Shown: positions 1 to 64,000 of the stretch, one piece after another | Numbering within the stretch: position 1 is the first letter of the stretch | How the letters are laid out: each line of letters begins with the position of its first letter | NCBI GenBank assembly: GCA_965225995.1 | Contig: CBDDCF010000030.1 | Coordinates: 36,101-100,100, forward strand | Length of the DNA: 64,000 nucleotides | Source of the DNA: Acidobacteriota bacterium | Lineage (GTDB): Bacteria; Acidobacteriota; UBA6911; RPQK01; CBDDCF01 | Direction: 5' to 3' | Notes under the pieces: model-generated | Databases searched by the model: none | Told to the model about the DNA's origin: nothing | The model's input: the letters and a program-made list of their open reading frames with translations, nothing else | Translations under genes and position numbers: made by a program

Positions 1-1500
1 ACCCTTCTGTCGTCAATTCAAAACAAGATCCAGCACGACCTGGCCAGTTCGGAGTGGGCAGTGCAGGAAGTGTCAGAGCAGCTGCTGTCGGTTTACCGCT
101 CGATTCAGGATCCGATCTTCCGAGAACGTAGATTCGATCTCGAAGAGGTTCTCGAAAGACTGGCTCTCAACTTGATCGAGGTGGATCCCCACCATGGAAC
201 GATTTCCGATGACGACCTGGTTCTGGTGGCTCCCACTATCAGCTTGTCGATTCTGGCCGACTTTGAGGTCCGCCGAATCCGCGGCCTGGTTTCAACTCGG
301 GGCGCGGTCGCCTCTCACCTCACGATTCTGGCTCGCTCTCTCCAGATCCCGATGGTGGCGGAGATTGAAGATTTGACGCCGCTGAGCAGCGGCAAGAGAG
401 TGCTCATCGACGGGAACCGGGGCCTGGTCATGGTCGAACCCGAGTCGGTCGCTGGCGTCTTACCTCCTCCCGCCCGCCTGCAGCCTGATCTGGAACGCTG
501 GGAGTGGCGCTCTTGCGAAGTGGCAAAGACCCTGGATGGACAAGCGATCAGTCTCCTGGCCAATACCGAACTAGATAACGATCTGGAACAGGCCAGAGCC
601 GCTGGCGCTGAAGGTATCGGACTCTTCCGCACCGAGTATCTGTTCATGTCGCGTAAAGACGGGGCCATTGGCGAAGAACAACAGTATCGGCACTACCGCA
701 GATTAGCCGAACTAGTGGGCAGCCGGCCGGTTCACGTCAGGACCCTGGACATCGGTGATGAAGGTCATCCTTATTTCGTGGAACTGGCCGGTGAGACCGA
801 ACCCGTCCTGGGACTACGTGGGATTCGCCTCGGTTTGGAGCATCCAAAGATCTTCCTCCCCCAGATCCGGGCCATCTTGCGGGCCGCGTGCTTCGGAAAC
901 CTGAAGATCGTCTTCCCCATGATCTCCAGCGTCGACGAGGTGATTCGAGCCCGTCAGTTAGTGGATGAGGCTCGTTCCGAATTGGCTCGAGAACGAATTC
1001 CGATTCCGGCCATAGAAGTGGGTGTCATGTTAGAAGTTCCAGCTGCCGTCGTGTGCTTGGAAGCGCTGGCTGAGATCACCGATTTCTTTCTGGTGGGAAC
1101 AAATGATCTGATTCAATATACGCTCGCCATTGGTCGAAATGAACAGCGCGTGGCACATCTCTTTCAAGCCTTGCATCCGGCGGTTCTAGCGAGTCTTGCC
1201 CGTATCGCTGAGGTGACCCAGCGGGCCGATCGCCCGGTTACTGTGTGCGGCGAAATGGCGGCCCAACCCGGTTTGGCCGGCCTCCTAATCGGCCTGGGAT
1301 TCCGACAGCTTTCCATGAATCCATGGTCCATTTCGACGGTTCGAGAAAGAGTCCGTGGCATGACCCTGGTCGACCTCCGATCAGCAGCCCAGCAAGCCTT
1401 GAGTCTGAAGACGATTGAGGCGGTAGAGAACTTCATCGAGAATACTGATTTGCTGGGCACAAACCAAGGAACCCGTCCCAACAATGGGGTGAGGTTGTGA
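1..1500 (+). CDS. PEP-utilising enzyme: phosphoenolpyruvate-protein phosphotransferase (Enzyme I / PtsP-like), 5'-partial. Frame is open from base 1, and the first in-window Met is at 61.
   Basis: Phosphohistidine mobile-domain motif TRGAVASHLTILARSLQIPMV. PEP-utilising TIM-barrel motif GTNDLIQYTLA. No stop in frame upstream of 61, so the N-terminus lies outside the window. Confidence 0.75.
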   Translation, partial: TLLSSIQNKIQHDLASSEWAVQEVSEQLLSVYRSIQDPIFRERRFDLEEVLERLALNLIEVDPHHGTISDDDLVLVAPTISLSILADFEVRRIRGLVSTRGAVASHLTILARSLQIPMVAEIEDLTPLSSGKRVLIDGNRGLVMVEPESVAGVLPPPARLQPDLERWEWRSCEVAKTLDGQAISLLANTELDNDLEQARAAGAEGIGLFRTEYLFMSRKDGAIGEEQQYRHYRRLAELVGSRPVHVRTLDIGDEGHPYFVELAGETEPVLGLRGIRLGLEHPKIFLPQIRAILRAACFGNLKIVFPMISSVDEVIRARQLVDEARSELARERIPIPAIEVGVMLEVPAAVVCLEALAEITDFFLVGTNDLIQYTLAIGRNEQRVAHLFQALHPAVLASLARIAEVTQRADRPVTVCGEMAAQPGLAGLLIGLGFRQLSMNPWSISTVRERVRGMTLVDLRSAAQQALSLKTIEAVENFIENTDLLGTNQGTRPNNGVRL

Positions 1501-1571
1501 ACGCGAGTGTTTTCCGAGAATCTGAAGATAGACTGAAACAAATTGGATCTGTTACGATCTTAGGATATTAG

Positions 1572-3504
1572 ATGATGAAGAAACGGCGACCCAATCGAGC
1601 AAGTCGCCTCGTTCCCTGGCGAATCACGACCGTTCTGCTCCTGTTCGCCTTGTGCCAGGTTGCGTTGGCAAATCCCCCCCGTGTCAGTCTGGTCGAAGGC
1701 ACAGCCCTGTATGAAGCGGCTGACGATGTGGAGATCACCGAACTGACCGTCAATCTTCCCCTGTTGACAGGGGACCGCATCTATGGGGTTGACAACGCGC
1801 GCATCGAGATCCAGCAGGGTTTGGGAAACGTAGTTCGTGTGGCCGGAAACACCGACCTGAAGTGGTTGGGGACCGACACCGTCCTGAGGATCGAGCTCAC
1901 CGCCGGCAACCTCATCCTGAGAGTTACCGACTCAGAGAGCCACAAGATTTTCACTCCTTTCGCTTCGGTTCGCCTCAATACACCCGGTCTTTATCGAGTC
2001 AGTGTCGACCTCGAGGGCCGTCTCCTGCTGACCGTCCGCGAAGGAACGGCTCAGGTGGCCAACCGTTTGCGGGTGCGAGAGGGTCAGTGCAGGGGAACAG
2101 ATCGAGGTCGATCAGGCGCAGTCTGGTCTGACCCAGGTGTCCTTGGCGCTGCCTTTGGATGAGTTCGAGCTGTGGAGTGAGAACCGCGACCACATCTTCC
2201 AGCGTGCGGCTTCAGCCGACTATCTGGATCCGTCCTATACCGCCGGAGTCGTGGAACTCGACCACTACGGGGAATGGGAGCAGGTCAACGACTATGGTCA
2301 GGTCTGGTTTCCTCAGGTCAGTGTAGACTTTACGCCCTATCAAGTAGGCCGATGGGCTCATTATCCCCGCTGGGGATGGACGTGGATCAGCTATGAACCC
2401 TGGGGTTGGCTGCCCTACCACTATGGCCAATGGGTTTACTATCAACCTTACAGCCGTTGGTGTTGGGTACCGGGGCGGTCGAGATGGTCGGGAGCCCTGG
2501 TGGACTTCTACTATGGCGGCGGTTACGTTGGTTGGGCTCCCCGTGGTCATCGAGGTTGGGGCGGGTCGCGACGCTACGGAAGTGGTTTTGGACTGGCCAT
2601 CGGTACTCCGGGTTTTTCCTTCGTATTGCAGACCGATTTCGGTCGACATCGGGTCGATCGCTGGCTTCGCCGTAACGCCGCCAACAACGTCCGAGTATTT
2701 CGCGAGGGGCTTCCCCGAAATATCCAATCGCCGCGCAACCCGCGAACAAACAATGTCGTTACGGTGGGCCGCGCTCGAAACCGTGGGAACCAGTCCCTGG
2801 GTAATCGGAATCGTGGTGTTGTCGTCAACGAGGCTCAGCGCCGCGGGGGAGTATCGAGTGGTAGCTCGAATACCCGGAACGGACTGCAAAGCTGGCGAGA
2901 CCGCGACCGTAACGGGCAGCCCACAGTAAGACAGGGAGACAGCGCAGCGGCCAGCCCGTCATCGCCTGGCTGGACTACTCGCCAGCGTCAAGGCAATCGA
3001 GGAACACAGACCGTCCAACCCGGTCAGCCCTCCCGAAGCAGGCAAAACCAAGAAGGTGTACAGTCGCGTACTCCTTCCCGGAGTCAGAGTTCGACCCCCC
3101 GAGTTTCTCGATCCCGTTCCGGGAACGGACCCCGAGTCACGCAATCTCCGTCGCGCCCCTCGGCAACACGGACCCCCTCCCGTCCGCCAGCGACGAGCGC
3201 GCGACCCAGCAGCCCGCAACGACGGCCCACGGCCTCGGGTCAACCCTCGCGCAACAGGGATCAACAGAACATCCGGTCGCGTACCCCTTCTCGGAGTCGA
3301 AGTTCGACGCCCACAGTTTCTCGATCCCGTTCCAGGAGCGCACCCCGAGTCACGCGGTCTCCGTCTCGTGCTTCGACGCCCCGCTCTCCGTCTCGCTCCT
3401 CGGTAACCCGGGCTCCATCCCGTCCCTCCGTCACGAGCAGCCGGTCGACTGCGCCTCGGCGAAGGCCCACGACATCCGGTCAACGGCCTACCCGGAAGCC
3501 CTAG
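1572..3504 (+). CDS. Secreted FecR-domain protein with Trp/Tyr-rich repeats and an Arg/Ser/Pro/Thr-rich tandem-repeat tail. Apparent single-base frameshift near 2085-2095 joins ORFs 1572..2162 and 2137..3504.
   Basis: Signal peptide (MMKKRRPNRASRLVPW...ALA) followed by a FecR-like beta region. The second frame continues with AGEQIEVDQ... and then W-x-W/YGxW repeats (WGWTWISYEPWGWLPYHYGQWVYY). The frame switch coincides with a gggg run at 2091-2094. Confidence 0.5.
3065..3500 (+). repeat. Intragenic tandem duplication, 2 units of ~213 bp (~71 aa, RS/PT-rich)
   Basis: Unit 1 at 3065-3277 (cgcgtactccttcccggagtcagagttcgac...) and unit 2 at 3278-~3500 (cgcgtaccccttctcggagtcgaagttcgac...) align at roughly 80% identity. 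Confidence 0.7.
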
Positions 3505-3853
3505 TCACCTCTTCCTTTCAACTTGCTTACAGTCGGGTCACTCATTAGGCGGTTTTTGTCAAGAGGAAAAGTGAATCCCTCTTCTGGGCGAACGAATCCC
3601 CTTCGATGGCGCATGCCATCTACGTCAAGTCGTTGGCCATCCTCTTCGTGTAATAGACGGGTTGCGTTGATTCCACTCTTCCCAAGTCGCTTCTCTTCTG
3701 GCAGACTCGAATCCCGTCAATGCTGCGGGCAGGAGAAGAAGACCGATTTCTAGAATCAGCGGTAACCTAAAAGGCGTTAAGACTTCCCAGCGAAAAGCTC
3801 TGGAGCGAACCTATCGGAGAAGGGCTGCCCCCGATCAGGTCATCTCCTATGAA

Positions 3854-5380
3854 ATGGCTAGGCACTTGGCGCGCGTCTCCAAGGAACTCAGCCGTCAGAT
3901 TGGAGTGCTGCTGACCCGGGACGGTTCGGTTCGGAATGTCATCGTGGGAGATGCCTTCCGGCTCGAGATTCCCGAGATCGGGCGTCTACGAGGCGGCACA
4001 GGAAGGTTTCGCGGTCTCCGACTGGTGCACACCCATTTGCGCAATGAGCCGCTCTCAGCGGATGATCTCAATGATCTCGCTCTGCTCCGGCTAGATCTGG
4101 TCGCCGTCGTTCAAGTGACCGCGGAGGGATTGCCGGGCCGCCTGGAATTGGCCCACGTGCTGCCCGGGACTGACTCCAGAGCTGAGCCGTTCCGCAGGCT
4201 CGAAGCCTCCCATGTCAACGAGTTGGAGTTCGATTTCCGAACTTCGATCGGAGCACTCGAGTCAGAGTTTCGACGTCTGACCCGAGGGAGTGCCGGCAAG
4301 GTTGATCAGGAGAGGGCCATTCTGATCGGTGTTTCGGGCGACAGAGGACACTTCGAGGAGACGATCGAGTTGGCCCGATCGGCAGGAGTCGGCGTCATGG
4401 CTCAGGTCTGGCAATCCCGAAACTTCAAGCCTAAGACTGTGCTGGGCAAGGGAAAACTCCAATCGGTCGTCCTCGAGAGCATGCGACAACAGGTGGATGT
4501 TGCGATCTTCGATGTCGATCTGCGCCCGGCGCAGGCCCGGGCTTTCGAAGACATGACGGGTTTGAAAGTGATTGATCGGACACAGTTGATCCTGGACATC
4601 TTCGCCCAACGGGCCCGCAGCCGGGACGGAAAGTTGCAGGTCGAACTTGCCCAGCTTCGATACTCCCTTCCAAGGCTGACGGAGCAGGATGCCGGTCTCT
4701 CGCGCCTCACAGGTGGGATCGGGGGGCGGGGGCCGGGCGAAACTGTGCTCGAGATCGGCCGGCGTCGTGCTCGCGATCGGATCCGATCGCTCGAGAAGCA
4801 GATCGAGAAGCTCTCCAGACAGAGGGACGTTCGTCGCACCCGTCGTCGTCGTCAAGGTTTGCCGGTTCTCTCCATTGTGGGGTACACGAATGCCGGCAAA
4901 AGCACCCTCTTGAATGCCCTGACCAAGAGTGATGTGAGGGTAGCCGATCAACTCTTCATGACTCTCGATCCGACCAGCCGGCGCCTCCGTTTCCCGCACT
5001 GGGGAGAGGTGATCATCACCGATACGGTCGGATTCATCTCCGATCTTCCGGTCGATCTGAAGGCGGCATTTCGGGCGACACTGGAAGAATTAGGTGAGGC
5101 CGACCTGCTGCTTCAAGTGGTCGATGCTTCCGACCCGCGACTCGACTTTCAAATGAAAGCAGTGGAATCTATCCTGGAAGAACTGAAACTGTTGGATCAG
5201 CCGCGCCTCCTGGTCCTGAACAAAATCGATCGGGTAGATGGGCCGACGCAGGAGGCTCTGAAGCGACGCTATGTGGGCGTTCCAGTCAGTTCCACCCTCC
5301 GAGTCGGGCTGGATCGGCTGTGCCGCGAAGCCGAGGAGCGGCTCCGACAAGGCGGGATCGCCCTCGAGCTCAGCTCTTAG
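3854..5380 (+). CDS. hflX: GTPase HflX (with N-terminal extension)
   Basis: HflX N-domain followed by a G domain: G1 GYTNAGKSTLLNALT, DTVGF, NKID; C-terminal HflX region. Confidence 0.9.
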   Translation: MARHLARVSKELSRQIGVLLTRDGSVRNVIVGDAFRLEIPEIGRLRGGTGRFRGLRLVHTHLRNEPLSADDLNDLALLRLDLVAVVQVTAEGLPGRLELAHVLPGTDSRAEPFRRLEASHVNELEFDFRTSIGALESEFRRLTRGSAGKVDQERAILIGVSGDRGHFEETIELARSAGVGVMAQVWQSRNFKPKTVLGKGKLQSVVLESMRQQVDVAIFDVDLRPAQARAFEDMTGLKVIDRTQLILDIFAQRARSRDGKLQVELAQLRYSLPRLTEQDAGLSRLTGGIGGRGPGETVLEIGRRRARDRIRSLEKQIEKLSRQRDVRRTRRRRQGLPVLSIVGYTNAGKSTLLNALTKSDVRVADQLFMTLDPTSRRLRFPHWGEVIITDTVGFISDLPVDLKAAFRATLEELGEADLLLQVVDASDPRLDFQMKAVESILEELKLLDQPRLLVLNKIDRVDGPTQEALKRRYVGVPVSSTLRVGLDRLCREAEERLRQGGIALELSS

Positions 5381-5437
5381 CCCGGAAAAGACACGCGTTG
5401 TCGGCTGCGATCTAGAATCAGCTCTTGGAGGCGCTGA

Positions 5438-6358
5438 ATGACTATATGTGATGCCCATTGCCACTTCTTCTCAGCGAAATTCTTCGGTCTCCTGGCCAGG
5501 CAGTCTCCGACTCTGGGAAAAGCACCAGATCCTGGTGCAGAGGCCGTGAAGCAGCTGGGTTGGGAGCCCCCCGGCACGCCGCAGGAGTTAGCCGCCCGCT
5601 GGGTCCAAGAGTTAGATCCCCACCAGGTCGGCCGTTGCGCTCTCATCGCCAGCGTACCGGGTGACGAATCCTCCGTCGAAGCGGCCGTTCAGGGCCATCC
5701 CGACCGATTCGTCGGCTACTCGATGGTTGATCCGGGGAGCTGCGACCCTAGTCAGCTGGATCGGCTTCTGAGCCGGGGTCGGATCCGGGTAATCGCTCTC
5801 TTCCCTGCCATGCATCGATTTCGGCTGGACGAGGATCAGACCATGCAGATCTTCGAGACGGTGCACCGCCACGACGGATGTGCAGTCTTTGTTCACTGCG
5901 GAATGTTAACAGTGGGAATCCGGGGCAAGCTGGGTTTAGCCAGTCCTTTCGACATTCGTCTCGGGAATCCGCTCGACTTGCAGCGAGCCCTGTCGGCCTT
6001 TCCCGACCTCCCGATTCTGATTCCGCATTTTGGAGCTGGCTGTTTCAGGGAGGCCCTGATGCTGGCCAGTCTGTATTCCAATGTCTTTTTCGATTCGTCG
6101 AGCTCCAACGGCTGGATTCGCCTGTTCCCGGGCCTCACCCTGCGACAGGTCTTTGAAACCGCGCTTCAGGTGATGGGCTCGCGGCGGCTCCTCTTTGGAA
6201 CCGATTCCTCCTTCTTTCCGAGAGGTTGGCAACGTATCATTCGAGATGAGCAGCTTCCGATTCTTGACGATATCCTGGGAGCTGAGGACGCACAGTGGGT
6301 AATGAATGGAAACTTCGGTCAGCTCTTTCCGCCGGCGCCCAACCGAGGATTATCATGA
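5438..6358 (+). CDS. Amidohydrolase-2 family metal-dependent hydrolase (TIM barrel)
   Basis: AHCHFF near the N-terminus, a conserved HCG...D pattern, and ~300 aa length typical of PF04909-like proteins. Confidence 0.45.
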   Translation: MTICDAHCHFFSAKFFGLLARQSPTLGKAPDPGAEAVKQLGWEPPGTPQELAARWVQELDPHQVGRCALIASVPGDESSVEAAVQGHPDRFVGYSMVDPGSCDPSQLDRLLSRGRIRVIALFPAMHRFRLDEDQTMQIFETVHRHDGCAVFVHCGMLTVGIRGKLGLASPFDIRLGNPLDLQRALSAFPDLPILIPHFGAGCFREALMLASLYSNVFFDSSSSNGWIRLFPGLTLRQVFETALQVMGSRRLLFGTDSSFFPRGWQRIIRDEQLPILDDILGAEDAQWVMNGNFGQLFPPAPNRGLS

Positions 6359-7593
6359 AGAGAGTGATGAGAACTCTACTTTTGTCAACGCTACTTCTCA
6401 CGCCCGGTCTGGCCCAAGGAGACGACGGCGTGCTGCACCTGCCGATAGGTGATGTAGAGCGGCGGGAGCGAGTTGCCGAACTTCGGCTGGACACCCTGAC
6501 GGCGACCGAGGATGGGCATCTCCTGAGCCCGGCCGACCTGGCCCAGAAACTGAAGGATGTACGCTTGGTGCTGATGGGAGAAAGTCACACCAGCATGGAG
6601 TTTCACCGTGCCCAATTGACTCTCATCGAGGAGCTGCATCGTGCTGGGCGCAAGGTCCTGGTTGGGCTCGAGATGTTTCCTTACACGGCGCAGCCCCATT
6701 TGAATCAGTGGTCGCATGGCTTGCTCACGGAAAGAGGCTTCGTTGAACTTGCCGACTGGTATTCGAACTGGGGTTACAACTGGAACTATTATCGCGAGAT
6801 CTTTTTATTTGCTCGCCAGAACAGCTTGCGCATGGTGGCCATCAACACGCCGCGCCCGATGGTGACTGCGGTCCGGGAGAAAGGGATCGAACAGCTGAGC
6901 CCGGAGGAGCGGGCGCATATTCCGGAGCGGATCGATACCGATAACGAGGAGCACCTGCGTCTCTTCAAGGCATTCTTTCCAGAGGATGATGGATTCCACT
7001 CGGGACTCTCGGATGAGCAATGGCAGGGGATGCTAGCGGCGCAGTGCACCTGGGACGCCTCAATGGCCTTCAACGCGATCCGGGCTCTGGAGTCGGAAGA
7101 TGCTTCCTCGATTATGGTGGTGCTTGTGGGATTCGGGCATGTGGCCTATGGGCTCGGCATCGAGAGGCAGGCTGCACTTTGGTCAGACGAGCCGATCATC
7201 TCGGTAATACCAGTGGTCATGGAAGGGGAAGAGGCCCAGCCGATTCGAAATATCCAGGCTTCGTTTGCTAACTATGTCTGGGGGCTTCCGCCAGAGCGGT
7301 ATCCCTTCTTCCCCGAATTAGGTATCTCTCTTCGAGTATCGGGTGAGGATCGAGCTGTTTCCGCGATTCAGGTGTCCTCCGAATCGCCGGCCGCAGTTGC
7401 CGGAGTCCTCAAGGGCGATGTTCTGTTGGAGTTCGATGGAGCTCCAGTCCGGGGAAGAAGTTCGCTCAACCAGGCTGTGGCCGAGAAGCGATGGGGAGAC
7501 CGCGGTGTACTGCGGGTCAAGCGGGGCGAAGAAGAAATCCAAATCATCGTCCACTTTCGGCGCCAACTGGACTCCGGCGAGTCATCGAACTAA
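6355..7593 (+). CDS. ChaN/Tiki-like haem-binding (DUF399) protein with C-terminal PDZ domain. Its start overlaps the upstream stop (ATGA).
   Basis: Signal peptide MKRVMRTLLLSTLLLTPGLA. The LVLMGESHTS (GExH) motif is typical of the ChaN/TraB/Tiki fold. C-terminal PDZ-like GDVLLEFDGAPV. Confidence 0.55.
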   Translation: MKRVMRTLLLSTLLLTPGLAQGDDGVLHLPIGDVERRERVAELRLDTLTATEDGHLLSPADLAQKLKDVRLVLMGESHTSMEFHRAQLTLIEELHRAGRKVLVGLEMFPYTAQPHLNQWSHGLLTERGFVELADWYSNWGYNWNYYREIFLFARQNSLRMVAINTPRPMVTAVREKGIEQLSPEERAHIPERIDTDNEEHLRLFKAFFPEDDGFHSGLSDEQWQGMLAAQCTWDASMAFNAIRALESEDASSIMVVLVGFGHVAYGLGIERQAALWSDEPIISVIPVVMEGEEAQPIRNIQASFANYVWGLPPERYPFFPELGISLRVSGEDRAVSAIQVSSESPAAVAGVLKGDVLLEFDGAPVRGRSSLNQAVAEKRWGDRGVLRVKRGEEEIQIIVHFRRQLDSGESSN

Positions 7594-7746
7594 CCTGTCA
7601 TCCTGCGCCAAGGAATTGCAGAATCAATGGGTTTGAGCGGACGGGAGGAGGAGCCCGTGTCCAGAACTCCGCCCCGGAGTCTTCTGTTGTGCAGCTAAGC
7701 GAGGTCGTGCCGGCTGGACAACAAGAATGGTTCCCGTCCGCAACTC

Positions 7747-7992
7747 TTAGACTCCGCCTTCCCCTTCATCTCGGGGAGTGTGGGAGTCGATGAACTCCAG
7801 CAGCTTTGAGCGCTGTTCGTCGGTTAGGATTTCCAGGAACTGAGCGCGAAATTGCTGGCCGAGATCGGCAAGTTCACCGCGCAAGGCATGCTGGGCGATG
7901 ACGATCTCGCCCACGATCAGAGGAGCGGGTGCTTCCATACTCAACTCGGCTTGCAAGTCTTCGCCCAACTGCTCAACGACAATTATTTTTGA
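7747..7992 (-). pseudogene. C-terminal fragment of a Spy/CpxP-like (LTXXQ) periplasmic protein, probably separated from its 5' half by the IS21 insertion
   Basis: Contains the LTDEQRSKL motif. The frame is open to 7992, right at the IS junction. Its partner fragment on the other side of the IS is 10538..10897. Confidence 0.35.
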
Positions 7993-8256
7993 TCACCGCG
8001 ACTACGATTCTTGCCCGCTGAAGTGGGTGTTTGTTTGACTTGTTTTTCTTCCTTCTTCTGAGGGCTGAAAGCCCTCTTTTCTTCTCCGGTTTTCTTGAGC
8101 GTGGGGATGGAGTGAGGGCTTGCCCGAACGGAGTTCCCACGCTTCGCGAGGCTCGGGATTGCCCTTCGAATGATCCGCTGATTGAGCTGTATACCCTCTG
8201 GGCTTGAGCCGTTTTCTGTGTGGCCAGCAGAAGGCCTTTCGAGCGGCACCTCAGAG

Positions 8257-9021
8257 TCACTTCGTCTCCTTTTGGGTTCTCTGCTTGGCGGCTTCCATCC
8301 GGTAGCTGGTCACGTTCAACTCCAGGATCACGCTATGGTGAACCAGGCGGTCGATTGCCGCGGCCGTGGTCAGGGGATCCTTGAAGATCCTCTCCCAGTC
8401 CGAGAAGACCAGGTTGCTGGTCAGCAGAATCGAGCGACGCTCGTAGCGATGGGAGAGCAACGTGAAGAGAATCTCCATCTCGTCGCGATTCTGCTGTACA
8501 TACCCGATGTCGTCGATGATCAGGGCCTCGAACCGATCCAGCTTCTTGAGTTCCCTCTCCAGAGTTAGCTCGAGCTTGGCTCTCAGTAACCGCTGCACCA
8601 GCAGCGCACAGGTCGAGAACAGCACCCGCCGGTCTCGCAGGATCAACTCCTGCCCCAAAGCACAAACAAGATGCGTTTTCCCGCTTCCTGGATTACCGAA
8701 CACAAGTAGATTTTCGGCTCGGTCCAGGAAGTCTCCCTCCACCAATCCTGACAACTGCCGGTCCACACTCTGCGGGAGTCGTGAGCGATCCAATGAAGTC
8801 AGGCTCTTGTCCCAGGGAAGTTTCGAGGTCCGTCGTAGTTTCTGGATCCGTCGTTCCCGTCGATCCGCGACTTCCAGCTCCGACAGAGCCAGCAGGTACT
8901 GCGGATAAGACCAGCTCTCTGTGGTCGCCAAAGCGGCCTGCGAGCCGTGATGCTCGCGGAAGGGCGGCAGGCGAAGTTCGACCAAACACTCTTTGAGTCT
9001 TTGCAGGTTGCCTCCGCTCAT
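8257..9021 (-). CDS. istB: IS21-family helper ATPase IstB
   Basis: Walker A GNPGSGKTHL, Walker B LIIDDIGY, IstB_IS21 family length and architecture. Confidence 0.9.
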   Translation of the reverse strand: MSGGNLQRLKECLVELRLPPFREHHGSQAALATTESWSYPQYLLALSELEVADRRERRIQKLRRTSKLPWDKSLTSLDRSRLPQSVDRQLSGLVEGDFLDRAENLLVFGNPGSGKTHLVCALGQELILRDRRVLFSTCALLVQRLLRAKLELTLERELKKLDRFEALIIDDIGYVQQNRDEMEILFTLLSHRYERRSILLTSNLVFSDWERIFKDPLTTAAAIDRLVHHSVILELNVTSYRMEAAKQRTQKETK

Positions 9022-10505
9022 GGCCTCACCTCCTGCTCGTGCGTGCCGAGCAATCGGTCATAGATCTGGATGTTGATTGGTGGAACCTGGACCTGCCACC
9101 TCGGCAGAACCGGCTCTATCAGATCCTCCTTCAGGTCCTGGAACCGGGTTCGGCGGCCGCTTTCAATCCGGTTCTTCAGAGCTTGTTCGACTTTCCTTTC
9201 CCCTTCTTGGGCCGCCAGCTCCAGGATCCCCAGATACTGTCGGTCCGCCGTCTGTGGACAATCCTCTCTCAGCTCGTCGTAGGCGACTCGGAACAGGACT
9301 CCGGGAAAGCGATCTTCCCGCCAGCGATAGCGGGCAAAGGCTCCCGGCTTTCGCACCAGCGAGTGGATCACGTGCCGGTAATCGATCCGGTGCTTTCCTT
9401 CCCCCCGCAGTCGAGGCATCTCGGCTACTCGCTGCCCGCCATAACGAACTTCCACATGATCGGCATACAGTCGCGCCTCCACCTGTTCGCGGATCAAGCG
9501 GCTGTCCACCGAGTAGGTGTTGTTGCGCACTCGGATCGTGGAACTGGTTGCGACCTTCACTCGGAATCGGATGAAGTCCTCCAGGCGACGATCCGGTAGC
9601 GGCCTCATCACTTCCAGTTCTTCTCGCAGGCGTCTTTGCCGGCCAGCATTGCGTCGCTCGATGATTCTCTGGACGAACTGCTCGTAGTCCTTGCGCTCTG
9701 AGAAATCGCGACTGCCTCTGAGCAGCAGTTCCTGTTGGATGGATCGCTTGAGCCGGTGATGCGATTGCTCGACGTCTCCGTTCTCATGAGCCTTTCCGGC
9801 TTGGGTTCGGCGGCGCTTCATTCCGTAATGATCGAGCAATGTCTGGTAGCGTTCGGTGAAGGCGCCCTTCTTGAGATTGTTGACCACAGCCGATAGACGG
9901 TCTGTTCGGTGCTCGGATGGTATCGCCCCCAGTTCCCAGATCGCGTTCTGTAGTCCCAGCGTCAAACTCTCGAAAGATTCACCGAAGCACAGGGTCGTCG
10001 TCTCCCAGTTCGAGTAGGTCACGACGAAGTGATACAGCATATGAGGAAAGGGTTGCCCGGCAATCGTCACTCCCCAGCTGTTCATGAAAGTGAAGTCGGA
10101 CTGGGCTTGATGTCCGGGCTCATGATTCTGGGGAAACATCACCTCTTTCAGCTCACCGTAGTGGGCTCTCCACTGCTTGAGCCTTCGTTGGAGCGTCCTC
10201 AGTTGTCCTTCCTCGAACTTCCCCTCGTAGATCCGATTCAGGTGGTCAAAAATAGTTGTCGCCTCCACGGTTGGAGACTGTTTCAGGATCCCTTCTATTT
10301 CGGGCCAAACGGATTCATAGGGATTCGGGCGGGTGCGCCAGGTCCGCTCTGACCGGCTTTCACTCGGCAGCTTGCCCGACTTCAAATACTTCCGTGCCGG
10401 GTTCCGCGACATGCCCGCTTTGGCCGCCGCCATCGTCAACGTCTTTTCCTTTTTCCGCAATTTCATCAGTCTCCTGATCTGCTGGTCTGTAACCATGCTT
10501 GCCAT
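9018..10505 (-). CDS. istA: IS21-family transposase IstA
   Basis: N-terminal HTH (MSRNPARKYL), DDE integrase core, ~495 aa, overlaps istB. Confidence 0.9.
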   Translation of the reverse strand: MASMVTDQQIRRLMKLRKKEKTLTMAAAKAGMSRNPARKYLKSGKLPSESRSERTWRTRPNPYESVWPEIEGILKQSPTVEATTIFDHLNRIYEGKFEEGQLRTLQRRLKQWRAHYGELKEVMFPQNHEPGHQAQSDFTFMNSWGVTIAGQPFPHMLYHFVVTYSNWETTTLCFGESFESLTLGLQNAIWELGAIPSEHRTDRLSAVVNNLKKGAFTERYQTLLDHYGMKRRRTQAGKAHENGDVEQSHHRLKRSIQQELLLRGSRDFSERKDYEQFVQRIIERRNAGRQRRLREELEVMRPLPDRRLEDFIRFRVKVATSSTIRVRNNTYSVDSRLIREQVEARLYADHVEVRYGGQRVAEMPRLRGEGKHRIDYRHVIHSLVRKPGAFARYRWREDRFPGVLFRVAYDELREDCPQTADRQYLGILELAAQEGERKVEQALKNRIESGRRTRFQDLKEDLIEPVLPRWQVQVPPINIQIYDRLLGTHEQEVRP

Positions 10506-10537
10506 GATCCAAATCAGCTCTGAAAAAGCGGGCAGTT

Positions 10538-10897
10538 CTAATTGTCGTCCGGGTCCAATTCTACGTGTCGTTGATCACCCAACATGGCTATCTCTTCCCG
10601 AATCGGCCCAAAAGTGTTCTGCATCTCCTCCAGCAGAGCCCTCACCAATTCCAACTGTTCGTCGCTAAGCTCGAGGACTCGAACCAGGATCGCACGGGAA
10701 GGAATGATGCCGCCGTAACCGCGCCGATCAGGGTTTCTGTGGCCCTGTCCCAGATTCGAGCCAGCGCCGCCGGGCCCGGTCACGGTGGGGCCTCCGGGGC
10801 CGTTTCCAGGACCCTGGCCGGGTTGAGCAACGAGACTTCCCGCAGTTAGAAGAATCGATAGTAAAAGTACGAAAAGGAAGTAATTTGTACGAGTCAT
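10538..10897 (-). pseudogene. N-terminal fragment (signal peptide + first LTXXQ-like motif) of a Spy/CpxP-like periplasmic protein, terminated at the IS21 junction
   Basis: Signal peptide MTRTNYFLFVLLLSILLTAGSLVA, Gly/Pro low-complexity linker, LSDEQLELVRALLEE motif. The stop codon lies inside the 10-bp junction repeat. Confidence 0.35.
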
Positions 10898-11163
10898 AGT
10901 GTCCTCCAGTTGTTGCTTTCAGATTCTCGTTACGAACCTAAATGCGTATTGTTCGCATGGAGTCATGGAGGCGAAAAATTAACATTCTTTACAAATCGTG
11001 TGAAGACGATTTTCTTCCCGAGATGGCGGTTGCTCGGATCCTGGATTCCTTCTCGGGACCTGACTTGGAACTTTGGAATCCCGACATGACGTGCTGGGTT
11101 CAGAAGATCGCACCGATCTTCAATCGCGGCGTCGGGGTGCGCAGGTTAGGAGCGAGCTGCCAG

Positions 11164-13206
11164 CTAGTCGAGCAGAGACCGTTGTCCTTTCACGGCTTCT
11201 TCCGCCATACGATTCTCATACACCCGTGGGGTGATTTCCCGGACACTCGAGACCATGTGTTTGGTCAAGGTGATTCCGTTTGCTCCTCTCCCTTTGACCG
11301 GGTAATCGTTGATGGAGATGTAGAGGTCGGTCTTGATGCGGGGTTTCTTACGCAGCTTGACGTGATACAAGTGACCCGCTCCTTGGCTTACCAGGAAAAT
11401 ACGGGCGCTCTTTTCGCGATTGCTCTTGCCCAGTTCGTAACGCCGATCGCGGGTCACACCCCCCACCTGGAAGCGCTTCACATAGGAGCTCCCGGAAGCT
11501 AGATCCAGGTAGACCAGATTGAAGACATCCTCGCGATTCTGCGGTCGAAAAACCTGGGCGTGCAGGATTCCTTCGCCCACGTATTTCTTGTTCGCCGTCC
11601 GGGTTATGACCAGGCCCCCGTCACTCAGAATGACCAGGACGTCGTCCAGACTGGAGCACGGGCCCAGTTCCTCTCCAATCTTGGAATCGGTACCCAAGAA
11701 GCCTCCCTTGCGATCCATATACAGCTTTTCGGTCCGTTCCACCACGGATACCGCCGCCACTGAATCGAAGCTGCTGATCGTGGTTTTTCGCTCGCGTCCC
11801 TGGGAGTAGTTCTCTAACAGGTGATCCAGATAGCGGATCGTGTATTGGGTCAGGCTTCGGAGATCCTTTCGGACTCGTGCCAGTTCCCGGTCAATGGCCA
11901 GCAATTGTTCTCGTGACTTTTCCGCGTCCCAGGCACTGATTCGCCGCATCTTGACCTCGGTCAGGAAGACCAGATCTGCTTCCGTCACGTCACGCCGCAG
12001 CTTGGATTTGTAGGGCTCCAATCCCTGGTCGATCTCATACAGGACCGCATCCCAGGTCTTGCACTTTTCGATGCTAAGGAAGATTCGGTTCTCGACGAAG
12101 ATCTGAACCAGGCTCTTGAGATGCCACTCCCGTTCTGACCGTTCCTGCTGGATTTCCAGATCGAGACGCAGCAACCGGCGGGTTCGCTTGGCATTCTCGA
12201 TCAGTATTTCCGATGTCGTCAGGGACTGCGGATGCCCGGACTGGATGACCATTGTCGTGCTGGTCAGGCTGACTTCACACTGAGTGAAGGCGTAGAGGGC
12301 GTCGGCCGCCTTGTCCATATCGACACCCCTCTGAAACGTGACCACGATCTCGATCTCAGCCGCGGTGTTGTCCTCGATGTGGGCAACCTTGATCTTTCCC
12401 TTGTCATTGGCGCTGAGGATAGAGTCAATGACCGATGCGGTCGTGGTTGCATAGGGGATCTTGCGGATGACCAGTTTCTTGCCCTGGCTCGGTTCGATCA
12501 GAGCTCGGACTTTGACCTTCGACCCCGGACGTCCGTCGTTGTACCCCTCGACGTCGATTAGCCCACCGGTCGGAAAATCCGGAAAAAGCTGGAAACTCGC
12601 GCCTTGAAACCAGGCCTTCTGGGCCTCCAGCAACTCGATGAAGTTGTGGGGAAGGATTCGAGTTGTCAACCCGACCGCGATTCCTTCGGCGCCGGTAGCC
12701 AGCAGCAGAGGGAAACGGACCGGAAGGGTAACCGGCTCGCGGTTCCGGCCATCATAAGATTTGGCATAAGAAGTCAGGTGAGGCGCAAAGGCCACTTCTT
12801 TGGCGAACTTGGTCAGCCGGGCCTCGATATAGCGGGCTGCGGCGGCCGAATCACCGGTAGCCGGACTTCCCCAGTTTCCCTGGGTGTCGATCAGAAGCTC
12901 TTTCTGTCCCAGCGCCACCATCGCCGAATAGATCGAAGCGTCTCCATGAGGATGGTACTTCATGGTATGGCCGACGATGTTGGCCACCTTGTTATAGCGA
13001 CCGTCTTCATTTTCCCAAAGGGAATGGAGAATCCGACGCTGGACCGGTTTCAGACCATCTTCAACATCGGGAATGGCCCGTTCGGTGATGACATAAGAAG
13101 CGTATTGAAGGAAGTAATCTCGGAAGGTGGCCCGGACCCCAATGTCTCCGCGAACCGTGTTCGAATCGCCCTCATTTTGAGAATGATCGTGGTGGCTGCT
13201 GGTCAT
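11164..13206 (-). CDS. Type IIA topoisomerase subunit A (ParC/GyrA family; short C-terminal domain favours topo IV ParC)
   Basis: Conserved [10 protein letters not shown] and KYHPHGD motifs with the catalytic Tyr region. 680 aa with a reduced C-terminal domain. Confidence 0.8.
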
Positions 13207-15119
13207 GAGGCAAGACGGTCCGGTTGTTTCACCACATCCACCGGTTCAGAAATCAGGTTCTCGAGGATGAAATTGCGTCGGGCCGGTGTGTTCTTTCCCA
13301 TGTAGAACTGGAGGTGCTCTCGGATCTTCAGGCCCTGCTGAATTTCCACCCGGTCGAGGCGAATGTCTTTTCCGATAAAGGCTCCAAATTCACCCGGAGA
13401 GATTTCTCCCAGCCCCTTGAAGCGGGTGATCTCCGGGCTCTTGCCGAGCTTCCGTACCGCCCGGCTTCTTTCCGCCTCACTGTAGCAATAAAGCGTCTGC
13501 TTTTTGTTGCGCACCCGAAAGAGAGGAGTTTGCAGAATGTAGAGGTGGCCCTTACGGACCAGCTCTGGGAAGAACTGGAGAAAAAAGGTCAAAAGGAGCA
13601 GCCGGATGTGCATTCCATCGACATCCGCATCGGTCGCCAGGATGACCTGATTGTAGCGTAGATTCTCGAGGTCTTCTTCGATGCCCAGGGCGTGCTGCAG
13701 CAGGTTGAGTTCCTCATTCTCATAAACTACCTTCTTCGACAACGAGAAACAGTTCAGCGGTTTTCCCTTCAACGAAAAGACGGCCTGGGTGACCACGTCA
13801 CGAGCCTTGTTCATACTGCCCGATGCACTGTCTCCCTCCGTGATGAAGAGCTGGGTGCGGTCGAAATACTTGGTCTTTGGCAGGTTGAAGTGAGACTTCG
13901 AGTCGCGGAGCTTCCGGTTGTGAATATTGGCCTTTTTCTGCCGCTCTGTAGCCAGTTTTCGGATCCCGGCCAAATCTCGCCGTTCCTTTTCGTTCTGCTG
14001 AATCTTCTTTTGAATCTCTTTGGCAATTTCGGGGTTCTTGTGGAGGTATTTGACCAGCCTGTCGCGTACGAAATCGACCAACCAGGAGCGTATTGTAGGA
14101 CCGTCCGGCTCAACCAGGGTGCTGCCCAGCTTAGTTTTTGTCTGAGATTCAAATACCGGTTCATGGATGCGGATCAGGACCGCCCCCAAAATCCCTCCCC
14201 GCGCATCTCCCGCTTCGACGGTCCGACTGAAGTACTCTCGCAGTCCTTTGAGGATCCCTTCTCGAAAGGCCGCCTGATGGGTGCCACCGTCGGGTGTGTA
14301 CTGGCCGTTTACAAACGACAGATAGGATTCCCCATAGGCATCTGTGTGTGTCATGGCAAACTCGATGCTCTCGCTTACGACATGAATGAGCGGATAACGT
14401 GGAGTGGAGTCCAGATGTCGTTCTAAGAGATCGAAGAGGCCGTTCTGACTCTGAATCAGATCCCCATTCAGCAGCAGCTTGAGATTCCGATTGAGAAACG
14501 CGTAGTTCCACAACCGTTCCCGAATGTACTCATCGCGGAAGCGGTAGTCGGAGAAGATCTGCGGGTCGGGTACGAATTCCACGAGGGTGCCTGAGGCGGC
14601 ATCGCTGCTCTGCGGTTTCGATTGCCGAATCAGCTTGCCCCGGGAAAACTCGGCCCGTTTTATCGACCCATCCCGAAAAGACTCGACCTTGAAGGCTTCC
14701 GACAGGGCATTGACAGCCTTAGTTCCGACCCCGTTCAGCCCTACACTCCGATAGAAAGCCCCACTGTCGTATTTCCCTCCCGTGTTGATCTTGGCGACAC
14801 ACTCCACCAGCTTCCCGTGAGGAATCCCGCGACCGTAGTCCCGGATTCTCACCTTTGTGGCGCTGACTTCGATCTCAATCTTTTTGCCCGCTCCCATGAG
14901 AAACTCGTCGACACAGTTGTCGAGAACTTCCTTGACCAGGAGATAGATCCCATCATCGGACTGGCTTCCGTCACCCAAGCGGCCGATGTACATGCCAGGG
15001 CGGGTCCGGATGTGTTCGCGCCAGTCCAGGCTCTTGATATGTTCTTCGGTGTAGGCTGCCAGATTGGCGAAGCTGTTTTGGCTCAAATTGCTACTCAACC
15101 TTCTGCAGGACCCGGACAC
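13203..15119 (-). CDS. Type IIA topoisomerase subunit B (ParE/GyrB family); start overlaps subunit A
   Basis: GHKL ATPase motifs ([12 protein letters not shown]), TOPRIM and the PLxGKxLN region; 638 aa. Confidence 0.8.
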
Positions 15120-15216
15120 TAGCCCGTCCTGTCAACCGCCATTTTAGCCCAAGGGTCTGCGACGTGCGGGCTCATAGGTACCTATTGAGAGCAACTTCTT
15201 TGCAGTAACGCGTGCA

Positions 15217-16545
15217 TTATCCGGGCTTGCCGATGAGCAGGACCTGGATGTCCATAACATTGGTTTGAGTGGGACCGGTTATGATCAGGTCTCCCAGCTG
15301 CTCAAAAAAGTGGAATGAATCGTAGTTGAGCAGGAAATCTGCCGGATCTAGTCCTTGCTCCCTGGCGCGAAGAATCGTGTCGGGAAGTACCTGAGCACCG
15401 GCCGCCTCGGTGGGCCCGTCGATTCCGTCGGTTCCCAGGCTGGCGAAGATGAAGGGGACATTCCAGTCATCGATGAATTGACTGAAAGCCAGTGCCATGT
15501 CTTGGTTGCGTCCTCCCAGGCCGTGTCCCCTAACCACCACGGTGCACTCACCTCCGCTGAGCAAGCAACAAGGAGCCGGAAGCGGGGAATCGTGGGCCAC
15601 GACTTCGCGCGCCAGAGAGGCCAGGAAACCAGCTGCCGCACGGTTATCCCCGGTCAGACTGGAAGTAAGAATCAAGGGTGGATAACCCAGTTTGGCGGCT
15701 TCCTCTGCAGCTGCTTCCAGGGCCGACCGGTTATTTGCCACGATCACGCTCTGCACTCCGTCGAAATGGGGATCCCCTTTCTTGAGTGTCTCCGGCACGA
15801 GACCCTTGTCCCCTTTCTCAAGGTGTTGCCGTACCGATTCCGGAAGCGAGCCGGCGAGATCGTAACGGGTGATGATGCGAAGGCAATCTTGATATGTCGA
15901 AGAGTCGGCAGCAACGGGACCGGACGCTATGCTCGAAAGATCGTCGCCCACGACGTCTGAAACCGCCAGCGTCAGCACCCGGGCTCCATTCAGGGCTTCC
16001 AACAAGCGCCCCCCTTTGCTCCGGCTCAGGTGTTTGCGCAGGGCATTGATCTCCTGGATGCTGGCACCCGAGCGCAACAGAGCTCGGGTAGCAACTTGTT
16101 TGTCTTTCAGCGATACGCTCGGGACAGGGGCTGGAAAGAGAGCCGAGCCCCCTCCCGAGAGGGCCAGTACCAGCAAGTCGTCACTCCGGACTTGTTGGCG
16201 AAGCCACTGTAAAATTCGATTTGCCGCTGCGGCTCCCGCGCGATCAGGTTCGGGATGCCCTGCGGGCCAGATGCGGGTCTTTGACAAGTGTCCCGGGCTC
16301 CCGTGCGGCGCGACGGCCTGGCCACGCTCGAGCCAGGGTCCGAGTAGCCCCTCCAACGCGATTGCCATAGGTACGGCCGCTTTGCCCAGGGCCAGCAACC
16401 AAACCTTTCGGAATCTGTCGAGGTGGATCGTGCCCAGCGGTGTCTCCAATTCGGCCTGCCGGAGTTGGAGCAGGGAACGTAAGCGCCGTCCCGGAGCGGC
16501 CGCCTCAAGAGCTGCCTCCAGGATTCTGTCAAGCGCAGTTCGCAT
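15217..16545 (-). CDS. Glycerate kinase / hydroxypyruvate reductase-like (MOFRL family)
   Basis: DUF4147 N-domain plus MOFRL C-domain (GGECTVVVRGHGLGGRNQD). Confidence 0.8.
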   Translation of the reverse strand: MRTALDRILEAALEAAAPGRRLRSLLQLRQAELETPLGTIHLDRFRKVWLLALGKAAVPMAIALEGLLGPWLERGQAVAPHGSPGHLSKTRIWPAGHPEPDRAGAAAANRILQWLRQQVRSDDLLVLALSGGGSALFPAPVPSVSLKDKQVATRALLRSGASIQEINALRKHLSRSKGGRLLEALNGARVLTLAVSDVVGDDLSSIASGPVAADSSTYQDCLRIITRYDLAGSLPESVRQHLEKGDKGLVPETLKKGDPHFDGVQSVIVANNRSALEAAAEEAAKLGYPPLILTSSLTGDNRAAAGFLASLAREVVAHDSPLPAPCCLLSGGECTVVVRGHGLGGRNQDMALAFSQFIDDWNVPFIFASLGTDGIDGPTEAAGAQVLPDTILRAREQGLDPADFLLNYDSFHFFEQLGDLIITGPTQTNVMDIQVLLIGKPG

Positions 16546-16575
16546 GGATTTTAGGAGTGCATCGCCAGGGTGAGG

Positions 16576-17670
16576 TCAGGGGATTTCAGAGGTGTGGGTG
16601 TCCAGGTGCAGCCGTACCATGGTGTTGTGCTGCTGCGAAGCCGGCACCCGGCGCAAGAGCCAGAACCGGAGCAGGCCTGCCAGCAGCCCAAGTCCCAGGA
16701 CGAAAACGATGAAGGCTCCTGTAAACAGTATCGTTTGGCTGACCACACCCAGAAAGGTGACAACTTCCCCCCGTCTCGCTTCCGCGTCCTCGAGGGTGGT
16801 GTCCTTTTCGTAGAGCCAGCGTACGCTGGCCGTATACTGCACCCGATCGAGCAGGCTGCGCGCTTGTTCTGCGGGGCCCCAAAAGAGAGAGATCAAGAGT
16901 CCCGAACGCTTGGAATAGACTCCCTGTTGTGAGACATAGTCTTGCAGGCCAAGTTGGATCTCGGCAAAGTACTGCTCGGCCAGGCTGGCGGTAGGATAGC
17001 CGATGAGAAACAGGGGCGTGGCTGATGGGCCGTAGCGCCCCATCGCCACCTCGGCATAATCCTTGAAGCCCAGCTTGTCCCGCAGAGGAGCCGGAAATTC
17101 CTGGTTTTCCCGCAACCCTTCCGGGCCTAAATAGTAGCGAATACTCTCCTGGATTAGATCCTGTCGGGGGAGTTGGACCACCGACATGGGGTGCAGGTTC
17201 AGTTCGTCGATCACCTCGACTAACCGCTTGGCGAGCTCCAGCAAGCCATCCTGCGACCCTCCCTCTGGTTGTTGCAGCCGAAGGAAAAAGTGCCCCCTCC
17301 AGAAGTGGAGTACTCCATTCTCGATCAGCGAATCGACTCCAAGCTTGGTCCGCTCTCCATTCTCAAATAATTCTAGGGTTCGAGTAAAGAGTCCAAAAGC
17401 GGCCAAGGAATCGAGTACCTCGAAGACACTCAGCCGGTAATCGCCACCCCTTCCTTTCAGCTCCCAGCGACTGTAGCCGAGAAGGACAGCTTCCTGCAGG
17501 ATGGCTGCGGGGACTCCCTCGAGTCCATCTGCCGGCACCTCAGTTCGACTCTCCAGAGAAGTAGGAGAGAAGGAGACCAAAGACTGAATATAGTCCTGAA
17601 AGGAGCGAGCCTGCAGGCCGCTCGACGAAGACAGCGTGAGGAGAATGAAAAACTGAGTGATTCTTCTCAT
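16576..17670 (-). CDS. Hypothetical secreted protein with C-terminal transmembrane anchor, 33 bp downstream of the amidase gene
   Basis: Signal peptide MRRITQFFILLTLSSSSG, C-terminal hydrophobic helix (ILFTGAFIVFVLGLGLLAGLL). No recognisable domain. Confidence 0.4.
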   Translation of the reverse strand: MRRITQFFILLTLSSSSGLQARSFQDYIQSLVSFSPTSLESRTEVPADGLEGVPAAILQEAVLLGYSRWELKGRGGDYRLSVFEVLDSLAAFGLFTRTLELFENGERTKLGVDSLIENGVLHFWRGHFFLRLQQPEGGSQDGLLELAKRLVEVIDELNLHPMSVVQLPRQDLIQESIRYYLGPEGLRENQEFPAPLRDKLGFKDYAEVAMGRYGPSATPLFLIGYPTASLAEQYFAEIQLGLQDYVSQQGVYSKRSGLLISLFWGPAEQARSLLDRVQYTASVRWLYEKDTTLEDAEARRGEVVTFLGVVSQTILFTGAFIVFVLGLGLLAGLLRFWLLRRVPASQQHNTMVRLHLDTHTSEIP

Positions 17671-17702
17671 AGATGGGGGTAGTGGGGACCGGCTCCTAAG
17701 CC

Positions 17703-19403
17703 TTAATTGCCCGATCCGCTATTTGTCTTCTCCAGTTGTGGAGCGCTGCCCAAAGCCCTGAAATACTGTTCGACCCCTCGATAGAGCGCTTCCGCAATCG
17801 CCTGCCGGGCATCATCCTTCGCCAGGTACTTCTCGTCGCTGGGATTGCTGATAAATCCGATTTCGGTGAGAATGCTGGGCATAGTTGAGTTGATCAAAAC
17901 AATAAAGGGAGCCTGTTTGACACCCCGGTTTCTCCAGCGTGGCCTGACCTTGCGCATCTCTCCGTAAAGATTGTCTTGGATGACATGGGCCAAGTCTCTG
18001 GATTCCTCATTGTAGTCGCCGAGAGCGATTTTACGTAACAGGTTTTCCAACTCTCGGATATTCCTTTGGGCGGTGGCATTCTCTCGACTGGCAACTTCCC
18101 GTTCTTCGTCGCCAGTTGCGAAATTGAGAAAGAAGGTCTCGATCCCTGACACTTTTCGATTCGGGCTGGAATTGGCATGGAGCGAAATGAGCAGATCGGC
18201 CCCTTCCGTGTTGGCGATCGCGGTACGCTCTTCCAGGGGAATGAAAACGTCAGTATCGCGAGTCAAGACAACCGGCGTGCCCAGGCGCTGGCCAATCAGG
18301 TCCCGCAACCGCCGCGAGATATCGAGGACGAGGTCTTTCTCACGCGTTCCTCCAGGTCCGATCGTGCCCGTGTCACGTCCTCCATGCCCGGGATCGATAG
18401 CCACTTTTCCGACCTTGAGACCGAGTACCCGGGTCAAGCTCAATTTGCCATCTAGATTGGGGGTTGGAGCGCTGGCTCGCTCGGTGAGGACTTCACGTCT
18501 CGAAGTTCCCTGATCGTCGAGGGAGATTGTCGCTTCCACTGTATTGACTGTACCGGTGCCTGGCGTTTTAGCCGCTGAAGTGCGGGGACCGTGAATGTCG
18601 ATAACAATACGGAAGGGATCGTTCAAGGCGAAGACGCTGTGGGTCTCGATCTGCTCAAAGTCCAGCACTACACGCACCATGCCGGGTTGGTTCTCGCCAA
18701 CTCGAACCTTGCGGAGGCTGACACCGTTCACGTCATAAGTCTTTTCGATAGCAGATGCGAGCTGACTGTTCTCGAGATCGAAGTAGATCCGGTCCGGATA
18801 GGAAAGTACATTCTTCTTGAAAGTAGCCTCGCCGTCTAATTGGATGACCACGCGGGTGTAGTCCTCATTGGACCTGTAACGGATCTCATTCAGGGTGGCC
18901 CGCTTTCCGGATCGGGTTACGCCTGAATCGCCTGTCTCGCGGGGCAGTTTGGGTGTTGCCCTCGCCCTTTCGGCCGCCCGACGCTCGGCTTCAATTTGAA
19001 GATCCAATTCTTCCGCCCGATCCAGAGCGAGTCCCTTGTGTTTCGTCAGAGGATATTCGCGGGCCACGAACCGGTAGTAATAAATGGCGTTGTCGCGGTC
19101 GCCCTCGAGCCGGAAGCGACCGGCCATTTCATCGTATAGCGATGCCACCGCGAACAGAGCATCGTCACAGGCACCATAGGTCGGATCGTGGTCGATGACT
19201 CGGCGGTAAAGGAAGATTGCCCGCTCGTATTGGGCCCGTGGGCGTTGATCGCGGGGAACCGTGAGAAATCCTTCGTGGAAAGAGAGAGCCCGCTTGAACG
19301 ATTCCCGGGCCGCTCGTCGATCACGAGCCAGCGCCGGTTCTGCGACGAATTGACAGACCCAAAATAGAATTCCGAACGCCGCAATCCAGGTCCGGCGGTT
19401 CAT
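17703..19403 (-). CDS. N-acetylmuramoyl-L-alanine amidase (AmiC-like) with N-terminal TPR-like and AMIN-like regions
   Basis: Amidase_3 motifs IDPGHGG, SLHAN and LTEIGFISN. Start MNRRTWIAAFGILF at 19403 is preferred over the upstream ORF start. Confidence 0.8.
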   Translation of the reverse strand: MNRRTWIAAFGILFWVCQFVAEPALARDRRAARESFKRALSFHEGFLTVPRDQRPRAQYERAIFLYRRVIDHDPTYGACDDALFAVASLYDEMAGRFRLEGDRDNAIYYYRFVAREYPLTKHKGLALDRAEELDLQIEAERRAAERARATPKLPRETGDSGVTRSGKRATLNEIRYRSNEDYTRVVIQLDGEATFKKNVLSYPDRIYFDLENSQLASAIEKTYDVNGVSLRKVRVGENQPGMVRVVLDFEQIETHSVFALNDPFRIVIDIHGPRTSAAKTPGTGTVNTVEATISLDDQGTSRREVLTERASAPTPNLDGKLSLTRVLGLKVGKVAIDPGHGGRDTGTIGPGGTREKDLVLDISRRLRDLIGQRLGTPVVLTRDTDVFIPLEERTAIANTEGADLLISLHANSSPNRKVSGIETFFLNFATGDEEREVASRENATAQRNIRELENLLRKIALGDYNEESRDLAHVIQDNLYGEMRKVRPRWRNRGVKQAPFIVLINSTMPSILTEIGFISNPSDEKYLAKDDARQAIAEALYRGVEQYFRALGSAPQLEKTNSGSGN

Positions 19404-19429
19404 CCCAATATCCTTTACAATGCGGCCTA

Positions 19430-20593
19430 GTGCACTGTCCGATAAGTTCCCGATGTTAATAGTGGCCGAGCGATTCGCGAGCATTTTGGACCTTTGCCAG
19501 GATTGAGTCAGCAGTGGCGCGCCACTTGAAGGGCTTGGCCAAGCGTTGATTGTGAACCCGAATATATCTTTTGATTTCCTGTCTCAACTCTTGGACGCTG
19601 CTGAAAGAGTTTCTGTAGATCGAACGGCGCTCCAGCTGTGAGAACCAGCTTTCGACGGCATTGAGCCAGGAGGCGCTAGTGGGCGTAAAGTGGAGGTGGT
19701 ATCGGGGCCGCTGGGCCAGCCAGCTTTGAACCTGCTTGGTCTTATGAGTGCTCGAGTTGTCCAGGATTAAGTGGACATCCAGTTCGGGCTCGACCGCTTG
19801 ATCAATCTGGCGGAGAAAAGCCAGGAACTCCTTGGCTCGGTGCCTATTGGTGATGCGGCCCATGACCTCACCTGTCACCACATCGAATGCGGCATACAGA
19901 CTGGCTGTACCGTGGCGCTTGTAATCGTGTGTCCGGCGTTGGATCTGTCCCGGTCTGAGCTGGAGCATCGGCTGAGTTCTATCCAGAGCCTGGATCTCAG
20001 TTTTCTCGTCCACGGATAGAACCAGCGCATTGTCGGGCGGATCCATATACAGCCCCACCACATCGATTACCTTTTCGGCGAAGTGAGGATCGTTGCTGAT
20101 TTTAAAGTTGCGGACTCGATGCGGCTTCAGGTCGGCTGCCTTCCAGATCTGGGCGACTTGATGTTTGCTCACTCCGGAGTGTTCGGCCATCAGTCGCACA
20201 CTCCAGTAGGTCGATTCCCGTGGGATGCGTTCAACGGTGGCTTTGAGAATAGCTCGCACATTGGCATGCGATAGCTTCCGCGGACGGCCCGATCGAGGTC
20301 GATCCTCCAGTCCTGACACTCCCTGCTCAAGATAGCGCCTGCGCCACATTTGCACACTCATTAGCCGCTTGGAGAGCCTTTCCGCAACTTCAGTCGCCGT
20401 CAGCCCCTGGCCGCAAGCCAGAATTATTTGAGCCCGTTCGGCCAAGACTCGATCGGTCTTGGAAGCCCGCAACCAGGACTCCAGTATTCTTCGATCATGT
20501 TCGGGTAGCTTTAGTCGAATGTGGGGTCTTGCCATGCCCAACAATAGCAAACTACCCTGACAATTAACATCGGTAACTTTCCGGACAGTGCAC
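19430..20593 (-). mobile_element. IS630-family insertion sequence (1164 bp), flanked by TA
   Basis: Imperfect ~31-bp terminal inverted repeats: GTGCACTGTCCGATAAGTTCCCGATGTTAAT at the left end, and the reverse complement of GTGCACTGTCCGGAAAGTTACCGATGTTAAT at the right end. TA at 19428-19429 and 20594-20595. Confidence 0.8.
19456..20535 (-). CDS. IS630-family (Tc1/mariner-like) DDE transposase
   Basis: N-terminal HTH, DDE region (LILDNSSTHKT ... HFTPTSASWLNAVE). Confidence 0.85.
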   Translation of the reverse strand: MARPHIRLKLPEHDRRILESWLRASKTDRVLAERAQIILACGQGLTATEVAERLSKRLMSVQMWRRRYLEQGVSGLEDRPRSGRPRKLSHANVRAILKATVERIPRESTYWSVRLMAEHSGVSKHQVAQIWKAADLKPHRVRNFKISNDPHFAEKVIDVVGLYMDPPDNALVLSVDEKTEIQALDRTQPMLQLRPGQIQRRTHDYKRHGTASLYAAFDVVTGEVMGRITNRHRAKEFLAFLRQIDQAVEPELDVHLILDNSSTHKTKQVQSWLAQRPRYHLHFTPTSASWLNAVESWFSQLERRSIYRNSFSSVQELRQEIKRYIRVHNQRLAKPFKWRATADSILAKVQNARESLGHY

Positions 20594-20882
20594 TAGTGCA
20601 CCTGTACAATGCGGCCTAGTGCACCTGGAACCTGTCCGAGTAATGGGGTGAGGGTGCGAACATGGGTCTTGCCTTCAATCCTTTGAAACAAGAGTCTTTT
20701 CACCTACACCCAGATTCAACCAGGGTACCATTTTCCTCCGTCAACCAGCTCAGTCAACGGAAAGACAGTCGCAAGACTCGGAAATTGGGGAGGCAGGTTC
20801 TGATCCTATCCGGATACCAAAACGGCAGCTCGATTTCTTGTAGACTTGCCAGGTTACCGGCAACGGCGCCGCTGCCTAGCCG

Positions 20883-21587
20883 CTATTGCGAGATGGTTCT
20901 CTGAGGCGTGTTGGTGTAGAGCACCCTTCCGTCAGGCAACGTAATTCGATGAACCCGCTGGAAGCGGTCTTCTTCCGCCTCGGACTGGAGGACATTCTGA
21001 GTCAGGTCGTAACGGACGGAGACTTTCTTCAGGTAGTTTCTCGTCTCCGCGTAGGGAGGTGTTCCACCGAAGCGCCTGACCGCATTCTCGCCGGCGTTGT
21101 AGGCGGCCGCAACATTCTCCAGATCGCCGTCAAAGAAGTCGAGCAGGTAGCGTAGGTACTGGACTCCCCCTTCGATGTTTTGCGCGGGGTCGAAGACGTC
21201 GTCGACGCCAAATCGCTTGGCCGTGTCGGGATGTAGTTGCATCAGCCCTTTGCAATTCTTCTCCGATACAGCGAATGGATCGAAACCACTCTCCACCGCC
21301 ATGATGGCTTCGACCAACAAGGGATCGACGTCGTGACGAGTTGCTGAGTCCTCAATCAAGGGTCGGAAAAGAGCGGCCCCACGAGCGGTTGATCGATCCG
21401 GTCGGCGGTCGGCTCGGATGATTTCTGGAATCGCCGCCACCGGGCCGGATGTGTCTTCGCCTCGGCTGGGGGCGTTGGTATACACTCGGATTCCGTTCTC
21501 GTTGATGTAAGAGAAGATCCGATCCTTGGCTAGAGCCGGAGCCGACAAGGCCATCAATAGCAAAAACGACGCCGTAAATCTTTCCAT
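20883..21587 (-). CDS. Lytic transglycosylase (SLT domain), secreted
   Basis: Signal peptide MERFTASFLLLMALSAPALA. SLT catalytic motif AIMAVESGFDPFAVS...GLMQL. Confidence 0.75.
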   Translation of the reverse strand: MERFTASFLLLMALSAPALAKDRIFSYINENGIRVYTNAPSRGEDTSGPVAAIPEIIRADRRPDRSTARGAALFRPLIEDSATRHDVDPLLVEAIMAVESGFDPFAVSEKNCKGLMQLHPDTAKRFGVDDVFDPAQNIEGGVQYLRYLLDFFDGDLENVAAAYNAGENAVRRFGGTPPYAETRNYLKKVSVRYDLTQNVLQSEAEEDRFQRVHRITLPDGRVLYTNTPQRTISQ

Positions 21588-21818
21588 GCCACTCTTAAGG
21601 ATGAACAAAACGTCATTAAAGTCGGGTGATGCACGGCACAAAACTGATTTCTCGGCCAATCGCCAGCAAAAGTATCCTTGAATGTGCTTTGCCACTTGGC
21701 ACCAATTATTCCTTTCGAATCTATCACGAATGGCTTCGAAGGGTAATGGAGTGCGGTAGCGCAAAACTCGGAAATTGGGGATGTAGAGTGCTGATCCTGT
21801 CGTCCAAACCCAGTCAGA

Positions 21819-21866
21819 CCGGATGATCCCGGCCCTGTAGCCGAAAACTTGTGAATGATCCGGGCC
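21819..21866 (+). repeat. MITE-like ~48-bp element, copy A
   Basis: GGATGATCCCGGCCCTGTAGCCGAAAACTTGTGAATGATCCGGGCC. Related copies at 24142, 29816 and 54418 (the last in opposite orientation). Confidence 0.4.
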
Positions 21867-21892
21867 AAATCCCCCATGCTATACTCGCCCCG

Positions 21893-22492
21893 ATGTCGGG
21901 TGTGATCACGGACCGCAAGGATGTTCCCCAAGCCCAACTCCCGACCCGTTTCGGAGAGTTCCGGATCTATGGTTTCGAGAACGAAGTGGATGGGGAACAG
22001 GCGGTGGCCCTGGTGTCTGGAGTGCTGGTGCACCAGGTACCTCTGGTGAGGATTCACTCCCAGTGCCTGACCGGCGACCTCTTTCACTCCTTGCGTTGTG
22101 ATTGTGGGGAGCAGCTGGAGCGGGCGTTGGAGGCGATTACCCAGGCTCGGGCAGGCATTCTCATTTACCAGATGCAGGAGGGTCGTGGAATCGGGCTGAT
22201 CAACAAATTGCGAGCCTACCAGCTGCAAGATCAGGGAATTGATACCGTCGAAGCCAATGTTCGCCTGGGCTTTGAAGCGGACCAGCGCTCCTATGGTTTC
22301 TGTGCCGAGATCCTCAAGTACTTTGAGGCGCGAGAAATTCGGCTCTTGTCCAACAATCCAGAGAAAATCCGGGGCTTGGAACAGGAGGGAATTCAGGTTC
22401 GGGAACGCGTCCCGCTGGTCGTTGCTGCATCGAGCCTATCCGCCCGCTATCTTCAGACCAAGAAAGAGAAACTGGGTCACCTCTTGGATTAA
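21893..22492 (+). CDS. ribA: GTP cyclohydrolase II (RibA)
   Basis: RIHSQCLTGD, FHSLRCDCG and RAYQLQDQGIDTVEAN motifs. The upstream in-frame ATG at 21851 lies inside MITE copy A, so 21893 is preferred. Confidence 0.85.
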   Translation: MSGVITDRKDVPQAQLPTRFGEFRIYGFENEVDGEQAVALVSGVLVHQVPLVRIHSQCLTGDLFHSLRCDCGEQLERALEAITQARAGILIYQMQEGRGIGLINKLRAYQLQDQGIDTVEANVRLGFEADQRSYGFCAEILKYFEAREIRLLSNNPEKIRGLEQEGIQVRERVPLVVAASSLSARYLQTKKEKLGHLLD

Positions 22493-22580
22493 CTCCCAAC
22501 TCACAAGTAATTTAGAAATCCGACTGGAATTCCCTGAAGTCTACCCAGCTTCCGGTGGTGAGTTGGAAGTTGGGAGTTAA
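22490..22580. terminator. Large hairpin between the convergent ribA and thioredoxin-like genes, built from CTCCCAA-type repeats; putative bidirectional terminator
   Basis: Left arm TAACTCCCAACTCACAAG pairs with right arm GGTGAGTTGGAAGTTGGGAGTTAA. A related hairpin lies at 41656-41760. Confidence 0.45.
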
Positions 22581-22588
22581 TCCGGAAG

Positions 22589-23458
22589 TTATTTGCCAGT
22601 TATTTCAGAGTTGATTTCACCCACCAGCCGTGCAACCCAGGCGCGGGATTGATGATTCTGGAAGCGCTCCAGGTAGCGATTGAAGACATCTCGGGCCTTT
22701 TTCTTTTCCCCACCATAGTAGTGAATCCGCCCCGCCAGGATGGCTCCGTCCGGTAGAAATTCGCTTTCCGGAAATCTGTCCTCGAGCTGTCGTGTCAGTT
22801 CGAGAGCCTCTTTCTCGCTTCCCGACGAGGCCCGGGCCAGCGCTGAGTAATAGAGGGCGGCGTCGCTGGCTTGATGTTGATTCTGCGGGTCCTGCGCCAC
22901 TACCGTCGAGAAATAGCGAATAGCCGTCGCAAAGTCGCCCCGGGTCAGGAATTTCTGGCCCAATGAATAATGCGCCTCGACCGCCTCGGGATTTTCAGCC
23001 ACGAGCCTCTGGAGAGCAAGTAGTGAACTGGGGCCATAAAGATAGAAATCGACCTGCTTCTGAAATCTCGAGGGAGCCATGAATCCGGTCAAGCGATCGA
23101 TCTCACGGGCTTCCGAATTCAGGATGAAAATCGTGGGGTAATTGGCCACCCCGTTTTCCTCCCGCAAACGAATGCCGGCCGGATCTTGCTCGGCATTCAG
23201 TTTCACCCACTGAAAGCGCGGACCCATTTCCGCGATCACCGTGGGATCATTGAATGTGTCTCGCTCCATCGCCGCGCAGTAGCCGCACCAGTCTGTATAC
23301 AGGTAGACCAGCAGAGGTTGTCGGCCCTCCGACGCGCGCACGAGCGCCCCCTCGAAGTGGCGCGACCAGGGTAACGAGGGTCGAGCTCCGAGCTGCAGGA
23401 ACACACTCCCGCTGGTTGCCGCGGTAAGCAATAGAATGACTCCCAAGGAACGCTTCAC
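22589..23458 (-). CDS. Thioredoxin-fold protein with C-terminal TPR-like region, secreted
   Basis: Signal peptide. YTDWCGYCAAM motif, with the CxxC (CGYC) centred in a thioredoxin-like domain. Helical TPR-like C-terminus. Confidence 0.6.
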   Translation of the reverse strand: MKRSLGVILLLTAATSGSVFLQLGARPSLPWSRHFEGALVRASEGRQPLLVYLYTDWCGYCAAMERDTFNDPTVIAEMGPRFQWVKLNAEQDPAGIRLREENGVANYPTIFILNSEAREIDRLTGFMAPSRFQKQVDFYLYGPSSLLALQRLVAENPEAVEAHYSLGQKFLTRGDFATAIRYFSTVVAQDPQNQHQASDAALYYSALARASSGSEKEALELTRQLEDRFPESEFLPDGAILAGRIHYYGGEKKKARDVFNRYLERFQNHQSRAWVARLVGEINSEITGK

Positions 23459-24204
23459 TGGGGACTCGCTCCCCGTCTGATGTCGTCGGCAGTTTGGAAC
23501 TCTCCATCCGGCCCAGCCGAACGAAGATCGTAAGTCGCCTCTGAAATCCGATGAAAGTAAAAGCCTCGCGACCAGGGATCGAGCCGGATCACCTGAGTCA
23601 GGTAAAGAGGACTCAGAGCGTCGATCAGTTGCTGGAAGTCTTCGGCTGCGGGCAACTCCCCGTAGCTGGATCGATAGCTCTCAATGGCACTCTGAATGTC
23701 CGCCAGTTGGCGACCTGCTATTTGCTCACGCTGCTGGCTGATCGCGGCCAGAATCACATCCGCCTTTTCCCAACGCCGATCTCCCAGCCTGATTTCTTCC
23801 AGGTGCCAGGACTCCCCCACCCGGCGCAATTTGAGAGCGGTTTGAATCTTCACTTCGGCGATCGCCAGATCGCCACTCTGCTGGACGTCCAGGATCTCGA
23901 TCTCATCTTTCTTGAGTTGGGCATTGTCCAGATTGCGGATACTCTCCTTCATCTGTTGATCCAGATTCTTGCCGCAGCCGGTTACCACCAGAACGAGCAG
24001 GAAGGCTAACCCGCGTAATTCACAAGGTATCGAAGCGAAGGGTCGCAAGCGGCGCGCTGACAAGACTTTACGCCCGAGGGCCGCGCGGGCATAGTCTTGC
24101 ACTCTGCTGAGCAGCCGGAGGGTGGGCAACGCAGTCAGCAGGGATGATAGCGGGCCTGCAGCCGACAATTTGTGAATGATGCGGGCTAAGATTCGGTTCT
24201 GCAT
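23455..24204 (-). CDS. Lipoprotein with type II secretion pseudopilin (GspG)-like C-terminal domain; true start uncertain
   Basis: Lipobox LLVLVVTGC. C-terminal DPWSRGFYF...RSAGPDGEFQTADDI resembles the GspG C-domain. The first ~60 codons of the ORF translate MITE copy D and are probably not coding. Confidence 0.4.
   Translation of the reverse strand: MQNRILARIIHKLSAAGPLSSLLTALPTLRLLSRVQDYARAALGRKVLSARRLRPFASIPCELRGLAFLLVLVVTGCGKNLDQQMKESIRNLDNAQLKKDEIEILDVQQSGDLAIAEVKIQTALKLRRVGESWHLEEIRLGDRRWEKADVILAAISQQREQIAGRQLADIQSAIESYRSSYGELPAAEDFQQLIDALSPLYLTQVIRLDPWSRGFYFHRISEATYDLRSAGPDGEFQTADDIRRGASPQ
24142..24190 (+). repeat. MITE-like element, copy D
   Basis: GGATGATAGCGGGCCTGCAGCCGACAATTTGTGAATGATGCGGGCTAAG. 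Confidence 0.4.
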
Positions 24205-24307
24205 ACCGGCTCAATATAGCACAGCAAAGACTCCTTTTCGGCGGCCCGTCCCGATTCCCACATGTGTCAGGACAACCTGCTAGGATAGGTGAATAAAAGG
24301 TGAAATT

Positions 24308-25177
24308 ATGAAACAAAAACTGCTCTTTGAGTCGAATCATCAGCGAAGCGATCGATGGGTTCTCTCGTTTCGGAGGAGATTGTCTTCCCGATCCGGTTTC
24401 GCAGATCAAGACTCGGACCAGGGGAGGATGATTCAGGCCTACTCGTGGCCTGTCCTCGAGAAAGCCGGAGGAGGCAAGGTCCCTCTACTCCGGGAAGCCA
24501 GAACCCGAGGGCCCCGGCAGATCCTGATTGGGAGCCTGGGTGACCCTTATGCCAGTGACGCGAGCTGCGTGCTGACACGGGGAGTGCTCGAAGCCTGGTC
24601 GCGGGAGTGGGGCAAATCGATTTGGCTGATTACTCGTTCCTCTCGAGTGGAGCGCGATCTTCATCTGCTACGAGCCTTAAGCTCCCGTCACCAGCTCTTG
24701 GTTTCGGTGATGTTCAGTACGTTGGATCGGACTCTGGCAGAGCAGTTGGAGCCTGGCTGCTGTGCTCCCCGAGAACGACTGCAGGCCCTGTCCCGACTCT
24801 CCCGGGCCGGAATTGGGACCGGGGGACTGCTGGTGCCGATCCTGCCCGGAGTCAACGATACCTTCCCCGTCTTGGAGGGGTTGATGGGAGCTCTCGTGGA
24901 GGCTGGTATCAGTCATCTCAAGGTGGCAGCGGTGCGCCTGAGGAATGCTGAGAAGAGAGAGGCTTGCCTCAGCTTCCTGGAGCGGCTGGGTCCTGTGCAG
25001 GGTGAAGCCGCGCGCACGAGGTTCATGGGAGGAGCAGAGCCTTCCCTGGATTACCAGCGGATGGTGGCAACCCGGATTCGAGTTTTGCGTCAGAAATTCG
25101 GGCTGGCGACAGACGATTCGCATCCTCGCAGGCTCCTCCAGTTGTCGCTGCTTAGGGGAGGTCCGGTGGCGGCCTGA
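24308..25177 (+). CDS. Hypothetical protein resembling SplB/'DNA repair photolyase' radical-SAM TIM-barrel proteins but lacking the CxxxCxxC cluster motif
   Basis: C-terminal AGIGTGGLLVPILPGVND motif is typical of COG1533-like proteins. The N-terminal GDPYASDASCV segment has a single Cys where the CxxxCxxC would be. Confidence 0.3.
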   Translation: MKQKLLFESNHQRSDRWVLSFRRRLSSRSGFADQDSDQGRMIQAYSWPVLEKAGGGKVPLLREARTRGPRQILIGSLGDPYASDASCVLTRGVLEAWSREWGKSIWLITRSSRVERDLHLLRALSSRHQLLVSVMFSTLDRTLAEQLEPGCCAPRERLQALSRLSRAGIGTGGLLVPILPGVNDTFPVLEGLMGALVEAGISHLKVAAVRLRNAEKREACLSFLERLGPVQGEAARTRFMGGAEPSLDYQRMVATRIRVLRQKFGLATDDSHPRRLLQLSLLRGGPVAA

Positions 25178-25237
25178 GCTAAGAGCCTGTCCGAGTATTG
25201 GTGGCGGATTGCGTACCAGGGTCTCGCCAAGTTTCTT

Positions 25238-25550
25238 TCTTGAATGATCCGGCGCAGCCGGTGGACGGGCTAAGATGACACTTGATTTGTGGGACGAGTA
25301 TGGCACAGGCTTTCTTGGAGTTCTCTCCCTGGATGGCATTGAAGTGGTTTCGGATGTGGGAGGGGCCGTTCCCAGGCCGCGAAAGGGCCGTCAGGCCCGA
25401 CTATGAAGATCTTATTTTATTAAGATCGCCGTCTCAGAAGGCGCCTCCCACGGTTTTGAAACACCGCTTTCCTCCGCGACACCATCCCCCGTTGTGGCTT
25501 CCCGGGAGCTCAAGTTACTTTCCTGAATGATCCGGCCACCGGCCGGGGGA
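25238..25550 (+). repeat. ~265-bp structured repeat, copy 1 (core 25270-25527), flanked by ~35-bp MITE-like direct repeats
   Basis: Core starts CTAAGATGACACTTGATTTGTGGGACG. ~85% identical to 52249-52515. Flanking gaatgatccgg...gggctaa segments lie at 25241-25274 and 25516-25550. Confidence 0.6.
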
Positions 25551-25666
25551 TGGGCTAACCTGAAACTTTCTAAGGCGCTGCAAGCGCTTCCTGGTTTGGG
25601 ATGTCAGAGTTGATGAATGGGGTAGGAAACGAATCCAGGCCGAAAATCGGCTACTATGGGAAACCC

Positions 25667-27784
25667 ATGAAGTCATTGCTGGGGCTCCCCGTTCAAGGCA
25701 TTTCGGGAATTGCCGGCAAGCGGGCCGCCGTCCTTGAAGGAGCAGGCATTTGCACGCTCGAGGACATGCTCTGCTACCAGCCGTTCCGCTATGAAGATCG
25801 ACGTGAGTTCCGTGCTTTGAGCCGTTTGGTGGAAGGCCGGAAGGTCCTGTTGCGGGGGCAAATCCGGGCCGCCGGCACCTTTCAAACCCCACGCAAGCGG
25901 GTGCGGATCTTCGAGGCCGTGGTGGCCGACGATTCAGGGAGCCTTCCCCTGAAGTTCTTTAATCAAGGTTATCTGGAAAAAGTCTTGCGTCGGGGGAGTG
26001 AGATCGTCCTCTACGGGGTTGCTCGCCGCGACTCCTACACGGGGCAGTTGACGATGGTGAATCCCGAATTCGAGCTGATCAATGCCGATCAGGATCAGGG
26101 GATTCATATGGGGCGAATTGTGCCGGTCTATCGGCGCATCGGCAATCTGCCGACCCGAGCCCTCCGGCAAATCATGTTTCGCGTTTTGCGCACTCTCTCG
26201 AGGGGCGATGTCGGAGACTTGCTTCCGGCCGAGCTCCTTGACAAGTATCGACTTCCGGGCCAGCTGGAGGCTTTTCAGCAGCTTCATTTTCCGGAGGTCG
26301 AGGGTTCTGGATTGGCTTTTGTGGAGAGCTTGAATGAGGCTCGCAGTCCGGCTCATCAGCGCTTCATCTTCGAAGAGTTCTTTCTCTTCCAACTGGGACT
26401 GGCGGAATTGAAGCGACGTCGACTGGTGGAGCCGCGTCCACGCAGTCTCGAGATCAAGCCGAAAATACGAGACGTGATCAAGCGAATCTTGCCCTTTCAC
26501 CCCACGGCGGCGCAAAAACGGGTATTGAAGGAAATTGTTGATGATCTGACTGGGGAGCGAGTCATGAGCCGGCTATTGCAAGGGGATGTCGGATCGGGAA
26601 AGACGATCGTAGCCTTGCAGGCGATGGTCGTGGCCCTCGAAAATGGTTTCCAGACCGCTTTGATGGCTCCTACTGAGTTGCTCGCAGAACAGCATCTGAG
26701 GACCTTTCGCGAGCGCTTTGAGCACGTTCCGTACAACATTCAATTTCTAAGTAGCCGGGTGAAGGGAAAAGAACGCAGAGACGTCCTAGACGAGGTGGCG
26801 GATGGTCGGGCCCAAATCGTCATAGGAACCCACGCGCTCTTCCAGGAAGATGTGCAGTTTGCCGATCTGGGGCTGGTCGTGATCGACGAGCAGCACCGCT
26901 TCGGGGTGGTACAGCGCTCCCAGCTGATGCACAAAGGGAGAAAGCCCGACACGCTGGTCATGACTGCTACTCCGATTCCCCGGAGTTTAGCCCTGACGGT
27001 GTATGGTGAGCTGGATCTATCCGTCATCGACGAGTTGCCGCCGGGTCGAAAGCCAATCGAGACCCGAGTCTGTGGCGAGGGGCAGCGCTCGGCAGTCTAC
27101 CAATTCTTGGATCGGGAATTCGAAGCTGGACGGCAAGCTTATGTAGTTTATCCGCTGGTGGAAGAGTCGGACAAATTGCAGCTCAAGGCGGCCACAGAGA
27201 TGGCGGCTCTCCTGCAGGAGAAGATATTTCCGGAACGTCAAGTAGGACTCGTACACGGGCGACTGAAGGGGGAGGAGAAGGAGGAGCTGATGCGCCGCTT
27301 CCAGTCTGCAGACTTGGATCTGCTGGTGGCGACAACAGTAATCGAGGCGGGTATCGATGTGTCAAATGCTACTGTGATGCTGGTCGAGCATGCCGATCGA
27401 TTCGGGCTCTCGCAACTCCATCAGCTGCGCGGTCGTATCGGGAGAGGAAGTCAGCGTAGCGTATGCATCCTGATGGTGAGCGATGAGATAACGGAAGAAG
27501 CGCGGCTGCGGCTCGAGATCATGGCCCAGACCAATGACGGTTTCAAGATTGCCGAGCGTGATCTTGAACTGCGCGGGCCAGGAGAGTTCGTGGGAACCCG
27601 CCAGTCGGGAGTACCGAATTTTCGTTTTGGCAATATCGTGCGCGATCGGCGCTGGCTAGAACTGGCCCGTGAGGAGGCCCAGAGCTGGTGGAAACGGCAA
27701 GATCCGAAATCTTCGGATCCGGCCCTGCTCTCCTCGGTGCGCAGCCAGTGGAAGCGCCGCTTTTCTCTTTTCGAAGTGGGATGA
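25667..27784 (+). CDS. recG: ATP-dependent DNA helicase RecG
   Basis: Wedge domain, helicase motifs GDVGSGKT, DEQHRFG, and QLHQLRGRIGRG. Start MKSLLGLPVQGISG at 25667 is preferred. Confidence 0.9.
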   Translation: MKSLLGLPVQGISGIAGKRAAVLEGAGICTLEDMLCYQPFRYEDRREFRALSRLVEGRKVLLRGQIRAAGTFQTPRKRVRIFEAVVADDSGSLPLKFFNQGYLEKVLRRGSEIVLYGVARRDSYTGQLTMVNPEFELINADQDQGIHMGRIVPVYRRIGNLPTRALRQIMFRVLRTLSRGDVGDLLPAELLDKYRLPGQLEAFQQLHFPEVEGSGLAFVESLNEARSPAHQRFIFEEFFLFQLGLAELKRRRLVEPRPRSLEIKPKIRDVIKRILPFHPTAAQKRVLKEIVDDLTGERVMSRLLQGDVGSGKTIVALQAMVVALENGFQTALMAPTELLAEQHLRTFRERFEHVPYNIQFLSSRVKGKERRDVLDEVADGRAQIVIGTHALFQEDVQFADLGLVVIDEQHRFGVVQRSQLMHKGRKPDTLVMTATPIPRSLALTVYGELDLSVIDELPPGRKPIETRVCGEGQRSAVYQFLDREFEAGRQAYVVYPLVEESDKLQLKAATEMAALLQEKIFPERQVGLVHGRLKGEEKEELMRRFQSADLDLLVATTVIEAGIDVSNATVMLVEHADRFGLSQLHQLRGRIGRGSQRSVCILMVSDEITEEARLRLEIMAQTNDGFKIAERDLELRGPGEFVGTRQSGVPNFRFGNIVRDRRWLELAREEAQSWWKRQDPKSSDPALLSSVRSQWKRRFSLFEVG

Positions 27785-28320
27785 GAATCATTGCAGGCAC
27801 TTGGAAGAAGAGGAAACTGGCGCGGCCTCCTTCGGGAGTTCGTCCGACTAGTGATCGTTTGCGCGAGGCGATCTTCTCTCACCTGGGAGCGGTGACGGAT
27901 TCCGTCTGGCTGGACGCTTTTGCCGGTTCCGGAGCGATAGGCCTAGAAGCTTTGAGTCGGGGCGCCCGATTCGTCTATTTCAACGAGCGAAACCGGGCAG
28001 CTCAGGGGCTGCTCCTGCAGAACCTTGAAATCTGTGGGCCGGAACGAGGTTACGCCCTATCGCACACCGATGCGCTCTCTTTTCTGGGCCAGTCACGGCC
28101 CGACAAAGTCGACTACATCTACCTCGATCCTCCCTATCGAGGAGGCCTTGAAAAGAGGCTTCTCGAGACGATTGAGGCCACTCCCGAACTGGCGCAATGC
28201 ATAATTCTGCTGGAGCACTTCAAGAAAACTCAACTGCCGCTGGGTCGGAGCTGGGAGCTGCTCAAGACGCTAAAGGCGGCGGATAGCCGACTGGAGATCT
28301 TGCGACTCCAGCAGCAATGA
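27781..28320 (+). CDS. rsmD: 16S rRNA (guanine966-N2)-methyltransferase RsmD
   Basis: MRIIAG, LDAFAGSGAIGLEALSRGA and LDPPY motifs. ATGA overlap with the recG stop. Confidence 0.8.
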   Translation: MRIIAGTWKKRKLARPPSGVRPTSDRLREAIFSHLGAVTDSVWLDAFAGSGAIGLEALSRGARFVYFNERNRAAQGLLLQNLEICGPERGYALSHTDALSFLGQSRPDKVDYIYLDPPYRGGLEKRLLETIEATPELAQCIILLEHFKKTQLPLGRSWELLKTLKAADSRLEILRLQQQ

Positions 28321-28664
28321 GAAAAGCATGGATGCGCTTTTTTTAGCATTTTGATACGACTTTTTGCCGTCAGCGGCATCATTAGTCGAGATGAGTCAAG
28401 TGAGTGTCTTTTTCATGCTGCTAGGGATCGCCGCTTTTTATATTGGGCTAGCCCTGGCGATTGTTCTCTACCTTGTGAGCCACCGGCTCCGTAGAGAGCA
28501 TTGAGGATCGCGGGGGATGCGAGGCGCACTCTTGGCCGACCCGGCGGAGCCAAAACGACGAGCTCGGATTGAAAGGTCGCCGAGGTCGTTTCCAACGGGT
28601 CGGCTGATTCACTGAGCCGAGGCTGTCGGGCGCAAGTCAGCGTCAAAATACCCGGCAATCGCCT

Positions 28665-29159
28665 TCAATTCTGCTCCGACACAGGACGTCCGGGCCGGCT
28701 CTCCAGCATCATCAGGGCATAGCTCTTGACTGTGCCGCCATGTCGTTTGCGGAATCTCTCGGCGTTGATTGGGCTCCGGAACGCAATCAAGCTCGGCATG
28801 CAACGGTCCCAACTGAGCTCGAATTGCCCGCCGCTTCGATCCCTCTGCACTGAAGTCTTGCAACACAGCATCACCGAACTGTTCTCAACGAAAGTTGCAT
28901 TCTCGGCCGGCAGCGACTGTCCACTCTCGTAGTCCGTCACTTCCGCTCGAGCGACGTCGCTACGTCCCTCTTGAAAATGGAGCCCGCAACGGGGACAGCA
29001 AACCTGTTTGGTTTCCCCAGTTTGTAAATGGATACGGTAGTGAGTCTTCTCTTGCAGGGGACGCAGGCAGAAATCGCATTGCCCCTCGCCCCCCAACTGA
29101 GCACAACCGAATAGGAAACAACTCAGAAATAGCCAGCTCAGGAAACGTCGCACAACCAA
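28665..29159 (-). CDS. Cys-rich lipoprotein, possibly NosL-like copper chaperone family
   Basis: Lipobox FLFGCAQ; CDFC...CCPRC zinc-ribbon-like Cys cluster; C-terminal FRKRHGGTV resembles NosL. Confidence 0.3.
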   Translation of the reverse strand: MVVRRFLSWLFLSCFLFGCAQLGGEGQCDFCLRPLQEKTHYRIHLQTGETKQVCCPRCGLHFQEGRSDVARAEVTDYESGQSLPAENATFVENSSVMLCCKTSVQRDRSGGQFELSWDRCMPSLIAFRSPINAERFRKRHGGTVKSYALMMLESRPGRPVSEQN

Positions 29160-29300
29160 CTATTTTATCAGACGCCAAAGCTGCAGAATAGAGAGCTCTG
29201 ACAACCGCCCTGGGACGGGTTGGGCGCGTCCTAAAAGCGTTGCGCAAAGATTCCTGGATCATCCAGGAAAACTTTATCTTATTTAACCAGAAAAAGGGCC

Positions 29301-29483
29301 TTGGTCCTGGTCGAAGCTGGCGCCGAGCTGAATCGTCTCGACCCTCACTTTGAGGCGTCACCCCTCGGTTGGTCGCTCGAAAATGGTCATCTCGAGGTGG
29401 CCGAAGTTCTCCACGAAAAGGGTGCTACTCTCAACGCGCGACAGATCGAGAGGTTGGAAGATCTGCGAGGGAATAAGATCTGA
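29301..29483 (+). pseudogene. Ankyrin-repeat gene remnant (about 1.5 repeats)
   Basis: LVEAGAELNRLDPHFEASPLGWSLENGHLEVAEVLHEKGATLN matches the ANK consensus. Only 60 aa, with no plausible full-length context. Confidence 0.3.
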
Positions 29484-29815
29484 AATTTTTCTTAAGATTT
29501 CTCGGCCGCACACTTGTACGTTGTTCTGCATCTATCATTTCAGACCCGTAGCAAAAACTGAAAACCGGTTTCGATCGATCGCCGTTCCTGCCGATCGAGC
29601 GCCGAATAACAGAGCGCCAAGCGGCAGCGCGAGCGCGGGAAAGCGTGGCGACGATTCGCCGAAACTCCGCTTAAAACCGGGCCAGCGCTTCCGCTTGCGG
29701 TCCCGATATCTTGCGCCTGGCGAATGCACGTCACTGCTGCGCCCTGGGCTTTGCGACTCTGATACCCGCACTTTCGCTCTGATCGGCGCGGCGGTCGATC
29801 TAAATTGACTCTTTT

Positions 29816-29863
29816 CGGATGATCCCGGCCCTGCAGCCGAAAACTCATGACTATCCGGGCTAT
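29816..29863 (+). repeat. MITE-like element, copy B
   Basis: CGGATGATCCCGGCCCTGCAGCCGAAAACTCATGACTATCCGGGCTAT. Confidence 0.4.
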
Positions 29864-30018
29864 GTCTCTGCGATTGCATTTCGTTTGTATCTCGGCGGCC
29901 TCAGCGATGTCAGCTCCTCTTGGTTCCCCGGTGAACCAGTTTGACTCCCTGCACCCGCGCTCACTAAAATCGCGCCGAGAATTGTTTCAGCGAGTCCGTT
30001 CGAGTCACCGGGGATCTG

Positions 30019-31788
30019 ATGTCCGAATACAAGAGCTTTGAAGACCAGCTTGTAAACCGCGAGACTTGGCAACATCGTTGGGGTTTTGCCGATACTCGTT
30101 TTGTCCTCAACCGAGATCGCTCCGTCGAACTCAGCGGAGATCGCTACCCCCTTTGTGGGTACCGCATGTACGATTTTATCCCGTACATCGAGAGCGTTCT
30201 GGATGTGAAACTCGACTTCGACAAACGGCGCCCTGAAGTGGAGCCAAAGCAGGTTTCGCCGACCCGTATCGACGCTGGTTTTGTGCAATCTCTCGAGAGT
30301 TTTCTGCGCTCCGATCAGATCACTACCGAGGACTCGGTCCGGCTTCAGCACAGTCATGGCCAGACGACTGCCGACGAAGTCTTCCGAGTTCTTTTCGGCC
30401 ACATCGATCGGGTTGTGGATCTGGTGGTCTTCCCAGAATCTCAAGATGAGGCTGTCGCGGTTGTTCGGCAGGCGGCGGAGTCAGGAGTTTGTTTGGTCCC
30501 TTTTGGAGGCGGCACCAGCGTGAGCAGTGCGTTGAAGCTCCCGCAGGCTGATTCGCGCTCGATGGTTGCGATCGATACGCGGCGCATGAACCAGATTGAG
30601 TGGATCGATCGGGAGAATCTGCAAGCCTGTGTACAGGCCGGTATGACAGGTCTCGAAATGGAGGCCGCCCTGGCTCGCGAGGGTCTGACTTCAGGTCACG
30701 AACCCGACAGCATGGAACTCTCCACAGTCGGGGGATGGATTGCCACCAACGCCAGCGGGATGAAGAAGAACCGCTACGGCAATATCGAGGATATTGTCGA
30801 GAACATCTCGATGATCACACCGGTCGGACTGGTTGAGCAGAAATTGCCGATTTCCCGGGCTTCAATCGGGATTCAGCCTCTCAATCTACTTTTTGGGAGT
30901 GAAGGGAATCTGGGCCTCATCACACGTGCCGTGCTCAAAGTCCATCCGTTACCTGGAGTGAAGAAGTACGGTTCTCTGGTGTTCCCAAGCTTTGAGAATG
31001 GCGTGGATTTTCTGAACGAACTGGTCTACACCGCTTACGTGCCAGCCAGTATTCGTCTGGTCGATAACATTCAATTTCGCTTCGGGCAGGCCCTCAAGCC
31101 GAGGGCAGAGGGCGGCAAGGCGTTTTTGGATCGTCTGAAGAAGCTCTATCTCCTCAAGCTCAAGGGCTTCGATCCAGACAAGCTGGCAGCCGCCACGATT
31201 GTCATGGAAGGCAGTCGCCATGAGGTGGAGTTCCAGGAGTCGAGCATCTACCGGTTGGCGAAACGGTTTCAAGGACTGCGGGGTGGGTCTGAGAACGGGC
31301 GCCGTGGCTACATGCTGACCTATGCGATTGCTTATATCCGCGATTTTCTGGCCGATTTTCACATCGTCGGAGAAACCTTCGAGACCAGTGTTCCCTGGAA
31401 CAAGATTGATGAAGTATGTCAGGCAGTGCGGAGAAGGGCCGACGAGCTGCATCGGCAACATGGCTTGCCGGGACGCTGCTACGTTTCGCATCGTGTGACC
31501 CAGATCTACCACAGCGGGGTCTGTGTTTACTTCATGTTCGGTTTCTATGTGGGCGGAGTGGAAGATCCGGAGGAGGTTTTTGCACGAATTGAACACAGTC
31601 TACGGGAAACTATTATCGAAAACGGTGGTTCGGTGTCACACCATCATGGGGTAGGGAAGATTCGTAAGGACTTCATGCGGGACACACTCAGCCCGGCGAG
31701 CATCGAAATCCTCAAGAACCTGAAAAGGTCGAGCGATCCGGCCAACATCTTTGGGATTCGGAACAATATCTTTGCCGAGGAAGAATAG
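30019..31788 (+). CDS. Alkyldihydroxyacetonephosphate synthase-like FAD-linked oxidase (AGPS family)
   Basis: FAD_binding_4 region (VVFPESQDEAVAVVRQAAESGVCLVPFGGGTS) and FAD-oxidase C-domain. The N-terminal extension and HHHGVGK C-terminal motif are typical of alkyl-DHAP synthases. Confidence 0.7.
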   Translation: MSEYKSFEDQLVNRETWQHRWGFADTRFVLNRDRSVELSGDRYPLCGYRMYDFIPYIESVLDVKLDFDKRRPEVEPKQVSPTRIDAGFVQSLESFLRSDQITTEDSVRLQHSHGQTTADEVFRVLFGHIDRVVDLVVFPESQDEAVAVVRQAAESGVCLVPFGGGTSVSSALKLPQADSRSMVAIDTRRMNQIEWIDRENLQACVQAGMTGLEMEAALAREGLTSGHEPDSMELSTVGGWIATNASGMKKNRYGNIEDIVENISMITPVGLVEQKLPISRASIGIQPLNLLFGSEGNLGLITRAVLKVHPLPGVKKYGSLVFPSFENGVDFLNELVYTAYVPASIRLVDNIQFRFGQALKPRAEGGKAFLDRLKKLYLLKLKGFDPDKLAAATIVMEGSRHEVEFQESSIYRLAKRFQGLRGGSENGRRGYMLTYAIAYIRDFLADFHIVGETFETSVPWNKIDEVCQAVRRRADELHRQHGLPGRCYVSHRVTQIYHSGVCVYFMFGFYVGGVEDPEEVFARIEHSLRETIIENGGSVSHHHGVGKIRKDFMRDTLSPASIEILKNLKRSSDPANIFGIRNNIFAEEE

Positions 31789-31809
31789 AGTACTGAACGA
31801 GGAGCCGAC

Positions 31810-32661
31810 TTGCGAGGGAAAAAGGCAATTCTGACGGGAGCTTCTACCGGATTGGGGCGAGTCCTGGCTCTCCACTTGGCCGAGCAGGGAGTTTCAATCG
31901 TGCTTGCCGCGCGCCGCCGGGACGCTCTTGATGAACTGGCCCAAGTGATCCGGGATCGGGGAGGAAAGGCGCGCGCCGTTGTGACCGATGTCTCGCTGGC
32001 GGAGGATTGCCAATCTTTGGTTAAGCAGGCGATCGACTGGCTCGGTGGTGTCGACTATCTGGTCTTGAACGCCGGAGTCAGCATGTGGGCCAGGCTGGAA
32101 GACATCTCCGATGTCTCGATCTTCGAACGGGTCATGGCGACTAACTATCTGGGTGTCGTCTACTGTGTTCACGCTGCCTTGCCCTACCTGATCGACAGCC
32201 AAGGCTTGATCGTGACGGTTTCTTCTACGCAGGCCGTCCTGGGAATGCCTCACCATACCGGTTACACTGCCTCCAAGCACGCCGTGAAAGGATTTCTGGA
32301 AGCTCTGGAATTCGAGATGGATGGTCGCATCCAGCTGTTGAACGTGATGCCTGGCTGGATTCGCGGGACTGAAATGAGAGCCCACGCTTTCGTGGGCGAC
32401 GGCACGGAGACCGGATCGACACGGCGGCACAGCAGCGAATCCGTCTCGGTTGAAGAGTGTTCCGAGGCGATTATTGGGGCCATCAAGTCAGGTCAACGAG
32501 AACTCTTCATTCCCGCCAAGCTGCGGACAGTCCCTTGGCTCAAACTGCTGGCTCCCGGCTGGCTGCGTCGCAAGATTCGTCGCGTCGTCGCGGCCCAGCC
32601 GGAATCCAAGGACCGTCGTCGCAGGCGCAAGAAGAAAGTTAGAAGAAAGCAGGAGATTTGA
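31810..32661 (+). CDS. Short-chain dehydrogenase/reductase (SDR) with basic C-terminal tail
   Basis: TGASTGLGR Rossmann motif, NAG, and YTASK active site. C-terminal RRRRKKKVRRKQEI tail. Confidence 0.7.
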   Translation: MRGKKAILTGASTGLGRVLALHLAEQGVSIVLAARRRDALDELAQVIRDRGGKARAVVTDVSLAEDCQSLVKQAIDWLGGVDYLVLNAGVSMWARLEDISDVSIFERVMATNYLGVVYCVHAALPYLIDSQGLIVTVSSTQAVLGMPHHTGYTASKHAVKGFLEALEFEMDGRIQLLNVMPGWIRGTEMRAHAFVGDGTETGSTRRHSSESVSVEECSEAIIGAIKSGQRELFIPAKLRTVPWLKLLAPGWLRRKIRRVVAAQPESKDRRRRRKKKVRRKQEI

Positions 32662-32678
32662 TTTTGAAGAGACTCTAG

Positions 32679-33131
32679 ATTGGAGACAATGCTCCCGACT
32701 TTGAAGCAGAGACGGATCAGGGAGGCACGATTCGCTTGAGCGACTATCGCGGCAAGAAAGTTGTATTGTATTTCTATCCCAAAGACGATACCAGTGGCTG
32801 TACCCGGCAGGCCTGTGCCCTGCGTGACGACCACCCCCACATTGAAGCCGCCAAAGCCGTGGTCTTGGGTGTTAGTCCCGACAGCCGGAGCTCGCACGAA
32901 AAGTTTCGGCAGAAACACGAGCTCCCGTTCACCCTGCTGGTGGACAGCGATCATGCAATCGCTGAGGCCTATGCCACCTGGGGTGAGAAGTCGATGTATG
33001 GCCGGAAGTATATGGGGATCATCCGCAGCCAGTTCACCATCGATGAGCGGGGCAAGCTAATCGACGTTCAGTACAAGGTCAGTCCGGCCAAGAGTGCACC
33101 GCTGGTATTGAAATCGTTGCAGGTCGGATAA
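32679..33131 (+). CDS. bcp: Peroxiredoxin Bcp/PrxQ; conserved N-terminus encoded upstream of the first canonical start (TTG at 32736), implying an ATT start at 32679 or a sequence error
   Basis: IGDNAPDFEAETDQGGTIRLSDYRGKKVVLYFYPKDDTSGCTRQAC. An in-frame TAG lies immediately upstream of the ATT codon. Confidence 0.7.
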   Translation: MGDNAPDFEAETDQGGTIRLSDYRGKKVVLYFYPKDDTSGCTRQACALRDDHPHIEAAKAVVLGVSPDSRSSHEKFRQKHELPFTLLVDSDHAIAEAYATWGEKSMYGRKYMGIIRSQFTIDERGKLIDVQYKVSPAKSAPLVLKSLQVG

Positions 33132-33184
33132 GGCAGCGTTTTCGAAGCGATGGGCCGGAAGCGCTGCGCTGATAAGGAGGGGTC

Positions 33185-34834
33185 ATGAAGAATCGATCTT
33201 TGTCGTTGGTTTTACTCGGTTGTGGAATGTCATTGGCAGTGGCCCAAAGGGCTCCTCAGATAGATCGGATCACAGCGGATGATCTGAAAGCGGATCTTTA
33301 CTTCCTGGGCTCAGACGAAATGGCGGGTCGCCTGACCAATACGCCGGAGAATCGTCTGGCCGCCCAGTTCATTAAATCTCGCTTCGAGGCCTTCGGGTTA
33401 GAGCCGGTTAATGGATCCTACTTCCAATCCTACTTTCTGATGACATTTCAGTTGGGAACCGAGAATCGTTTGGAGATTCGCAGCAAGGGACTGAGTCTGC
33501 AAAAGCAATTGATGAGCGATTTCGTTCCCCTTAATTTTTCGGCCACCGGCTCAGCTCAGGGGGAGTTGGTTTTCGTCGGTTTTGGCATTGATGCTCCCGG
33601 ATTTTCCCAATCCGACTACCAAGGTGACGTGCGTGGCAAGATCGTTTTAGTGATGCAGCATGAGCCGGGTGAGAATGATCCGGATAGTCGGTTCGATGGA
33701 TTAGTCTCGTCGGAAGCTTCGCGTGACATTCGAAAAGCGCTCTGGGCGCAGAAGCATGGCGCCATTGGCATTGTCTTCGTCCCAGACGTTCACAACCACG
33801 GGGAGGGGGCTAACTTCGAACGTCGGGCCTCCCGTGTCTGGCCGACCCAAAGACGAAGAATTCCCCGTTTTGCGTTGGCATCCTGGGTAGAGAAAGTGCA
33901 GATTCCAGCGGTTTCCGTGTCGACCGAATTGGCCGAACATCTGATTAGCGGCAGTGGACACTCCTTACGAGACCTGGGATTCAGGGCGGAAAACGACGGA
34001 GGGATGTCTCCGCTACCCGTTCCCGGATATCAGATTCGGATCGAGACCGAGGTAGGGCGGACCAAGATCCAGGATCGTAATGTGGTCGGATTCCTCCCCG
34101 GTTCCGATCCGGAATTGAAGGATGAAGTGATCATCTTGTGTGCCCACTACGATCATGACGGGGCAAGCGAAACTCAGGTATACAACGGAGCGGATGATGA
34201 TGGCTCAGGCACGGTGGGATTGATTTCTCTGGCCCAAGCCTACAGCGCAGCCGCTCGGGCCGGTCAGCGACCGCGCCGCTCGCTGCTGTTTGCCGCCTGG
34301 AACTCCGAGGAACGGGGCCTGCTTGGGGCTTGGACTTACACCGAGAATCCTTTGTTTCCACTACAGCGTACCGCGGCCGTGTTCAACATGGACATGATCG
34401 GCCGCAACGAAGAAGTTCCTGCCGGTGGAGGTCGCCGTTTTCGGGGCTTGGAGCCTCAGACTGCAGAATCGAACAACAACGCCGTCAATGTGATGGGCTA
34501 TACGTTCAACCGCGAACTCCGAGCGATGGCTGAGAAAACCGGGAGTGAGATGGGTCTCACTCTTCGCTTTCGCTACGACAATAACCCGTCGAATTTGTTG
34601 CGTCGCAGCGATCATTGGCCTTTTCTTCAGAGAGGGGTTCCGGCTCTCTTCTTCCATACCGGGCTGCACCCTGACTATCACCCTCCTAACGATCGCCCCG
34701 AGCGCATCAACTATCCCAAGATGGAGAAGATCCTGCGGGTCATTTATCAGTTAACCTGGGAGGTCGCAGATCGGGATGGGCTCGTCGAATTCCATCGGCC
34801 TGTTCTCGAGACTCGGGGCCACATAGAAGAGTAG
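33185..34834 (+). CDS. M28-family aminopeptidase with PA domain, secreted
   Basis: Signal peptide plus M28 zinc-ligand motifs (HYDH, DDDGSG, EERGLLG, HTGLHPDYH). Confidence 0.75.
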   Translation: MKNRSLSLVLLGCGMSLAVAQRAPQIDRITADDLKADLYFLGSDEMAGRLTNTPENRLAAQFIKSRFEAFGLEPVNGSYFQSYFLMTFQLGTENRLEIRSKGLSLQKQLMSDFVPLNFSATGSAQGELVFVGFGIDAPGFSQSDYQGDVRGKIVLVMQHEPGENDPDSRFDGLVSSEASRDIRKALWAQKHGAIGIVFVPDVHNHGEGANFERRASRVWPTQRRRIPRFALASWVEKVQIPAVSVSTELAEHLISGSGHSLRDLGFRAENDGGMSPLPVPGYQIRIETEVGRTKIQDRNVVGFLPGSDPELKDEVIILCAHYDHDGASETQVYNGADDDGSGTVGLISLAQAYSAAARAGQRPRRSLLFAAWNSEERGLLGAWTYTENPLFPLQRTAAVFNMDMIGRNEEVPAGGGRRFRGLEPQTAESNNNAVNVMGYTFNRELRAMAEKTGSEMGLTLRFRYDNNPSNLLRRSDHWPFLQRGVPALFFHTGLHPDYHPPNDRPERINYPKMEKILRVIYQLTWEVADRDGLVEFHRPVLETRGHIEE

Positions 34835-34846
34835 TAGGCTTTCAGC

Positions 34847-35773
34847 ATGCTGAGAAACCTGATGCTCCGGGCCGCTGCCAACCCCGTTCTGGTACGAGCC
34901 TTCTCATCTTTGGGCCGCCGATCCGGACTCTCTCAGCGGTTCGTAGCGGGACAAAAGGTCGAAACCGCCATTGAAGTGGTGCGGAAGCTCAATACGGGAG
35001 GAATCGTCGCCACACTCGATCTGCTGGGAGAAGGCGTGCGACTCGCAGAAGAGGCTCGCCAGGCTACACAGGCCTACATCCAATTGCTGGGAGAAATCAG
35101 CAACCGGAACGTCCGTTCCGGCATATCGATCAAATTGACCCAGTTGGGACTCGATGTTTCACAGGAATTGACTCACGAAAATCTGGTCAAGATCCTGCTC
35201 AGGGCTGAGGCAGTCGGCATCTTCGTGCGGATTGACATGGAAGGATCGGACTACACCGATTCCACCATCCGGATCTTCGAACAGAATGCCGACCGCTTCG
35301 GCGCCCTCCGGGTCGGAATCGTCATTCAGGCCTACCTCCGTCGAAGTGAGGAAGATATTCGGCGGCTGGTCGCCAAGGGTTGTAGCATACGCCTTTGCAA
35401 AGGAGCGTACATGGAACCCTCCGAGATTGCCCTGCAAGACCAGCAGGATGTGGAGCGCAACTTCCTCATGCTGATGAAGATCCTGCTCACTTCGTCAGGC
35501 TACACCGCGATCGCCTCGCATGACCACAACATCATCGAAGAGGCATGCCGTTTCATCAACGAGACGGAGATCACGGGTAATCGGTACGAGTTTCAAATGC
35601 TCTATGGAGTGCGCCGCGAGTATCAGCAACAGCTCAAAGACCGGGGCTACAAGGTCCGGGTGTATGTTCCTTTCGGAACCCAGTGGGCACCCTATTTCAT
35701 GCGCCGGTTGGCAGAACGTCCAGCCAATGTCCTTTTCATCGCCAGGGCTATCTTGCTAGACGAGCGATTCTGA
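34847..35773 (+). CDS. Proline dehydrogenase (monofunctional PRODH, PutA-like TIM barrel)
   Basis: ~308 aa; LCKGAY motif and the conserved C-terminal Y...R...E region. Confidence 0.75.
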   Translation: MLRNLMLRAAANPVLVRAFSSLGRRSGLSQRFVAGQKVETAIEVVRKLNTGGIVATLDLLGEGVRLAEEARQATQAYIQLLGEISNRNVRSGISIKLTQLGLDVSQELTHENLVKILLRAEAVGIFVRIDMEGSDYTDSTIRIFEQNADRFGALRVGIVIQAYLRRSEEDIRRLVAKGCSIRLCKGAYMEPSEIALQDQQDVERNFLMLMKILLTSSGYTAIASHDHNIIEEACRFINETEITGNRYEFQMLYGVRREYQQQLKDRGYKVRVYVPFGTQWAPYFMRRLAERPANVLFIARAILLDERF

Positions 35774-36074
35774 AATAACGTACCAATTGTTGGGAGCGCG
35801 ACGCGAGTCAGGTCGAGGCGCGAGGACGAGATTGATGCAGGCCATCTTCGAGCTCCGAGCAACAAAGAGCTGGCCGCGTCTCGCCCCCACCCTACGGGCG
35901 AACGGGGCTTGTTGTACAGCCTGCAAGCTGTAGCTGGCCTGGCCAACAAAATGTTGCGGCCGATCTCTGTGTCGAGAGTCGTCGAAGATGCCGGGTATCG
36001 AACTTCCTCCTCTCTCCTTGACCTCGACTCGCAAGACCCGTTCGCAATGGGCACGTTATTTCGGAATCGCTTGT

Positions 36075-36947
36075 CTAGACCCGATGAACGGTGGCGACAT
36101 AGTGCCTTAGATCGCTGAGGCAGTTGAAGTGCTGGCAGTCATGAAAAACCTCCTCGAGTTCATGAGATTCGAAACCCTGCCCATAGAGCAGAACCGGAAG
36201 CCGATATTCTTCAATCACTTCGGAAAGCGCTTCGATGCCGTCGCTGGGATGAACTTCCCCTGTCGAAACCAGGCAAACCAGATTGACCGGCTCTCTTAGC
36301 ACCATTTCCGCGACCATTCGGAAGGATACCGAACTCCCCAGATTGAGGCACTCCCAGCCATCGGTCTCCAGGATTCTAGCGATTCCATTGACCGTCAGTG
36401 GTCGGAATGAGTCGGGAGTTGCGCAAAGACCCATCTTGCCATTCGGTCGTCGGCGAATCACCTGCGGAAACATATAGCTCATCGACTCTTCGAGGTTATT
36501 GCTGATCAGCCGAATCTGACCTCCCGTAATTTTACCTCCGCGCCTTCTCTGTAACGCCGCCTCCAGGATTGGAACCAGAATTCGGTCATAGATTTCGACC
36601 ACGCCGACTCCCCGCAGGTAGAGCCGTTCCAGCAGTTCTTTGATCTGCATGCGCTGATTTCGAGTCGCCAGATAAAGCAACTGCTTGCGCACTTCTTCGA
36701 AATTCTTCTGATTGAGGAAAATCTCGATGTTGGGATTCTCCCAGTGCTCCGATGTGAGCAGGCCAGTCGTTTCGAAACCCCTCTCCCGTTGAAACTCATG
36801 AATGTCCTGCAAGATGAATCGGCGATGCCCTCCCGGCGTCCGCCGGCAGCTCAGAGAGCCAGAGTCGGCCCAGCGCTTGACCGTTGACTCGCTCACATTC
36901 CACATTTGGGCAACTTCGCGTGTGGTGTAGGTACGACTCAGACTCAT
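36075..36947 (-). CDS. MerR-family transcriptional regulator with C-terminal B12-binding-like (Rossmann) domain
   Basis: N-terminal HTH YTTREVAQMWNVSESTVKRWADSG. C-terminal domain resembles the CarH/LitR B12-binding fold, but the canonical DxHxxG His is not evident. Confidence 0.5.
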   Translation of the reverse strand: MSLSRTYTTREVAQMWNVSESTVKRWADSGSLSCRRTPGGHRRFILQDIHEFQRERGFETTGLLTSEHWENPNIEIFLNQKNFEEVRKQLLYLATRNQRMQIKELLERLYLRGVGVVEIYDRILVPILEAALQRRRGGKITGGQIRLISNNLEESMSYMFPQVIRRRPNGKMGLCATPDSFRPLTVNGIARILETDGWECLNLGSSVSFRMVAEMVLREPVNLVCLVSTGEVHPSDGIEALSEVIEEYRLPVLLYGQGFESHELEEVFHDCQHFNCLSDLRHYVATVHRV

Positions 36948-37126
36948 ATGAAGGCCACAAGATTGGCGATGTTGACGCCAAGCGAAACACCCGGGCGGAT
37001 CAGGCGACAGTCACGAATGATATGAGGGCCGGATAAGGGAAGTCAACCGCCACCGGGACCATGCCCTGCGTGAGGATTGGGCAGTCCCACCCGACCCGTC
37101 CACTCAAACTGATATAGAATAGTGAG

Positions 37127-38305
37127 ATGCGGCGTTATCCTGTTCTTTCACTGGCCTGGACTGTCACGTTCTTGTCCCTCTCTCTGGGGCAATTGACTGC
37201 TCAAGAGGCGTCTTCACCACAGCTCGAAAAGATCATCCTCAATCCCGGATTCAAGATCGACCTCTACGCAGGTAACGTACGAAATGCCCGTTCCCTCGTA
37301 AGATCTCCCGAAGGGGTTCTGTTTGTAGGCACGCGCAGCGCCGGCTTCGTCTGGGCGGTGGTGGATTCGAATGGCGACCACCAGGCGGACCGTATCGTGC
37401 AGATTGCTGAAGGACTCCTGATGCCTAACGGAGTGGCCTACCGCGACGGATCACTCTACGTGGCCGAGATAAACCGGATTCTGCGCTATGACAATATCGT
37501 CGAGCGGCTAGACAATCCGCCAACCCCGGTTGTGTTGAACGACAGCCTGCCGAAGGATCGTCACCACGGGTGGAAGTTCATCGATTTCGGTCCCGATGGC
37601 AAGCTCTATGTCCCGGTGGGAGCCCCTTGCAATATCTGCGAACGCCTGGACGATGATCGCTATGCTTCTCTCCTGCGGATGAATCCCGACGGGACCGGCC
37701 TCGAAGTCTTTGCCAAAGGGATTCGGAATACGGTCGGCTTCGCCTGGCATCCCACAACGGGAGACGTCTGGATCACCGACAATGGTCGCGACTGGATGGG
37801 GGACAATATGCCTCCCGATGAGCTGAACCGGGCCACCCGGTCGGGCATGCATTTTGGATTTCCCTATTGCCATGGCGGATTCATGGCTGACCCAGAATTC
37901 GGATCCATACGGGGTTGTGACGAATTGACTCCGCCAGCACAAAACCTGGCTCCCCATGTGGCAGCCCTGGGAGCCGAGTTCTACACCGGAGCCATGTTCC
38001 CCAAGGAATACCGGAATCAGCTCCTCATTGCCGAGCATGGTTCCTGGAACCGTGCCCTTCCCCTCGGTTTTCGAGTCACTCTGGCCCGTATCCAAGACAA
38101 CACCAAAGTTGTGAACTATGAGGTGTTTGCTGAAGGATGGCTGGCGGGGGAAGAGGTCTGGGGACGTCCGGTGGATCTGCTGCAGCTACCCGATGGATCC
38201 CTACTTCTCTCGGATGACCAGGTGGGCGCGATCTATCGAATCAGCTACGATGCTGCGCTGGCCCTCGAGCAGGCCCCGGGTCCGCGCCGTCGCGGCGGCG
38301 ATTAG
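37127..38305 (+). CDS. PQQ-dependent sugar (sorbosone/glucose) dehydrogenase-like beta-propeller, secreted
   Basis: Signal peptide. Length and the HGG, DNGRD and PDG motifs are typical of soluble quinoprotein dehydrogenase family proteins. Confidence 0.55.
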   Translation: MRRYPVLSLAWTVTFLSLSLGQLTAQEASSPQLEKIILNPGFKIDLYAGNVRNARSLVRSPEGVLFVGTRSAGFVWAVVDSNGDHQADRIVQIAEGLLMPNGVAYRDGSLYVAEINRILRYDNIVERLDNPPTPVVLNDSLPKDRHHGWKFIDFGPDGKLYVPVGAPCNICERLDDDRYASLLRMNPDGTGLEVFAKGIRNTVGFAWHPTTGDVWITDNGRDWMGDNMPPDELNRATRSGMHFGFPYCHGGFMADPEFGSIRGCDELTPPAQNLAPHVAALGAEFYTGAMFPKEYRNQLLIAEHGSWNRALPLGFRVTLARIQDNTKVVNYEVFAEGWLAGEEVWGRPVDLLQLPDGSLLLSDDQVGAIYRISYDAALALEQAPGPRRRGGD

Positions 38306-38375
38306 AGTTCGGCTGAAATGCGATCGCAGAGTGTTGTGTTGCAATCCGGAGATCAACTCAAGCCCGACTACAAAG

Positions 38376-38450
38376 CTTTTATTTTCAATAAGATCGCCGC
38401 CTGGGAAGGCACCTCCCACGGTTTTGAAACTCTGTTCTCCTGAAAGGCAG
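38376..38450 (+). repeat. Partial copy (~75 bp) of the ~265-bp structured repeat
   Basis: AGATCGCCGCCTGGGAAGGCACCTCCCACGGTTTTGAAAC matches the core of the copies at 25413-25478 and 52395-52460. Confidence 0.45.
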
Positions 38451-38522
38451 AATTGCGATTCTGGCTAGTTTTGAGACAGCTTGAAGATGCCTGCGTTACT
38501 TTGGCAGGCAGGGATGCCTGCG

Positions 38523-40297
38523 CTACTTTAGCTTAGGTAAGACCGCCAGCCGAAGCTCTTCTAACTGCTCTGGAGTCACCGGCGAGGGCGCCCCTGACAT
38601 CAGATCGAGAGCACGGGCCGTCTTGGGAAAAGCGATCACCTCGCGTAGCGAAGACTCCCCGGCCAACAGCATGGCGATCCGATCCAGGCCAAGAGCGATT
38701 CCTCCATGGGGAGGGGCACCGTAGCGTAGTGCTTCCAAGAAGAAACCGAAGCGCAGGTCGGCTTCCTCGTCCTGGATCCCCAAGAGCTGGAAGATCTTCC
38801 GCTGGACCTCGGTCTGATGGATTCGGATGGAGCCTCCGCCAATTTCGGAGCCGTTCAAGACGACGTCATAGGCCTGGGCGAGGGCAGCACTTGGATCAGT
38901 TTTCAAGAGAGCTTGATCTTCAACCCGCGGCGCCGTGAAAGGGTGATGGAGTGAGTAGTATCGACCATCAGCCTCATTCCATTCCAAGAGTGGAAAATCT
39001 TGAACCCAGAGAAGGTTCCAGGCGTCGGGAATCAGATTTCGCTGAGTGGCGACATGGGAACGCAGGGCCGCCAACGAATCATTGACTACCTTGGGCTGAC
39101 CCGCCACGATCAAGAGGATGTCCCCGGTTTTCGATCCTGCCAGCCGGCAAACTCGCTCCAATTCGGGCTCGGTCACCACCTTGGGAAGTGAGCTGCGGAT
39201 ACCTTCCGGGAGGTGTTGGATCCACGTCAGAGCCTGGGCTCCGAAAGCTTTGATGAATTCTCCGAGCTGGTCGAGCTGTTTTCGACTGAGTTCGGTTCCC
39301 CCTTCGAGGCAGATTCCCTTGATTTGTCCTCCACTCTCGAGAATGCTCCGAAAGATCCGAAACTGGCTGCTCTCGAAACCACCACTCAAATCGACTAATT
39401 CCAATCCGTATCGGGTGTCGGGCCGGTCGGTGCCGAAGCGTTCGACCGCTTCGTGGTAGCTCAGACGCGGGAAGGGAAACGGGAATCTCGACGCCGATCA
39501 GCTGGAAGAGATCGGCCAGCAGGCTTTCGACCGTGCTCAAGACAATCTCGCGGTTCACGAAAGACATCTCGATGTCGATTTGTGTGAATTCGGGCTGACG
39601 ATCGGCCCTTAGATCCTCGTCGCGGAAGCAGCGTACGATCTGGAAGTAGCGATCGAATCCCGAGATCATCAGGATCTGCTTGAAGATCTGTGGGGATTGA
39701 GGAAGCGCATAGAAGTGTCCCCTCTTGGAGCCGGCTCGGTACCAGGTAGTCGCGAGCCCCCTCCGGAGTCGATTTCGTCAAGAAGGGAGTTTCAATTTCC
39801 AAGAAACCCTGTGCGTCGAGATGCTTCCGAACGCTGAGAGCGATCTGATGACGGAGTTTCAAGTTCCTCTGGAATTGCGGGCGACGCAGATCGAGATAGC
39901 GATAGCGAAGCCTATTTTCTTCGCTGATAGCGGCTTTTTCGCTGAGCGAAATGGGAGGAGTATCGGATCGGTTTAGCAGTACGACTTTTTTGGCCAGAAC
40001 TTCGATCTCGCCGCTCGGCATGTCCGGGTTGACTGTTTCAGGAGAGCGATGAACGACCTCTCCCTGAACCAGGACGACGAACTCCGAGCGCATCTGCTTG
40101 GCGGTTTCGAAGGCTTCCACGGATTCGGAATTCACGGTCACCTGAACGATCCCTTCCCGATCCCGTAAGCTCAGGAAAATGAGGTTGCCCAGGTCTCTGC
40201 GATTGTGGACCCAGCCCATGAGAGTAACCTGGCTCGAGGCGTCAGATGCACGCAAGAGTCCACAATAGTTGGTTCTCGAAGACGTGGTTTGATTCAT
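38523..40297 (-). pseudogene. aspS: Aspartyl-tRNA synthetase, interrupted by at least two frameshifts (pieces 40297->~39730, ~39669->~39490, 39404->38523)
   Basis: N-terminal piece with anticodon-binding region and [25 protein letters not shown]. Middle piece [52 protein letters not shown] in another frame. C-terminal piece with motif 3 GGIALGLDRIAM in a third frame. The first shift is at a CCCC run (~39730). Confidence 0.85.
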
Positions 40298-40342
40298 GCA
40301 AGATTCTCCAGCTCGACCACTACTCGGACAGGATCTTCACAA

Positions 40343-41620
40343 TCAAGAAGACAGCCGATCGAGCAAAGTCGCTGTCAGTGACTCCCGACTGACTGGGATC
40401 TGCTCTCCATCCAGCATCTGTTTGAGAACCATTTCTCCCGACTGCAGCTCATTCTCGCCGAGCACGCAAGTGAAGCGCGCCCCAACTCGATTGGCCCACC
40501 TCAATTGAGCCTTGAGCGATCGGGCCGCGAAGTCGACTTCGACCCGGATGCCGTGCTCGCGTAAGGACTTCTGCAGAGACAGTGCCGCTCGAAAAGTCTC
40601 TTCGTCGAAATAGATCAAGATCAGATCTGGAACCGGTAGCTGGAAAGGCGACTGAATACTGTCGCGCCCGGAGAGTAACAGCACGAGTCTCTCCAATCCC
40701 ATGGCAAAGCCGAATCCTCGAGTCGCAGTTCCCCCCAAGATTTCTGCCAGGCCATCGTACCGACCCCCTCCAACCAGAGCATTCTGGGTGGGTCCCAACT
40801 GGTCGCTGATGATTTCGAAAGTAGTTCGAACGTAATAGTCGAGCCCCCGAACCAGTCGGGGCTCCTCCGCATACTCGAGCCCGTGCAAATCGAGGTAGCT
40901 CTTGAAGCCGGCATAATGCGTTTGGCATTCCTCACACCAGTGCTGGTCGATGGTTGGCAGCTCGGCAATCCAGGGCTGACAACTGGGAACTTTGCAGTCG
41001 AAAATGCGGAGCGGGTTGCTTTCCAGGCGCCGATGGCACTGTCCGCATAGCTGGTCCAGTCACCAGAAGCGCCTGGCGCCGCAGTAGAGCGACAAAAGCT
41101 GGCCGGCAGTTTGCGCAGCCCACCGAATTCACGAGCAGACGGTACTCCCGCAACCCCATCCGGCTCAAAAAGCCAGTCAGCATTTCGAGGACCTCGGCTT
41201 CGACAGCTGGGATGGTCCCGTTCCCAGGACTTCGGCCCCCAGTTGGTGAAACTGGCGGTAGCGACCCTTCTGGGGACGTTCGCGTCGAAACATTGGACCC
41301 ATGTAGTAGAGTTTGATAGTCGAGGAGAGGGCCTGCAGATTGTGCTCCAGATAGGAGCGAACTACTGGCGCAGTGCCCTCTGGTCTCAGGCTCATGCGGT
41401 TTCCGCGAGTATCTTCGAGAGTGAACATCTCCTTTTGGACGATGTCGGTCTCGCCTCCGATACTGCGTGTGAAGAGTTCGGTCTCTTCCAATACAGGGGT
41501 CCGAATCTCGTCAAATCCATAGCGCGGAAAGAGTGCACGGACAGTGGATTCGATCCGCTGCCACAGCTCGACTGAGCCGGGCAGAATGTCGTGTGTCCCC
41601 CGGATTGATCTGACGTCCAT
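40343..41620 (-). pseudogene. hisS: Histidyl-tRNA synthetase, interrupted by at least two frameshifts (pieces 41620->~41180, 41183->40932, 40888->40343)
   Basis: N-terminal MDVRSIRGTHDILP...LRPEGTAPVVRSY...FRRERPQKGRYRQFHQLGAEVLG. Middle LSRMGLREYRLLVNSVGC in a second frame. C-terminal GLDYYVRTTFE...GGGRYDGL and the anticodon-binding domain in a third frame. Confidence 0.8.
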
Positions 41621-41655
41621 GATGATCTTCCCCGAAAAGCATGCATTATAGCTTG

Positions 41656-41760
41656 TAACTCCCAACTCCCAACTCCCAACCGGAGGGGGGCCGTATCCAA
41701 GTCGGCGGTACCCATGCCCGCAGACTTATTTGTGAGTTGGTAGTTGGGACTTGGGAGTTA
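41656..41760. repeat. Large hairpin built from (CTCCCAA)n arms with a ~50-nt loop, between comE-like and hisS
   Basis: Left arm TAACTCCCAACTCCCAACTCCCAAC; right arm GTGAGTTGGTAGTTGGGACTTGGGAGTTA. Related to the 22490-22580 hairpin. Confidence 0.5.
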
Positions 41761-42349
41761 TTCCCAATGTCTGACGCAGTTGGTGGGCGGATTCGGCTAT
41801 TGAATCCCGCAGGAAAGGCTCAGTAACGTCCGGGCCACGTCGGATTGGGCCCTCCTTTCCCGGCCGGATGTGGGCCTGGGCGAAACGGGGACCGGTAAGG
41901 TGGATCAGGGCTTCGATGTCCGCCTCGACCTGCTCTGCGCGATGCCACTCGAAAGTGTGGGGGATACCGGCGGCTCGAGCCATCGCAGCCAGTTGGAGTT
42001 TTCCGATGGCCGGAACAGCCTGATTGCCGGTGATCTCGTAGACTCCATTCTGCAGCACCACCAGGATCAGATTGGCCAGCTCGGCTTCCGAGATAGTGGC
42101 CAGAGTGCCCAGGCTCATGAGCATACTGCCGTCACCGTTCAAGCAGAGGATCTGCCGTTCCGGTCGAGCCAGAGCCAGCCCCAGAGCCAGGTCTGCGGTA
42201 TGTCCCATGGCGCTATCAGCCGACACGAAGTCGAGCTCGGGACGAGCCGACAGCCAGCCCCAGGTTCGCACCGCTCCCATGGTTGTCACCACCACTTCAT
42301 CGGTCCGGCTCCGACCCAGGATTGTGAGGAACTCCTCTCTTTCCATCAT
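41726..42349 (-). CDS. TPP-dependent decarboxylase beta subunit (ComE-like: sulfopyruvate/phosphonopyruvate decarboxylase C-terminal TPP-binding domain)
   Basis: GDGSMLMSLGTLATI TPP-binding motif. Start overlaps the stop of the upstream alpha-subunit gene. Confidence 0.55.
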   Translation of the reverse strand: MMEREEFLTILGRSRTDEVVVTTMGAVRTWGWLSARPELDFVSADSAMGHTADLALGLALARPERQILCLNGDGSMLMSLGTLATISEAELANLILVVLQNGVYEITGNQAVPAIGKLQLAAMARAAGIPHTFEWHRAEQVEADIEALIHLTGPRFAQAHIRPGKEGPIRRGPDVTEPFLRDSIAESAHQLRQTLGITPKSQLPTHK

Positions 42350-42897
42350 AGCGAGGTTGCCGCGATTCCAGCCTCGACCAGAACAGCCGCGGGATGTTGG
42401 TGAAGCTGAGCCCACTGCGAGGCCTTCTCAATGCAGCCTATATCGTGGTCTTGACGCAGGCTCCAAAAAGGGATTCCCCATCCTCGCAATGTGGGCTCTG
42501 TCAACAGAGATACCGAGTCGATTCCGGGGTCGGAGAGATCATCCCGACGGGGAGGGTCCGAGAGGCTTACGCGCCGTGAGGCTGGGAGATTCGCATAGCC
42601 CCGGCAGGTGACGAGGCTGAGTACCGGAATCCTCATTCGAACCAGTGTTCCGCGTAAACTGTCGCCACTCTCCAACAGCCCTGTGTTCTGAATCAACACG
42701 CTGGGAGTCTTGCCCCCGATCCATAGGCCAGCCGCTATCGCGAAAGCTTCCCCTTCGCGGGTTACGGTCAGGTTCTGAATCGCAGCTTGTAGATTCAACT
42801 CGCTGTGCAGAGCCGCCGAAGCATTGTCCGGAATCCCCACCACATGAGTCACTCTCAAACTGCGGAGCGCTCCGAGTACGAGCTTGGCAGTGAGCAT
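42346..42897 (-). CDS. TPP-dependent decarboxylase alpha subunit (ComD-like N-terminal pyrimidine-binding domain)
   Basis: TPP_enzyme_N-like domain: VTHVVGIPDNASAAL...EGEAFAIAAGLWIGGKTPSVLIQNTG. Confidence 0.55.
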   Translation of the reverse strand: MLTAKLVLGALRSLRVTHVVGIPDNASAALHSELNLQAAIQNLTVTREGEAFAIAAGLWIGGKTPSVLIQNTGLLESGDSLRGTLVRMRIPVLSLVTCRGYANLPASRRVSLSDPPRRDDLSDPGIDSVSLLTEPTLRGWGIPFWSLRQDHDIGCIEKASQWAQLHQHPAAVLVEAGIAATSL

Positions 42898-43203
42898 GGA
42901 TTAATATCTCCGTCTCTTCAATTGGCCCTGGGGGGAGAGCGACGCGGTTCCGTTGATCCGCTGTTCGTCGCTCCCCCGGGAGTGTAAACTGTCTCTCTTC
43001 CGAGAGCCAGGTAGCCCGGTGGAACTGACCTGATTTTGCGCCCCCGGCGCCTTGCAGCAAACTTTCAAACAAGTGCTTGAGAGTTGTGCCATGAAGTTCA
43101 CTGGGAATCGATAACCGGACCCTGGCGTTGCAGTGCTGGCTCTCAGAGCGCCAAGCGGCAGCGCGAGCGCGGGAAAGCGTGTGCCGGACATGAGCGTCCC
43201 GGC

Positions 43204-45180
43204 TCATCTTTGTAACGACATTAGTCGTGTGAAGATGGCCCGGACTGTCGGCGTCAGTCGACCTCGATTGTAGGCATCTCCACATTGGCGGATCGCTTCG
43301 GCGGCCGTTGGGTAGGGGTGAATCACACTGGCCAGCTTCCCGAGCCCCATTCCGGCCTGGATGGCGACACTGATCTCACTAATCAGCTCTCCGGCGTGGG
43401 GTCCGACGACGGTGGCTCCCAGGATCTCGTCCTTCCCTTTTCTCACATGGATCTTGACGAACCCGGAAGTCTCGCCGTCCACGATTGAACGATCCACCTC
43501 CGAGAAATCGTGGCGGAAGGTTTGGTACTCGACTCCCTGCTCCTCCAGATCCCTTTCGTAGAGTCCCACGTGAGCTACTTCGGGATCGGTATAGGTCGAC
43601 CAGGGGATGAGCAGGGAGGAAAACTTGTCCCGACCCAGGAAGAGAGCATTCCGGATCACCAGCCGGGCCATGAAATCGGCCACATGGGTGAACTGGAACT
43701 GGGTGGCGACATCGCCGGCCGAATAGACGTTGGGATTGCTCGTCTGAAGCCGATCATTGACCTTGATCCCGCTCCGGGTATCAAAATCGATTCCGGCTTC
43801 CTGCAGCCCCAGATTATCGACAGTCGGCTTTCGGCCAGCCGCAACCAACAGCTGATCGAATTCGAGCGACCGCTGCAGCCCGGCTTGTTCGAAGATCACT
43901 CGAATGGGTCCATCCAGGCCCTGGCTCTCAATCGAGGAGTAGCTCACTGAATATTCAAAGATCACACCGTCTTCGCGCAGACTGGCAGCCACAACGTCGG
44001 CAGCCTCCGGGTCCTCCTTGGGAAGGATTCCTGCCCGACGAGAGAATACCGTCACGGCCGATCCCAGGCGAGAGAAAGCTTGTGCCAGCTCGAGCCCGAT
44101 TGGGCCAGCGCCGATCACCCCCAGGCGGGGAGGCAGTTGGGTCAGGTTGAAGACCGACGCATTGGTTAAGAACGGGGATTCCCGAAGTCCCGGAATGGAG
44201 GGAATCGCCGCCGTTCCTCCTGTGGCGATCACGGCCTTGGAAAAACGCAGGGTCTCGCCGTTGACCCGGACCGAATCAGGGCCGCTAAAAGTGCCTCTTC
44301 CCAGAAAGACGTCGACCCCGAGTCTGGCAAATCGCTCGGCCGAGTCATGCGGAGCGATGTCGGCTCGAATCCGACGGAGTCGTTCCATCACGGCCGGGAA
44401 GTCGACCGATACCTGTCCATCGATTCGGATCCCGAATTCTGCGGCCCGTTTTACAGCCGCTGCCGCTCGCGCACATCGAAGCAAGGCCTTGGAGGGCACG
44501 CATCCTACGGTGAGACAATCCCCACCCAAGAGATGAGACTCGATCAGAGCGACCCGGGCTCCCAGGCCGGCTGCCGCAGCTGCCGACACCAGTCCACCCG
44601 TTCCCCCTCCAAGCACGACCAGATTGTACCGTTCCGCAGGGTTAGGGGCCTCCCACCGAGCGGGATGAGCGTGATCGAGAAGCCGGGTATTGTGATCGTC
44701 GAGGGGAGCGATGCCAATCTCTTCCAAATCTTCGGCGGGGAACTCTCCCAGCCTGTCATCCCGCTCCGGCAGTCGCGGTTGCAGCGAATCAGCAGTCGGA
44801 CCGGTCGGGCCCAGAAAATCGGCCCAACTAACCTTGCTTCCATCCGATCTTGTAGCCACCTGACCGTGTTCTTCGTCTTTGGCAAAGCGGTAGAATAAAT
44901 AGTCATCCCGGAAGGGATGAGCCTGCTGAACATGATGGAAGATACCGGCACTGAGCAGAATGTTTCCGATCCGCAAAGCGTCTGCGATATCGCTGGCGAA
45001 ACCTTCACGAATCAGCACCTGAACGGCCTCGCTTCCCACGAAGCATTTGAGGTAGGACTTGGCCGGAAATCCGTGCTTTCGGTCCGCAATATCGAATAAC
45101 TGATGAGTGCGTTGGGCCAGAGCCTCTAGTTCGTTTTTCGAAAATTGGGCCTCTTCCCCTGGGCGATCCTGCTGTGTCAT
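43204..45180 (-). CDS. Pyridine nucleotide-disulfide oxidoreductase (class I flavoprotein disulfide reductase) with N-terminal DEP-like domain
   Basis: Redox-active GGDCLTVGCVPSK, two FAD/NAD Rossmann GxGxxG motifs, C-terminal dimerisation domain. The N-terminal ~190 aa contain FPAKSYLKCFVGSEAVQVLIREGF...LRIGNILLSAGIFHHVQQAHPFRDDYLFYRF, which matches the DEP-domain consensus. Confidence 0.65.
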   Translation of the reverse strand: MTQQDRPGEEAQFSKNELEALAQRTHQLFDIADRKHGFPAKSYLKCFVGSEAVQVLIREGFASDIADALRIGNILLSAGIFHHVQQAHPFRDDYLFYRFAKDEEHGQVATRSDGSKVSWADFLGPTGPTADSLQPRLPERDDRLGEFPAEDLEEIGIAPLDDHNTRLLDHAHPARWEAPNPAERYNLVVLGGGTGGLVSAAAAAGLGARVALIESHLLGGDCLTVGCVPSKALLRCARAAAAVKRAAEFGIRIDGQVSVDFPAVMERLRRIRADIAPHDSAERFARLGVDVFLGRGTFSGPDSVRVNGETLRFSKAVIATGGTAAIPSIPGLRESPFLTNASVFNLTQLPPRLGVIGAGPIGLELAQAFSRLGSAVTVFSRRAGILPKEDPEAADVVAASLREDGVIFEYSVSYSSIESQGLDGPIRVIFEQAGLQRSLEFDQLLVAAGRKPTVDNLGLQEAGIDFDTRSGIKVNDRLQTSNPNVYSAGDVATQFQFTHVADFMARLVIRNALFLGRDKFSSLLIPWSTYTDPEVAHVGLYERDLEEQGVEYQTFRHDFSEVDRSIVDGETSGFVKIHVRKGKDEILGATVVGPHAGELISEISVAIQAGMGLGKLASVIHPYPTAAEAIRQCGDAYNRGRLTPTVRAIFTRLMSLQR

Positions 45181-45423
45181 AAGTGAACTCCTTATTCGCG
45201 ATGAGTCGGAACCCGCAGTGTAACCTTACAGAACGAACCCCCGATTTCGCCGGCCCATCCCCCTGCCGCGCACACTCCTAGGCACCTACCCACGTTCTTT
45301 GTGGCCTCCTCGTCGGTTTGAGGCAGGATTATCGGAGCGCCGTGTCCTCAGCCCGGGGCCTGCCCTCCGAAGCCTTGGCGAAGGGCGGCGGGGAGAATTG
45401 ATCGGCAGTGAAACGTAGTTCTC

Positions 45424-45440
45424 CTATTGAACCCCAATAG
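45424..45440 (+). promoter_or_regulatory. Palindrome CTATTGAACCCCAATAG ~40 bp upstream of padR; candidate PadR operator
   Basis: Perfect 6-bp inverted arms CTATTG/CAATAG. A second half-site-like TCCTATTGG lies at 45457-45465. Confidence 0.3.
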
Positions 45441-45478
45441 AACTTTTCGCGTATCCTCCTATTGGTGGGTAATATGAA

Positions 45479-45823
45479 ATGAAGAAGCAACGCTCGGAAC
45501 TCCTCCAGGGAACCCTCACCCTCTTAATCCTACGCACGCTGGCGCTCGGAGCTCTACATGGCTATGGGATTTCGCAGCGTCTCGGCCAGATGACTGAAGG
45601 TGTCTTCAGCGTAAATGTGGGGACGATCTTTCCAGCCCTCCACAAGCTGGAACAAGAGGGCTATCTGAAAGGCTACTGGGGACGTACCGAAAACAATCGA
45701 CGGGCCCGTTTCTACCAACTCACCCGGCCTGGCGCGCGCCGTCTGCGTGCCGAAGAAGAGGGCTGGAAGCGAGTCACGAGTGCAATCGGCAAAGTTCTGG
45801 AAGCAACTCGGGTGATGCCCTGA
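45479..45823 (+). CDS. PadR-family transcriptional regulator
   Basis: Winged HTH: LTLLILRTLALGALHGYGISQRL ... LEQEGYL. Confidence 0.8.
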   Translation: MKKQRSELLQGTLTLLILRTLALGALHGYGISQRLGQMTEGVFSVNVGTIFPALHKLEQEGYLKGYWGRTENNRRARFYQLTRPGARRLRAEEEGWKRVTSAIGKVLEATRVMP

Positions 45824-45835
45824 CGAGGACAAGCA

Positions 45836-48675
45836 ATGAAACTGTTTTATTGGATACGGGCTTTGGTGACTGGTTTGAGAGGGCGCAAACGGCAGGAAAG
45901 TAGTCTGAGCGACGAGTTGGAGAGCTTTCTCAATCTGGCAGTCGAAGACAAGTGTCGGCAAGGAATGACACCCCAGCAAGCGCGTCGCGAAGCGTTGATC
46001 GAATTGGGTGGCCTGGAGCCGACTAAAGAGCGAGTACGGGATGGCCGAGTTGGGGAGGGATTGGAACGGGTATGGCAGGACGTCCGCTTTGCCTCCCGGC
46101 TCCTTCGTGCACATCCTGGTTTCTCAGTGGCAGTGCTGTTGACCTTGGCTCTCGGGGTGGGGGCCAACAGCGCGATTTACAGCCTCGGGCAAGCGGTTCT
46201 CTTTCGCTCCGCACCCGTGGAGCGGCCCCAAGAACTGGTGGCCGTCTGGACCACATGCCGGCGCGGCGCGCCGCAGTGCGCCAGTTCCTACCCCGACTAC
46301 CTGGACTACCGAGAACGGTCTCCTACACTTCAGGATTTGGCGGCATATTCTTGGAAGGCGATCAGTTTGGCCTCGGAAGCGGGCAGTCGAGTGGTGACGG
46401 CTCAGCTGGACAGTGGAAATTACTTTTCCATGCTCGGAGTGGGCACCCTTCTGGGTCGCTCTTTGTTGGAGTCGGATGATCGGTTGGGGGGCGCGCCGGT
46501 GGCTGTCCTGGGTCACCGCTTCTGGGTCTCTCATTTCGCCTCTGATCCTCAGATCATCGGAACAGTTATTCGCCTCAATGGTGAGCCTTTCCAGGTTGTA
46601 GGGGTCACTCCAGCAGGCTTCGACGGCTTGCACCTGGGAGCCGGTCCCGACCTGCATATTCCCCTTCAAGCGCTCCCCCTGTTGAGCGTAAATGCCGAAC
46701 GGGCTCGGCAGCGATTTTCGACTCGCGGCTCGCGCTGGATTCCTCAGTTGGTTGGCCGGCGTCTGCCGGGAACGACGTTGGAAGCGGTTCGCCAAGAGAT
46801 GGCCGCCATTTCGGAGCAGTTGGCCAAGGAGGATCCCGAGTCCCGTGGACCGCGCAAGATAACTATCGAGCCTGCAGCTCAGTTCATTCTGCCGGTGTCG
46901 CGAGCCCAGGACGTGGTGGCCTTCGTTTTTCTTCTGGGAGGAGTGGTTGGGCTGACCTTGCTCCTGGCTTGCGCCAATCTCTCGAATCTCTTGCGGGCTC
47001 GAGGACTGGCGCGGCAACACGAAATGGGGATTCGGGTGGCTATCGGAGCGAGTCGAGGGCGCCTCGTGAGACAGCAGATCACCGAGACTCTGGTTCTAGC
47101 ACTGTTGGGAGGAGGCCTCGGACTCCTGGTGGCCCGACTCATGCTGGCCGGGATCGCTTCGTTTGAATTGCCGGGCGGAATCCTGATCGAATCGGTTCAT
47201 CCGGAGCTCGACTGGGGAGTCCTCCTCGCGACTTTCGGTGTCGCCTTGTTGGCAGGATTGTTGGCGGGCTTCTTACCCGCCCTCCAGGGCACCCATTTCC
47301 GACTCGCAAAAATACTGGTTCAGGGGGCCGGCCGGGTCGACTCGACTCCTGCTGGCCATCACCTGCGCAGGGCTCTGGTCGGAATTCAGTTGGCCCTCTC
47401 GTTGGTCTTGCTGGTAGGGACAGGGCTCTTCTTGAAATCGCTGCAAAACGGATTCGCGACCGATCTCGGCTTCCGGAGCGAAGGCCTGGTCACCGCTCGG
47501 GTCGATCTCTCTTTGCTCCACTACTCCGAGGCAGAGGGGCGCCGCCTGTTGGAACAACTCATCGAGCGCTTGGAGGCCTATCCTGGAGTTGAGTCGGCGG
47601 GAGTCGGAAGCCGGCTTCCACTTGGGACAGGAGGATCAGCAACATTTCTCTCTCGGGTGGAGGGCTATACTCCCGCACCCGACGAGGAGCTCCGCATCAA
47701 TATCGAGTTTTTCCGGCCAGCTTTGCGCGCACCCTCGGACTTCAGCTAGTTGCCGGTGAAGCTCTGACAGCGAATGGCGGAGTGGACCATATCTTGATCA
47801 ATCGAGTGATGGCCGAGCGGTGGTGGTCGGGGAGAAATCCGGTGGGCGGACAAGTGCAGATGGGAGAGCGGACATTCCAGGTCACGGGAGTGCTGGAAGA
47901 TGTCCACTGGAGGGCTCAACTAGAGGAGCCATCGCTGCCTTTTGTTTTCTTTCCACTGGAGACCTCACCCTCCCGAGCGGAGGATAGCCCGATGGCGGTC
48001 TTCGCCAGAACCAGTGGGGATCCAAGCGCTCTCATGACCTTTCTCCGCGAGCAGGTGCATCAGCTCGACAGAAATCTCAGTCCCACGGCGATGACTGCCA
48101 TGGACGACCGCCTGGCCCACCTTTTGATGCCGCAGAGAATGGCAGCTTTCCTGTTTACTTGCTTTGGATCCCTGGGGCTTCTGCTGGCGGCCGTCGGAGT
48201 CTACGGCATCACCAGCTTCAGCGTCGGTCGACGCTCTCGTGAAATCGGCCTTCTCATCGCGGTGGGAGCCCGGCGCTGGCAGATCCTGTGGTTGATGGCG
48301 CGGCAATTAGCCCTACCCGTCATCCTGGGACTGGGTCTGGGAATCCTCCTCACCGGGCTACTTTCGGGGGCGGCCGAGAGTTTCCTGCTGGGTCATTCTG
48401 CAATTGATGGCGGAGCGATCCTGCTCAGCTTGGGTGCCCTCCTGATTGTCGTCTTCGGTGCCTGCCTGATCCCGGCCTCCCGTGCCTCCCGACTCGATCC
48501 CTGCAGGCGCTGCGGACCGAATGATGCTTGTCGGAAAGCAGCTAGATTTCATTGCGCCTCAGACCGACGAGGCGCCCGGAGAAGCTTGGCGGAGCCCTTC
48601 GGAGTGTGCGCGGCCAGACCGCCGCCTTTCCCTCGAAAGCGGTACTTGGACTGCCCATCCGGCTTGCCGATTTGA
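45836..48675 (+). CDS. ADOP-family ABC transporter permease (duplicated FtsX/MacB-like), with a -1 frameshift at a T5 run near 47705 (ORFs 45836..47749 and 47782..48675)
   Basis: N-terminal MacB-like periplasmic domain and two FtsX 4-TM blocks. Sequence continuity (...EFF | RTLGLQLVAGEALT...) is recovered by shifting frame at gagtttttccgg. Confidence 0.7.
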
Positions 48676-49156
48676 GGGCTGAAGGCTCTGTCATGGGAGG
48701 CTGTTGCCGAACTCGGGGTGAGCTTGTGGTGGTTTTCCGGCGCAACGGGTCTTGGGAATCGAGGGATGTGAACTACCGACGGTTTCAGGCCGGATACCAA
48801 AGCGGCAGCTCAATTTCATAGAGAATCGTCTAGTTTTCGTCAGCGATTCCGCTGCAGCACCAAATCGGCTCGCCGATTTGGAGTGCGCCTAGGAGCCTGT
48901 CCGAGTATTGGGGTGCGGTTGCGAACAGGGGTCTTGTGAGTCGAGCCGCTTTGGTATCCGGCTGAGCGTCGTGATCTTGAGTAGTCCAATAGTCCGGCAA
49001 TAGATGCCATGGCTACAGCGCCAAGGTACCGGCGGCGCGAGAATGTACAAGTCCAGCTGCTGTCGGCTGCCCAACCGGCTTCATCTGTCGCTGTTAACTA
49101 TAGTGTCTATCGATATAGCTTAGTAATCCATAGTCTTGCGTTCTGGAGAGCTTTCT

Positions 49157-49537
49157 ATGAATTCGCCAAGTCGAGATCCTGGAGACCTGATTCCACTGAC
49201 TCCTCTGGTTTTCCATGTCCTGCTTTCGCTGGTTGCTCAGCAAAGCCACGGCTACGCGATTATTCAGGATGTGCGAGAGCGGTCGGGCGGCACGGTCCGG
49301 ATTGGCTCGGGAAGCCTTTACGCGGCCATCCGTCGACTCCTGCAATCGGGTTTGGTGACAGAGGTTGACGAGCGTCCCGCTCCGGAAGCCGATGATGAGC
49401 GCCGCCGCTACTATGCCATGACTCGGCTCGGTCGCCGCGTGGTTCGGGCTGAAACCCAGCGGATGGCGGAAGCGGTGCGTATGGCCGAAGGGCTGCTCCT
49501 GGCCCGCCCGCCGGCAGGGGAGACTTCCGGAGAATGA
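49157..49537 (+). CDS. PadR-family transcriptional regulator (ATG with GGAG RBS; alternative TTG at 49136)
   Basis: LTPLVFHVLLSLVAQQSHGYAIIQDV...LLQSGLV. Confidence 0.7.
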   Translation: MNSPSRDPGDLIPLTPLVFHVLLSLVAQQSHGYAIIQDVRERSGGTVRIGSGSLYAAIRRLLQSGLVTEVDERPAPEADDERRRYYAMTRLGRRVVRAETQRMAEAVRMAEGLLLARPPAGETSGE

Positions 49538-52236
49538 ACTTTCAACCGACCCACCGGAGCCGGATCGAACGGCTGCACCATCGGCTCCTTCAGATACTCT
49601 ATCCGATCCTGTTCCGGCGGGAGTTCGGGGATCAGATCGAAGCTACCTTTCGCGACCTCTGCCGCCAGGCCAAAAGAGAGGTACGCCCTGGATCCTTGCT
49701 CCATGTCTGGATAGGAGAACTCTTCTACCTGGTCACGACAGCAATCTTTGTCAGGTTTGAAGAAGTCAAACGCAGTTTCCCGGCGTCTCCGGCGCCGGAA
49801 CTGTCAGAGAGGAACAAGATGCTCGATTCCATCCTTCAAGATTTCCGTTACAGTCTCCGGTCGATCCTCCGCCAACCCTTCTTCTCCTTGCTCGTGATTG
49901 CCACGCTGGGATTGGGTGTAGGAGCCAACAGTGCCATCTTCAGCGTCGTTAGTGGGACTCTGCTGACACCTCTTCCTTATCCGGGATCGGAGCGGATCGT
50001 GACCCTTTGGGAGGATTTTTCGGCCCAGGGCGGCCCCTCCCAGGAATGGATCGAAGTGCCTAATTTCTTCGAGTGGAAAGAGCATAGCCAATCCTTTGAA
50101 ACGATGTCGGCTTTTGGTTTCAATCAGGTCAATCTGATGTTGGGTGACGAGGCCGAAACGGTTACGGGCGCAGTAGTTTCCCATGATTTCTTCCGAGGTT
50201 TTGGCGTGGAGCCGGCACTGGGTCGCGAGTTTACGTCCGAGGAAGATAGTCCCGGTGCTGAACCGGTGGCGATTCTCTCCCACCGCCTCTGGCAAGAGCG
50301 ATTGGGTGCTGATCCTGAGATTCTGGGACGTTCCATGATGATCAATGATCAGTCGGCCACCGTAATAGGGGTCCTTCCCAAGGGTTTTCAGACTCCTCTC
50401 GCCAACCAGGTAGCGGTTTGGCAACCCGTGAGAATCAGCCCTACTTCGCACGGGCGGAGCAACTTCTTCTTGCAAGGCATCGGCCGGCTGCGAGAAGGCG
50501 TGTCGCTGGAGCGGGTGCGGGTCGAGATGAACTCAATCATGCAGCGGATCGGTCAGGAGTTTCCCAAAGATGCCGGTGTCACGATGCAGGTCATTCCGCT
50601 GTTGGATCTGATCATGCAGCCGGTCAGGACTTCGCTCTGGGCGCTGATGGCTGCCGTTTTTCTGGTTCTGCTTATCGCTTGTGCCAACATTGCCAACTTG
50701 GTGCTGAGCCGGACTGTAATCCGCCAGCGGGAGATGGCGGTGAGAGCTGCGATTGGAGCTGGACGTCAGCGTCTAGTTCGTCAACTCCTGACGGAGAGCA
50801 TGCTCCTGGCCTTGTTTGGTGGAGGGCTTGGGTTGGGGTTGGGCGTGTTGGGATGTAACCTCCTGATCTCGCTGGCACCGCCCAACGTACCCAGACTGGA
50901 TGAAGTCGGTTTGAACACCAGCGTGTTGCTTTTTACGCTAGGTGTCAGTCTGCTCAGCGCTGTGATCTTCGGGCTGGCACCGGCCCTACATGGTTCGCAT
51001 TCGGACCTCAATGCGGCCCTCAATGCCGGGGGGAGGGAAGCCCGAGGGCCGACCGCCGGGAGTCGGTTGCGGTCGGCTTTGATCGTCGCCGAAGTGGCGT
51101 TAGTACTCACCCTCTTGGTGGGATCCGGCTTGCTGCTCCGCAGTTTCGCGCGCCTGCAGCGAGTGGATCCCGGCTTCCGGCCGGAGGGGCTCATCTCTAC
51201 CGGCTTGCGCTTGTCTCCCACCCGCTTTCCCAAGACTGAGAACCTCCGCGGATTCGTGCAGGACCTGGTCTCGCGAATCGAAGGCAATGTCGGGATCGAG
51301 GCGGTCAGTGGAATCTCGGTTCTCCCTCTGGGGGGAAGCGACTCGGACACCGGTTTCTCCATCGAAGGGAGACCCGCTCCGACTCGTCCCCAGGATCAAC
51401 CTGTCGTCTGGTTTCGTCGCACGCTCCCCAAGTACTTCTCTACCATGGGCATTCCTCTACTCCAAGGCAGAGACTTTCGGGACTCCGATCACGCCGATGC
51501 TCCTGGTGTAGTGATGATTAGCGAAGTGGCTGCCGAACGCTATTGGCCGGAGGAAAGTGCTCTCGGAAAAAGGGTCAGATTTGGCTCGAACGGGGCCTGG
51601 AGCACGATCGTCGGAATCGTCCCGGGAATCCGCCATCGAGCCCTGAATCAGATTCCGCGTCCCGAACTTTATTTCCCCTATGCACAACGCCCCGGACGAT
51701 TCGTCAATTTAATTGCGAAGACAGAGTTGCCTACTGCTACAGCTGCCGGGCTGATTCGAGCCGGTATCCGCGAACTGGCCAGCGGGCTCCCGATGCTGGC
51801 CGTCTCGCGCCTCGAGAACCTGGTTGAGGCCTCAATCGGACAGCAACGCTTCATCATGAAAATGACCGGTGGCTGCGCAACACTGGCAGTGGTACTGGCG
51901 GCGGTGGGCATTTACGGAGTCATTTCCTATTCGGTGAGCCAACGGACTTACGAGATTGGCTTGCGCATGGCGCTGGGTGCCCAGCGCTCGACTGTTCTAG
52001 CCATCATTTTGCGCCAAGGATTCCTGCTGACCGTGATCGGAATTGCGATCGGAATTGGGCTCTCCCTGTGGGCAACGAGGTTCATTTCATCGCTGCTCTT
52101 TAATACCAGTTCCACAGATCTTCTGACATTTCTGATGACGGCGACTCTGCTGGGCATTGTCGGCCTGGTCGCTTGTCTGGTGCCCGCCTACCGGGCCACT
52201 CGGATCGATCCCCTGAACGCGCTCCGCTGTGAATAA
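49534..52236 (+). CDS. ADOP-family ABC transporter permease (intact, 900 aa)
   Basis: Same architecture as 45836..48675. Start overlaps the PadR stop. Confidence 0.8.
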   Translation: MNFQPTHRSRIERLHHRLLQILYPILFRREFGDQIEATFRDLCRQAKREVRPGSLLHVWIGELFYLVTTAIFVRFEEVKRSFPASPAPELSERNKMLDSILQDFRYSLRSILRQPFFSLLVIATLGLGVGANSAIFSVVSGTLLTPLPYPGSERIVTLWEDFSAQGGPSQEWIEVPNFFEWKEHSQSFETMSAFGFNQVNLMLGDEAETVTGAVVSHDFFRGFGVEPALGREFTSEEDSPGAEPVAILSHRLWQERLGADPEILGRSMMINDQSATVIGVLPKGFQTPLANQVAVWQPVRISPTSHGRSNFFLQGIGRLREGVSLERVRVEMNSIMQRIGQEFPKDAGVTMQVIPLLDLIMQPVRTSLWALMAAVFLVLLIACANIANLVLSRTVIRQREMAVRAAIGAGRQRLVRQLLTESMLLALFGGGLGLGLGVLGCNLLISLAPPNVPRLDEVGLNTSVLLFTLGVSLLSAVIFGLAPALHGSHSDLNAALNAGGREARGPTAGSRLRSALIVAEVALVLTLLVGSGLLLRSFARLQRVDPGFRPEGLISTGLRLSPTRFPKTENLRGFVQDLVSRIEGNVGIEAVSGISVLPLGGSDSDTGFSIEGRPAPTRPQDQPVVWFRRTLPKYFSTMGIPLLQGRDFRDSDHADAPGVVMISEVAAERYWPEESALGKRVRFGSNGAWSTIVGIVPGIRHRALNQIPRPELYFPYAQRPGRFVNLIAKTELPTATAAGLIRAGIRELASGLPMLAVSRLENLVEASIGQQRFIMKMTGGCATLAVVLAAVGIYGVISYSVSQRTYEIGLRMALGAQRSTVLAIILRQGFLLTVIGIAIGIGLSLWATRFISSLLFNTSSTDLLTFLMTATLLGIVGLVACLVPAYRATRIDPLNALRCE

Positions 52237-52248
52237 GTAGCATTGCTT

Positions 52249-52515
52249 CTAGGATGAAACTTGATTTGTGGGACGGGTATGCCACAGGCTTTCTTGAAGT
52301 TCTCTCCCAGGATGGCATTGAAGTGGTTTCGGAGGTGTGGGAGGGGTCCTTCCCAGGCCGCGAGAGGGCCGTCAGGCCCGAATCTAAAGATTCTATTTTC
52401 AATAGAATCGCCGCCTCAGAAGGCGCCTCCCACGGTTCTGAAACACGGCTTTCCTCTGCCACATCATCCCCCCTTTGTGGCTGACAGGGAGCTCAGTTTC
52501 CAACAATTTCCACCC
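52249..52515 (+). repeat. ~265-bp structured repeat, copy 2, 13 bp downstream of the ADOP permease stop
   Basis: CTAGGATGAAACTTGATTTGTGGGACG... ~85% identical to 25270-25527. An internal hairpin carries compensatory substitutions between the copies. Confidence 0.6.
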
Positions 52516-52785
52516 TTCCTGCGAGCTTCCTCCCAGGGATTCTCGCCACTCTTCCCGAGGTCCGTGCTACGCTCCTACGGAGGAGTATGGTAGTCTCTGA
52601 AAATTCCTAACCGGTTTATTATCAACGGTGTATCAAACTAGAGTCCAGGCTGGAGGGGGATTTGATCGAGCGGCTCGACGCTCGTATTGGGGGTTTGGTT
52701 TCACGGAATTCAGGCAGGACTGCCCTGCGGGCTTTTTTTTTGCGAAGCGCCAGTTTCAGTCTCGAAAAACAGGAGAGCGGAAGCC

Positions 52786-53937
52786 ATGTCAGTCACAGTC
52801 TTGAGTCAGCTCGAAGTTGAGCGCTACAGTCGACATCTGCTTCTGCCGGAGGTAGGAGTCCAGGGCCAGTTGCGCCTGCGTAACTCGAGCGTACTTTGCA
52901 TCGGTGCCGGTGGACTCGGATCACCCTTGGCTCTGTACCTGGCAGCCGCCGGTGTAGGGCGCCTCGGAGTCGTCGACTTCGATTCCGTCGAATACAGCAA
53001 CCTGCAACGCCAAATCCTGCACTCGACGGCAGATGTGGGGCGCTCAAAGTTGGCTTCTGCTCGCGATTCGATTGAGGCCATCAATCCTGAAATCCGGGTC
53101 GAGACTTTTGAAACCAGACTCAGCTCCCAGAATGCTCTTCGACTCTTCCGCGACTTTGACTTGGTGGTGGATGGGACAGACAACTTTCCTGCTCGCTACC
53201 TGATCAACGATGCCTGTGTCCTGAGTGGCCGGCCCAATGTCTATGGCAGTATTTTCCGTTTTGAAGGACAGGCCTCGGGCTTCGCCCATGACGGCGGCCC
53301 CTGCTACCGCTGCCTCTACCCCGAGCCTCCTCCTCTCGGCTTGGTGCCTTCCTGTGCCGAGGGAGGAGTTCTCGGAATCTTGCCGGACCTGATCGGGGTG
53401 ATCCAGGCGACTGAAGCTCTGAAGCTGCTGCGCGGTCGAGGAGAGAGTCTCAGCGGACGCCTTCTCTTGATCGATGCTCTGGGCATGAAATTTCGTGAAT
53501 TGCGCGTGCGACGAGATGCCGATTGCCCGGTCTGTGGTGACCATCCAACGATTCTCGAACTGATCGACTACGAGGCTTTCTGTGGAATCGGAGTCGAGGA
53601 TGACACCAGCGCAGACGATGTTCCTGAGATCACGGCTACCCAGCTACACAGGAAGCTGCAAAGGCAACCTGAGCTTCGACTGCTCGATGTGCGCAACCCC
53701 AACGAGCTGGAAATCTGCAGCCTGGAGGGTGCTCTTACGATTCCGCTCGACCAGTTGTCCGCTCGCACCGGAGAGCTTGATCCAGAGTGGAACGTGGTTG
53801 TCTTTTGTCGGTCGGGAGTGCGCAGCCTTCGCGCCATCAAGCAGCTCCAGGAGCTTGGATACTCCCGTCTGACCAATCTCAAAGGCGGAATTCTGGCCTG
53901 GGCCGATGAGATAGATCCAGAAATGGCCAAGTATTGA
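52786..53937 (+). CDS. Molybdopterin/thiamine-synthase adenylyltransferase (MoeB/ThiF-like) with C-terminal rhodanese domain (MoeZ-type)
   Basis: GAGGLGSP nucleotide loop, CxxC pairs (CYRC ... CPVC), C-terminal rhodanese with CRSGVRS active-site loop. Confidence 0.75.
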   Translation: MSVTVLSQLEVERYSRHLLLPEVGVQGQLRLRNSSVLCIGAGGLGSPLALYLAAAGVGRLGVVDFDSVEYSNLQRQILHSTADVGRSKLASARDSIEAINPEIRVETFETRLSSQNALRLFRDFDLVVDGTDNFPARYLINDACVLSGRPNVYGSIFRFEGQASGFAHDGGPCYRCLYPEPPPLGLVPSCAEGGVLGILPDLIGVIQATEALKLLRGRGESLSGRLLLIDALGMKFRELRVRRDADCPVCGDHPTILELIDYEAFCGIGVEDDTSADDVPEITATQLHRKLQRQPELRLLDVRNPNELEICSLEGALTIPLDQLSARTGELDPEWNVVVFCRSGVRSLRAIKQLQELGYSRLTNLKGGILAWADEIDPEMAKY

Positions 53938-54417
53938 GAGGTTGTCCATGATTTCCCGCAACTGGAGAATTCGATGTGGTCCTTGGCGGGCATTGGATGA
54001 GCAATGCGGATACCTTCGGCCTGGCCGTTGGACCCTGGGCCGCGCTGCGCTCCGCGGCTCTGATAGGGTGCCCGGAAGCTCAGTTGGAGTCGATCAGCGG
54101 AGCCTGTAATTGGAACGCTGATTCTCAGAGCCCCGAGCCCGCGAGGGGTATCGGATGCCCGCTCCTTGCTCCAGAGAGACGATTTGCTAATGCTTTCCTC
54201 TCCCAAGTCCAACTCGCCCTGGGCTGATTCGGAAGGGCAAAGGCACGGGGGAGCAGCCGACAAGGCTGCAATCCAGCTGGTGAGAGTCCAGCCGTGTGAA
54301 TTACTCGTTCACACACGTATCGATGCCGCTGCTCGGGGCAGGTAACCAACCGAGATTTGCGTGGTGTAAACGGCCTGGCCGTCCTTCAAAAGAAGCGGCG
54401 GGAGCAACCTGGAGGTC

Positions 54418-54468
54418 TAGCCCGGATAATGCACGAGTTTTCGGCTGCAGGGCCGGGATCATCCGCTC
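54418..54468 (-). repeat. MITE-like element, copy C (reverse orientation)
   Basis: CTAGCCCGGATAATGCACGAGTTTTCGGCTGCAGGGCCGGGATCATCCG. The first 20 nt resemble the IS1380-like terminal repeat at 58598 (CTAGCCCGGATTATGCAAGA). Confidence 0.4.
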
Positions 54469-55132
54469 TGACTGCGTTACCCACCCTCGGGCTCCTCGAC
54501 AGAGGGCACGACTATGACTGCAGCCCGGAAATGTGCCCCCCTGGTGAAGTTGCAGAGTTGGGGATGTGTGGTGAGCCGAACGTCTCCCGTGTCACGTAAG
54601 GCCGGAGTGTCTTGGGAAGCAACGAGTAGCCGGAGGAAAGGTCATGGTCGCCAACCGGACTTGGGAAATCCGACCGTTCCGGATGAAACGGGGGGCTTGC
54701 GGAAACGTGAGCAATGGTGGAACTAGGAACCCGCCGCACAACCGAAAGGGTGCGGGTCGGAAACTCTCCACCTAAGGCTACGCGCGTCGTACTGCTATCC
54801 CAACCAGGGGTTGCCCGTCTGAGGGGAGCCCTTGCCAATATGAACTTGATGCCATGTGCTCAGTTCATAAAGTGGCGTAAACCACTGATGATTTCATAGT
54901 TCTCTCCCTTCGGACATCAGGGATCCTACCTGGCAACCCTCCAGAATACGGCAACGGAACGTGGGAGCTCTTCCAGTTTCTTTCCTGAATGAGCCGAGGG
55001 AACCTCGGAAGCACTGCTAGTACTTTGAAAGCCGGAACCCGAATGTTATAAAAACGATATAGATCGACCGCCGGTGCTTTGCTTCGAGCGCTGAACAACA
55101 GAGCTCGTCAGCGGCCCTTGGGAGTTATTACA

Positions 55133-56902
55133 ATGATGCAACGTGGACTGTCAATACTCGTACTGCTCTGGGGGATCTCTTGTGGTTCGGGTTTGCCGAC
55201 TGATTCACCGAGGGACGATTCCCTGCAAACTTTGCTCGACGAAGCCTGGGAATTCCGGCTCCGCGAGGACCCTGTTTTTGCGACATCTATAGGCCGCCAT
55301 GAATACGACGACCGGCTGGCTTCTGTCGCCTTGTCAGACTTGGAGCGGCGGGTGCTGTTCTGGCGAGATATCTTGTTGCGTCTGGAAGACTTCGATGGCG
55401 ACGGCTCACTCTCGGACGCTGCTCGTCTCAACTACGATTTGTTCCGGCGCCAGGTCGAAGATCGGATCCAGTCGTTTGAGTTCAAAGAGTACCTGATGCC
55501 CTTGACCGCCGAGGCGGGATTCCACACCCGCTTCGCTTTTCTCCCCCAGAACATGCCGTTTCAAACGACCCACGATTACCAGAGCTACATATCCCGTCTG
55601 GAAGCCTTCGGAGAGTTGACCGATCAGCACATCGTTCACCTGACGACCGCCGTTGAGGAAGGCTATGCGTTGCCGCGAGAGGTGTTGGATGGGTACGAAG
55701 GGACCATCCAATCCCATGTGGTTTCGAACATCGACGAGAGCGTCTTCATGGCCCCCTTTCAGAGTTTTCCCGATGGAGTTTCCGAAGCGGATCGAACGGC
55801 TCTGGTTGAGCAAGGGCGGCACGCTGTCTCGACCGCGGTTATTCCAGCTTACCAGCGTTTTTTGGAGTTCTTCCTGAATCGCTATCGGCCGGAGTCCCGC
55901 CAGAGTCTGGGGGCATCCGAGCTTCCCAACGGCGATGCCTATTACCGTTACTTGATCCGCCTCCACACGACGTTGGATTTGAATGCCGAAGAAGTGCACC
56001 AACTCGGGCTCCAAGAAGTTTCTCGACTCCAGAGTGAGATGGGGCAGGTGATTGTCAAGGTTGGGTTCCGAGGGGATCTACAAGCTTTCATCCGCTCTCT
56101 CCGCACCGATCCCCGTTTTTACGCCCAGACAGGCGAGCAGCTTCTCAAGGAGGCAGCCTGGATAGCCAAGACGATGGACGGCAAACTCCCTGCTCTGTTC
56201 AAGACCCTCCCGAGGCGGCCTTACACGGTCGAGCCCGTGCCCGATCATATCGCCCCCAAATACACGGCTGGCCGCTACGTTGGAGCTCCCCAGGGCAGCA
56301 CGCGGCCAGGAATCTACTGGGTCAACACCTACTCTCTGGAAAGTCGCCCTCTCTATTCATTGACGGCTCTCACCCTGCACGAAGCTGTTCCTGGTCATCA
56401 CCTGCAGAACGCGCTCCGTCAGGAGCTCGAAAGCCTTCCTGATTTTCGGCGTTACTCCGGGGTCAATGCCTACGGCGAGGGATGGGGGCTCTATTCCGAA
56501 TGGCTGGGACTGGAAGCCGGCTTCTATACTGATCCTTACGACAATTTCGGTCGGCTCACCTACGAGATGTGGAGGGCTTGCCGGCTGGTGGTCGATACCG
56601 GTCTGCATTCCAAGGGTTGGAGTCGCCAACAAGCGATTGACTTCATGGCTGCGAATACGGCGCTATCTCTGCACGAGATTGGGACGGAGACGGATCGATA
56701 TATCTCCTGGCCGGGTCAGGCGCTGGCCTACAAGATGGGCGAGATCAAGATCAAAGAACTCCGCCGGAGAGCGGAGGCCGCCCTGCAGTCAGACTTTGAC
56801 GTGCGCGAGTTCCATGACGAGATCCTCCGCCACGGACCGCTTCCTCTCACGCAATTGGAAAACCAGATAGAACGTTGGATCGAGGAGACCGCCGCCCGCT
56901 GA
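55133..56902 (+). CDS. DUF885-family lipoprotein (putative metallopeptidase-like)
   Basis: Lipobox LLWGISCGSG; conserved LHEAVPGHHLQ motif, characteristic of DUF885. Confidence 0.7.
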   Translation: MMQRGLSILVLLWGISCGSGLPTDSPRDDSLQTLLDEAWEFRLREDPVFATSIGRHEYDDRLASVALSDLERRVLFWRDILLRLEDFDGDGSLSDAARLNYDLFRRQVEDRIQSFEFKEYLMPLTAEAGFHTRFAFLPQNMPFQTTHDYQSYISRLEAFGELTDQHIVHLTTAVEEGYALPREVLDGYEGTIQSHVVSNIDESVFMAPFQSFPDGVSEADRTALVEQGRHAVSTAVIPAYQRFLEFFLNRYRPESRQSLGASELPNGDAYYRYLIRLHTTLDLNAEEVHQLGLQEVSRLQSEMGQVIVKVGFRGDLQAFIRSLRTDPRFYAQTGEQLLKEAAWIAKTMDGKLPALFKTLPRRPYTVEPVPDHIAPKYTAGRYVGAPQGSTRPGIYWVNTYSLESRPLYSLTALTLHEAVPGHHLQNALRQELESLPDFRRYSGVNAYGEGWGLYSEWLGLEAGFYTDPYDNFGRLTYEMWRACRLVVDTGLHSKGWSRQQAIDFMAANTALSLHEIGTETDRYISWPGQALAYKMGEIKIKELRRRAEAALQSDFDVREFHDEILRHGPLPLTQLENQIERWIEETAAR

Positions 56903-57260
56903 GGCTCCCTGAGACAGCTGCGACGCTTGATCTCGGTTGTCAACGACAGCTCCAGACTCGCTTCGCACCCATCTGCTTTGCCTCTTGCGATGCAAGTCTT
57001 GCTTTGTAGGAGTGAGATGTGCTGACGAACTCCGCTTTCCTGGAAGGAGAGCTGGAGGAAGAATGCTCGGGGTATGAGGGCGGCTGGCGCCCAGGCCTGC
57101 TGGCTGGGGCGGAGCCGTGTAAGGATGACCTCCCAGGATGTCATCCGGAATCAATCTCATCCACCCGACTTCGCTGTCAGCCAGCGGTGCTCTCGCAAAA
57201 TCAACAAACCGAGGGCGATCCAGAGAGTAATCAGCAGAAGATTCCCGATCGCAAACCCCG

Positions 57261-58496
57261 TCACTTGCAAAGGCAGGACCTGCGTCCCCAGGTACACGAA
57301 CAGGCGGAGAGGACATCCCCAGCCCGTACAAAGAATGTGTCCAGCGCCTGCTTGGCCTTATACTTTTCCTCTCTCGTGGTGGGTAGCCAAAGCAGATGGC
57401 GGGCCGTGTTCATGATCGAGTAGTCACTCGAATTCTCAGCCGACTTGGCCCATCGGATGATGGAAAACCCCACTCCAGCGGCAATCACCCCATAGGCTCC
57501 AAGTGCGATCACCGGAAGGGCCAGTAGTACGCCTGCCAGGCTGGCATACTTGACCAGGCGGGAAACCAGGAAGGCCTGAATGGTCACTGCCATGATGTTG
57601 ACCCAGAAGAAGAAGTTCCCATAGAAGGCGCCTATGAACGCCCCTACGTCGAGAGCTGGATTGGAGGCTTGCAGAGCAGCAGCCTGCCGGGTCACCATCT
57701 CGGCTAGGATGTATTCGCCGGTGGTATTGACGAGGTTGAGGAGGATTAACAAGAGAGCAATCAGCGAAATGTAGCGGCTCTTGAAGACCAGCGCGAAACC
57801 GTTTCCTGGAGCCAGCACCTTGTGAGCCGGAGCCGAAGCTCGCGGGTTTCGTTCTTCGCGCCGATCGATGAGTAAGTACAGACCCACCGTGACGAGCAAA
57901 ATAGCGGCTGATAGGTGCATCATCAAAGCTGGCCGGATCCCCGATTCGAAGAGTTTGCTAGCCAGGAAAGCACCCACCGGAGCCCCTGCAGTCAGACCGA
58001 CTCCGATGATTGGGAAGAGCCGATTCCCAGCTCCTTCGCTGTAGATGTCGTTGGCGTAAGACCAGAACTGGGCGATGATGGCCAGGCTGAAGAATCCCAC
58101 CCAGATGAAGAACATCGTTCCCACATAGGGGACGCCGGCAGAGACCGCCAGGGCAAACATTTCAATATTGATGAGGAAGAAAAGAGTCACTCCAAGGATC
58201 AGCTTCATGCGATCGACCCGCGAGGCGAACCAGCTATAAGCCGGAATGAATGCCATCAAGATGAGGGCCTGGCTGGCTGCCGCATAAGACTTTCCGATCG
58301 CACCACCCTCGAGCAGAATGAGCGGTTCCCGCAGGGTCTTGAGAATGTAATAACAGACCAGAACAAGAAAGATGTTGGAAGACATCAGGAGGACCGTTCT
58401 CGACTCTCCTGCCTGAACCTCGCTGAAGACCGCCAACAGACGGGAGAGAATTCCTCGGCGCTCCGGATCATCCCGTGAAATCTGGGAAGTGTCCAT
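57261..58496 (-). CDS. TLC/NTT-like nucleotide (ATP/ADP) transporter family membrane protein; C-terminus possibly truncated
   Basis: 10-11 predicted TM helices. N-terminal region (LLMSSNIFLVLVCYYILKTLREPLIL) resembles the first TM/K-x-x-L(R/K)D motif of Tlc/Npt proteins. Confidence 0.45.
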   Translation of the reverse strand: MDTSQISRDDPERRGILSRLLAVFSEVQAGESRTVLLMSSNIFLVLVCYYILKTLREPLILLEGGAIGKSYAAASQALILMAFIPAYSWFASRVDRMKLILGVTLFFLINIEMFALAVSAGVPYVGTMFFIWVGFFSLAIIAQFWSYANDIYSEGAGNRLFPIIGVGLTAGAPVGAFLASKLFESGIRPALMMHLSAAILLVTVGLYLLIDRREERNPRASAPAHKVLAPGNGFALVFKSRYISLIALLLILLNLVNTTGEYILAEMVTRQAAALQASNPALDVGAFIGAFYGNFFFWVNIMAVTIQAFLVSRLVKYASLAGVLLALPVIALGAYGVIAAGVGFSIIRWAKSAENSSDYSIMNTARHLLWLPTTREEKYKAKQALDTFFVRAGDVLSACSCTWGRRSCLCK

Positions 58497-58597
58497 TAAC
58501 CTCTCATTTCTCGGAGTGGAAAGTATCCCGAGTATGCGGGGAAGGCGCCAAGTACACAAGACGGAGTGCTTGCCGTGCCGCCCTACGTTTGGCTACT

Positions 58598-60252
58598 CTA
58601 GCCCGGATTATGCAAGAACCGTAGGCCGGAGTTGAAAAGAGAGTCGAAAGTGGCCTAAATCGGGAGATCGAAGGTGCGACAGGCGGATTTTCGAGGGATC
58701 TCTGTGGACGAGCCGTGTGGAGTAGGTGGGGGAGTGAATTTCAGACGGAGTTGGGCCTGAATGAGTGTCCTAAACGATCATTCGGGAGCTAGGAGAGGCT
58801 AGCTGGAGTTAAGGCGATTCAAGACGAGGAGGAAAAGGGCCTGCTCCGGAAAGCCGGAGGAAAGATGGGCCCAGATGCGTCGAGTGGTTTGTCGAACCCG
58901 CGCCCCAATTTTGAGGACCCGGCGACGCAAAGTTTCGATTTCGAGTTTCTGCCAGGGGGTTCCATACAGATAATCGCGGAGTCGGACGAACATCTGGTAA
59001 GCCAGCCCATGCAGGAGAAGTCGAAACTGGTTGGCCAGGAATCGATGACAGCTCAGCCGATCCATACTCAGATGGTTCTTAAAAGCCTTGATGAAGTTCT
59101 CCGACTGTCCTCGATCGGTGTAGTGATCATAAAGGGACTGGGAAGAGAGATCGTCTCGGTTGGTGACCACAAAGCGACGATTGATCCCCCGATGGTCGAC
59201 TTCCACTTTGACGATGACGCGACGGAATCGATCCCAGCTGCTGGCTCGATAAAGAAACTCGTCAAACTGACGCTGTTTTTCCTCGAACTCGTCGAACCTG
59301 AGTCGAGTCGACTCGAGCATCGGCTCGACCATCCGTTGCCGGCGGGGGTTCCGGCTTAACCCAATGACATATTGGAGTTTGTTCTCTTCAGATTCACAGA
59401 ACTCGTAGAGCCGAGGCGTGGCAAAGCCGCTGTCGGCCCGGATCTCAATTTGAAGTTCCTTGCCAACTTCTCGTCGAATGGCTTTCACGATTCGTTTCAG
59501 AATAGGAACGATGTGAGAGGCAGCCCCCTTGTTTCCAGGCCTCAATACGACAGTGACCAGGTCCCCCGTAACGGCATCGAAGATCAGCCAAGGATGCAGA
59601 ATGTGGTTTCGGTAATAGCCGTGGTAAAAAGAGAATTCCTGTTGGCCGTGAGTGTGGTCGTCAGTACTGTCCAGGTCCAAGATGACCGGGTCGGGGCGTC
59701 TCTTCTTCAGCGAGCGGACATAACGCTGTAGGAACCCCCGGCTCAGACGCATGAGATCCTTCTTGCTGACAGAGTTTTCCAAACGGGAAAAAGTTGCCTG
59801 GGTGGCCAAGTCAGGATCGCTCTCAGGTAACTGATCACAGACGGTCTTGAGCATGGGATCCGAGCGCAGCGTGTCCGCGTCATTGCAGTCTTCGTACCCG
59901 GCAACGATCTGAAAGACTCGTTGTCGGATCAGCTGTAACTGCTCATGACGAACGTAGCGTTGGTCCCGGCTATCCGCAATACACGAACTGAAGTCCTCGC
60001 AGAGTCGATCTTGCCGATCCAGGGAACCAAACAACAGCCATCCGGCATCGGAAGTCAGGTTCCCACCATCAAAACGAGCCGTGATTTGTGTGTGCGAGTG
60101 AAATGCCAGGGTGGTCTGACAGACTGGGTTTGACATTGCCGTAGTTCTCCGATAAGGATTTGTTTAATAAACCCTTTTATATCAGAGAGATACGGCATTT
60201 TTTCTGGTCCCCAATCCACTCGAATCCGGATCTCTTGCATAATCCGGGCTAG
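58598..60252 (-). mobile_element. IS1380/IS4-like insertion sequence (1655 bp) with perfect 20-bp terminal inverted repeats
   Basis: CTAGCCCGGATTATGCAAGA at 58598-58617 and its exact reverse complement at 60233-60252. If CTAG is the target duplication, the TIR is the 16 bp beginning with CC. Confidence 0.75.
58799..60136 (-). CDS. DDE transposase (IS1380/IS4-like, DDE_Tnp_1)
   Basis: 445 aa; DLDSTDDHTHG and DSGF acidic motifs. Confidence 0.75.
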   Translation of the reverse strand: MSNPVCQTTLAFHSHTQITARFDGGNLTSDAGWLLFGSLDRQDRLCEDFSSCIADSRDQRYVRHEQLQLIRQRVFQIVAGYEDCNDADTLRSDPMLKTVCDQLPESDPDLATQATFSRLENSVSKKDLMRLSRGFLQRYVRSLKKRRPDPVILDLDSTDDHTHGQQEFSFYHGYYRNHILHPWLIFDAVTGDLVTVVLRPGNKGAASHIVPILKRIVKAIRREVGKELQIEIRADSGFATPRLYEFCESEENKLQYVIGLSRNPRRQRMVEPMLESTRLRFDEFEEKQRQFDEFLYRASSWDRFRRVIVKVEVDHRGINRRFVVTNRDDLSSQSLYDHYTDRGQSENFIKAFKNHLSMDRLSCHRFLANQFRLLLHGLAYQMFVRLRDYLYGTPWQKLEIETLRRRVLKIGARVRQTTRRIWAHLSSGFPEQALFLLVLNRLNSS

Positions 60253-60706
60253 AACACGATACAGGCGATTCTCAACCGTTTCCCTGGAAGGATAGCTGTC
60301 GGGGGCCACATCAAAAGCGGCCACTCAGGGCCGGGTCAAAACCGGCCAGTGATCTAGTAGTTATATCCTCGCCTTGAACACATTTCAATCCTTGTGAAGG
60401 CCTCCGTGAGGAGGCTGTACGGCCTGCTGGTCGGGGTGGGTTTGCTGTGAGCCCGTGAGCAGGGCGTTCGTTGACCGGTTCGGCCGGTTCTTGGACCGCG
60501 AAGCTGGTCGATCCGGAATCTTCTTTCTTGTTGGTATGTCCAGTAGCAGAAGCGGTGCGTAACTGTGGGAAACGAGCGAGCACCGCGAGCCGTTTTCCAA
60601 GCGCTGTGGGAACGGTGGAAGAACCGATGCATGGGCCAGCTTCTCGATGTGACCGTTCTCCACGGTTTCCATAGCGCGGCAGTTTCCACGGCTTTCCGGT
60701 TCCGGA

Positions 60707-61480
60707 TCATTTCTTTTCTCCTCGCTTCTTGGTCGACTTCTCCCGTTGTTGACGTTCGTAGAGGCGATAGCTCTTGCCTCGAATGAAGGTCACCTCCGAA
60801 ACGTGTAGAAAACGATCCAGCAGCGCAGAGGTGGCCGCCGTGTCTCCTCCCAGCATCGCTCCCCAGTCCTCGAGTGGTCGGTTCGAACTGATAATGGTCG
60901 AGGTCTTCTGGTAGCGGCGATGCAGGATCTCCAGCAGATCTTCAGCCGCCGAGTCGGGCACTCTCCGAAGTCCCAGATCCTCGATGATCAGCAGCGGGAT
61001 CCGGGTCATCTCTGCAATGTAGGGTCGGCGCATCCCGGTGGCAGTGGCTTCAGCGATGTCCTCGAGCAGATCGAAAGCCGACTTGTACTGTACCCGGTGA
61101 CCCGCTTCCACAGCCTTGATTGCCACCGTGATGATCAGATGTGTTTTGCCGACTCCCGCCTGACCGATGACCAACCAGCCGCGACACTGTTCGATGAATC
61201 GGCAAGTGGCCAGATCAAAGATCTGCTGCCGATTGATCGAGGTGTTGAAAGAGAACCTGAAGTCCTCCAAGAGTTTGCGTTCCGGGAACTGGGCCTGGCG
61301 GAGACATCGCTCCAGCAAACGGTCGCGCCGGCGGGTGAGTTCGTCGTCGATGAGCAGCTCAAAGAACTCCTGATGAGAGAGACGGCCCTGGATGGCTTGT
61401 TGCAGCCGTACGTCAAAGACCTGGGCCAGGCCCGAGAGCCTGAGGTGGCGAAGTTTCCGTTCCAGTTCCAATGAGATCAT
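60707..61480 (-). CDS. istB: IS21-family helper ATPase IstB
   Basis: Walker A GQAGVGKTHL, Walker B LLIIEDLG. Confidence 0.9.
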   Translation of the reverse strand: MISLELERKLRHLRLSGLAQVFDVRLQQAIQGRLSHQEFFELLIDDELTRRRDRLLERCLRQAQFPERKLLEDFRFSFNTSINRQQIFDLATCRFIEQCRGWLVIGQAGVGKTHLIITVAIKAVEAGHRVQYKSAFDLLEDIAEATATGMRRPYIAEMTRIPLLIIEDLGLRRVPDSAAEDLLEILHRRYQKTSTIISSNRPLEDWGAMLGGDTAATSALLDRFLHVSEVTFIRGKSYRLYERQQREKSTKKRGEKK

Positions 61481-62973
61481 TCCGGGTCTCCTGAGCGGGG
61501 AGTGAGTTGGTACTCAGACAGCGGCCGAATCAACTCGTGGTCGGAGGTGAATAGAGAGCGTTGCGGCACGTCTAGTCGCTTGCATAAAGCCACCAGGGTC
61601 CGATAGCGGAAGGCATCGTGAGAGAGAGCCTTGGCACAGGCTTCATTGACGACCGTGGCCGGGTAGCGTCGGGTCAAAGAGATCATGCCTCTCAGGAGCC
61701 GGTAGGCCAACACGTCGCGCACCTCCAGGGCTCGCACTGCCCAGCGGTGAGCATCAGAGCCAATCCTGCGGGCTTGCCCGAGCAGCTGACTCTCAGTTCG
61801 ATAATGAGCGTAGCGTTTGCGTTCCGGAAGATGTGTGGGTTCGGTCTGGAACTGGCCGGGTTTCCGCTTGGGATGCAGGACGACTTGCTGCTCTCGGAAA
61901 AAGACTCGGACGATCCGGTCATCCCAGTGCACAGCCACTTCACAGCCAAGCAGATGATTGGGTACCGAGTAGAAGGCTCGATCGACTTCGATGTGGCCAT
62001 CCACGGAGACCGTGCGACGGCCGGTACGGAAGAAACTGAAGCGGGAGTCGGGTAGAGGTCGAAGACCCTTCTGTTCCTCCAGGAATCGGGGCCAGACCTG
62101 CTGTTTGGTGGTGCCGTGGATGCGCTGTCGGGCGACCCGCTCGTTCCAGTTCCGTAGATGCTCATTCTGCTCGGCCAGACTCTCGAACCGTCTGCCCTTC
62201 AGGGCACTGGACTTTGTATATCCGATCGTCCTTTCGACTTTTCCATTCTCATTTGGAGAGCCAGGATGGATGGGAATGATGGCAAAACTATAGTGACGGC
62301 CCAGCGCACTGAAAACGGCGTTGATCTCGGGATCGACAAAGCAGGCTCGCGTGACTCCGGCCTTCAGGTTATCCAAGCGAACCACGTCTACCGAGCCACC
62401 AAACCAGTGGAAGGCATTCTCGACACAACGGACGAAGGTCTCCAGATCCTGCCGCCAGACGACCTCCTCATACGAGTGGCGGGAATAACACAGCACTGCC
62501 TTGAACAGGTGGGGGCGACGGTACCGGCCCGATTCGGTTTGTGTCAGAGCTGCTTTGCCAAAGTCCACCTGCATGTCCCGACCGGGTGGAGTTTCCACCC
62601 GAGCGAAGACTCGTGGACTCTCGGCTTTGAGCTTTCTGCAAAACCGTTTGACGGAGTTATACGCTCCATCGAAGCCATGCTCCAAAACCAGGTCTTGCCA
62701 GATCCGCTTGGCATGCAACCCCAGCTCAAGCTTCTTCTGGATTTCCTCCCGAAAAGGCTCACACGAGCTGCGCCGACCCGGGGGCCGCTTTGGCCGCTTT
62801 TGCTCACCCGAGCCGGGGGCCACTTTGGCCGGTTTTGAATCTCGGGCCGGATCATGTCGGGCTACAGTCTCTCGACGAACTCCTGTTTCTCGCTCGATCC
62901 GCCGATACGACCAGCCCAGCTTCAATAGCGCCACAACCGTTTGTTTCTTCTCCATTTTCAGTACATTGACCAT
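61477..62973 (-). CDS. istA: IS21-family transposase IstA
   Basis: HTH + DDE integrase core, 498 aa, 4-bp overlap with istB. Confidence 0.9.
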   Translation of the reverse strand: MVNVLKMEKKQTVVALLKLGWSYRRIERETGVRRETVARHDPARDSKPAKVAPGSGEQKRPKRPPGRRSSCEPFREEIQKKLELGLHAKRIWQDLVLEHGFDGAYNSVKRFCRKLKAESPRVFARVETPPGRDMQVDFGKAALTQTESGRYRRPHLFKAVLCYSRHSYEEVVWRQDLETFVRCVENAFHWFGGSVDVVRLDNLKAGVTRACFVDPEINAVFSALGRHYSFAIIPIHPGSPNENGKVERTIGYTKSSALKGRRFESLAEQNEHLRNWNERVARQRIHGTTKQQVWPRFLEEQKGLRPLPDSRFSFFRTGRRTVSVDGHIEVDRAFYSVPNHLLGCEVAVHWDDRIVRVFFREQQVVLHPKRKPGQFQTEPTHLPERKRYAHYRTESQLLGQARRIGSDAHRWAVRALEVRDVLAYRLLRGMISLTRRYPATVVNEACAKALSHDAFRYRTLVALCKRLDVPQRSLFTSDHELIRPLSEYQLTPRSGDPE

Positions 62974-63068
62974 CGGCGCATCCTACGAGGGATGCAGCTC
63001 TCAATGGCTCCTGAAAATGGCCGGTTTTGAAGTGGCCCTCACTGGCCGCTTTTGGGTGGCCCCTGACA

Positions 63069-63595
63069 TCCACGGATAGAACCAGCGCATTGTCGGGCGG
63101 ATCCATATACAGCCCCACCACATCGATTACCTTTTCGGCGAAGTGAGGATCGTTGCTGATTTTAAAGTTACGGACTCGATGCGGCTTCAGGTCGGCTGCC
63201 TTCCAGATCTGGGCGACTTGATGTTTGCTCACTCCGGAGTGTTCGGCCATCAGTCGCACACTCCAGTAGGTCGATTCCCGTGGGATGCGTTCAACGGTGG
63301 CTTTGAGAATAGCTCGCACATTGGCATGCGATAGCTTCCGCGGAGGGCCCGATCGAGGTCGATCCTCCAGTCCTGACACTCCCTGCTCAAGATAGCGCCT
63401 GCGCCACATTTGCACACTCAGTAGCCGCTTGGAGAGCCTTTCCGAAACTTCAGTCGCCGTCAGCCCCTGGCCGCAAGCCAGAATTATTTGAGCCCGTTCG
63501 GCCAAGACTCGATCGGTCTTGGAAGCCCGCAACCAGGACTCCAGTATTCTTCGATCTTGTTCGGGTAGCTTTAGTCGAATGTGGGGTCTTGCCAT
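63069..63595 (-). pseudogene. IS630 transposase, N-terminal ~175 codons only
   Basis: MARPHIRLKLPEQDRRILESWL...PPDNALVLSVD, then the sequence diverges at the IS21 junction. Confidence 0.7.
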
Positions 63596-63653
63596 GCCCA
63601 ACAATAGCAAACTACCCTGACATTTAACATCGGGAACTTTCCGGACAGTGCAC
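63069..63653 (-). mobile_element. Truncated second copy of the IS630-family element (right half only)
   Basis: 63073-63653 is ~98% identical to 20010-20593, including the terminal repeat CGGACAGTGCAC at 63641-63653. The IS21 insertion ends at 63068. Confidence 0.75.
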
Positions 63654-63763
63654 TGGGCACCGACAACGAGGCCAAGTGGCAATCAGTTTCCAGTTTCGGA
63701 GACTTGACTCGGCTGTAAGCAAGTTGCAAGGGAGAGGTGCCTAGGACCTGTTATCATTCGGCT

Positions 63764-64000
63764 ATGCTGAAGGTGGGTCTCACGGGCGGAATTGCGTGTG
63801 GCAAGAGCTTTGCCCGCAAGGAGTTTCAGAAGCTTGGCGTACATGGAATCGACTCCGATCGCATCGGGCACGAGGTGATCGGCAAGGATGGCTCTGCTTT
63901 CCAAGCCGTGGTTGAGGAATTCGGAGCCTCAATTCTGGATGCTTCCGGCGGCATAGATCGCCGTAAATTGGGAGTCCTTGTCTTTGGCGATGATGCGTTA
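63764..64000 (+). CDS. coaE: Dephospho-CoA kinase (CoaE), 3'-partial at window end
   Basis: MLKVGLTGGIACGKSFARKEFQKLGVHGIDSDRIGHEV... P-loop GLTGGIACGKS, typical of CoaE. No stop before the window end. Confidence 0.6.
   Translation, partial: MLKVGLTGGIACGKSFARKEFQKLGVHGIDSDRIGHEVIGKDGSAFQAVVEEFGASILDASGGIDRRKLGVLVFGDDAL

Follow-up and report, generated by a model that had tools for sequence, protein, structure and literature searches.

The question raised by this locus, which lies within an analysed stretch of DNA of 64 kb (the window), is whether the two short minus-strand ORFs on either side of an istA and istB pair are separate small genes or the halves of a single gene split by an insertion sequence. 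Both istA (10505->9018) and istB (9021->8257) lie between these ORFs. The first, 10897->10538, encodes 119 aa and, as judged by inspection, has a hydrophobic N-terminus with a putative signal peptide (MTRTNYFLFVLLLSILLTAGSLVAQP), a Gly/Pro-rich stretch, and the sequence LSDEQLELVRALLEE; the 5′ part of the gene encodes this putative signal peptide and the Gly/Pro linker, together with the first L(S/T)xxQ motif. The second is a minus-strand frame that is open from 7992 to a stop at 7747-7749 and contains FLEILTDEQRSKLLEF. The features that the original prediction had described in these two ORFs are therefore present. The reading favoured here, with a probability of about 95 %, is that an IS21-family element inserted in a gene of the Spy/CpxP/ZraP/CnrX superfamily and split it, with a 6 bp duplication of the target.

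Extent of the element and its target site

The ends of the element were defined as the points at which ten copies (L002-L011) of an 83 %-identical element in another Acidobacteriota genome cease to resemble one another, and it is there that the window aligns. This places the true junctions at 7969|7970 and 10577|10578, with TGATCAACGAC at one end of the element and GTCGTTGAGCA closing the other. The terminal inverted repeats, of the 5′-TG ... CA-3′ type, are imperfect, TGATCAACGAC and TGCTCAACGAC agreeing at 10 of 11 positions, and a search of the window for TGMTCAACGAC matched only these two terminal 11-mers. A perfect 6 bp target duplication is present on both sides of the element (Table 1); in related elements the duplications are mostly 6 bp, with 8 bp seen once.

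Table 1. Coordinates of the features of the interrupted locus
Feature	Position	Strand	Details and basis
3′ part of interrupted gene	7747-7969	-	Carries second LTxxQ motif; stop 7747-7749
Target-site duplication, right-end copy	7964-7969		CCCAAC; identical to 10578-10583
Complete IS21-family insertion sequence	7970-10577	-	2608 bp; ends from alignment of homologous copies
Right terminal region	7970-8019	+	Repeats R1 (TGCTCAACGACAATTATTTTTGATCACCG) and R2 (CGCGACTACGATTCTTGCCCGC)
Conserved hairpin	8099-8142	-	44 nt; GCGTGGGAA / CTCCGTTCGGGC-AA-GCCCTCACTCC / ATCCCCACGC
istB	8257-9021	-	254 aa, AAA+ helper ATPase; Pfam IstB_IS21 (PF01695) and NCBIfam NF038214
istA	9018-10505	-	495 aa, IS21-family DDE transposase; NCBIfam NF033546 and Pfam rve, Mu-transpos_C_2
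Left terminal region	10528-10577	-	Direct repeats L1 (CAACGACACGTAGAATTGGACCCG) and L2 (GGACGACAATTAGAACTGCCCGC); alignment of both ends
Target-site duplication, left (istA-proximal) copy	10578-10583		CCCAAC on +, GTTGGG on -; abuts independently defined end
5′ part of interrupted gene	10578-10897	-	Codons 1-106 and two bases of Gly107

The element and one copy of the duplication together measure 2614 bp (2608 + 6), which is 1 mod 3, and so the reading frame is restored on excision. Indeed, when these 2614 bp are removed in silico, the flanking ORFs fuse into a single ORF of 178 aa. The original prediction had required a duplication of n bp, with n = 2 mod 3, such as 5 or 8 bp; the arithmetic was right for the ends it assumed, but the duplication is of 6 bp. 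At the right end, 7964-7969 repeats the codon for L106 together with the opening two bases of Gly107, a codon that base 7963 completes. The interrupted gene does not encode the last 12 residues of the 119 aa ORF (DQRHVELDPDDN) or the SKIIVVEQ with which the 7992 frame opens; both come from the element.

An orthologous empty site

The expectation that a related genome would hold an uninterrupted orthologue is borne out. The orthologue P0001 is a protein of 178 aa with 81 % identity over 100 % of the query, and its locus (L081) has one gene, not two, between the same neighbours as in the window: a topoisomerase IV/gyrase A-like gene and, on the opposite side, a Cofac_haem_bdg and PDZ gene. The two flanks of the element map to adjacent, overlapping stretches of this locus (5895-6323 and 6315-6633), with GTTGGG present once at the empty site. 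In two further relatives, AML-x-E(D/E)L is continuous across the junction. As was predicted, a single gene has been split into the two ORFs that flank the element.

These data also bear on whether the insertion could be an artefact of assembly, or be present in just part of the population, most cells then having an intact gene. Insertion sequences are abundant in the window, related genomes have 10 to >60 copies of related elements each, and repeated elements of this kind are difficult to assemble. However, a misplaced repeat would not generate a perfect 6 bp duplication that matches the single copy at the orthologous empty site, and that the duplication is perfect, with the site otherwise colinear, is strong evidence against an artefact. 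This explanation is therefore considered very improbable.

The insertion of the element into the gene is thus the reading that is retained, and it can be set out as follows. The 2608 bp element, with istA followed by istB on the minus strand, inserted itself at codon 107 in a gene of 178 codons, duplicating 6 bp of the target (GTTGGG on the strand of the gene), at a site within the long second helix predicted for the encoded protein. Two remnants are left, one with a 119 aa product made up of 107 native residues followed by 12 residues and a stop from the left end of the element, the other a promoterless 3′ piece without a signal peptide. With only these remnants, the interrupted gene is presumably inactivated. 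A polar effect would not be expected, because the next gene downstream is convergent. Based on the perfect duplication, the lack of decay in either half, and the intact state of both ORFs of the element, the insertion is probably recent.

Family of the interrupted gene

The encoded protein is, on the evidence of profile matches and a structural model, a predicted secreted, all-helical member of the Spy/CpxP/ZraP/CnrX (LTXXQ / PF13801) superfamily. Alone, the restored protein matches PF13801 with 28.7 bits (E 1.6e-6, profile positions 16-124 of 125; gathering score 29.2), the N-terminal fragment by itself reaching 16.4 bits, and PF07813 with 18.7 bits (gathering score 24.3). The Pfam check on the restored protein alone therefore falls just below the gathering scores, although an alignment of 100 sequences, the restored protein and 99 relatives, largely matches these families, with 94 of its sequences matching PF13801 and 87 matching PF07813 at E<=0.001. 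Against PDB sequences, the profile made from this alignment finds STV (5ihf, 9.8e-11), Spy (3oeo, 9.4e-10), CpxP (3itf, 2.2e-6), and ZraP (3lay, 4.4e-6), in alignments that cover both motifs. The 100-sequence profile was needed for this, a four-sequence profile having returned only noise against the PDB sequences.

Two LTXXQ motifs had been proposed and both are present, at L77-S-D-E-Q81 and L153-T-D-E-Q157, but the first has S for T. All 100 aligned sequences have Q81 and Q157, and at least 90 % of them keep L77 and L153. In the AlphaFold2 model of the restored protein, helices are predicted at residues 67-75, 79-114, 121-152, and 155-168, with means of pLDDT over 10-residue blocks of 67-94 across residues 71-170. 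The top Foldseek matches in the PDB are CnrX, CpxP, ZraP, Spy, and NccX. Their TM-scores, normalised to the target, are 0.6-0.79, but their E-values are weak (>=0.13), which is common among small helical hairpins. Both the profile matches and the resemblance of the predicted helical hairpin to known structures agree with the Spy/CpxP-like family that was originally suggested.

The protein is like other Spy/CpxP/ZraP/CnrX proteins in its length of about 180 aa, N-terminal export signal (by inspection), two L(T/S)xxQ motifs, and long antiparallel helices (predicted). It is unlike them in that its putative signal peptide is followed by a long linker rich in Gly and Pro and that its first motif is LSDEQ rather than LTxxQ, and in the fold alignments it has <20 % identity to any of the solved members. 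No regulator of the Cpx, Zra, or Cnr type was seen adjoining the interrupted gene.

That the flanking ORFs are instead two separate small genes, with the element in the spacer between them, has next to no probability: an open frame is indeed present on each side, with TTG at 7968 as a possible start for the 3′ ORF, but the syntenic orthologue is a single gene, the element supplies both the 3′ end of the upstream ORF and the stretch that extends the downstream frame in the 5′ direction, and the matches to Pfam, to the PDB by profile, and to the representative library each cross the junction in a single stretch. At E<=1e-3 there are 1725 matches in that library, and most of those that are listed are proteins of 150-200 aa, with one stretch spanning both halves.

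Sub-terminal repeats

A 10 bp perfect inverted repeat had been taken as the probable termini of the insertion sequence. This sequence, ACGACAATTA, is real and non-random, having exactly two matches in the window, at 7976-7985 (+) and 10539-10548 (-), where about 0.03 would be expected by chance. It is not at the junctions, however. The first match is the core of repeat R1, at positions 7-16 counted from the right end, and the second is the core of L2, at positions 30-39 counted from the left end; the 10 bp inverted repeat is therefore made up of copies of the sub-terminal repeats inside the element, rather than its termini. The layout with two repeats at the left end is likewise present in the 73 % relatives. 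Termini at these 10-mers, with a 5 or 8 bp duplication outside them, are practically ruled out, since the flanks of the homologous copies diverge only at 29 bp past the left 10-mer and 6 bp past the right one, and since direct repeats are absent around 7976 and 10548 but the perfect 6 bp repeat flanks 7970 and 10577. Termini lying elsewhere had been named as a finding that would count against the original prediction; this alters the boundaries alone, which that prediction had itself marked as uncertain, and the conclusion that an IS21-family element split the gene stands.

A further candidate, an internal transposase site within istA, was rejected. Here 21 nt (10241-10261) have a 90 % match to the right end (7977-7997), but in relatives the DNA of this stretch of istA is not conserved, and the match is therefore treated as due to chance or as specific to the lineage.

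Characteristics of the IS21-family element

The element belongs to the IS21 family, with istA and istB, repeated sub-terminal motifs, and a short duplication all present. This identity, which was predicted from the outset, is supported by scores above the curated NCBIfam cut-offs for both proteins, IstA having 201.6 bits against NF033546 transpos_IS21 (cut-off 160) and IstB having 244.3 bits against NF038214 IS21_help_AAA (cut-off 200), as well as 196.6 bits against PF01695. The start of istB and the stop of istA overlap by 4 nt. Members of the IS21 family include IS21 of plasmid R68.45, IS408, and IS5376, and transposition in the family proceeds via tandem or junction intermediates and is dependent on IstB. 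Like these, the element is of about 2.6 kb, with an istA DDE transposase gene followed consecutively by that for the istB AAA+ helper, starts with TG and finishes with CA, has several repeats of a sub-terminal motif at each end, and has a duplication that is within the usual 4-8 bp of the family.

It stands apart from known members in that its IstA is only about 45 % identical to the products of the best annotated plasmid-borne istA genes in a search at the protein level, and the plasmid collection gave no match when searched with the element by megablast. Among the sequences searched, relatives with 73-83 % identity are found only in uncultured Acidobacteriota genomes. There is a single copy of the 2608 bp element within the window. 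Elsewhere in the window there are a further IS21-family element and two IS630-family copies. The element is probably still mobile.

A conserved hairpin near the right end

The element also differs from described IS21 elements in having a conserved hairpin in the spacer between istB and the right end, of which no description was found. When the window was searched with covariance model R1, 8099-8142 was the only strong match (60.1 bits, E ~1e-11) and no further copies of the hairpin were present. The core, CTCCGTTCGGGC-N2-3-GCCCTCACTCC, persists among relatives in the IS21 family whose IstA proteins are 73-83 % identical, while the non-coding DNA that flanks it diverges. An identical core is present in 41 metagenome loci, although the set of hairpins was gathered by exact match to the core and its invariance is to be read accordingly. 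Around the core, the stem of 10-15 bp is wholly different in sequence between lineages, yet complementarity is kept: 84 % of cells in the outer stem pair, versus 39-49 % when the partners are slid by 1-3 columns, and there are two-sided changes at 14 of the 15 outer pairs.

In the IS21 elements and in two IS3 lineages, the hairpin points outward and lies about 75-125 nt in from the right end. Elsewhere it is next to DUF1670 genes and to genes for transposases of IS256-like and IS110 types and of a third lineage of IS3. In viral contigs, a looser pattern for the core had four matches, with a convincing stem in one (L124). No credible family was identified in Rfam 15, either in a scan of 7600-11000 or in one of 8040-8200 with laxer filters, and searches of the searchable literature by topic and by core sequence returned nothing relevant, the core sequence being absent. 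A count of wobble pairs does not decide which strand is the working one: on the strand in the sense of istAB there are 4 G-U cells versus 24 A-C/C-A cells, many of which are outside the real stem of their lineage.

It is tentatively suggested, at somewhat short of even odds, that the 44 nt hairpin is an undescribed structured element common to unrelated insertion-sequence families. Its role could be that of an RNA, either to regulate how the transposase is expressed or to insulate the element from outside transcription, or it could be a site in single-stranded DNA.

Implications

The insertion of an IS21 element into a Spy-like gene is an ordinary, routine event, and the disruption of the gene is in itself of little consequence, with the loss of one small protein of the envelope-stress or metal-resistance type. 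The case displays an IS21-family element, apparently active in recent times, in an IS-rich genome that is probably acidobacterial. For annotation, the two short ORFs should be corrected to one pseudogene, the tail of the 119 aa ORF is encoded by the element, and the real ends of the element and its 6 bp duplication are now defined. The hairpin is the sole item with wider potential. If functional, it would be a module common to several insertion-sequence families, and it could indicate a common means by which their expression is controlled or by which they are shielded from transcription by the host.

Restoration of the interrupted gene

The two minus-strand ORFs either side of the istAB element are one gene. 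On that strand the 119-aa ORF is followed by istA, istB and then a second open frame (Table), and excision of the element with one copy of its target duplication (2614 bp, 1 mod 3) gives a continuous 178-codon ORF that reads ...REEIAML-G-EDLQAELSMEAP... across the junction. The insertion point is within codon Gly107; the final 12 residues and stop of the 119-aa ORF are encoded by the left end of the element. Among 5.8 billion proteins searched were an uninterrupted orthologue in a related genome (P0001, 178 aa, 81% identity, full coverage) and two more relatives that are 54-69% identical, all three being continuous over the junction.

Features of the IS21-family insertion and of the IS630-family element
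Feature	Position	Strand	Details
IS21-family element	7970-10577	-	2608 bp
Target duplication	7964-7969 and 10578-10583		6-bp perfect direct repeat, CCCAAC (+)
istA	10505->9018	-	495 aa
istB	9021->8257	-	254 aa; 4 nt overlap with istA
5'-side ORF of interrupted gene	10897->10538	-	119 aa
3'-side frame of interrupted gene	Open from 7992 to stop 7747-7749	-	
Hairpin	8099-8142; model match 8089-8153	-	In spacer between istB stop (8257) and right end (7970)
IS630-family element	~19425-20596		Transposase 364 aa, NF033545 280.6 bits

The P0001 gene, at locus L081 on a 7.6-Mb metagenomic contig, is flanked by a topoisomerase IV/gyrase A-like and a Cofac_haem_bdg+PDZ gene, which also flank the interrupted gene. 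At the DNA level, window 10999-10575 aligns to L081 5895-6323 and window 7969-7636 to L081 6315-6633, so that in the orthologue the two flanks adjoin and overlap. GTTGGG is present there as a single copy. The topoisomerase-like and Spy-like genes of L081 are separated by an extra 2.7 kb (3146-5895), including an IS256-type (Transposase_mut) gene, compared with only ~170 bp in the window.

Identity to P0001 is 84% over the 5' half and 78% over the 3' half, and both are free of stops and frameshifts. Because the halves are undecayed, the duplication is perfect and istA and istB are intact, the insertion appears to be recent.

Protein family of the restored product

Both L(S/T)xxQ-type motifs of the original prediction, LSDEQLELVRALLEE and FLEILTDEQRSKLLEF, are present. 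The N-terminal fragment alone scores 16.4 bits against PF13801, and the restored protein 28.7 bits (positions 16-124 of 125, E 1.6e-6; cut-off 29.2), with 18.7 bits against PF07813 (LTXXQ; cut-off 24.3). A profile of three relatives matched 1725 proteins at E<=1e-3 among 1.84 billion representatives; the matches listed are mostly 150-200 aa, in a single stretch spanning both halves. When 100 aligned sequences were searched against Pfam (E<=0.001), PF13801 was found in 94 and PF07813 in 87; the glutamines of the two L(S/T)xxQ motifs, Q81 and Q157, were invariant. Against solved chains, the 100-sequence profile matched STV (5ihf, 9.8e-11), Spy (3oeo, 9.4e-10), CpxP (3itf, 2.2e-6) and ZraP (3lay, 4.4e-6).

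The AlphaFold2 model of the restored protein has helices at 67-75, 79-114, 121-152 and 155-168, residues 1-69 being disordered, and its top Foldseek matches in the PDB are CnrX, CpxP, ZraP, Spy and NccX (target TM 0.6-0.79; E 0.13 and above). It is concluded that the restored protein belongs to the Spy/CpxP/ZraP/CnrX superfamily, within which chaperone, metal binder and signalling inhibitor are not distinguishable. Because the insertion would cut the long modelled helix 79-114, neither gene fragment is likely to be able to form the helical hairpin. Excision, the intact syntenic orthologue and the family matches together support the proposal that an IS21 element interrupts a Spy/CpxP-like gene.

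Ends of the IS21 element

Scanning one genome per species identified 244 IstA relatives. A single Acidobacteriota chromosome (OZ252114.1; L002-L011) has ten copies of an element whose IstA is 83% identical, and a second genome has dozens of copies at ~73% identity. From TGATCAACGAC... at the istA end to ...GTCGTTGAACA at the istB end the ten copies are mutually identical, and outside these limits their flanks are unrelated. The window aligns with both ends, the element starting on the minus strand with TGATCAACGACACG at 10577 and finishing with ...AATTGTCGTTGAGCA at 7970, and its two terminal 11-mers are the sole window matches to TGMTCAACGAC; the element is therefore 7970-10577.

These ends differ from the inverted 10-mers that had been predicted as termini. 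The ACGACAATTA pair is real, with exactly two occurrences in the window (7976-7985 and 10539-10548) against ~0.03 expected by chance. The first is the core of R1 and the second that of L2, both members of a ~22-nt sub-terminal repeat with two copies per end (L1/L2 on the left, R1/R2 on the right), which explains an inverted pair that is not terminal. Likewise, the duplication is 6 bp rather than the 5 or 8 bp anticipated; copies in relatives with flanks that still belong together have 6-bp duplications, with 8 bp in one. An inverted match of 19/21 positions between the right end (7977-7997) and istA (10241-10261) is probably chance or lineage-specific, since the DNA sequence of this part of istA is not kept in relatives.

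Several of the OZ252114.1 copies have no matching duplications, their flanks instead pairing across copies: ATTGGT is common to L002 upstream and L009 downstream, and GAGATA to L010 upstream and L003 downstream, suggesting rearrangements via recombination between copies. Just inside the right end of the window element, two inward-facing terminator-like hairpins followed by T-runs (8012-8029 and 8060-8076, +), antisense to istAB, could stop transcription entering from the flank. The best annotated plasmid istA relatives are ~45% identical, and the element appears to be a new, unnamed member of the well-known IS21 family.

Other mobile elements and repeats

The IS630-family element has 37-nt inverted repeats (19427-19463 and 20560-20596), and the 3' end of a 593-aa ORF (17703-19484) abuts or lies within it. 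A second copy, in the region ~61477-63745 (99% repeat, 63069-63368 versus 20009-20308), begins near 63069, where another IS21-family element, unrelated to the first (IstA 61477-62973, 498 aa, only 25% identical to the IstA studied here), apparently interrupts it, in what appears to be a nested insertion. A 60-100-nt repeat family (D2, D4, D7; 69-90% identity) at 25270-25493, 38378-38461 and 52249-52475 is unrelated to the studied element.

A conserved hairpin in the istB-to-right-end spacer

This spacer is mostly divergent between the window and relatives, except for one stretch, CGCGAAGCGTGGGAA-CTCCGTTCGGGC-AA-GCCCTCACTCC-ATCCCCACGC, the core of which is CTCCGTTCGGGC-N2-3-GCCCTCACTCC. In the 73% relatives the core is kept and the stem is changed compensatorily, GCGAGGGGG pairing with CCCCCTCGC. 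An exact-core scan of metagenome contigs found 41 loci; the 10-15 nt either side of the core are complementary within each lineage but unrelated from one lineage to another. Because the loci were collected by the exact core, its apparent invariance is partly by construction. Pairing is seen in 84% of cells across 18 distinct sequences, versus 39-49% with partners slid 1-3 columns, both sides change in 14 of 15 outer-stem pairs, and the covariation score is 0.65 versus 0.16 in shuffles. Divergent copies were found at L073:3498-3562 (34 bits) and L124. The single-sequence fold is unremarkable (z = -1.6), no Rfam 15 family matches, literature searches returned nothing on the hairpin, and the 64-kb window has no further copy.

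Across the 41 loci, the shared core and stem architecture is inside or adjoining DUF1670 genes and elements of the IS21, IS3, IS256-like and IS110 types. The IS21 elements carry the hairpin ~125 nt inside their right end. Two IS3-family lineages have a core that stops ~90 nt short of the terminal ...GGTCA and shares sequence with the transposase ORF at its 3' tail (stop-to-stop ORFs); a third IS3 lineage and one IS256-like lineage have the hairpin antisense, on the transposase 5' side. At L118 it is on the strand opposite to an IS110-type gene, ~500 nt past the gene's 3' end, and at L106 it comes after two DUF1670 genes. The hairpin is a real, conserved structured element; biologically, the insertion itself is an ordinary gene disruption.

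Follow-up and report, generated by a model that had tools for sequence, protein, structure and literature searches.

BOX elements of Streptococcus pneumoniae are intergenic and modular, consisting of boxA, boxB and boxC in variable content, and possess a stable predicted fold. Elements of the IS5 family and their MITE derivatives are accompanied by a 4-bp duplication of CTAR/YTAR. IS200/IS605-like elements are found in one orientation 3' of an asymmetric tetranucleotide, cause no duplication and lack terminal inverted repeats (TIRs); a hairpin is located a few nucleotides away from their right end. The palindrome-associated elements derived from IS200/IS605 (PATE) show neither TIRs nor a duplication, have a motif at one flank, a subterminal hairpin and a fixed orientation. 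To our knowledge, hardly any small interspersed repeats are on record for the Acidobacteriota.

ERIC/IRU sequences are intergenic imperfect palindromes which form a long stem-loop, are co-transcribed with their neighbours and exert an orientation-dependent effect on mRNA stability (PMC2229807). Correia/NEMIS elements are small non-coding repeats, the transcripts of which form long double-stranded stems that can be processed by RNase III (PMC2229807). RU-3 of E. coli and Shigella forms a stable stem-loop of considerable length, the inverted repeats of which are imperfect, is only partly conserved and is probably an old immobile MITE (PMC2229807).

The window analysed here is a 64-kb stretch (64,000 nt) of the genome of an Acidobacteriota bacterium. 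A sequence-only reading of this stretch had described a dispersed, structured repeat with two full and two partial copies, for which either a small RNA family associated with 3' UTRs or terminators or a larger MITE was proposed.

Copies in the window and in other strains

The two long copies in the window, c1 (25270-25512) and c2 (52249-52495), showed an identity of 87.4% over 247 nt by BLASTN, close to the ~85% given in the sequence-only reading, and gave nhmmer E-values of ~1e-90. Two indels separate them, one of 2 nt at 25355, which had been noticed before and proved to be real, and one of 1 nt in a hairpin loop at 25419. The conserved 19-mer CCTCCCACGGTTNTGAAAC occurs three times in the window compared to an expected number of 0.06. 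The following copies were assigned:

25270..25511, plus strand: body of c1, long form, with CTAAGATGACACTTGA at the start and GGGAGCTC at the end; 87% identity to c2, nhmmer E 1e-89
52249..52515, plus strand: c2, long form, homologous to c1 as far as ~52499; begins 13 nt past the stop codon of a permease gene
38355..38484, plus strand: c3, short variant (F-type), with a core of ~85 nt in common with the long form (apical hairpin and 3' arm) and a 3' module of its own
within 38355..38484, plus strand: 3' module of c3, composed of the hairpin CAGAAT-TGCG-ATTCTG followed by GCTAGTTTTGAG
54958..55010, plus strand: c4, 5'-truncated remnant with GGGAGCTC, the inverted-terminus motif and module E with the hairpin CCGAGG-GAA-CCTCGG; CTAG at the end

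For c3 and c4 the previous assignment had to be revised. The stretch at 38376-38450 had been regarded as a partial copy, and a match to the central 85 nt of the repeat was indeed obtained at 38358-38441 (nhmmer E 1e-16). However, 38355-38484 is not decayed, but represents a distinct subfamily of ~125 nt whose members are 91-95% identical at unrelated loci; c3 showed this identity to L083:14090-14229, which is located behind an unrelated gene. In the case of the partial copy reported at ~54975-54995, the assignment holds for the last ~15 nt of the body, whereas the rest of 54958-55010 is a flanking module.

The host species has a genome of 7.44 Mb; the proteins of the window were found on a contig of 7,443,179 bp. 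A six-frame chimera of c1 and c2 was searched against 5.8 billion proteins and returned solely the amidase P0001, a penicillin amidase with a called N-terminus that extends through a further copy of the repeat. Look-ups with the contig of P0001 and with exact-sequence clusters led to strain assemblies of the same species, several of them based on long reads, and ~490 kb of additional non-redundant DNA, sampled around IS copies, were obtained from this species. The strain loci showed identities of 99.3-99.7% to the window over orthologous stretches and all belong to one species. In the ~490 kb of species DNA, the nhmmer count amounted to six copies of the long form and four of the short variant, in addition to several fragments. 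Outside the window these include:

L083:9996-10263: c5, long copy (nhmmer)
L104:6179-6437: c6, long copy (nhmmer)
L108:20663-21233: c7, long copy, split by an insertion of ~310 bp which is made of other small modules
L115:9139-9398, minus strand: c9, long copy (nhmmer)
L083:14090-14229: short-variant copy (nhmmer)
L108:21269-21443, minus strand: short-variant copy (nhmmer)
L115:18816-18955: short-variant copy (nhmmer)
L096:3477-3576: fragment, 5' module alone (nhmmer)
L109:12958-13036, minus strand: fragment (nhmmer)

In a multiple alignment of c1 with the five other long copies, identities of 76-92% were determined. The identity of c2 to c5, which lies at an unrelated locus, amounted to 92% in this alignment and to 93% by BLASTN. 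Extrapolation suggests a copy number in the order of 100 per genome, with a wide error margin.

No copy of the repeat was detected by nhmmer in 1.43 Mb from 80 other Acidobacteriota loci. A 22-mer pattern around the conserved 19-mer gave no match in an exact scan of the GTDB species genomes and a single chance eukaryotic match, but no copy of the repeat, in the JGI metagenomes, and neither the 19-mer nor a second conserved 22-mer was matched in the IMG/VR viral contigs. The comparison with Rfam by Infernal, which had been recommended along with the first description, yielded no match of the window at the gathering score, and c1 and c2 gave noise alone at E up to 10. With regard to the neighbouring genes, the RecG adjoining c1 showed 56-57% identity to its best matches among the GTDB species genomes, which were exclusively MAGs of Acidobacteriota, and a chimera of three proteins of the window returned only MoeB homologues with identities of at most 63%. 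The repeat family is confined to one uncultured Acidobacteriota species. Since all loci proved to belong to this species, the idea of a horizontal transfer between distant genomes was withdrawn.

Modular structure and relation to an IS5-like element

The full unit, previously given as ~265 bp, comprises ~290 bp (25270-25558) when the 3' module is counted. It consists, in this order, of a 5' terminus, a 5' module of ~70 nt, an imperfect palindrome of 130 nt, a 3' module of ~45 nt and, in most copies, a further module designated E. The 5' terminus has the consensus CTAR-(G/A)(A/C)TGAAAYTTGA and a sharp boundary, as the homology always starts with CTAA, CTAG or TTAG. The 3' module extends from CATCATCCCCCCTTTGTGGCT to GGGAGCTC and runs into CAGTTTCNTTC, an inverted copy of the 5' terminus. 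This inverted terminus is ~12 nt long and imperfect, the 5' end reading GATGAMACTTGA and the 3' end TCAAGTTNC; 10 of 12 positions match in c5, where AATGAAATTTGA at the 5' end corresponds to AATGAAACTGGA at the 3' end (reverse complement). On the left flank, CTAR was found at seven of eight junctions (CTAA at five of eight). The body is followed on the right by CTGA, CATG, GGTC or AATT, and CTAR is seen again only past module E.

The repeat is of modular build. The 5' module occurs alone in L096 and the 3' end alone in c4 and L107, while the core is joined to a different 3' module in c3, L083 and L115. Of the long form, the short variant contains no more than the apical hairpin together with the palindrome's 3' arm. 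Truncations were found at the 5' end as well as at the 3' end. Around c1, the following neighbouring modules were observed, together with the IS to which they can be compared:

25179..25226, plus strand: module of the D3 family, between the stop codon at 25175-25177 and E1
25228..25273, plus strand: module E1, composed of AGTTTCTTTCTTGAATGATCCGG, the hairpin CCGGC-GCA-GCCGG and GGGCTAA; 80-81% identity to E2
25511..25558, plus strand: module E2, the 3' module of c1, with the hairpin CCGGCC-ACC-GGCCGG and GGGCTAA at the end
25555..25570, plus strand: direct repeat of the 5' terminus, CTAACCTGAAACTTTC; recurs behind module E in c6 (CTAGCCTGAAATTTTG) and in c9 (CTGATCTGAAACTTC)
58598-60252: resident IS5-like IS of 1655 bp with the terminus CCCGGATTATGCA

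Module E was found behind c1, c6, c7, c9 and c4, and in L107 it occurs by itself. The module comprises TGAATGATCCGG, a GC hairpin of 5-6 bp with a loop of 3 nt, ~8 nt and then CTAA, CTAG or CTGA, with G-rich sequence 3' of the hairpin. The stems differ fully between the modules, yet they always pair (CCGGC/GCCGG, CCGGCC/GGCCGG, CCGAGG/CCTCGG, GAGGC/GCCTC and GCCAG/CTGGC). Past module E, c1, c6 and c9 contain an additional CCTGAAAYTT, which repeats the 5' terminus.

The resident IS5-like element creates a 4-bp duplication of CTAA, as could be seen from the comparison between strains, and in strain L090 an IS5-like element with a CTAA duplication adjoins c1. Small derivatives of this IS form the D5 family. 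The sequence CCCGGATTATGCA is common to the IS end and the D5 modules and is interrupted in module E by the inserted hairpin; TGAATGATCCGG..GGG of module E, followed by CTAR, aligns with the IS5-like end and with the D5 family. This relation also concerns the MITE-like direct repeats of ~35 bp which had been reported to flank c1. The repeats as such are real (25228-25283 and 25513-25568, 80-81% identity over 56-58 nt by BLASTN), but since they are related to the IS end they represent a separate module and not a target duplication. The D3 family comprises four copies in the window and at least ten in the sampled DNA of the species, which are nearly always preceded by CTAG or CTAA. In general, the copies of the repeat are embedded in piles of other IS-related modules.

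Position behind genes

A co-oriented gene ends 5' of all interpretable copies (10 of 10). The earlier statement that the repeat always lies in sense just downstream of genes therefore holds beyond the window. With random placement and orientation, the probability of meeting this pattern would be ~0.5 per copy. All four copies within tandem gene pairs (c1, c2, c5 and L109) are in sense orientation; six copies lie between convergent genes, and none was found between divergent genes or in a divergent promoter region.

The CTAR terminus supplies, overlaps or abuts the upstream stop codon in c5, L109 and the short copy in L115, and it is located 4-13 nt past the stop codon in c6 and c2. In c1 it is the D3 module that begins 2 nt past the stop codon. 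An exception with regard to the distance is c9, which lies ~900 nt from the co-oriented gene. For the copies in the window, distances of 13-85 bp from the stop codons had been stated, while 93, 13 and ~50 nt were measured. The upstream genes are mutually unrelated, and the copies are 13-27 kb apart among housekeeping genes such as recG, ldh and aspS. An orientation set by the direction of replication was rejected, as the GC skew is too weak and partly contradictory; in L096 and L104 the local skew is negative although the element lies on the plus strand.

Scanning revealed no sigma-70-like promoter or intrinsic terminator in or adjoining c1 or c2, and no terminator was detected in 25100-25700 and 38250-38600. 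The sole terminator near c2 is located at 52714-52738, 200 nt downstream, and none lies between the gene and the element. Accordingly, a promoter or terminator function of the repeat was rejected due to the missing consensus sites, and the scanned regions contain no GC-rich hairpin with a U-tract that would classify the copies as intrinsic terminators. Based on the sense orientation behind genes and the missing terminator in between, read-through from the upstream gene is probable and would introduce a long sense-strand RNA hairpin into the 3' UTR.

Age, mobility and proposed origin

The copies c1, c2, c3 and c5 and the fragment in L096 are present in every strain that covers their sites. No insertion polymorphism of the repeat was found among the strains compared, whereas IS elements are polymorphic between the same strains. 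The divergence between strains amounted to ~0.7% in the elements and to ~0.4-0.5% genome-wide; since it is not below the genome average, no extra conservation of the elements is indicated. No target-site duplication was seen at the junctions examined, and instead of clean TIRs only the inverted terminus of ~12 nt described above was observed. No autonomous element with the termini of the repeat was found in the ~490 kb, and a parent protein was not found either. The repeat itself is small (~250-290 bp), non-coding and present in multiple copies.

On balance, it appears somewhat probable that the repeat is an old, inactive and modular fossil family of MITE-like, non-autonomous elements which is confined to this species. 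This reading is preferred because of the restriction to one species, the modular and truncated copies, the one split copy, the piles of IS modules, the absence of promoter and terminator signals in the scanned regions and the lack of a relative in Rfam. Thus, of the two candidates proposed in the sequence-only reading, the larger MITE is partly supported and fits better than the small RNA family, provided that the term is used in the broad sense, as the strict hallmarks (TIRs, target duplication, parent IS and polymorphism) were not found.

According to this reading, the units would have spread in the past and would have landed, or would have been retained, at CTAA/CTAG sites, a preference that is plausibly shared with the resident IS5-like element. 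We propose that the location directly behind genes results from the fact that CTAA and CTAG are often stop codons in this GC-rich genome, and purifying selection against insertions elsewhere would add to this placement. Later on, the copies would have decayed to the identities of 76-92% determined here, would have been truncated and would have been invaded by other small elements.

Predicted fold and a possible effect on the upstream message

The palindrome and the two small hairpins inside it are located in the window as follows:

25341..25470, plus strand: central palindrome of c1, a long irregular hairpin of 130 nt; -63.7 kcal/mol, z -5.8 (minus strand -53.2, z -3.9)
52320..52452, plus strand: central palindrome of c2; -72.9 kcal/mol, z -7.1 (minus strand -64.0, z -6.0)
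25385..25398, plus strand: small internal hairpin GGGCC-GTCA-GGCCC, with GGACC/GGTCC in c8 and GAACC/GGTTC in c7; two pairs changed on both sides
25408..25427, plus strand: apical AT-rich hairpin GATCTTA-TTTTAT-TAAGATC; two pairs alternate between C-G and U-A among the copies

For the long copies c1 and c2, the palindrome core showed a predicted stability of -64 to -73 kcal/mol with z between -5.8 and -7.1, and as RNA the sense strand was ~10 kcal/mol more stable than the antisense strand in both. The fold of c5 is decayed (z -2.2), and the predicted fold of the short variant was no better than that of shuffled sequence. The consensus calculated on six or seven copies comprises 40-43 pairs, with 95-95.5% of the cells paired. 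Changes on both sides were observed for four pairs in total, all inside the two small hairpins. In the internal hairpin, c5, c6 and c9 contain an A.C intermediate. In the apical hairpin, a comparison of c1 (GATCTTA/TAAGATC) with c2 (GATTCTA/TAGAATC) showed two adjacent pairs changed on both sides, which confirms the compensatory changes described in the sequence-only reading; compensated pairs were still found after the alignment had been extended to six or seven copies. For the most part, the pairs of the long stem either do not vary or are exchanged between G-C and G-U.

The covariation score was equalled by 8 of 500 shuffles, a result which arises in 5-25% of unconstrained related sequences. 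Compared to the unpaired columns (0.252), the stem columns showed a lower diversity of 0.128 (p = 0.005). The stem cells comprise ~28 G-U versus 5 A-C, and these G-U pairs favour the sense strand. Altogether, these values suggest a constraint on a single-stranded fold of the sense strand. The excess of G-U may also have a non-selective cause, namely a strand-biased C-to-T mutation of the non-template strand, and template-switch correction within DNA palindromes may be a non-selective source of apparent compensation. Hence, of the selection on structure claimed before, it can be retained that the structure is kept with some compensation (four pairs, half the diversity in the stem), and selection is suggested rather than decided by these data.

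A selected cis-acting RNA module of the 3' UTR, in which the sense hairpin, irrespective of its origin, is kept for its effect on the upstream message, is a possible but rather doubtful explanation. Such a hairpin could block 3'-to-5' exonucleases, as REP/BIME do, or provide a long double-stranded site for processing by RNase III/E, as in Correia and ERIC, and thereby uncouple the upstream from the downstream genes. The position of all ten copies behind a co-oriented gene, the sense orientation of the four copies in tandem pairs and the absence from divergent promoter regions are in line with this explanation. The same holds true for the more stable sense fold of c1 and c2, the G-U excess over A-C, the halved diversity of the stem, the four two-sided pairs with the shuffle result given above, and the missing terminator between gene and element, the first one downstream being that at 52714-52738. 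The orientation-dependent effects of ERIC on mRNA stability provide a precedent (PMC2229807). However, the upstream genes have nothing in common, the fold of c5 is largely lost, and the short variant and the fragments persist although they contain no pairing partner and fold at the level of shuffled sequence. Furthermore, the elements diverge between strains no less than the genome does on average, and the family is absent outside one species. The mostly invariant long stem is little informative, the shuffle result has to be read against the 5-25% mentioned above, and the G-U excess and the compensation are also explicable by strand-biased mutation and by template switching, respectively. Returning to the MITE-like fossil family, the pairing constraint most likely reflects a single-stranded fold that was needed during mobility, or a mild RNA-level effect on the upstream message.

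Less probable explanations

A mobile or recombining unit of a previously undescribed kind is a further candidate. It would be orientation-specific, without TIRs or target duplication, bounded by direct repeats of 15 nt (CTRA-N-CTGAAAYTT) and homing to stop codons, and its copies would be kept as sense-strand hairpins in 3' UTRs, where they would influence how upstream messages are degraded or processed. We regard this as unlikely. If true, REP and ERIC would have a counterpart in an acidobacterium, with an insertion mechanism that targets stop codons.

It is quite improbable that the repeat is the relic of a single-strand transposon (HUH/Y1, IS200/IS605-like). The CTAA on the left flank at five of eight junctions, without a matching duplication on the right, would agree with such an origin, as would the GC hairpin located 7-8 nt before the terminal CTAA, CTAG or CTGA in E1, E2, c4, c9 and L107. 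Likewise, the orientation is strict, the strand-asymmetric G-T pairing is compatible with a single-stranded DNA intermediate, and an element with a Y1 transposase is active in the species. Nevertheless, the ends of the resident IS200 have no sequence in common with the repeat, no hairpin at the left end resembles the one at the right end, and no TnpB or Y1 gene adjoins any copy. In addition, the orientation follows the upstream gene better than the local GC skew, and the resemblance to the IS5-like end provides a better explanation of module E. The IS200 pair in L085 was likewise rejected as a relative of the repeat, since its ends are unrelated.

For independently transcribed small RNA genes with their own promoter and terminator, the stable conserved fold and the multi-copy, intergenic occurrence could be put forward. 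This explanation is highly improbable, as neither a sigma-70-like promoter nor an intrinsic terminator was found in or adjoining c1 and c2, Rfam yielded no relative even with E raised to 10, truncations affect both the 5' and the 3' end of copies, copies start at or within stop codons, and the family is restricted to one species.

A small protein, encoded by the frame starting with MKLDLWDGYATGFL or by a minus-strand frame, or alternatively a fragment of a transposase pseudogene, is almost certainly not the explanation, and the earlier view that the ORFs on the copies are no conserved coding sequences is borne out by frame-breaking indels, a lost start and an in-frame stop. Some observations had pointed to a protein: all six substitutions between c1 and c2 in the first 85 nt share one codon phase, five of the six differences are synonymous in the minus-strand frame, the reading frames of c2 and L096 showed an N-terminal similarity of 71% over 31 aa, and the frame is fused to the amidase gene in one assembly. 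With four copies, however, the substitution phases are 9/3/7 and not significant, and within the ATG frame most differences are non-synonymous. In c6, c9, L096 and L109 a CTG stands in place of the ATG, c6 contains a TGA at codon 6, and the indels of 1, 2, 4 and 5 nt differ among the copies and are not multiples of three. The minus-strand frame lacks a start codon, and TAA TAA occurs in it at the hairpin loop. No Pfam match was obtained, and an exhaustive search of the minus-strand peptide of 48 aa against 1.84 billion representative proteins returned low-complexity repeat proteins alone. Protein coding was therefore rejected on the basis of frames broken between copies and the absence of a protein family and a parent gene from the searches.

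Several described classes could be dismissed as well. A type I toxin-antitoxin locus was rejected since no frame contains a conserved ORF and the candidate peptides are charged or Arg-rich instead of hydrophobic. The variable repeat of a diversity-generating retroelement, which was considered because of the site-specific variation, was rejected as neither a template repeat nor a reverse transcriptase was found in the vicinity, the genes upstream of the copies are unrelated, and no consistent tie of the variation to adenines was seen. REP and REPIN are palindromic units of 20-40 nt with a conserved GTAG or CGTC tag and an associated RAYT gene. The repeat described here is a unit of ~290 bp with a palindrome of 130 nt and contains no GTAG-tagged units, and the Y1 genes seen belong to IS200 copies with unrelated ends. 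For integron attC sites, which comprise R''/R' core sites (RYYYAAC ... GTTRRRY) in arrays adjoining intI, neither a cassette array nor an inverse-core/core pair was present in the sequence. Membership in an Rfam RNA family was rejected, as no covariance model matched.

Comparison with known small repeats

Automated gene calling yields spurious ORFs and wrongly extended N-termini at the copies, as seen for the amidase P0001, and assemblies from short reads will be broken at the repeats. Should the strict sense orientation behind stop codons apply to the whole genome, the family would lend itself to the question whether such hairpins are tolerated junk or genuine regulators in 3' UTRs.

Compared to the described systems, the repeat resembles the ERIC/IRU of enterobacteria, which are imperfect palindromes of 127 bp, in being an intergenic palindrome with a long stem-loop, and the mobility of ERIC/IRU has never been seen directly. 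In contrast to ERIC, with which it shares no sequence similarity, the repeat is ~290 bp long, modular, confined to one species and located strictly in sense behind the upstream gene. With the Correia/NEMIS elements of Neisseria it has the frequent position close to gene ends in common. Correia elements, however, are found in either orientation and possess clear TIRs of 26 bp together with a TA duplication, whereas the repeat shows weak termini of ~12 nt and no duplication. BOX elements are likewise modular and intergenic with a stable predicted fold, but consist of other modules and sequences, form tandem boxB arrays and have no IS5-like end. RU-3 would be in the same evolutionary state as the one proposed here, but is 103 bp long, starts with a TA motif at its 5' end and lacks a 3' hairpin module.

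With regard to IS derivatives, the IS5 family is connected to the repeat by the CTAA duplication of the resident IS, the CTAR junctions and the kinship of module E to the IS end, while the body of the repeat has no similarity to the IS, its left end has no IS terminus, and CTAR is not present at both ends of every copy. PATE resemble the repeat in the absence of clear TIRs and of a duplication, in a short conserved motif on one flank only (CTAA on the left in the repeat), in a subterminal hairpin (on the right in the repeat) and in the fixed orientation. They differ in that the repeat shows no similarity to IS200 ends, its left and right hairpins are unmatched, and no TnpA or TnpB gene is associated with it. 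Altogether, the family is new in sequence but ordinary in kind, and together with the modules E, D3 and D5 it demonstrates that an IS-rich, soil-type genome of 7.4 Mb carries mosaic clusters of intergenic repeats as they are found in enterobacteria, Neisseria and pneumococci.

IS5-like element and small repeat modules

The following elements were assigned in the window and in further loci (L numbers) sampled from strains of the same species:

58598-60252, also L090:2294-3938: IS5-like insertion sequence, 1655 bp, with a 445-aa DDE transposase and ends CCCGGATTATGCA
21807-21868, 24085-24189, 29803-29864, 54411-54521: D5 module family, ~60-105 nt, starting with YTAGCCCGGATNATNCA
1468-1512, 20627-20671, 25182-25226, 48892-48936: D3 repeat, 45-50 nt, consensus CCTAGGAGCCTGTCCGAGTATTGGGGTGCGGTTGCGAACAGGGGTCTTG
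L083:14230-14290, L102:20638-20653 (minus strand): mini-element, ~48 nt, CTAG-GATGACACTTGAATCCGGATGACAACCTCGGACAAGCTGTCTCAAAA-CTAG, with CTAG at both ends

The IS5-like element generates a target duplication of 4 bp (CTAA/CTAG), and the comparison of strains showed it to be polymorphic. The additional copy in strain L090 was inserted at the point corresponding to window positions 25570-25573, directly beside copy 1 of the ~265-bp intergenic repeat. The starting sequence of the D5 modules, YTAGCCCGGATNATNCA, is a terminus of this same element, and the modules are likely to represent either miniature derivatives of it or its solo ends. The D3 repeat, of which at least six further copies were found in L096, L102 and L103, is commoner than the 265-bp repeat; it often lies immediately 3' of stop codons and is preceded by CTAG or CTAA in nearly all copies. 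The first 12 nt of the CTAG-bounded mini-element are also found at the long repeat's 5' terminus.

Other mobile elements and a duplicated stretch

54274-54409, perhaps to ~54800: group II intron fragment, domains D1-D4 (Rfam RF02003)
60312-63054: IS21-like element, istA/istB, with inverted ends of 37 nt
19425-20596: IS110-like element
20009-20308 and 63069-63368: duplicated stretch of 300 nt, 99% identity
L085:18866-19996: tandem pair of identical IS200-type elements with a 125-aa Y1 transposase, adjoining two tRNA genes

The match to RF02003 at 54274-54409 reached 32 bits (E 2.5e-5), which is under the gathering score of 49. The intron fragment is apparently broken by the D5 module at 54411-54521, and a complete group II intron reverse transcriptase gene was found at another site in the species (L117:2192-3505). 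IS elements are very abundant in the genome and many are polymorphic among strains. The IS200-type pair is present in one strain (L085) and absent from another (L084).

Terminator downstream of copy 2

52714-52738: intrinsic terminator (GCAGG-ACTGC-CCTGC, then a T run)

This clear terminator lies ~200 nt 3' of repeat copy 2 and ~50 nt upstream of the likely ATG (52786) of a moeB-like gene. The stretch between copy 2 and the terminator (52600-52710) looks conserved.

Apparent coding signals on the repeat

A comparison of the 5' modules of copy 1 (25273-25330) and copy 2 (52252-52309) showed that all six substitutions share one codon phase. Read in a minus-strand frame, which lacks a start codon, five of the six are synonymous. 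Since this pattern does not hold in the remaining copies, it can probably be attributed to chance. The ORF of a penicillin amidase (P0001, L082:8768-10765) was lengthened by gene callers by ~90 codons through the repeat, and ORFs of 35-116 aa were called on other copies. The repeat is the source of both the extension and these ORFs, which are artefacts of annotation.

Follow-up and report, generated by a model that had tools for sequence, protein, structure and literature searches.

Aerobic Acidobacteria produce alkyl glycerol ethers as well as the brGDGTs that serve as palaeoclimate biomarkers. Bacterial alkyl-DHAP synthase (AGPS) is already known, both from Myxococcus and from reports on Acidobacteria. 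In M. xanthus, disruption of the AGPS gene lowers ether lipids only slightly, and for this reason the quantitative role of the bacterial enzyme is uncertain (PMC9131029). The mammalian alkyl-DHAP reductase is DHRS7B (PMC7517302, PMC13200781). The debate on a bacterial origin of eukaryotic plasmalogen synthesis has left AGPS and the reductase open (PMC13012113), and we found no description in the searchable literature of a conserved DHRS7B-type SDR partner of bacterial AGPS. Here, we describe an acidobacterial gene pair, predicted to form a bicistronic operon, that probably makes 1-O-alkyl-glycerol-3-phosphate by the two enzyme steps used in animals.

Layout of the gene pair

The window analysed here is a 64-kb stretch from an uncultured, soil-type Acidobacteriota bacterium, in which the pair consists of two adjoining ORFs. 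The first, an AGPS-like ORF (positions 30019-31788, + strand), starts with ATG and encodes 589 aa; the second, a classical SDR ORF (31810-32661, + strand), starts with TTG and encodes 283 aa, the proposed NADPH-dependent acyl/alkyl-DHAP reductase of the DHRS7B type. On the source contig (ENA ERZ28763718 ctg125702, 7.44 Mb), an independent gene caller also predicted both genes, at identical lengths. The intergenic gap is 21 nt, and the SDR start lies 22 nt past the end of the AGPS stop codon, just as an earlier reading of the sequence alone (hereafter the sequence-only reading) had placed it. Direct reading also shows a Shine-Dalgarno sequence for the SDR (GAGGAG, 31799-31804, + strand) 5 nt before the TTG. 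The nearest homologues are found in Acidobacteriota MAGs, at 65-68% identity.

Transcription signals are less distinct. A consensus scan gave a sigma-70-like candidate (TTGACT-18-TAAAAT, 29941..29970, + strand) some 50 nt before the start of AGPS, from which we only infer a promoter; the candidate is weak, as the scan returned 3 sites where 1.8 were expected, and its region is unconserved in the sister genome L082. The same is true of the upstream stretch from 29164 to 30010. No RNA element was found in the long gap upstream of AGPS when positions 28000-34000 were searched against Rfam (E up to 0.1).

Family placement of the two enzymes

The sequence-only reading had attributed to the 589-aa protein the N-terminal extension, FAD domain and HHHGVGK region of AGPS, and all of these were found. 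FAD_binding_4 (PF01565) covers residues 134-272 (122 bits), the cap domain FAD-oxidase_C (PF02913) covers residues 312-578 (143 bits), and SHHHGVGK lies at residues 540-547. The AGPS-specific N-terminal domain is also present (residues 17-130, aligning with 93-200 of guinea-pig AGPS), with W21, G22, D25, T26, R42, Y43 and others invariant in our alignment (A1). Guinea-pig AGPS is the best PDB match, with 537.8 bits and 43.6% identity over the full length of the protein (residues 17-582), and its E value of 3.6e-160 means that this likeness is not due to chance. Dictyostelium AGPS scores 302.3 bits, and any other solved FAD oxidase at most 101.4.

Since both Pfam domains are common to the whole VAO/GlcD superfamily, and NCBI names the AGPS-like homologues only 'FAD-binding oxidoreductase', one could also read the protein as a generic FAD-linked oxidase of the glycolate or D-lactate dehydrogenase type that lies beside an unrelated SDR. 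We give this reading almost no weight and regard it as effectively refuted. In the comparison that the sequence-only reading had proposed, the protein scores far higher against AGPS (538 bits) than against D-lactate dehydrogenase (~101 bits, E 5.5e-28) or GlcD (~87 bits), and it falls far under the cutoffs of the GlcD equivalogs (144.9 bits against 567.9 for the glycolate oxidase model TIGR00387, and 78.1 against 897 for NF008408 of the GlcD equivalog model set). Further arguments against it are the N-terminal domain specific to AGPS, the HHH loop, and an adjacency to the SDR that is conserved across six phyla (see below).

AGPS-specific residues had been named as another test, and the catalytic ones are kept: H227, T236, R346, R492, Y504 and H541-543 are invariant in 121/121 bacterial homologues and identical to those of the mammalian enzyme. 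Y504, R346 and H541-543 correspond to guinea-pig Y578, R419 and HHH615-617, and H300, T309 and R566 (guinea-pig numbering) were checked as well; we take all of these to be catalytic or otherwise key residues. R419 and Y578 are also marked by the PDB mutant entries 4bc7 and 4bca (R419H, Y578F). On the strength of this orthology, ORF 30019-31788 is predicted to encode an AGPS (alkyl-DHAP synthase, EC 2.5.1.26). Among the homologues, a 992-aa AGPS ORF at an actinobacterial locus (L077) was considered as a possible fusion and rejected; the reading frame is over-extended, and it carries no additional Pfam domain.

The second protein matches PF00106 at 159 bits, with no significant match to Epimerase (PF01370), and carries the motifs TGxxxGxG (TGASTGLG at residue 9), NAG (at 87) and YxxxK (YTASK at 152). 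In the SDR alignment (A2), N112, Y152 and K156 do not vary, and conservation of R35 reaches at least 90%. The stretch LAARRR (residues 31-36) provides a basic residue after beta-2, which in SDRs goes with a preference for NADPH.

The best model of the window SDR is NF004825 (263 bits, cutoff 215), which is also the best model for a Marinimicrobia SDR orthologue (236) and for dog and mouse DHRS7B (P0131, 226; P0224, 233), in all four cases above the cutoff and at full length. The two mammalian sequences are real database entries, on which all conclusions are based; a human DHRS7B sequence served only as bait to retrieve them. By this model, the window SDR and mammalian DHRS7B belong to one curated subfamily, although NF004825 is a broad SDR family. 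From a profile of 28 AGPS-linked SDRs, DHRS7B received 153-160 bits, a modest margin over clavaldehyde dehydrogenase (140.5, the best single-domain SDR in the PDB) and 11beta-HSD1 (~118). An hhalign comparison with DHRS7B gave a probability of 99.95 over 254 columns, C-terminal helix included. The bacterial protein begins at the Rossmann fold, so that the alignment starts at DHRS7B residue 50; it has no hydrophobic segment and lacks the N-terminal transmembrane anchor and peroxisomal targeting segment of DHRS7B. That anchor is a eukaryote-specific targeting feature rather than a catalytic one, and nothing catalytic is missing from the bacterial SDR.

SDR folds are too uniform for telling substrates apart. 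SDR function is also poorly predicted by sequence, as in Dictyostelium, where the functional reductase is not the protein that BLAST ranks as most similar to DHRS7B (PMC13256971). [quoted passage not shown] We consider this unlikely, and the subfamily model common to DHRS7B speaks against it. The acyl-DHAP variant hardly counts as a separate hypothesis in any case, since DHRS7B itself works on acyl- and alkyl-DHAP alike.

The sequence-only reading had also pointed to a polybasic tail on the SDR. This tail is present in the window SDR (residues 264-283, nt 32599-32658, + strand; C-terminus ...KDRRRRRKKKVRRKQEI), but it is lineage-specific rather than family-defining, as the extreme polybasic run is found only in the window and in L082. 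Family-wide, the SDRs instead share a basic amphipathic C-terminal segment (...KLRxxPWLKLxAPGWLKxxIxRAV...). In the window SDR, the cationic segment as a whole spans residues 231-283 (32500..32658, + strand) and has a net charge of +16. No transmembrane segment was found in this protein (maximum Kyte-Doolittle 19-residue average of 1.33), and we propose that the cationic segment may act as a peripheral membrane anchor.

Distribution of the pairing and its partner genes

An SDR orthologue lies directly downstream of AGPS in 38/79 genome loci, as well as in 7/7 further contexts. In the 38 loci, which come from Acidobacteriota, Marinimicrobia, Poribacteria, Planctomycetota and Chloroflexota, the orthologues are 42-56% identical and lie 12-167 nt downstream on the same strand. 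The pair also occurs in Gemmatimonadota, bringing the total to at least six phyla. The gap between the genes ranges from 21 to ~135 nt in relatives, with overlaps of 1 nt in L089 and 4 nt in L087, while the genes flanking the pair change from each examined acidobacterial genome to the next. The distances of AGPS co-vary with those of the SDR (Mantel r 0.88, reached in 0/2000 permutations), and at least 14 SDR matches are on contigs equally long as those of the AGPS matches. About half of the 79 AGPS loci, from Anaerolineae, Cyanobacteria, Actinomycetota and two Acidobacteriota, do not have this SDR downstream. Where it occurs, the AGPS-SDR pairing is a conserved cassette across phyla. A link to cultured myxobacteria was considered through Hyalangium rubrum, which encodes a 44%-identical SDR, and was dropped because no AGPS gene adjoins that SDR.

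Within the window, Pfam scans of 39 ORFs detected housekeeping and IS genes only, with neither PF01553 nor a FAR domain among them, and tblastn found none of the AGPS-linked acyltransferases or HMGR-like proteins known from other loci, apart from one spurious 33-bit match. A search for a DHAP acyltransferase (GNPAT/PlsB-like), which had been suggested as a check of the ether-lipid reading, therefore came up empty within these 64 kb.

Elsewhere, the pair has company. In 16 loci, mostly from Marinimicrobia, an HMGR-like gene, a PlsC/GNPAT-type acyltransferase gene, AGPS and the SDR occur in that order, and some marinimicrobial operons also contain a second SDR and an aldo-keto reductase. Neither the HMGR-like nor the acyltransferase gene is near the pair in any Acidobacteriota locus examined. 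The HMGR-like protein matches PF00368 at 337 bits, falls below the cutoff of the true-HMGR equivalog (287 against 441.8) and shares 38% identity with the Chloroflexota type that has an N-terminal extension. FcrA, an HMGR homologue, has been proven to be a fatty acyl-CoA reductase, and its co-occurrence with AGPS was noted in the same work (PMC11948995). The HMGR-like gene may well encode a fatty acyl-CoA reductase of this type and, together with the acyltransferase, would complete the pathway in the 16 loci. The ether-lipid interpretation of the sequence-only reading gains from these partners in other phyla, as it does from the cross-phylum cassette and the DHRS7B subfamily model.

These operons also bear on the possibility that the SDR performs another redox step. 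The acidobacterial loci have no adjoining source of fatty alcohol, a gap that the SDR could fill, and the second SDR and aldo-keto reductase of some marinimicrobial operons could divide the redox steps between them. However, the same SDR orthologue is kept in operons that already contain the HMGR-like candidate, and FcrA-type four-electron reduction needs no separate aldehyde reductase (PMC11948995). With the alcohol supply covered in this way, ketone reduction is the step left unfilled.

A different objection concerns AGPS itself. The bacterial enzyme could have drifted to another substrate for alkyl/acyl exchange, so that no DHAP-based membrane ether lipids are made; the SDR might then process that other product, giving a minor, signalling or storage lipid. 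The minor effect of the M. xanthus knockout would fit this (PMC9131029), as would sponge metagenomes with bacterial agps and no short-chain plasmalogens (bioRxiv 10.64898/2026.06.23.733905). We rate it as slightly less probable still than another redox role for the SDR, given that every active-site residue checked matches the mammalian enzyme and is the same in all 121 bacterial homologues, and that the canonical reaction requires exactly the two partners seen in other phyla, a glycerolipid-type acyltransferase and a protein resembling acyl-CoA reductases.

Predicted pathway and comparison with known systems

Our preferred reading remains that the pair encodes the two committed steps of an 'aerobic-type' (AGPS-dependent) ether-lipid pathway whose chemistry would be oxygen-independent. 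In the first step, for which the strong orthology argues, the flavoenzyme AGPS would convert 1-acyl-dihydroxyacetone phosphate and a long-chain fatty alcohol to 1-O-alkyl-DHAP, the acyl ester being swapped for the alcohol with the help of Tyr504, Arg346, His541-543 and FAD. In the second, suggested by gene linkage and subfamily placement, the SDR would use NADPH to reduce the C2 ketone, yielding 1-O-alkyl-sn-glycerol-3-phosphate. Its strongly cationic, partly amphipathic C-terminus probably binds the anionic surface of the inner membrane, where the lipid substrate would be. Ordinary PlsC-type acylation and head-group enzymes could then produce sn-1 alkyl ether (plasmanyl) glycerolipids. The suppliers of acyl-DHAP and fatty alcohol are not encoded beside the acidobacterial pair and so must be elsewhere in the 7.4-Mb genome, while in Marinimicrobia and related lineages they would be part of the same operon.

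The cassette is a compact candidate for sn-1 alkyl ether formation in aerobic Acidobacteria, although AGPS accounts only for sn-1 ethers and so cannot alone explain tetraethers. It also puts a name on the missing bacterial reductase step; public annotation of this family is generic ("SDR family oxidoreductase" only), and no KEGG-style DHRS7B label was found among its source names. The pair thereby brings the reductase into the discussion of whether eukaryotic plasmalogen synthesis has a bacterial origin, and the Marinimicrobia four-gene operon would be a ready-made module for heterologous ether-lipid production. More tentatively, the cassette may be the conserved core of an ether-lipid pathway that resembles the eukaryotic one and is encoded completely in operons, with an acyltransferase, a fatty-alcohol-forming reductase (an HMGR-derived FcrA in place of FAR), AGPS and a DHRS7B-type alkyl-DHAP reductase; such a pathway would be widespread among uncultured bacterial phyla. 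If so, a major source of 1-O-alkylglycerol (MAGE-type) ether lipids, in aerobic Acidobacteria as well as in marine Marinimicrobia, would have gone unrecognised. The DHRS7B-family step, like FAR, GNPAT and PEDS1, would then have a bacterial, operon-linked counterpart, which would matter for the idea that the eukaryotic pathway arose in bacteria.

Other bacteria reach the same class of end product, sn-1 alkyl/alkenyl glycerol ethers, with unrelated enzymes and chemistry: ElbD of the elbB-E cluster (Myxococcus, Acidobacteria SD4) is a multidomain reductase-acyltransferase, and PlsAR/Ger of anaerobes reductively converts an existing ester. No homologue of ElbD/elbB-E or PlsAR/Ger was found in the 64-kb window. 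The Myxococcus operon MXAN_1676-1674 is closer, as it is also led by AGPS and has a downstream gene of the NAD(P)-dependent reductase type; MXAN_1676 is ~42% identical to human AGPS, similar to the 43.6% of the window protein to the guinea-pig enzyme (PMC9131029). It is, however, a unit of three genes rather than two, it includes a FAR-acyltransferase fusion gene (FAR-GNPAT, FARAT) that is absent from the window, and its reductase belongs to the extended-SDR epimerase/dehydratase family, whereas the window pair has a classical, DHRS7B-type SDR. The four-gene operon of Marinimicrobia and allies has orthologous AGPS and SDR genes in the same order as the window pair, and differs in its HMGR-like and acyltransferase genes, which are absent near that pair.

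The animal system, in which AGPS (EC 2.5.1.26) is followed by DHRS7B/PexRAP (EC 1.1.1.101), uses the same enzyme families in the same order, and animal AGPS is 43.6% identical to the window AGPS with identical catalytic residues. The window AGPS has no peroxisomal targeting signal, and GNPAT and FAR genes do not adjoin the pair. DHRS7B has an N-terminal transmembrane domain and a Pex19-binding segment, both absent from the window SDR (PMC7517302), which has a cationic C-terminal tail instead. The two steps, peroxisomal or ER-bound in animals, would be encoded in this bacterium by genes joined in one predicted operon.

Identity of the FAD protein and its surroundings

The sequence-only reading had proposed an AGPS-like gene followed by an SDR gene, and both lie on the forward strand: a 589-aa FAD protein resembling alkyl-DHAP synthase (AGPS) (30019-31788, ATG start) and a 283-aa SDR (31810-32661, TTG start). 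The 21-nt spacer contains a Shine-Dalgarno site (GAGGAG) 5 nt ahead of the TTG. An independent gene caller found both genes, each with its length unchanged, in the source contig (ENA ERZ28763718 ctg125702, 7.44 Mb, metagenomic). AGPS is preceded, ~50 nt before its start, by a weak sigma-70-like site, the base composition of the pair is like that of its flanks, and neither protein has a transmembrane segment.

Pfam identifies only generic FAD_binding_4 and FAD-oxidase_C domains in the FAD protein. Against all PDB sequences, the top match is guinea-pig AGPS (E 3.6e-160, 537.8 bits; query 17-582 vs 93-656), then Dictyostelium AGPS (7.5e-89); D-lactate dehydrogenase comes next after the AGPSs (5.5e-28), with glycolate oxidase at 1.6e-23. 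The NCBIfam GlcD equivalogs fall far under their cutoff (144.9 vs 567.9). The guinea-pig alignment includes the AGPS-specific N-terminal region, and its 43.6% identity over 562 aligned residues is comparable to the ~42% reported between the genetically studied M. xanthus MXAN_1676 and human AGPS (PMC9131029). Read from alignments, PDB entries 4bc7 and 4bca each differ from wild type by a single substitution, R419H (ASIRL to ASIHL) and Y578F (CIYF to CIFF), respectively. Their window counterparts, R346 and Y504, are unchanged; H541-543 (the HHH triad), H227, T236 and R492 are also present, and all these residues are invariant in 121/121 bacterial homologues. Neither of the outcomes named beforehand as speaking against an AGPS, a closer match to D-lactate dehydrogenase/GlcD or a loss of AGPS-specific residues, was therefore found, and its sequence marks the protein as an orthologue of AGPS.

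The window AGPS belongs to a large family, part of which was already annotated. It has over 5,300 database matches at E <=1e-30, the nearest being Acidobacteriota MAG proteins (59-68% identity). Species-representative genomes with homologues at 53-66% identity include members of the Acidobacteriota, Marinimicrobia, Chloroflexota, Cyanobacteria, Poribacteria, Planctomycetota, Actinomycetota and further groups. NCBI names them "FAD-binding oxidoreductase", and JGI names many "alkyldihydroxyacetonephosphate synthase". Homologues in Acidobacteria have been reported, without a tie to acidobacterial ether lipids (bioRxiv 10.64898/2026.06.23.733905; PMC13159169).

A Bcp-type peroxiredoxin gene (32664-33131, +) begins at TTG 32664, 3 nt past the SDR stop, with its AGGAG site within the SDR 3' end; that end also carries a 37-nt indel relative to L082, the sister genome of the window. 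Codon 5 of the peroxiredoxin is an in-frame TAG (32676-32678) in the window and GAG in L082, so gene callers report a shortened 131-aa protein that begins at TTG 32736, even though the DNA ahead of this start encodes the conserved N-terminus (IGDNAPDFEAETDQGG...). Possible explanations of the TAG are a nonsense mutation, read-through and an assembly error. On the other side of the pair, ~850 nt of gene-poor, non-conserved DNA (29164-30010) separate AGPS from a Cys-rich 164-aa protein (28665-29159, -) with a lipoprotein-like N-terminus, which has no Pfam match and is 78% identical to an uncalled L082 ORF. An uncalled 37-aa ORF (MSQVSVFFMLLGIAAFYIGLALAIVLYLVSHRLRREH; 28391-28504, +) with one hydrophobic helix and a basic tail probably encodes a genuine small membrane protein, given its conservation in L082 (~87% DNA identity, changes mostly third-position). 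Insertion sequences are frequent in the window (8257-10505, 60707-62973, 19456-20550, 62852-63682 and 58799-60136), comprising two IS21-type units (transposase and IstB), an IS630-like DDE_3 transposase with a partial copy, and a DDE_Tnp_1_4 transposase. A further window gene (43204-45180, -) encodes a 658-aa fusion protein that begins with a DEP domain, usually associated with eukaryotic signalling, and continues as a pyridine-nucleotide-disulfide oxidoreductase with its dimerisation domain.

Conservation of the AGPS-SDR pair

The pairing recurs well beyond the window. In 38 of 79 genome loci with sequence downstream of AGPS, the gene is followed after 12-167 nt by a same-strand SDR orthologous to that of the window (42-56% identity); these loci belong to Acidobacteriota, Marinimicrobia, Poribacteria, Planctomycetota (Thermoguttaceae) and Chloroflexota. 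The pair is also present in 7/7 additional contexts found via exact protein look-up. The two genes overlap by 1 nt in a Gemmatimonadota contig and by 4 nt in one acidobacterial chromosome. All flanking genes differ between acidobacterial genomes, and hence only the pair itself is conserved. Pairwise AGPS and SDR distances are correlated across 32 loci (Mantel r 0.88, 0/2000 permutations as high), with shared species phylogeny contributing, and at least 14 top SDR matches lie on contigs equal in size to those of top AGPS matches. The SDR is thus a conserved partner of AGPS. It is missing from about half of the 79 loci, and a relative in Hyalangium is unlinked to AGPS.

The SDR as a candidate alkyl-DHAP reductase

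By its motifs (TGxxxGxG at residue 9, NAG at 87, YxxxK at 152) the window protein belongs to the classical SDRs. Its strand beta-2 is followed by LAARRR; basic residues here are a typical sign of NADP(H) preference. Database names for its relatives are generic throughout. Its top NCBIfam model, NF004825/PRK06181 (263 bits, cutoff 215), is also the top model of a Marinimicrobia AGPS-linked SDR (236 bits) and, over cutoff and at full length, of dog (P0131, 226 bits) and mouse (P0224, 233 bits) DHRS7B, the mammalian alkyl-DHAP reductase. A human DHRS7B sequence served only as bait to fetch the DHRS7B entries, which bear that name at their sources and match at up to 97-100% identity. A profile of 28 AGPS-linked SDRs scores DHRS7B (153-160 bits) higher than every single-domain PDB SDR, including clavaldehyde dehydrogenase (140.5 bits) and 11beta-HSD1 (~118), and hhalign aligns the two over 254 columns (probability 99.95), including the C-terminal ...LAPG... 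helix. This leaning is consistent but modest, and work in Dictyostelium has shown that the top BLAST match to DHRS7B is not necessarily the true reductase (PMC13256971). Gene linkage is therefore our main evidence, and subfamily placement supports it.

The polybasic tail noted in the sequence-only reading is present; the net charge of the SDR is -3 in its core and +16 in its last 53 residues. As a family trait it does not hold: the RRRRRKKKVRRK extension occurs only in the window and L082, and not in ~67%-identity relatives. What orthologues have in common is a C-terminal segment that is basic and amphipathic. We infer that the SDR sits peripherally on an anionic membrane through this cationic C-terminus, whereas DHRS7B is anchored by an N-terminal transmembrane helix (PMC7517302).

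Pathway genes and known ether-lipid systems

Clustering all ORFs around AGPS loci revealed two recurrent same-strand neighbours: a PlsC/GNPAT-type acyltransferase (PF01553; NHxxxxD and FPEGTRG motifs) at 23 loci and an HMG-CoA-reductase-family protein (PF00368) at 18, with the order HMGR-like, acyltransferase, AGPS, SDR at 16. The HMGR-like proteins score under the true-HMGR equivalog cutoff (287 vs 441.8) and share 38% identity with Chloroflexota homologues that have an N-terminal extension. Experiments identified this extended type as FcrA, a fatty acyl-CoA reductase, and the same study remarked on its co-occurrence with AGPS (PMC11948995); by this resemblance, the neighbours are candidate FcrA proteins. 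Should these assignments be right, the four genes would provide fatty alcohol, acyl-DHAP, alkyl-DHAP and its reduction, the complete eukaryotic "peroxisomal" steps; as the other three would cover the other steps, ketone reduction would be the one remaining for the retained SDR.

Marinimicrobial four-gene operons often include an extra redox gene (L042, L044, L045, L050, L067, L069; L049 and L052, 3154-3942; L012, 8681-9451; L016, 5254-6051). This is either an aldo-keto reductase gene that precedes the HMGR-like one or a second SDR gene, whose product falls in another subfamily and fails NF004825 (top model NF005437, or NF004825 under cutoff). Three cyanobacterial loci (L024, L038, L074) keep the upstream PlsC-type acyltransferase and have no NF004825-type SDR; in L038 an unlike SDR (~30% identical) lies directly 3' of AGPS. 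In four Anaerolineae/Chloroflexota loci (L026, L030, L033, L053), AGPS occurs without the SDR, and its neighbours are one or two FAD oxidoreductases (~526 aa) resembling phytoene desaturases or amine oxidases, which may perform an alternative downstream ether-lipid modification.

Acyltransferase, FAR (fatty acyl reductase), FcrA, ElbD, PlsA/Ger and CarF-like genes are absent from the 64-kb window and from within 10 kb of the pair in other acidobacterial genomes; the pair's substrates would have to be supplied by genes elsewhere. AGPS chemistry yields sn-1 ethers only, and thus diether and tetraether lipids are unexplained by AGPS alone.

Bacterial AGPS itself is already known, and disrupting AGPS in M. 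xanthus has only a slight effect on its lipids (PMC9131029). We found no description of a bacterial alkyl-DHAP reductase or AGPS-SDR cassette in the searchable, incomplete literature, and the conserved operon architecture is possibly unreported. Among known systems, the pair most resembles two: the AGPS and DHRS7B steps of animals, and the MXAN_1676-1675-1674 operon of M. xanthus. The latter includes a FAR-GNPAT fusion, which is absent from the window, and its reductase is an epimerase/dehydratase-family protein, whereas that of the window is a classical SDR, putatively of the DHRS7B type.

Follow-up and report, generated by a model that had tools for sequence, protein, structure and literature searches.

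A hisS-aspS gene pair spread over several reading frames

Two neighboring genes on the minus strand of the window (the whole stretch of DNA that was analyzed, 64 kb), hisS and aspS, each run through more than one reading frame (Table 1). For aspS, three-frame translation recovers a bacterial-type AspRS distributed over frames 0, +1, and +2 along a stretch of 1775 nt, i.e., of length 3n+2. Frame 0 starts with an ATG at 40297 and extends, as assembled, to a stop at 39461; the frame +1 section ends ...GVEIP, and frame +2 ends ...KLK with its stop at 38523. We evaluated family membership with NCBIfam NF001750 (aspartate--tRNA ligase; model of 590 positions, curated cut-off of 443 bits). The three aspS ORFs, of 278, 196, and 293 aa, match consecutive stretches of the model (positions 3-192, 208-273, and 297-586 of 590) at 260.6, 101.2, and 331.6 bits, each under the cut-off, and the NF001750 profile found no single ORF over the AspRS family cut-off in aspS as assembled. 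Consecutive model coverage by three ORFs excludes a chance pattern. When one base is removed at each of two sites, the repaired AspRS scores 816.6 bits over positions 3-586 of 590 and aligns with the AspRS of other Acidobacteriota gaplessly across both sites. The fragments in the window span the OB, class II core, and GAD domains in sequence, and the same order was found with PF01336, PF00152, and PF02938 on the identical 590-aa product of a sister contig (see below).

The gene directly upstream, hisS, carries three extra bases of its own. Its coding path runs in frame 0, then in frame +1 for 6 nt and in frame +2 for about 155 nt, before returning to frame 0, and the frame-0 reading meets stops within the shifted stretch. 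Here too, ORFs give separate matches to one family model (TIGR00442 positions 2-131 and 244-404). With a spacing of 45 nt, hisS and aspS look like an ordinary adjacent gene pair, and a promoter-like site some 25 nt ahead of the start codon of hisS, identified from its match to consensus, would fit a normally expressed pair.

Table 1 Coordinates of the features discussed, as positions in the window.
Feature	Position	Strand	Description
aspS	38523..40297	-	bacterial-type AspRS in three frames
aspS 5' part, frame 0	39723..40297	-	AspRS residues 1 to ~192: OB-fold anticodon-binding domain and start of catalytic core
aspS middle part, frame +1	39484..39718	-	class II motifs; NF001750 positions 208-273
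aspS 3' part, frame +2	38523..39480	-	GAD insertion domain and C-terminal catalytic core; NF001750 positions 297-586
hisS	40343..41620	-	HisRS with three extra bases
Promoter-like site	41645..41672	-	TTGGGA, 16-nt spacer, TATAAT; 10/12 consensus matches (consensus match only)
Site 1 (hisS)	41217..41219		CCC on + strand; CC in other assemblies; coding GG to GGG
Site 2 (hisS)	41211..41213		GGG on + strand; GG in other assemblies; coding CC to CCC
Site 3 (hisS)	41056..41057		CC on + strand; single C in other assemblies; coding G to GG
Site 4 (aspS)	39719..39722		CCCC on + strand; run of 3 in three other assemblies; coding GGG to GGGG
Site 5 (aspS)	39481..39483		GGG on + strand; run of 2 in other assemblies; coding CC to CCC
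MacB/FtsX-type (ADOP-like) permease	45836..48675	+	split into 637-aa and 277-aa ORFs by a 1-nt deletion near 47720
Tandem GGGAGTT heptamers	41657..41677	-	intergenic
Tandem GGGAGTT heptamers	41746..41759	+	intergenic
Tandem GGGAGTT heptamers	22491..22504	-	intergenic
Tandem GGGAGTT heptamers	22565..22578	+	intergenic
AMIN/amidase protein	17703..19484		593 aa; R56L relative to the sister contig
Insertion sequences	7970..10505, 58799..60250, 60290..64000, 19456..20620		two IS21-type istA/istB pairs, a DDE_Tnp_1 element, and a DDE_3 element

The five lesions are all 1-nt insertions, each copying a neighboring G or C, and the whole set lies inside 1.74 kb. An existing base or run is lengthened by exactly 1 nt in every case, and once the five bases are removed, AspRS and HisRS match the proteins of the 7.44 Mb sister contig at every residue. 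We found no consistent motif, e.g., one linked to methylation, around the five sites: a G-run followed by AC occurs at three of them and GGACC at two. A preliminary description of this DNA had reported AspRS running through three successive frames, which the translation and the fragment matches to NF001750 bear out; its shifts, placed near ~39730 (tgtcccctc, 39716-39724) and ~39480, fall within about 10 nt of sites 4 and 5. That description captured the break in aspS and missed the damage to hisS, with its three further insertions.

The extra bases are private to one deposited contig

We compared the window with related assemblies. The closest, a 7.44 Mb contig (ENA ERZ28763718:ctg125702, hereafter the sister), was reached by exact-protein look-up of a neighboring gene, and the alignment between the two covers 27127-55180 of the window only (28 kb, in three overlapping stretches). 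Over these 28 kb, the sister differs by one substitution (47612) and five 1-nt gaps, at window positions 41217, 41211, 41056, 39719, and 39481, with the extra base always in the window. The hisS-aspS pair thus accounts for five insertions, no deletion, and no substitution, against one substitution and no indel in the other 26 kb; under uniform placement, five events would cluster this tightly (1.74 of 28 kb) with a probability of about 8e-5. Both genes are intact in the sister, with gene calls of 424 aa for hisS and 590 aa for aspS. A more distant strain, at 99.5% identity, is represented in two assemblies, ERZ25068854:contig_81 (1.2 Mb) and ERZ25071132:ctg817601_8x_l (219 kb), which we judged from their contig names to have been built with different assemblers. 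It is intact at 5/5 sites and differs from the window by 42 substitutions in 12.7 kb, the sole 1-nt indels being the same five, with the window deviating. Hence the lesions are missing from three independent assemblies (ERZ28763718, ERZ25068854, and ERZ25071132).

The same contrast is seen at the protein level. In a collection of 15 billion proteins, the broken products (AspRS of 278 and 288 aa, HisRS of 147 and 181 aa) occur on one 264,571-bp contig (NCBI, ENA) only, while the intact 590-aa and 424-aa forms are present on several other strain-level contigs. The deposited 288-aa product (P0124) corresponds to the 3' part of aspS. Since the broken products are found in this collection, the frameshifts belong to the deposited record. 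A GTDB genome scan did not find a conspecific genome, the nearest species representatives having about 62% AspRS identity.

The strain in the window is close to, and distinct from, that of the 7.44 Mb contig, from which it is separated by rare private substitutions, e.g., at 47612 and R56L in the 593-aa AMIN/amidase protein. The substitution at 47612 changes R to W in the 637-aa permease ORF.

Independent contigs fall short of the broken stretch

As a proxy for reads, we turned to Logan contigs, which come from independent assembly of reads, one public run at a time. Five Logan contigs of run ERR14231558, 18.7 kb in total, are 100% identical to the window. Logan holds the window allele of 47612, the sister allele being found in ENA only, and an 8.9-kb Logan contig of ERR14231558 is identical to the window over the greater part of the gene for the 593-aa protein, in which the sister differs by one residue. 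Since contigs of ERR14231558 carry the private alleles of the window, the strain of the window is very probably present in this run.

For six other window genes, five of which lie no more than about 8 kb from hisS-aspS, Logan copies were recovered, and the longest Logan contigs elsewhere reach 8.9 kb. At the broken pair, by comparison, one contig (L006) reaches 41218, including the two G's that both versions have, and stops just short of the first extra base; the nearest contig recovered on the other side of this gap ends at 38408, with none recovered between 38408 and 41218. Exact look-up of guessed fragments starting after sites 2, 3, and 5 returned no Logan product of HisRS or AspRS, and a query with the C-terminal 290 aa of HisRS gave, among its best 120 matches, no Logan HisRS fragment of at least about 145 aa near 100% identity. 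This suggests that solid read support is missing exactly across the broken stretch, with Logan contigs, not reads, serving as the proxy.

Other variable features of the window and related strains

Outside hisS-aspS, long ORFs are packed normally, Pfam matches in the first 1-11.5 kb are full-length, and ORF lengths are as on related contigs. None of the other window genes examined is split, save a MacB-like permease whose split is common to the 7.44 Mb contig. At this permease lesion, the window reads CCAGC where intact relatives read ...FFRPGFARTLGL.... Unlike the aspS and hisS lesions, this split appears in two assemblies, and it may be real. Other strain assemblies show different breaks in the same gene, i.e., a 443-aa fragment in one case and an aberrant N-terminus in an 878-aa form in another.

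Several further differences were observed between strains. Tandem GGGAGTT heptamers in intergenic regions gave five matches against 0.02 expected; one overlies the -35 region of the hisS promoter-like site, and at 22490 a 99.6% strain (L003) and the window are one unit (7 nt) apart in copy number. Insertion sequence content also varies by strain, L003 having an extra IS pair at window ~25573 and the 7.44 Mb genome carrying multiple IS21 copies. In the 99.5% strain, a TPP_enzyme_C gene (L092/L093 3952-4575, equivalent to window ~41726-42349) is called as 109 + 85 aa vs 207 aa, and a GSDH-like gene (L092/L093 7853-9143, equivalent to window 37127-38323) has 377 vs 392 aa and carries a complex indel of 19 nt at the 3' end. 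These two differences may be real strain variation or errors of those assemblies.

A local consensus error as the most probable origin

We consider that the breaks in hisS and aspS are assembly or consensus indel errors and not a biological pseudogene, with a probability of roughly 0.87. This reading is favored because the lesions are private to one record, clustered, exclusively insertions in a homopolymer context, and reversible to the sister sequence. Extra bases that copy their neighbor are a classical signature of single-molecule sequencing error. We propose that a stretch of at least 1.74 kb of the deposited 264,571-bp contig would carry five consensus errors, and that the consensus there may have rested on one read, or on very few noisy reads, of a low-coverage metagenome. 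The names of related contigs from the same projects include "7x" and "8x", and the source data were probably long-read.

Frameshifted pseudo-pseudogenes are a known product of errors in long-read assembly (PMC12007338). The present case resembles such homopolymer indel errors (PMC12007338) in that runs are extended by a single base, genes are split into adjacent ORFs matching consecutive parts of a model, the lesions are missing from independent assemblies, and their removal restores the gene exactly. It departs from the usual long-read pattern in that the five indels are clustered in 1.74 kb of an otherwise clean 64-kb window and not scattered, the runs concerned are of 1-3 bases and not long homopolymers, and only insertions are seen. 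Three considerations weigh against this explanation. Five insertion errors would hardly be expected if the source contig were short-read; outside this stretch, comparison with relatives shows a window essentially free of errors, so that a special local cause must be assumed; and the window strain and the 7.44 Mb contig are not identical, with rare private substitutions leaving room for a real change specific to this strain. The status of the extra bases as errors is, moreover, something we infer from assemblies rather than from reads.

The preliminary description had offered two alternatives, localized indel errors or a real pseudogene implying a second AspRS. The former is favored by five private, clustered insertions, found in none of three other assemblies and accompanied by no substitution, and the latter is not supported. 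In its extended form, the pseudogene alternative would have five independent +1 insertions inactivating both hisS and aspS in this strain, perhaps through a burst of localized error-prone repair synthesis, with other gene copies or routes charging His-tRNA and Asp-tRNA. We regard it as improbable. It is true that the frameshifts are in the deposited record and were not introduced later, that a few private substitutions make the window strain a distinct lineage, and that Logan contigs match the window perfectly wherever they are present. However, no Logan contig with the inserted alleles was found, and one ends exactly at the first site. Further, with the sister about 1 substitution per 28 kb away, the number of neutral indels expected in 1.74 kb is many orders of magnitude below the five seen there, which moreover come with zero substitutions; neutral decay at roughly one substitution per 10-30 kb does not yield five indels within 1.7 kb. 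Decaying bacterial pseudogenes accumulate mainly substitutions and deletions, with a bias towards deletions. Here, 5/5 changes are insertions, and the substitutions and deletions that would signal relaxed selection are not seen relative to the sister. Two essential genes would also have to be struck at once, while relatives are all intact at the same locus. Thus, the locus resembles the true pseudogenes of reductive genome evolution as a set of frameshifted remnants of a recognizable gene, and differs from them in being without substitutions or deletions, in lesions common to no relative, and in affecting two essential genes together. No second aspS or hisS was found within the 64-kb window, and there is no need to invoke a second aspS. 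Slightly less probable again is that the insertions are real and record a burst of localized +1 insertion mutagenesis within 1.7 kb, in a lineage ~1 substitution per 10-30 kb from its sister. If so, hisS and aspS would have been lost together in the burst, leaving a lineage that lives on other copies or is a dying sub-population in the metagenome.

We give next to no credence to programmed recoding, i.e., +1 ribosomal frameshifting or transcriptional slippage at G/C runs. As in prfB-type +1 frameshifting or slippage, the change of frame coincides with a short run of one base, and with a short homopolymer at every site slippage would be possible in principle; in contrast to those systems, the sites are unconserved, they display no stop or slippery motif, and five events are involved. 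These would have to be separate, three in hisS and two in aspS, whereas 99.99% identical and 99.5% relatives encode the same proteins in one frame, and this lack of conservation in relatives effectively refutes recoding. Inspection of the sites revealed no stop, slippery heptamer, or known motif, frame 0 running about 86 codons past site 4. Runs of 2-4 bases, as found here, are too short for efficient transcriptional slippage. It seems just as far-fetched that the window is right and the other assemblies are wrong, a reading for which nothing specific speaks: three assemblies, from at least three ENA analyses and with two contig-naming styles, agree with each other, and the proteins they encode are full-length and collinear with distant homologues. 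Assemblers being blind to reading frame, an accidental restoration of five frames is ruled out.

Implications for the interpretation of the genome

With local consensus error as the preferred reading, hisS and aspS of this uncultured Acidobacteriota bacterium are most likely a pair of intact, ordinary housekeeping genes lying side by side. The repaired aspS product resembles bacterial-type AspRS (NF001750/TIGR00459) in being full-length, with an OB-fold, a class II core, and GAD, and its gene lies directly downstream of hisS as in relatives; the assembled version differs in having no single ORF that reaches the family cut-off. The underlying genes are an ordinary AspRS (NF001750/TIGR00459) and an ordinary HisRS (TIGR00442), and nothing about them is biologically new.

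The significance of the locus is mainly one of quality control. Taken at face value, the record implies an Acidobacteriota MAG without functional AspRS and HisRS, a reading that would depress completeness estimates and prompt the false inference of a second aspS or of indirect pathways. A generally clean metagenome contig can harbor a short patch of clustered errors, and "pseudogene" calls in essential genes need checking against sister assemblies or reads before they are interpreted.

Follow-up and report, generated by a model that had tools for sequence, protein, structure and literature searches.

Bacterial genes whose reading frame appears broken can be compared with several kinds of known system. 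Programmed +1 frameshifting, of the prfB type, and transcriptional slippage at long homopolymers in endosymbionts are two of these; true frameshift pseudogenes are another. A further kind is technical in origin, and Watson and Warr are said to have drawn attention in 2019 to gene-fragmenting indel errors in long-read assemblies. In long-read genome and metagenome assemblies, homopolymer-length consensus errors that give rise to false frameshifts or pseudogenes are well documented (Sereika et al. 2022, PMC9262707; Kastor, PMC12007338).

Here we consider two interrupted genes, hisS and aspS, in the window, by which we mean the whole 64 kb stretch of DNA that was analysed. Our preferred reading, to which we assign a probability of about 90%, is that the organism possesses intact and adjacent hisS and aspS genes and that the five inserted bases which break them are false calls in this one assembly.

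Two interrupted synthetase genes

The adjacent hisS and aspS genes, both encoding class II aminoacyl-tRNA synthetases, lie on the minus strand between 38.5 and 41.7 kb, and each is present as three ORF pieces:

40343..41620, minus strand: hisS (histidine–tRNA ligase), interrupted by three extra bases; 424 aa once these are removed
41665/41620..41177, minus strand: hisS piece 1, ORF; 147 aa counted from the ATG at 41620
41183..40932, minus strand: hisS piece 2 (middle), ORF of 83 aa
40888..40343, minus strand: hisS piece 3, ORF of 181 aa
38523..40297, minus strand: aspS (aspartate–tRNA ligase), interrupted by two extra bases; 590 aa once these are removed
40297..39461, minus strand: aspS piece 1, ORF
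39669..39079, minus strand: aspS piece 2, ORF
39404..38523, minus strand: aspS piece 3, ORF

Pieces 1 and 3 of hisS match successive parts of the Pfam families tRNA-synt_His and HGTP_anticodon, and the middle piece (83 aa) gave no Pfam match. The aspS pieces match successive parts of tRNA_anti-codon, tRNA-synt_2 and GAD in the same database. When intact HisRS and AspRS were used as tblastn queries both genes were covered from end to end in the window. The breaks are genuine features of the window sequence and are not due to chance.

The sequence-only reading had described hisS as split into three ORF pieces, and the same pieces were recovered, as named, in our ORF list. It had also placed the three segments in three different frames, which is incorrect, since pieces 1 and 3 share a frame (41620 − 40888 = 732 = 3 × 244; each position being 1 mod 3). 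The displaced part of the gene is central and measures just some 160 nt (+2, then +1). Nor do the ORF ends serve as borders of the segments, the real shift points being 41217, 41211 and 41056. Coding sequence runs from 41620 to 41218, continues for two codons (Asp-His, 41217..41212) in the third frame, extends from the Pro codon at 41211/41210, in which the second insertion lies, to 41057 and is completed by 41056..40343. There is no uninterrupted hisS frame in the window as written, with stops at 41179–41177 and 41062–41060 in the frame of the N- and C-terminal parts. The neighbouring aspS had been thought to be broken in a similar manner and this is indeed so, with three pieces in three frames and shifts of +1 at 39719 and +1 at 39481.

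The surroundings of the two genes have features of their own. Inverted repeats of tandem heptamers, (GTTGGGA)n, occupy 41657–41759, between a TPP-enzyme gene and the start of hisS and just upstream of a TATAAT sequence, and a similar pair is found at 22491–22578; there are eight matches, where chance would give 0.21. The RNA of 41640–41770 (minus strand) folds at −55 kcal/mol (z = −4.0) and has no match in Rfam. The structure may represent a terminator or else a palindromic element dispersed among intergenic regions. The TPP enzyme is encoded by two genes (41726–42897, minus strand), one for an alpha-like subunit of 183 aa and one for a beta-like subunit of 207 aa, with weak matches to sulfopyruvate/phosphonopyruvate decarboxylase that fall under the curated cut-offs.

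At 43204–45180 (minus strand) is a gene for a 658 aa protein in which an N-terminal DEP domain (PF00610) precedes a pyridine-nucleotide disulfide oxidoreductase with its dimerisation domain. DEP is mostly known from eukaryotic signalling proteins and the combination is unusual for bacteria. Modules of PadR and MacB/FtsX occur twice, at 45479–48675 and 49009–52236. A pair of overlapping ORFs at 20883–22228 carries an SLT domain in one ORF and no Pfam match in the other.

Five inserted bases and related assemblies

The closest assembly, ENA ERZ28763718 ctg125702 (7.44 Mb), was located by an exact-protein look-up with the neighbouring 392 aa gene, and it carries unbroken copies of both aspS (590 aa) and hisS (424 aa). 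A base-by-base comparison with the window was carried out over 27127–62236 (35.1 kb). The window differs only by five extra single bases, all of them in aspS and hisS, and by five substitutions, one at 47612 and four in genes for IS transposases (59340, 59589, 59591 and 61122). Over the 3.1 kb of aspS and hisS there are no substitutions, the genomes otherwise being about 99.99% identical. The insertions are:

41217..41219, minus strand: hisS insertion 1 (C); plus-strand C run of 3, 2 elsewhere; shift after Thr133
41209..41211, minus strand: hisS insertion 2 (G); plus-strand G run of 3, 2 elsewhere; 6 nt past the first
41056..41057, minus strand: hisS insertion 3 (C); plus-strand CC, a single C elsewhere; original frame regained
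39719..39722, minus strand: aspS insertion 1 (C); plus-strand C run of 4, 3 elsewhere
39481..39483, minus strand: aspS insertion 2 (G); plus-strand G run of 3, 2 elsewhere

Without exception the lesions are +1 changes in a C or G run, which grows from 1–3 to 2–4 bases, and this pattern is the signature of a base-calling or consensus error. In hisS the shifts at 41217 and 41211 give a net +2 and that at 41056 contributes +1; the N- and C-terminal parts of the gene are in one frame because the three insertions sum to +3. All five indels fall within 1,737 bp (39481–41217), and the rest of the comparison, 33 kb, has no indel at all (P = 2.8e-5 for uniform placement over the 35 kb compared with ctg125702). 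The tightness of this cluster indicates a local problem and not a uniformly poor contig.

Two contigs from other samples, ERZ25068854 contig_81 and ERZ25067264 ctg820905_7x_l, are 99.2–99.5% identical to the window and belong to different strains with different IS content. Compared with the window they carry only two synonymous substitutions in hisS and, in aspS, three to four synonymous and two to three non-synonymous changes. All five inserted bases are absent from the three independent public assemblies, which represent this organism or one nearly identical to it (99.2–99.97% identical DNA). The fragment proteins are on record for only one public contig (264,571 bp, evidently that of the window), the intact 424 aa HisRS for four contigs.

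Once the five bases are deleted, the products are identical to the intact HisRS of 424 aa (P0001) and AspRS of 590 aa (P0006). The corrected HisRS scores 454.6 bits against TIGR00442, the NCBIfam hisS equivalog (cut-off 286.75), over model positions 2–404 of 406. Its score with the HisZ model, 158.5, is under the cut-off of 271.65. The class II catalytic domain (PF13393, 1–308 of 308, at residues 8–311) is followed by the HGTP anticodon-binding domain (PF03129, residues 334–419). The corrected AspRS scores 816.6 bits against NF001750, the NCBIfam aspS equivalog (cut-off 443).

An exact-pattern scan of GTDB representative genomes and JGI metagenome contigs for the double-insertion site, in either variant, gave no match, the species not being represented in either collection. 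Among GTDB r232 species representatives the nearest HisRS is that of an Acidobacteriota MAG, CBDCOR01, and since it is only 62% identical the organism appears, on sequence comparison, to be of an Acidobacteriota-like lineage that has no close representative genome. The next matches, at about 50%, are in Bryobacterales and Desulfuromonadales.

Four of the five substitutions relative to ctg125702 lie in an IS cluster (58799–63682, minus strand) that comprises an IS21-like IstA/IstB pair and a DDE_Tnp_1_4 transposase; the probable cause of these four is divergence among IS copies, or copies having been collapsed in the assembly. The single substitution outside IS genes, at 47612, affects residue 593 of a MacB/FtsX-type permease, which is Arg in the window and in sequencing run ERR14231558 and Trp in ctg125702.

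Evidence from the contigs of a matching run

In the Logan resource each run is assembled into contigs from a de Bruijn graph, singleton k-mers being dropped, and Prodigal is used for gene calling (PMC12424806). For run ERR14231558 the contigs have, at 47612, the allele otherwise private to the window, and they match it at 100% elsewhere; the shared allele indicates that this run represents the window's own population. Independent Logan contigs are 100% identical to the window over 2846–8002, 10551–19453, 36019–38408, 45356–48654 and 48960–52284. Comparison with other assemblies covered all of the window but positions 1–2845, 8003–10550, 19454–27126 and 62237–64000. Exact-protein look-ups of the ORFs at 9018–10505, 17703–19484 and 58799–60136 gave no match, owing to different start calls or to allele differences. 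The accessions of the run and the assemblies likewise gave no match in the literature.

Logan contig L008 spans 43163..41218 and stops one base short of the first hisS insertion. From the idea that the reads disagree, we predicted beforehand a contig of 1,337 nt (41056..39720) with 'DQLCGQCH' at the start of its first gene product. Such a contig was found: L093 is 1,337 nt in length and matches 39720–41056 exactly. Contig ends at 41218, 41056 and 39720 are therefore base-exact at three shift points, which account for four of the five inserted bases, and they fall at the edges of the sequence that is common to both run-length variants. For the fifth site, 39481, a look-up of the guessed partial AspRS product of 38523–39479, from a Logan contig starting there, gave no match.

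As judged from the contig ends, k-mers across the three shift points are either branched or were each seen only once. Uniform read support for the insertions would have let the contigs run through, and their breaking at these sites means, on this indirect evidence, that the reads of ERR14231558 are not in agreement on the lengths of the runs. Of the 14 Logan contig ends, eight lie within a homopolymer run, the base rate being 0.264 (P = 0.014), which suggests that noise in homopolymer length, at low depth, is general in ERR14231558. The ends of k-mer-graph contigs from the same run thus offer a cheap detector of disagreement among reads that does not require the reads themselves.

One further contig, L002, ends at 38408, by one of three copies of an intergenic sequence of approximately 37 nt (38405–38441, 25437–25473 and 52419–52455; 84–86% identity). 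The copy at 38.4 kb adjoins 38322–38324, the site of an indel of about 19 nt in related strains.

Origin of the insertions

We consider that the stretch 39481–41217 of this MAG contig is very probably an assembly artefact and not biology. A low-quality stretch of assembly had already been suspected from the sequence and that view is upheld: the lesions are restricted to a single assembly, are all +1 in C/G runs and are clustered, and Logan contigs break at them. Its limits had been placed at about 38.5–41.7 kb and are now narrowed to 39481–41217. Read depth over this stretch was probably very low, with reads at odds over run lengths, and the assembler or polisher would have taken the noisier read or reads five times running. 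On this reading the consensus overcalls five short C/G runs by one base each, and gene callers then cut each gene into fragments. A long-read platform probably lies behind the assembly; names such as ctg820905_7x_l presumably reflect the output of a long-read metagenome assembler, which they resemble. It speaks against an artefact that the runs are short (2–4 bases), below the classic long-homopolymer context for such errors. That 1.74 kb should hold five errors and the other 33 kb none would also call for a local cause.

Mis-assembly via a local duplicate was considered as well and rejected, the region 38.4–41.75 kb having no second copy in the window.

The practical consequence is that a public MAG record falsely shows as pseudogenes two genes for essential aminoacyl-tRNA synthetases, and fragments of hisS and aspS are already on record as separate proteins. 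Such entries would lower the apparent completeness of the MAG and would mislead analyses of pseudogenes and genome reduction, as well as protein databases built from the MAG. There is no new biology in the breaks, and they are worth flagging for correction.

A different view of the same observations is that some DNA in the sample truly carries the five insertions and that the assembler chose this minority haplotype, which might stem, for instance, from a localised burst of insertions by error-prone repair synthesis or from non-viable cells. Two true haplotypes, each present in at least two copies, would also be expected to produce the breaks in the Logan contigs of ERR14231558, and the clustering of the insertions resembles a mutation shower. 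Nevertheless we regard this as very improbable. The loss of two essential, single-copy aaRS genes should be lethal, and a haplotype with this defect should therefore not reach a frequency at which it is assembled. In addition, no substitutions accompany the insertions in 3.1 kb, the uniform +1 changes in C/G runs are those of base-calling or consensus error, and the insertions are absent from three other assemblies. It is decidedly improbable that the five insertions are both real and linked, the product of an insertion-mutation shower in a subpopulation that was caught by long-read sequencing. If that were true, one error-prone repair tract, for example, would have left its footprint in two essential genes.

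The sequence-only reading had offered relaxed selection as its alternative, with functional hisS and aspS elsewhere in the genome and the copies seen here decaying as true pseudogenes. We found nothing to support this and consider it very improbable. Neither gene has a paralogue in the 64 kb window, and there are no substitutions in either when compared with the otherwise about 99.99% identical ctg125702. Even against the strains of 99.2–99.5% identity hisS has only two synonymous changes. Decay would have had to proceed by insertions, with no deletions or nonsense changes, and to strike both genes together in a locus that is intact in near-identical genomes, and reads from ERR14231558 conflict where the insertions lie. 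The TPP-enzyme beta gene provides a contrast. In ERZ25068854 contig_81 this gene has a CAG to TAG nonsense change together with three missense changes and one synonymous change, and may be a real pseudogene.

Programmed recoding, whereby ribosomal +1 frameshifting or transcriptional slippage would make the genes functional as written, can be given hardly any weight: the three hisS insertions do sum to +3 and leave the N- and C-terminal parts in frame, but the in-frame reading meets the stops at 41179–41177 and 41062–41060 between the shift sites, the runs are of only 2–4 bases with no slippery motif, the sites are not conserved even in genomes of 99.2–99.97% identity, five separate events would be needed, and an Rfam scan of 36–44 kb found no structured RNA or recoding element.

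In relation to the known systems, the two genes share with prfB-type frameshifting and slippage the requirement that an extra DNA base be skipped to give a full-length protein. They differ in having neither a conserved shift site nor a slippery or long homopolymer tract, in the stops that lie between the hisS sites and in the five events that would be required. With true bacterial frameshift pseudogenes they have in common split ORFs and recognisable domain fragments in consecutive frames. They show, however, no decay in the form of substitutions or otherwise, both of the genes concerned are essential, and their lesions occur in one assembly only, with reads that disagree. The closest likeness is to the indel errors of long-read assemblies, in which single-base homopolymer length errors split conserved genes into adjacent fragments, disappear from independent or better-supported assemblies and, when corrected, give back the full-length protein. 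Unlike the usual errors of this type, those described here occur in very short runs (2–4 bases), are all insertions and are packed into 1.74 kb instead of being spread along the contig. Their concentration in one stretch points to a local drop in support and not to a uniform error rate.
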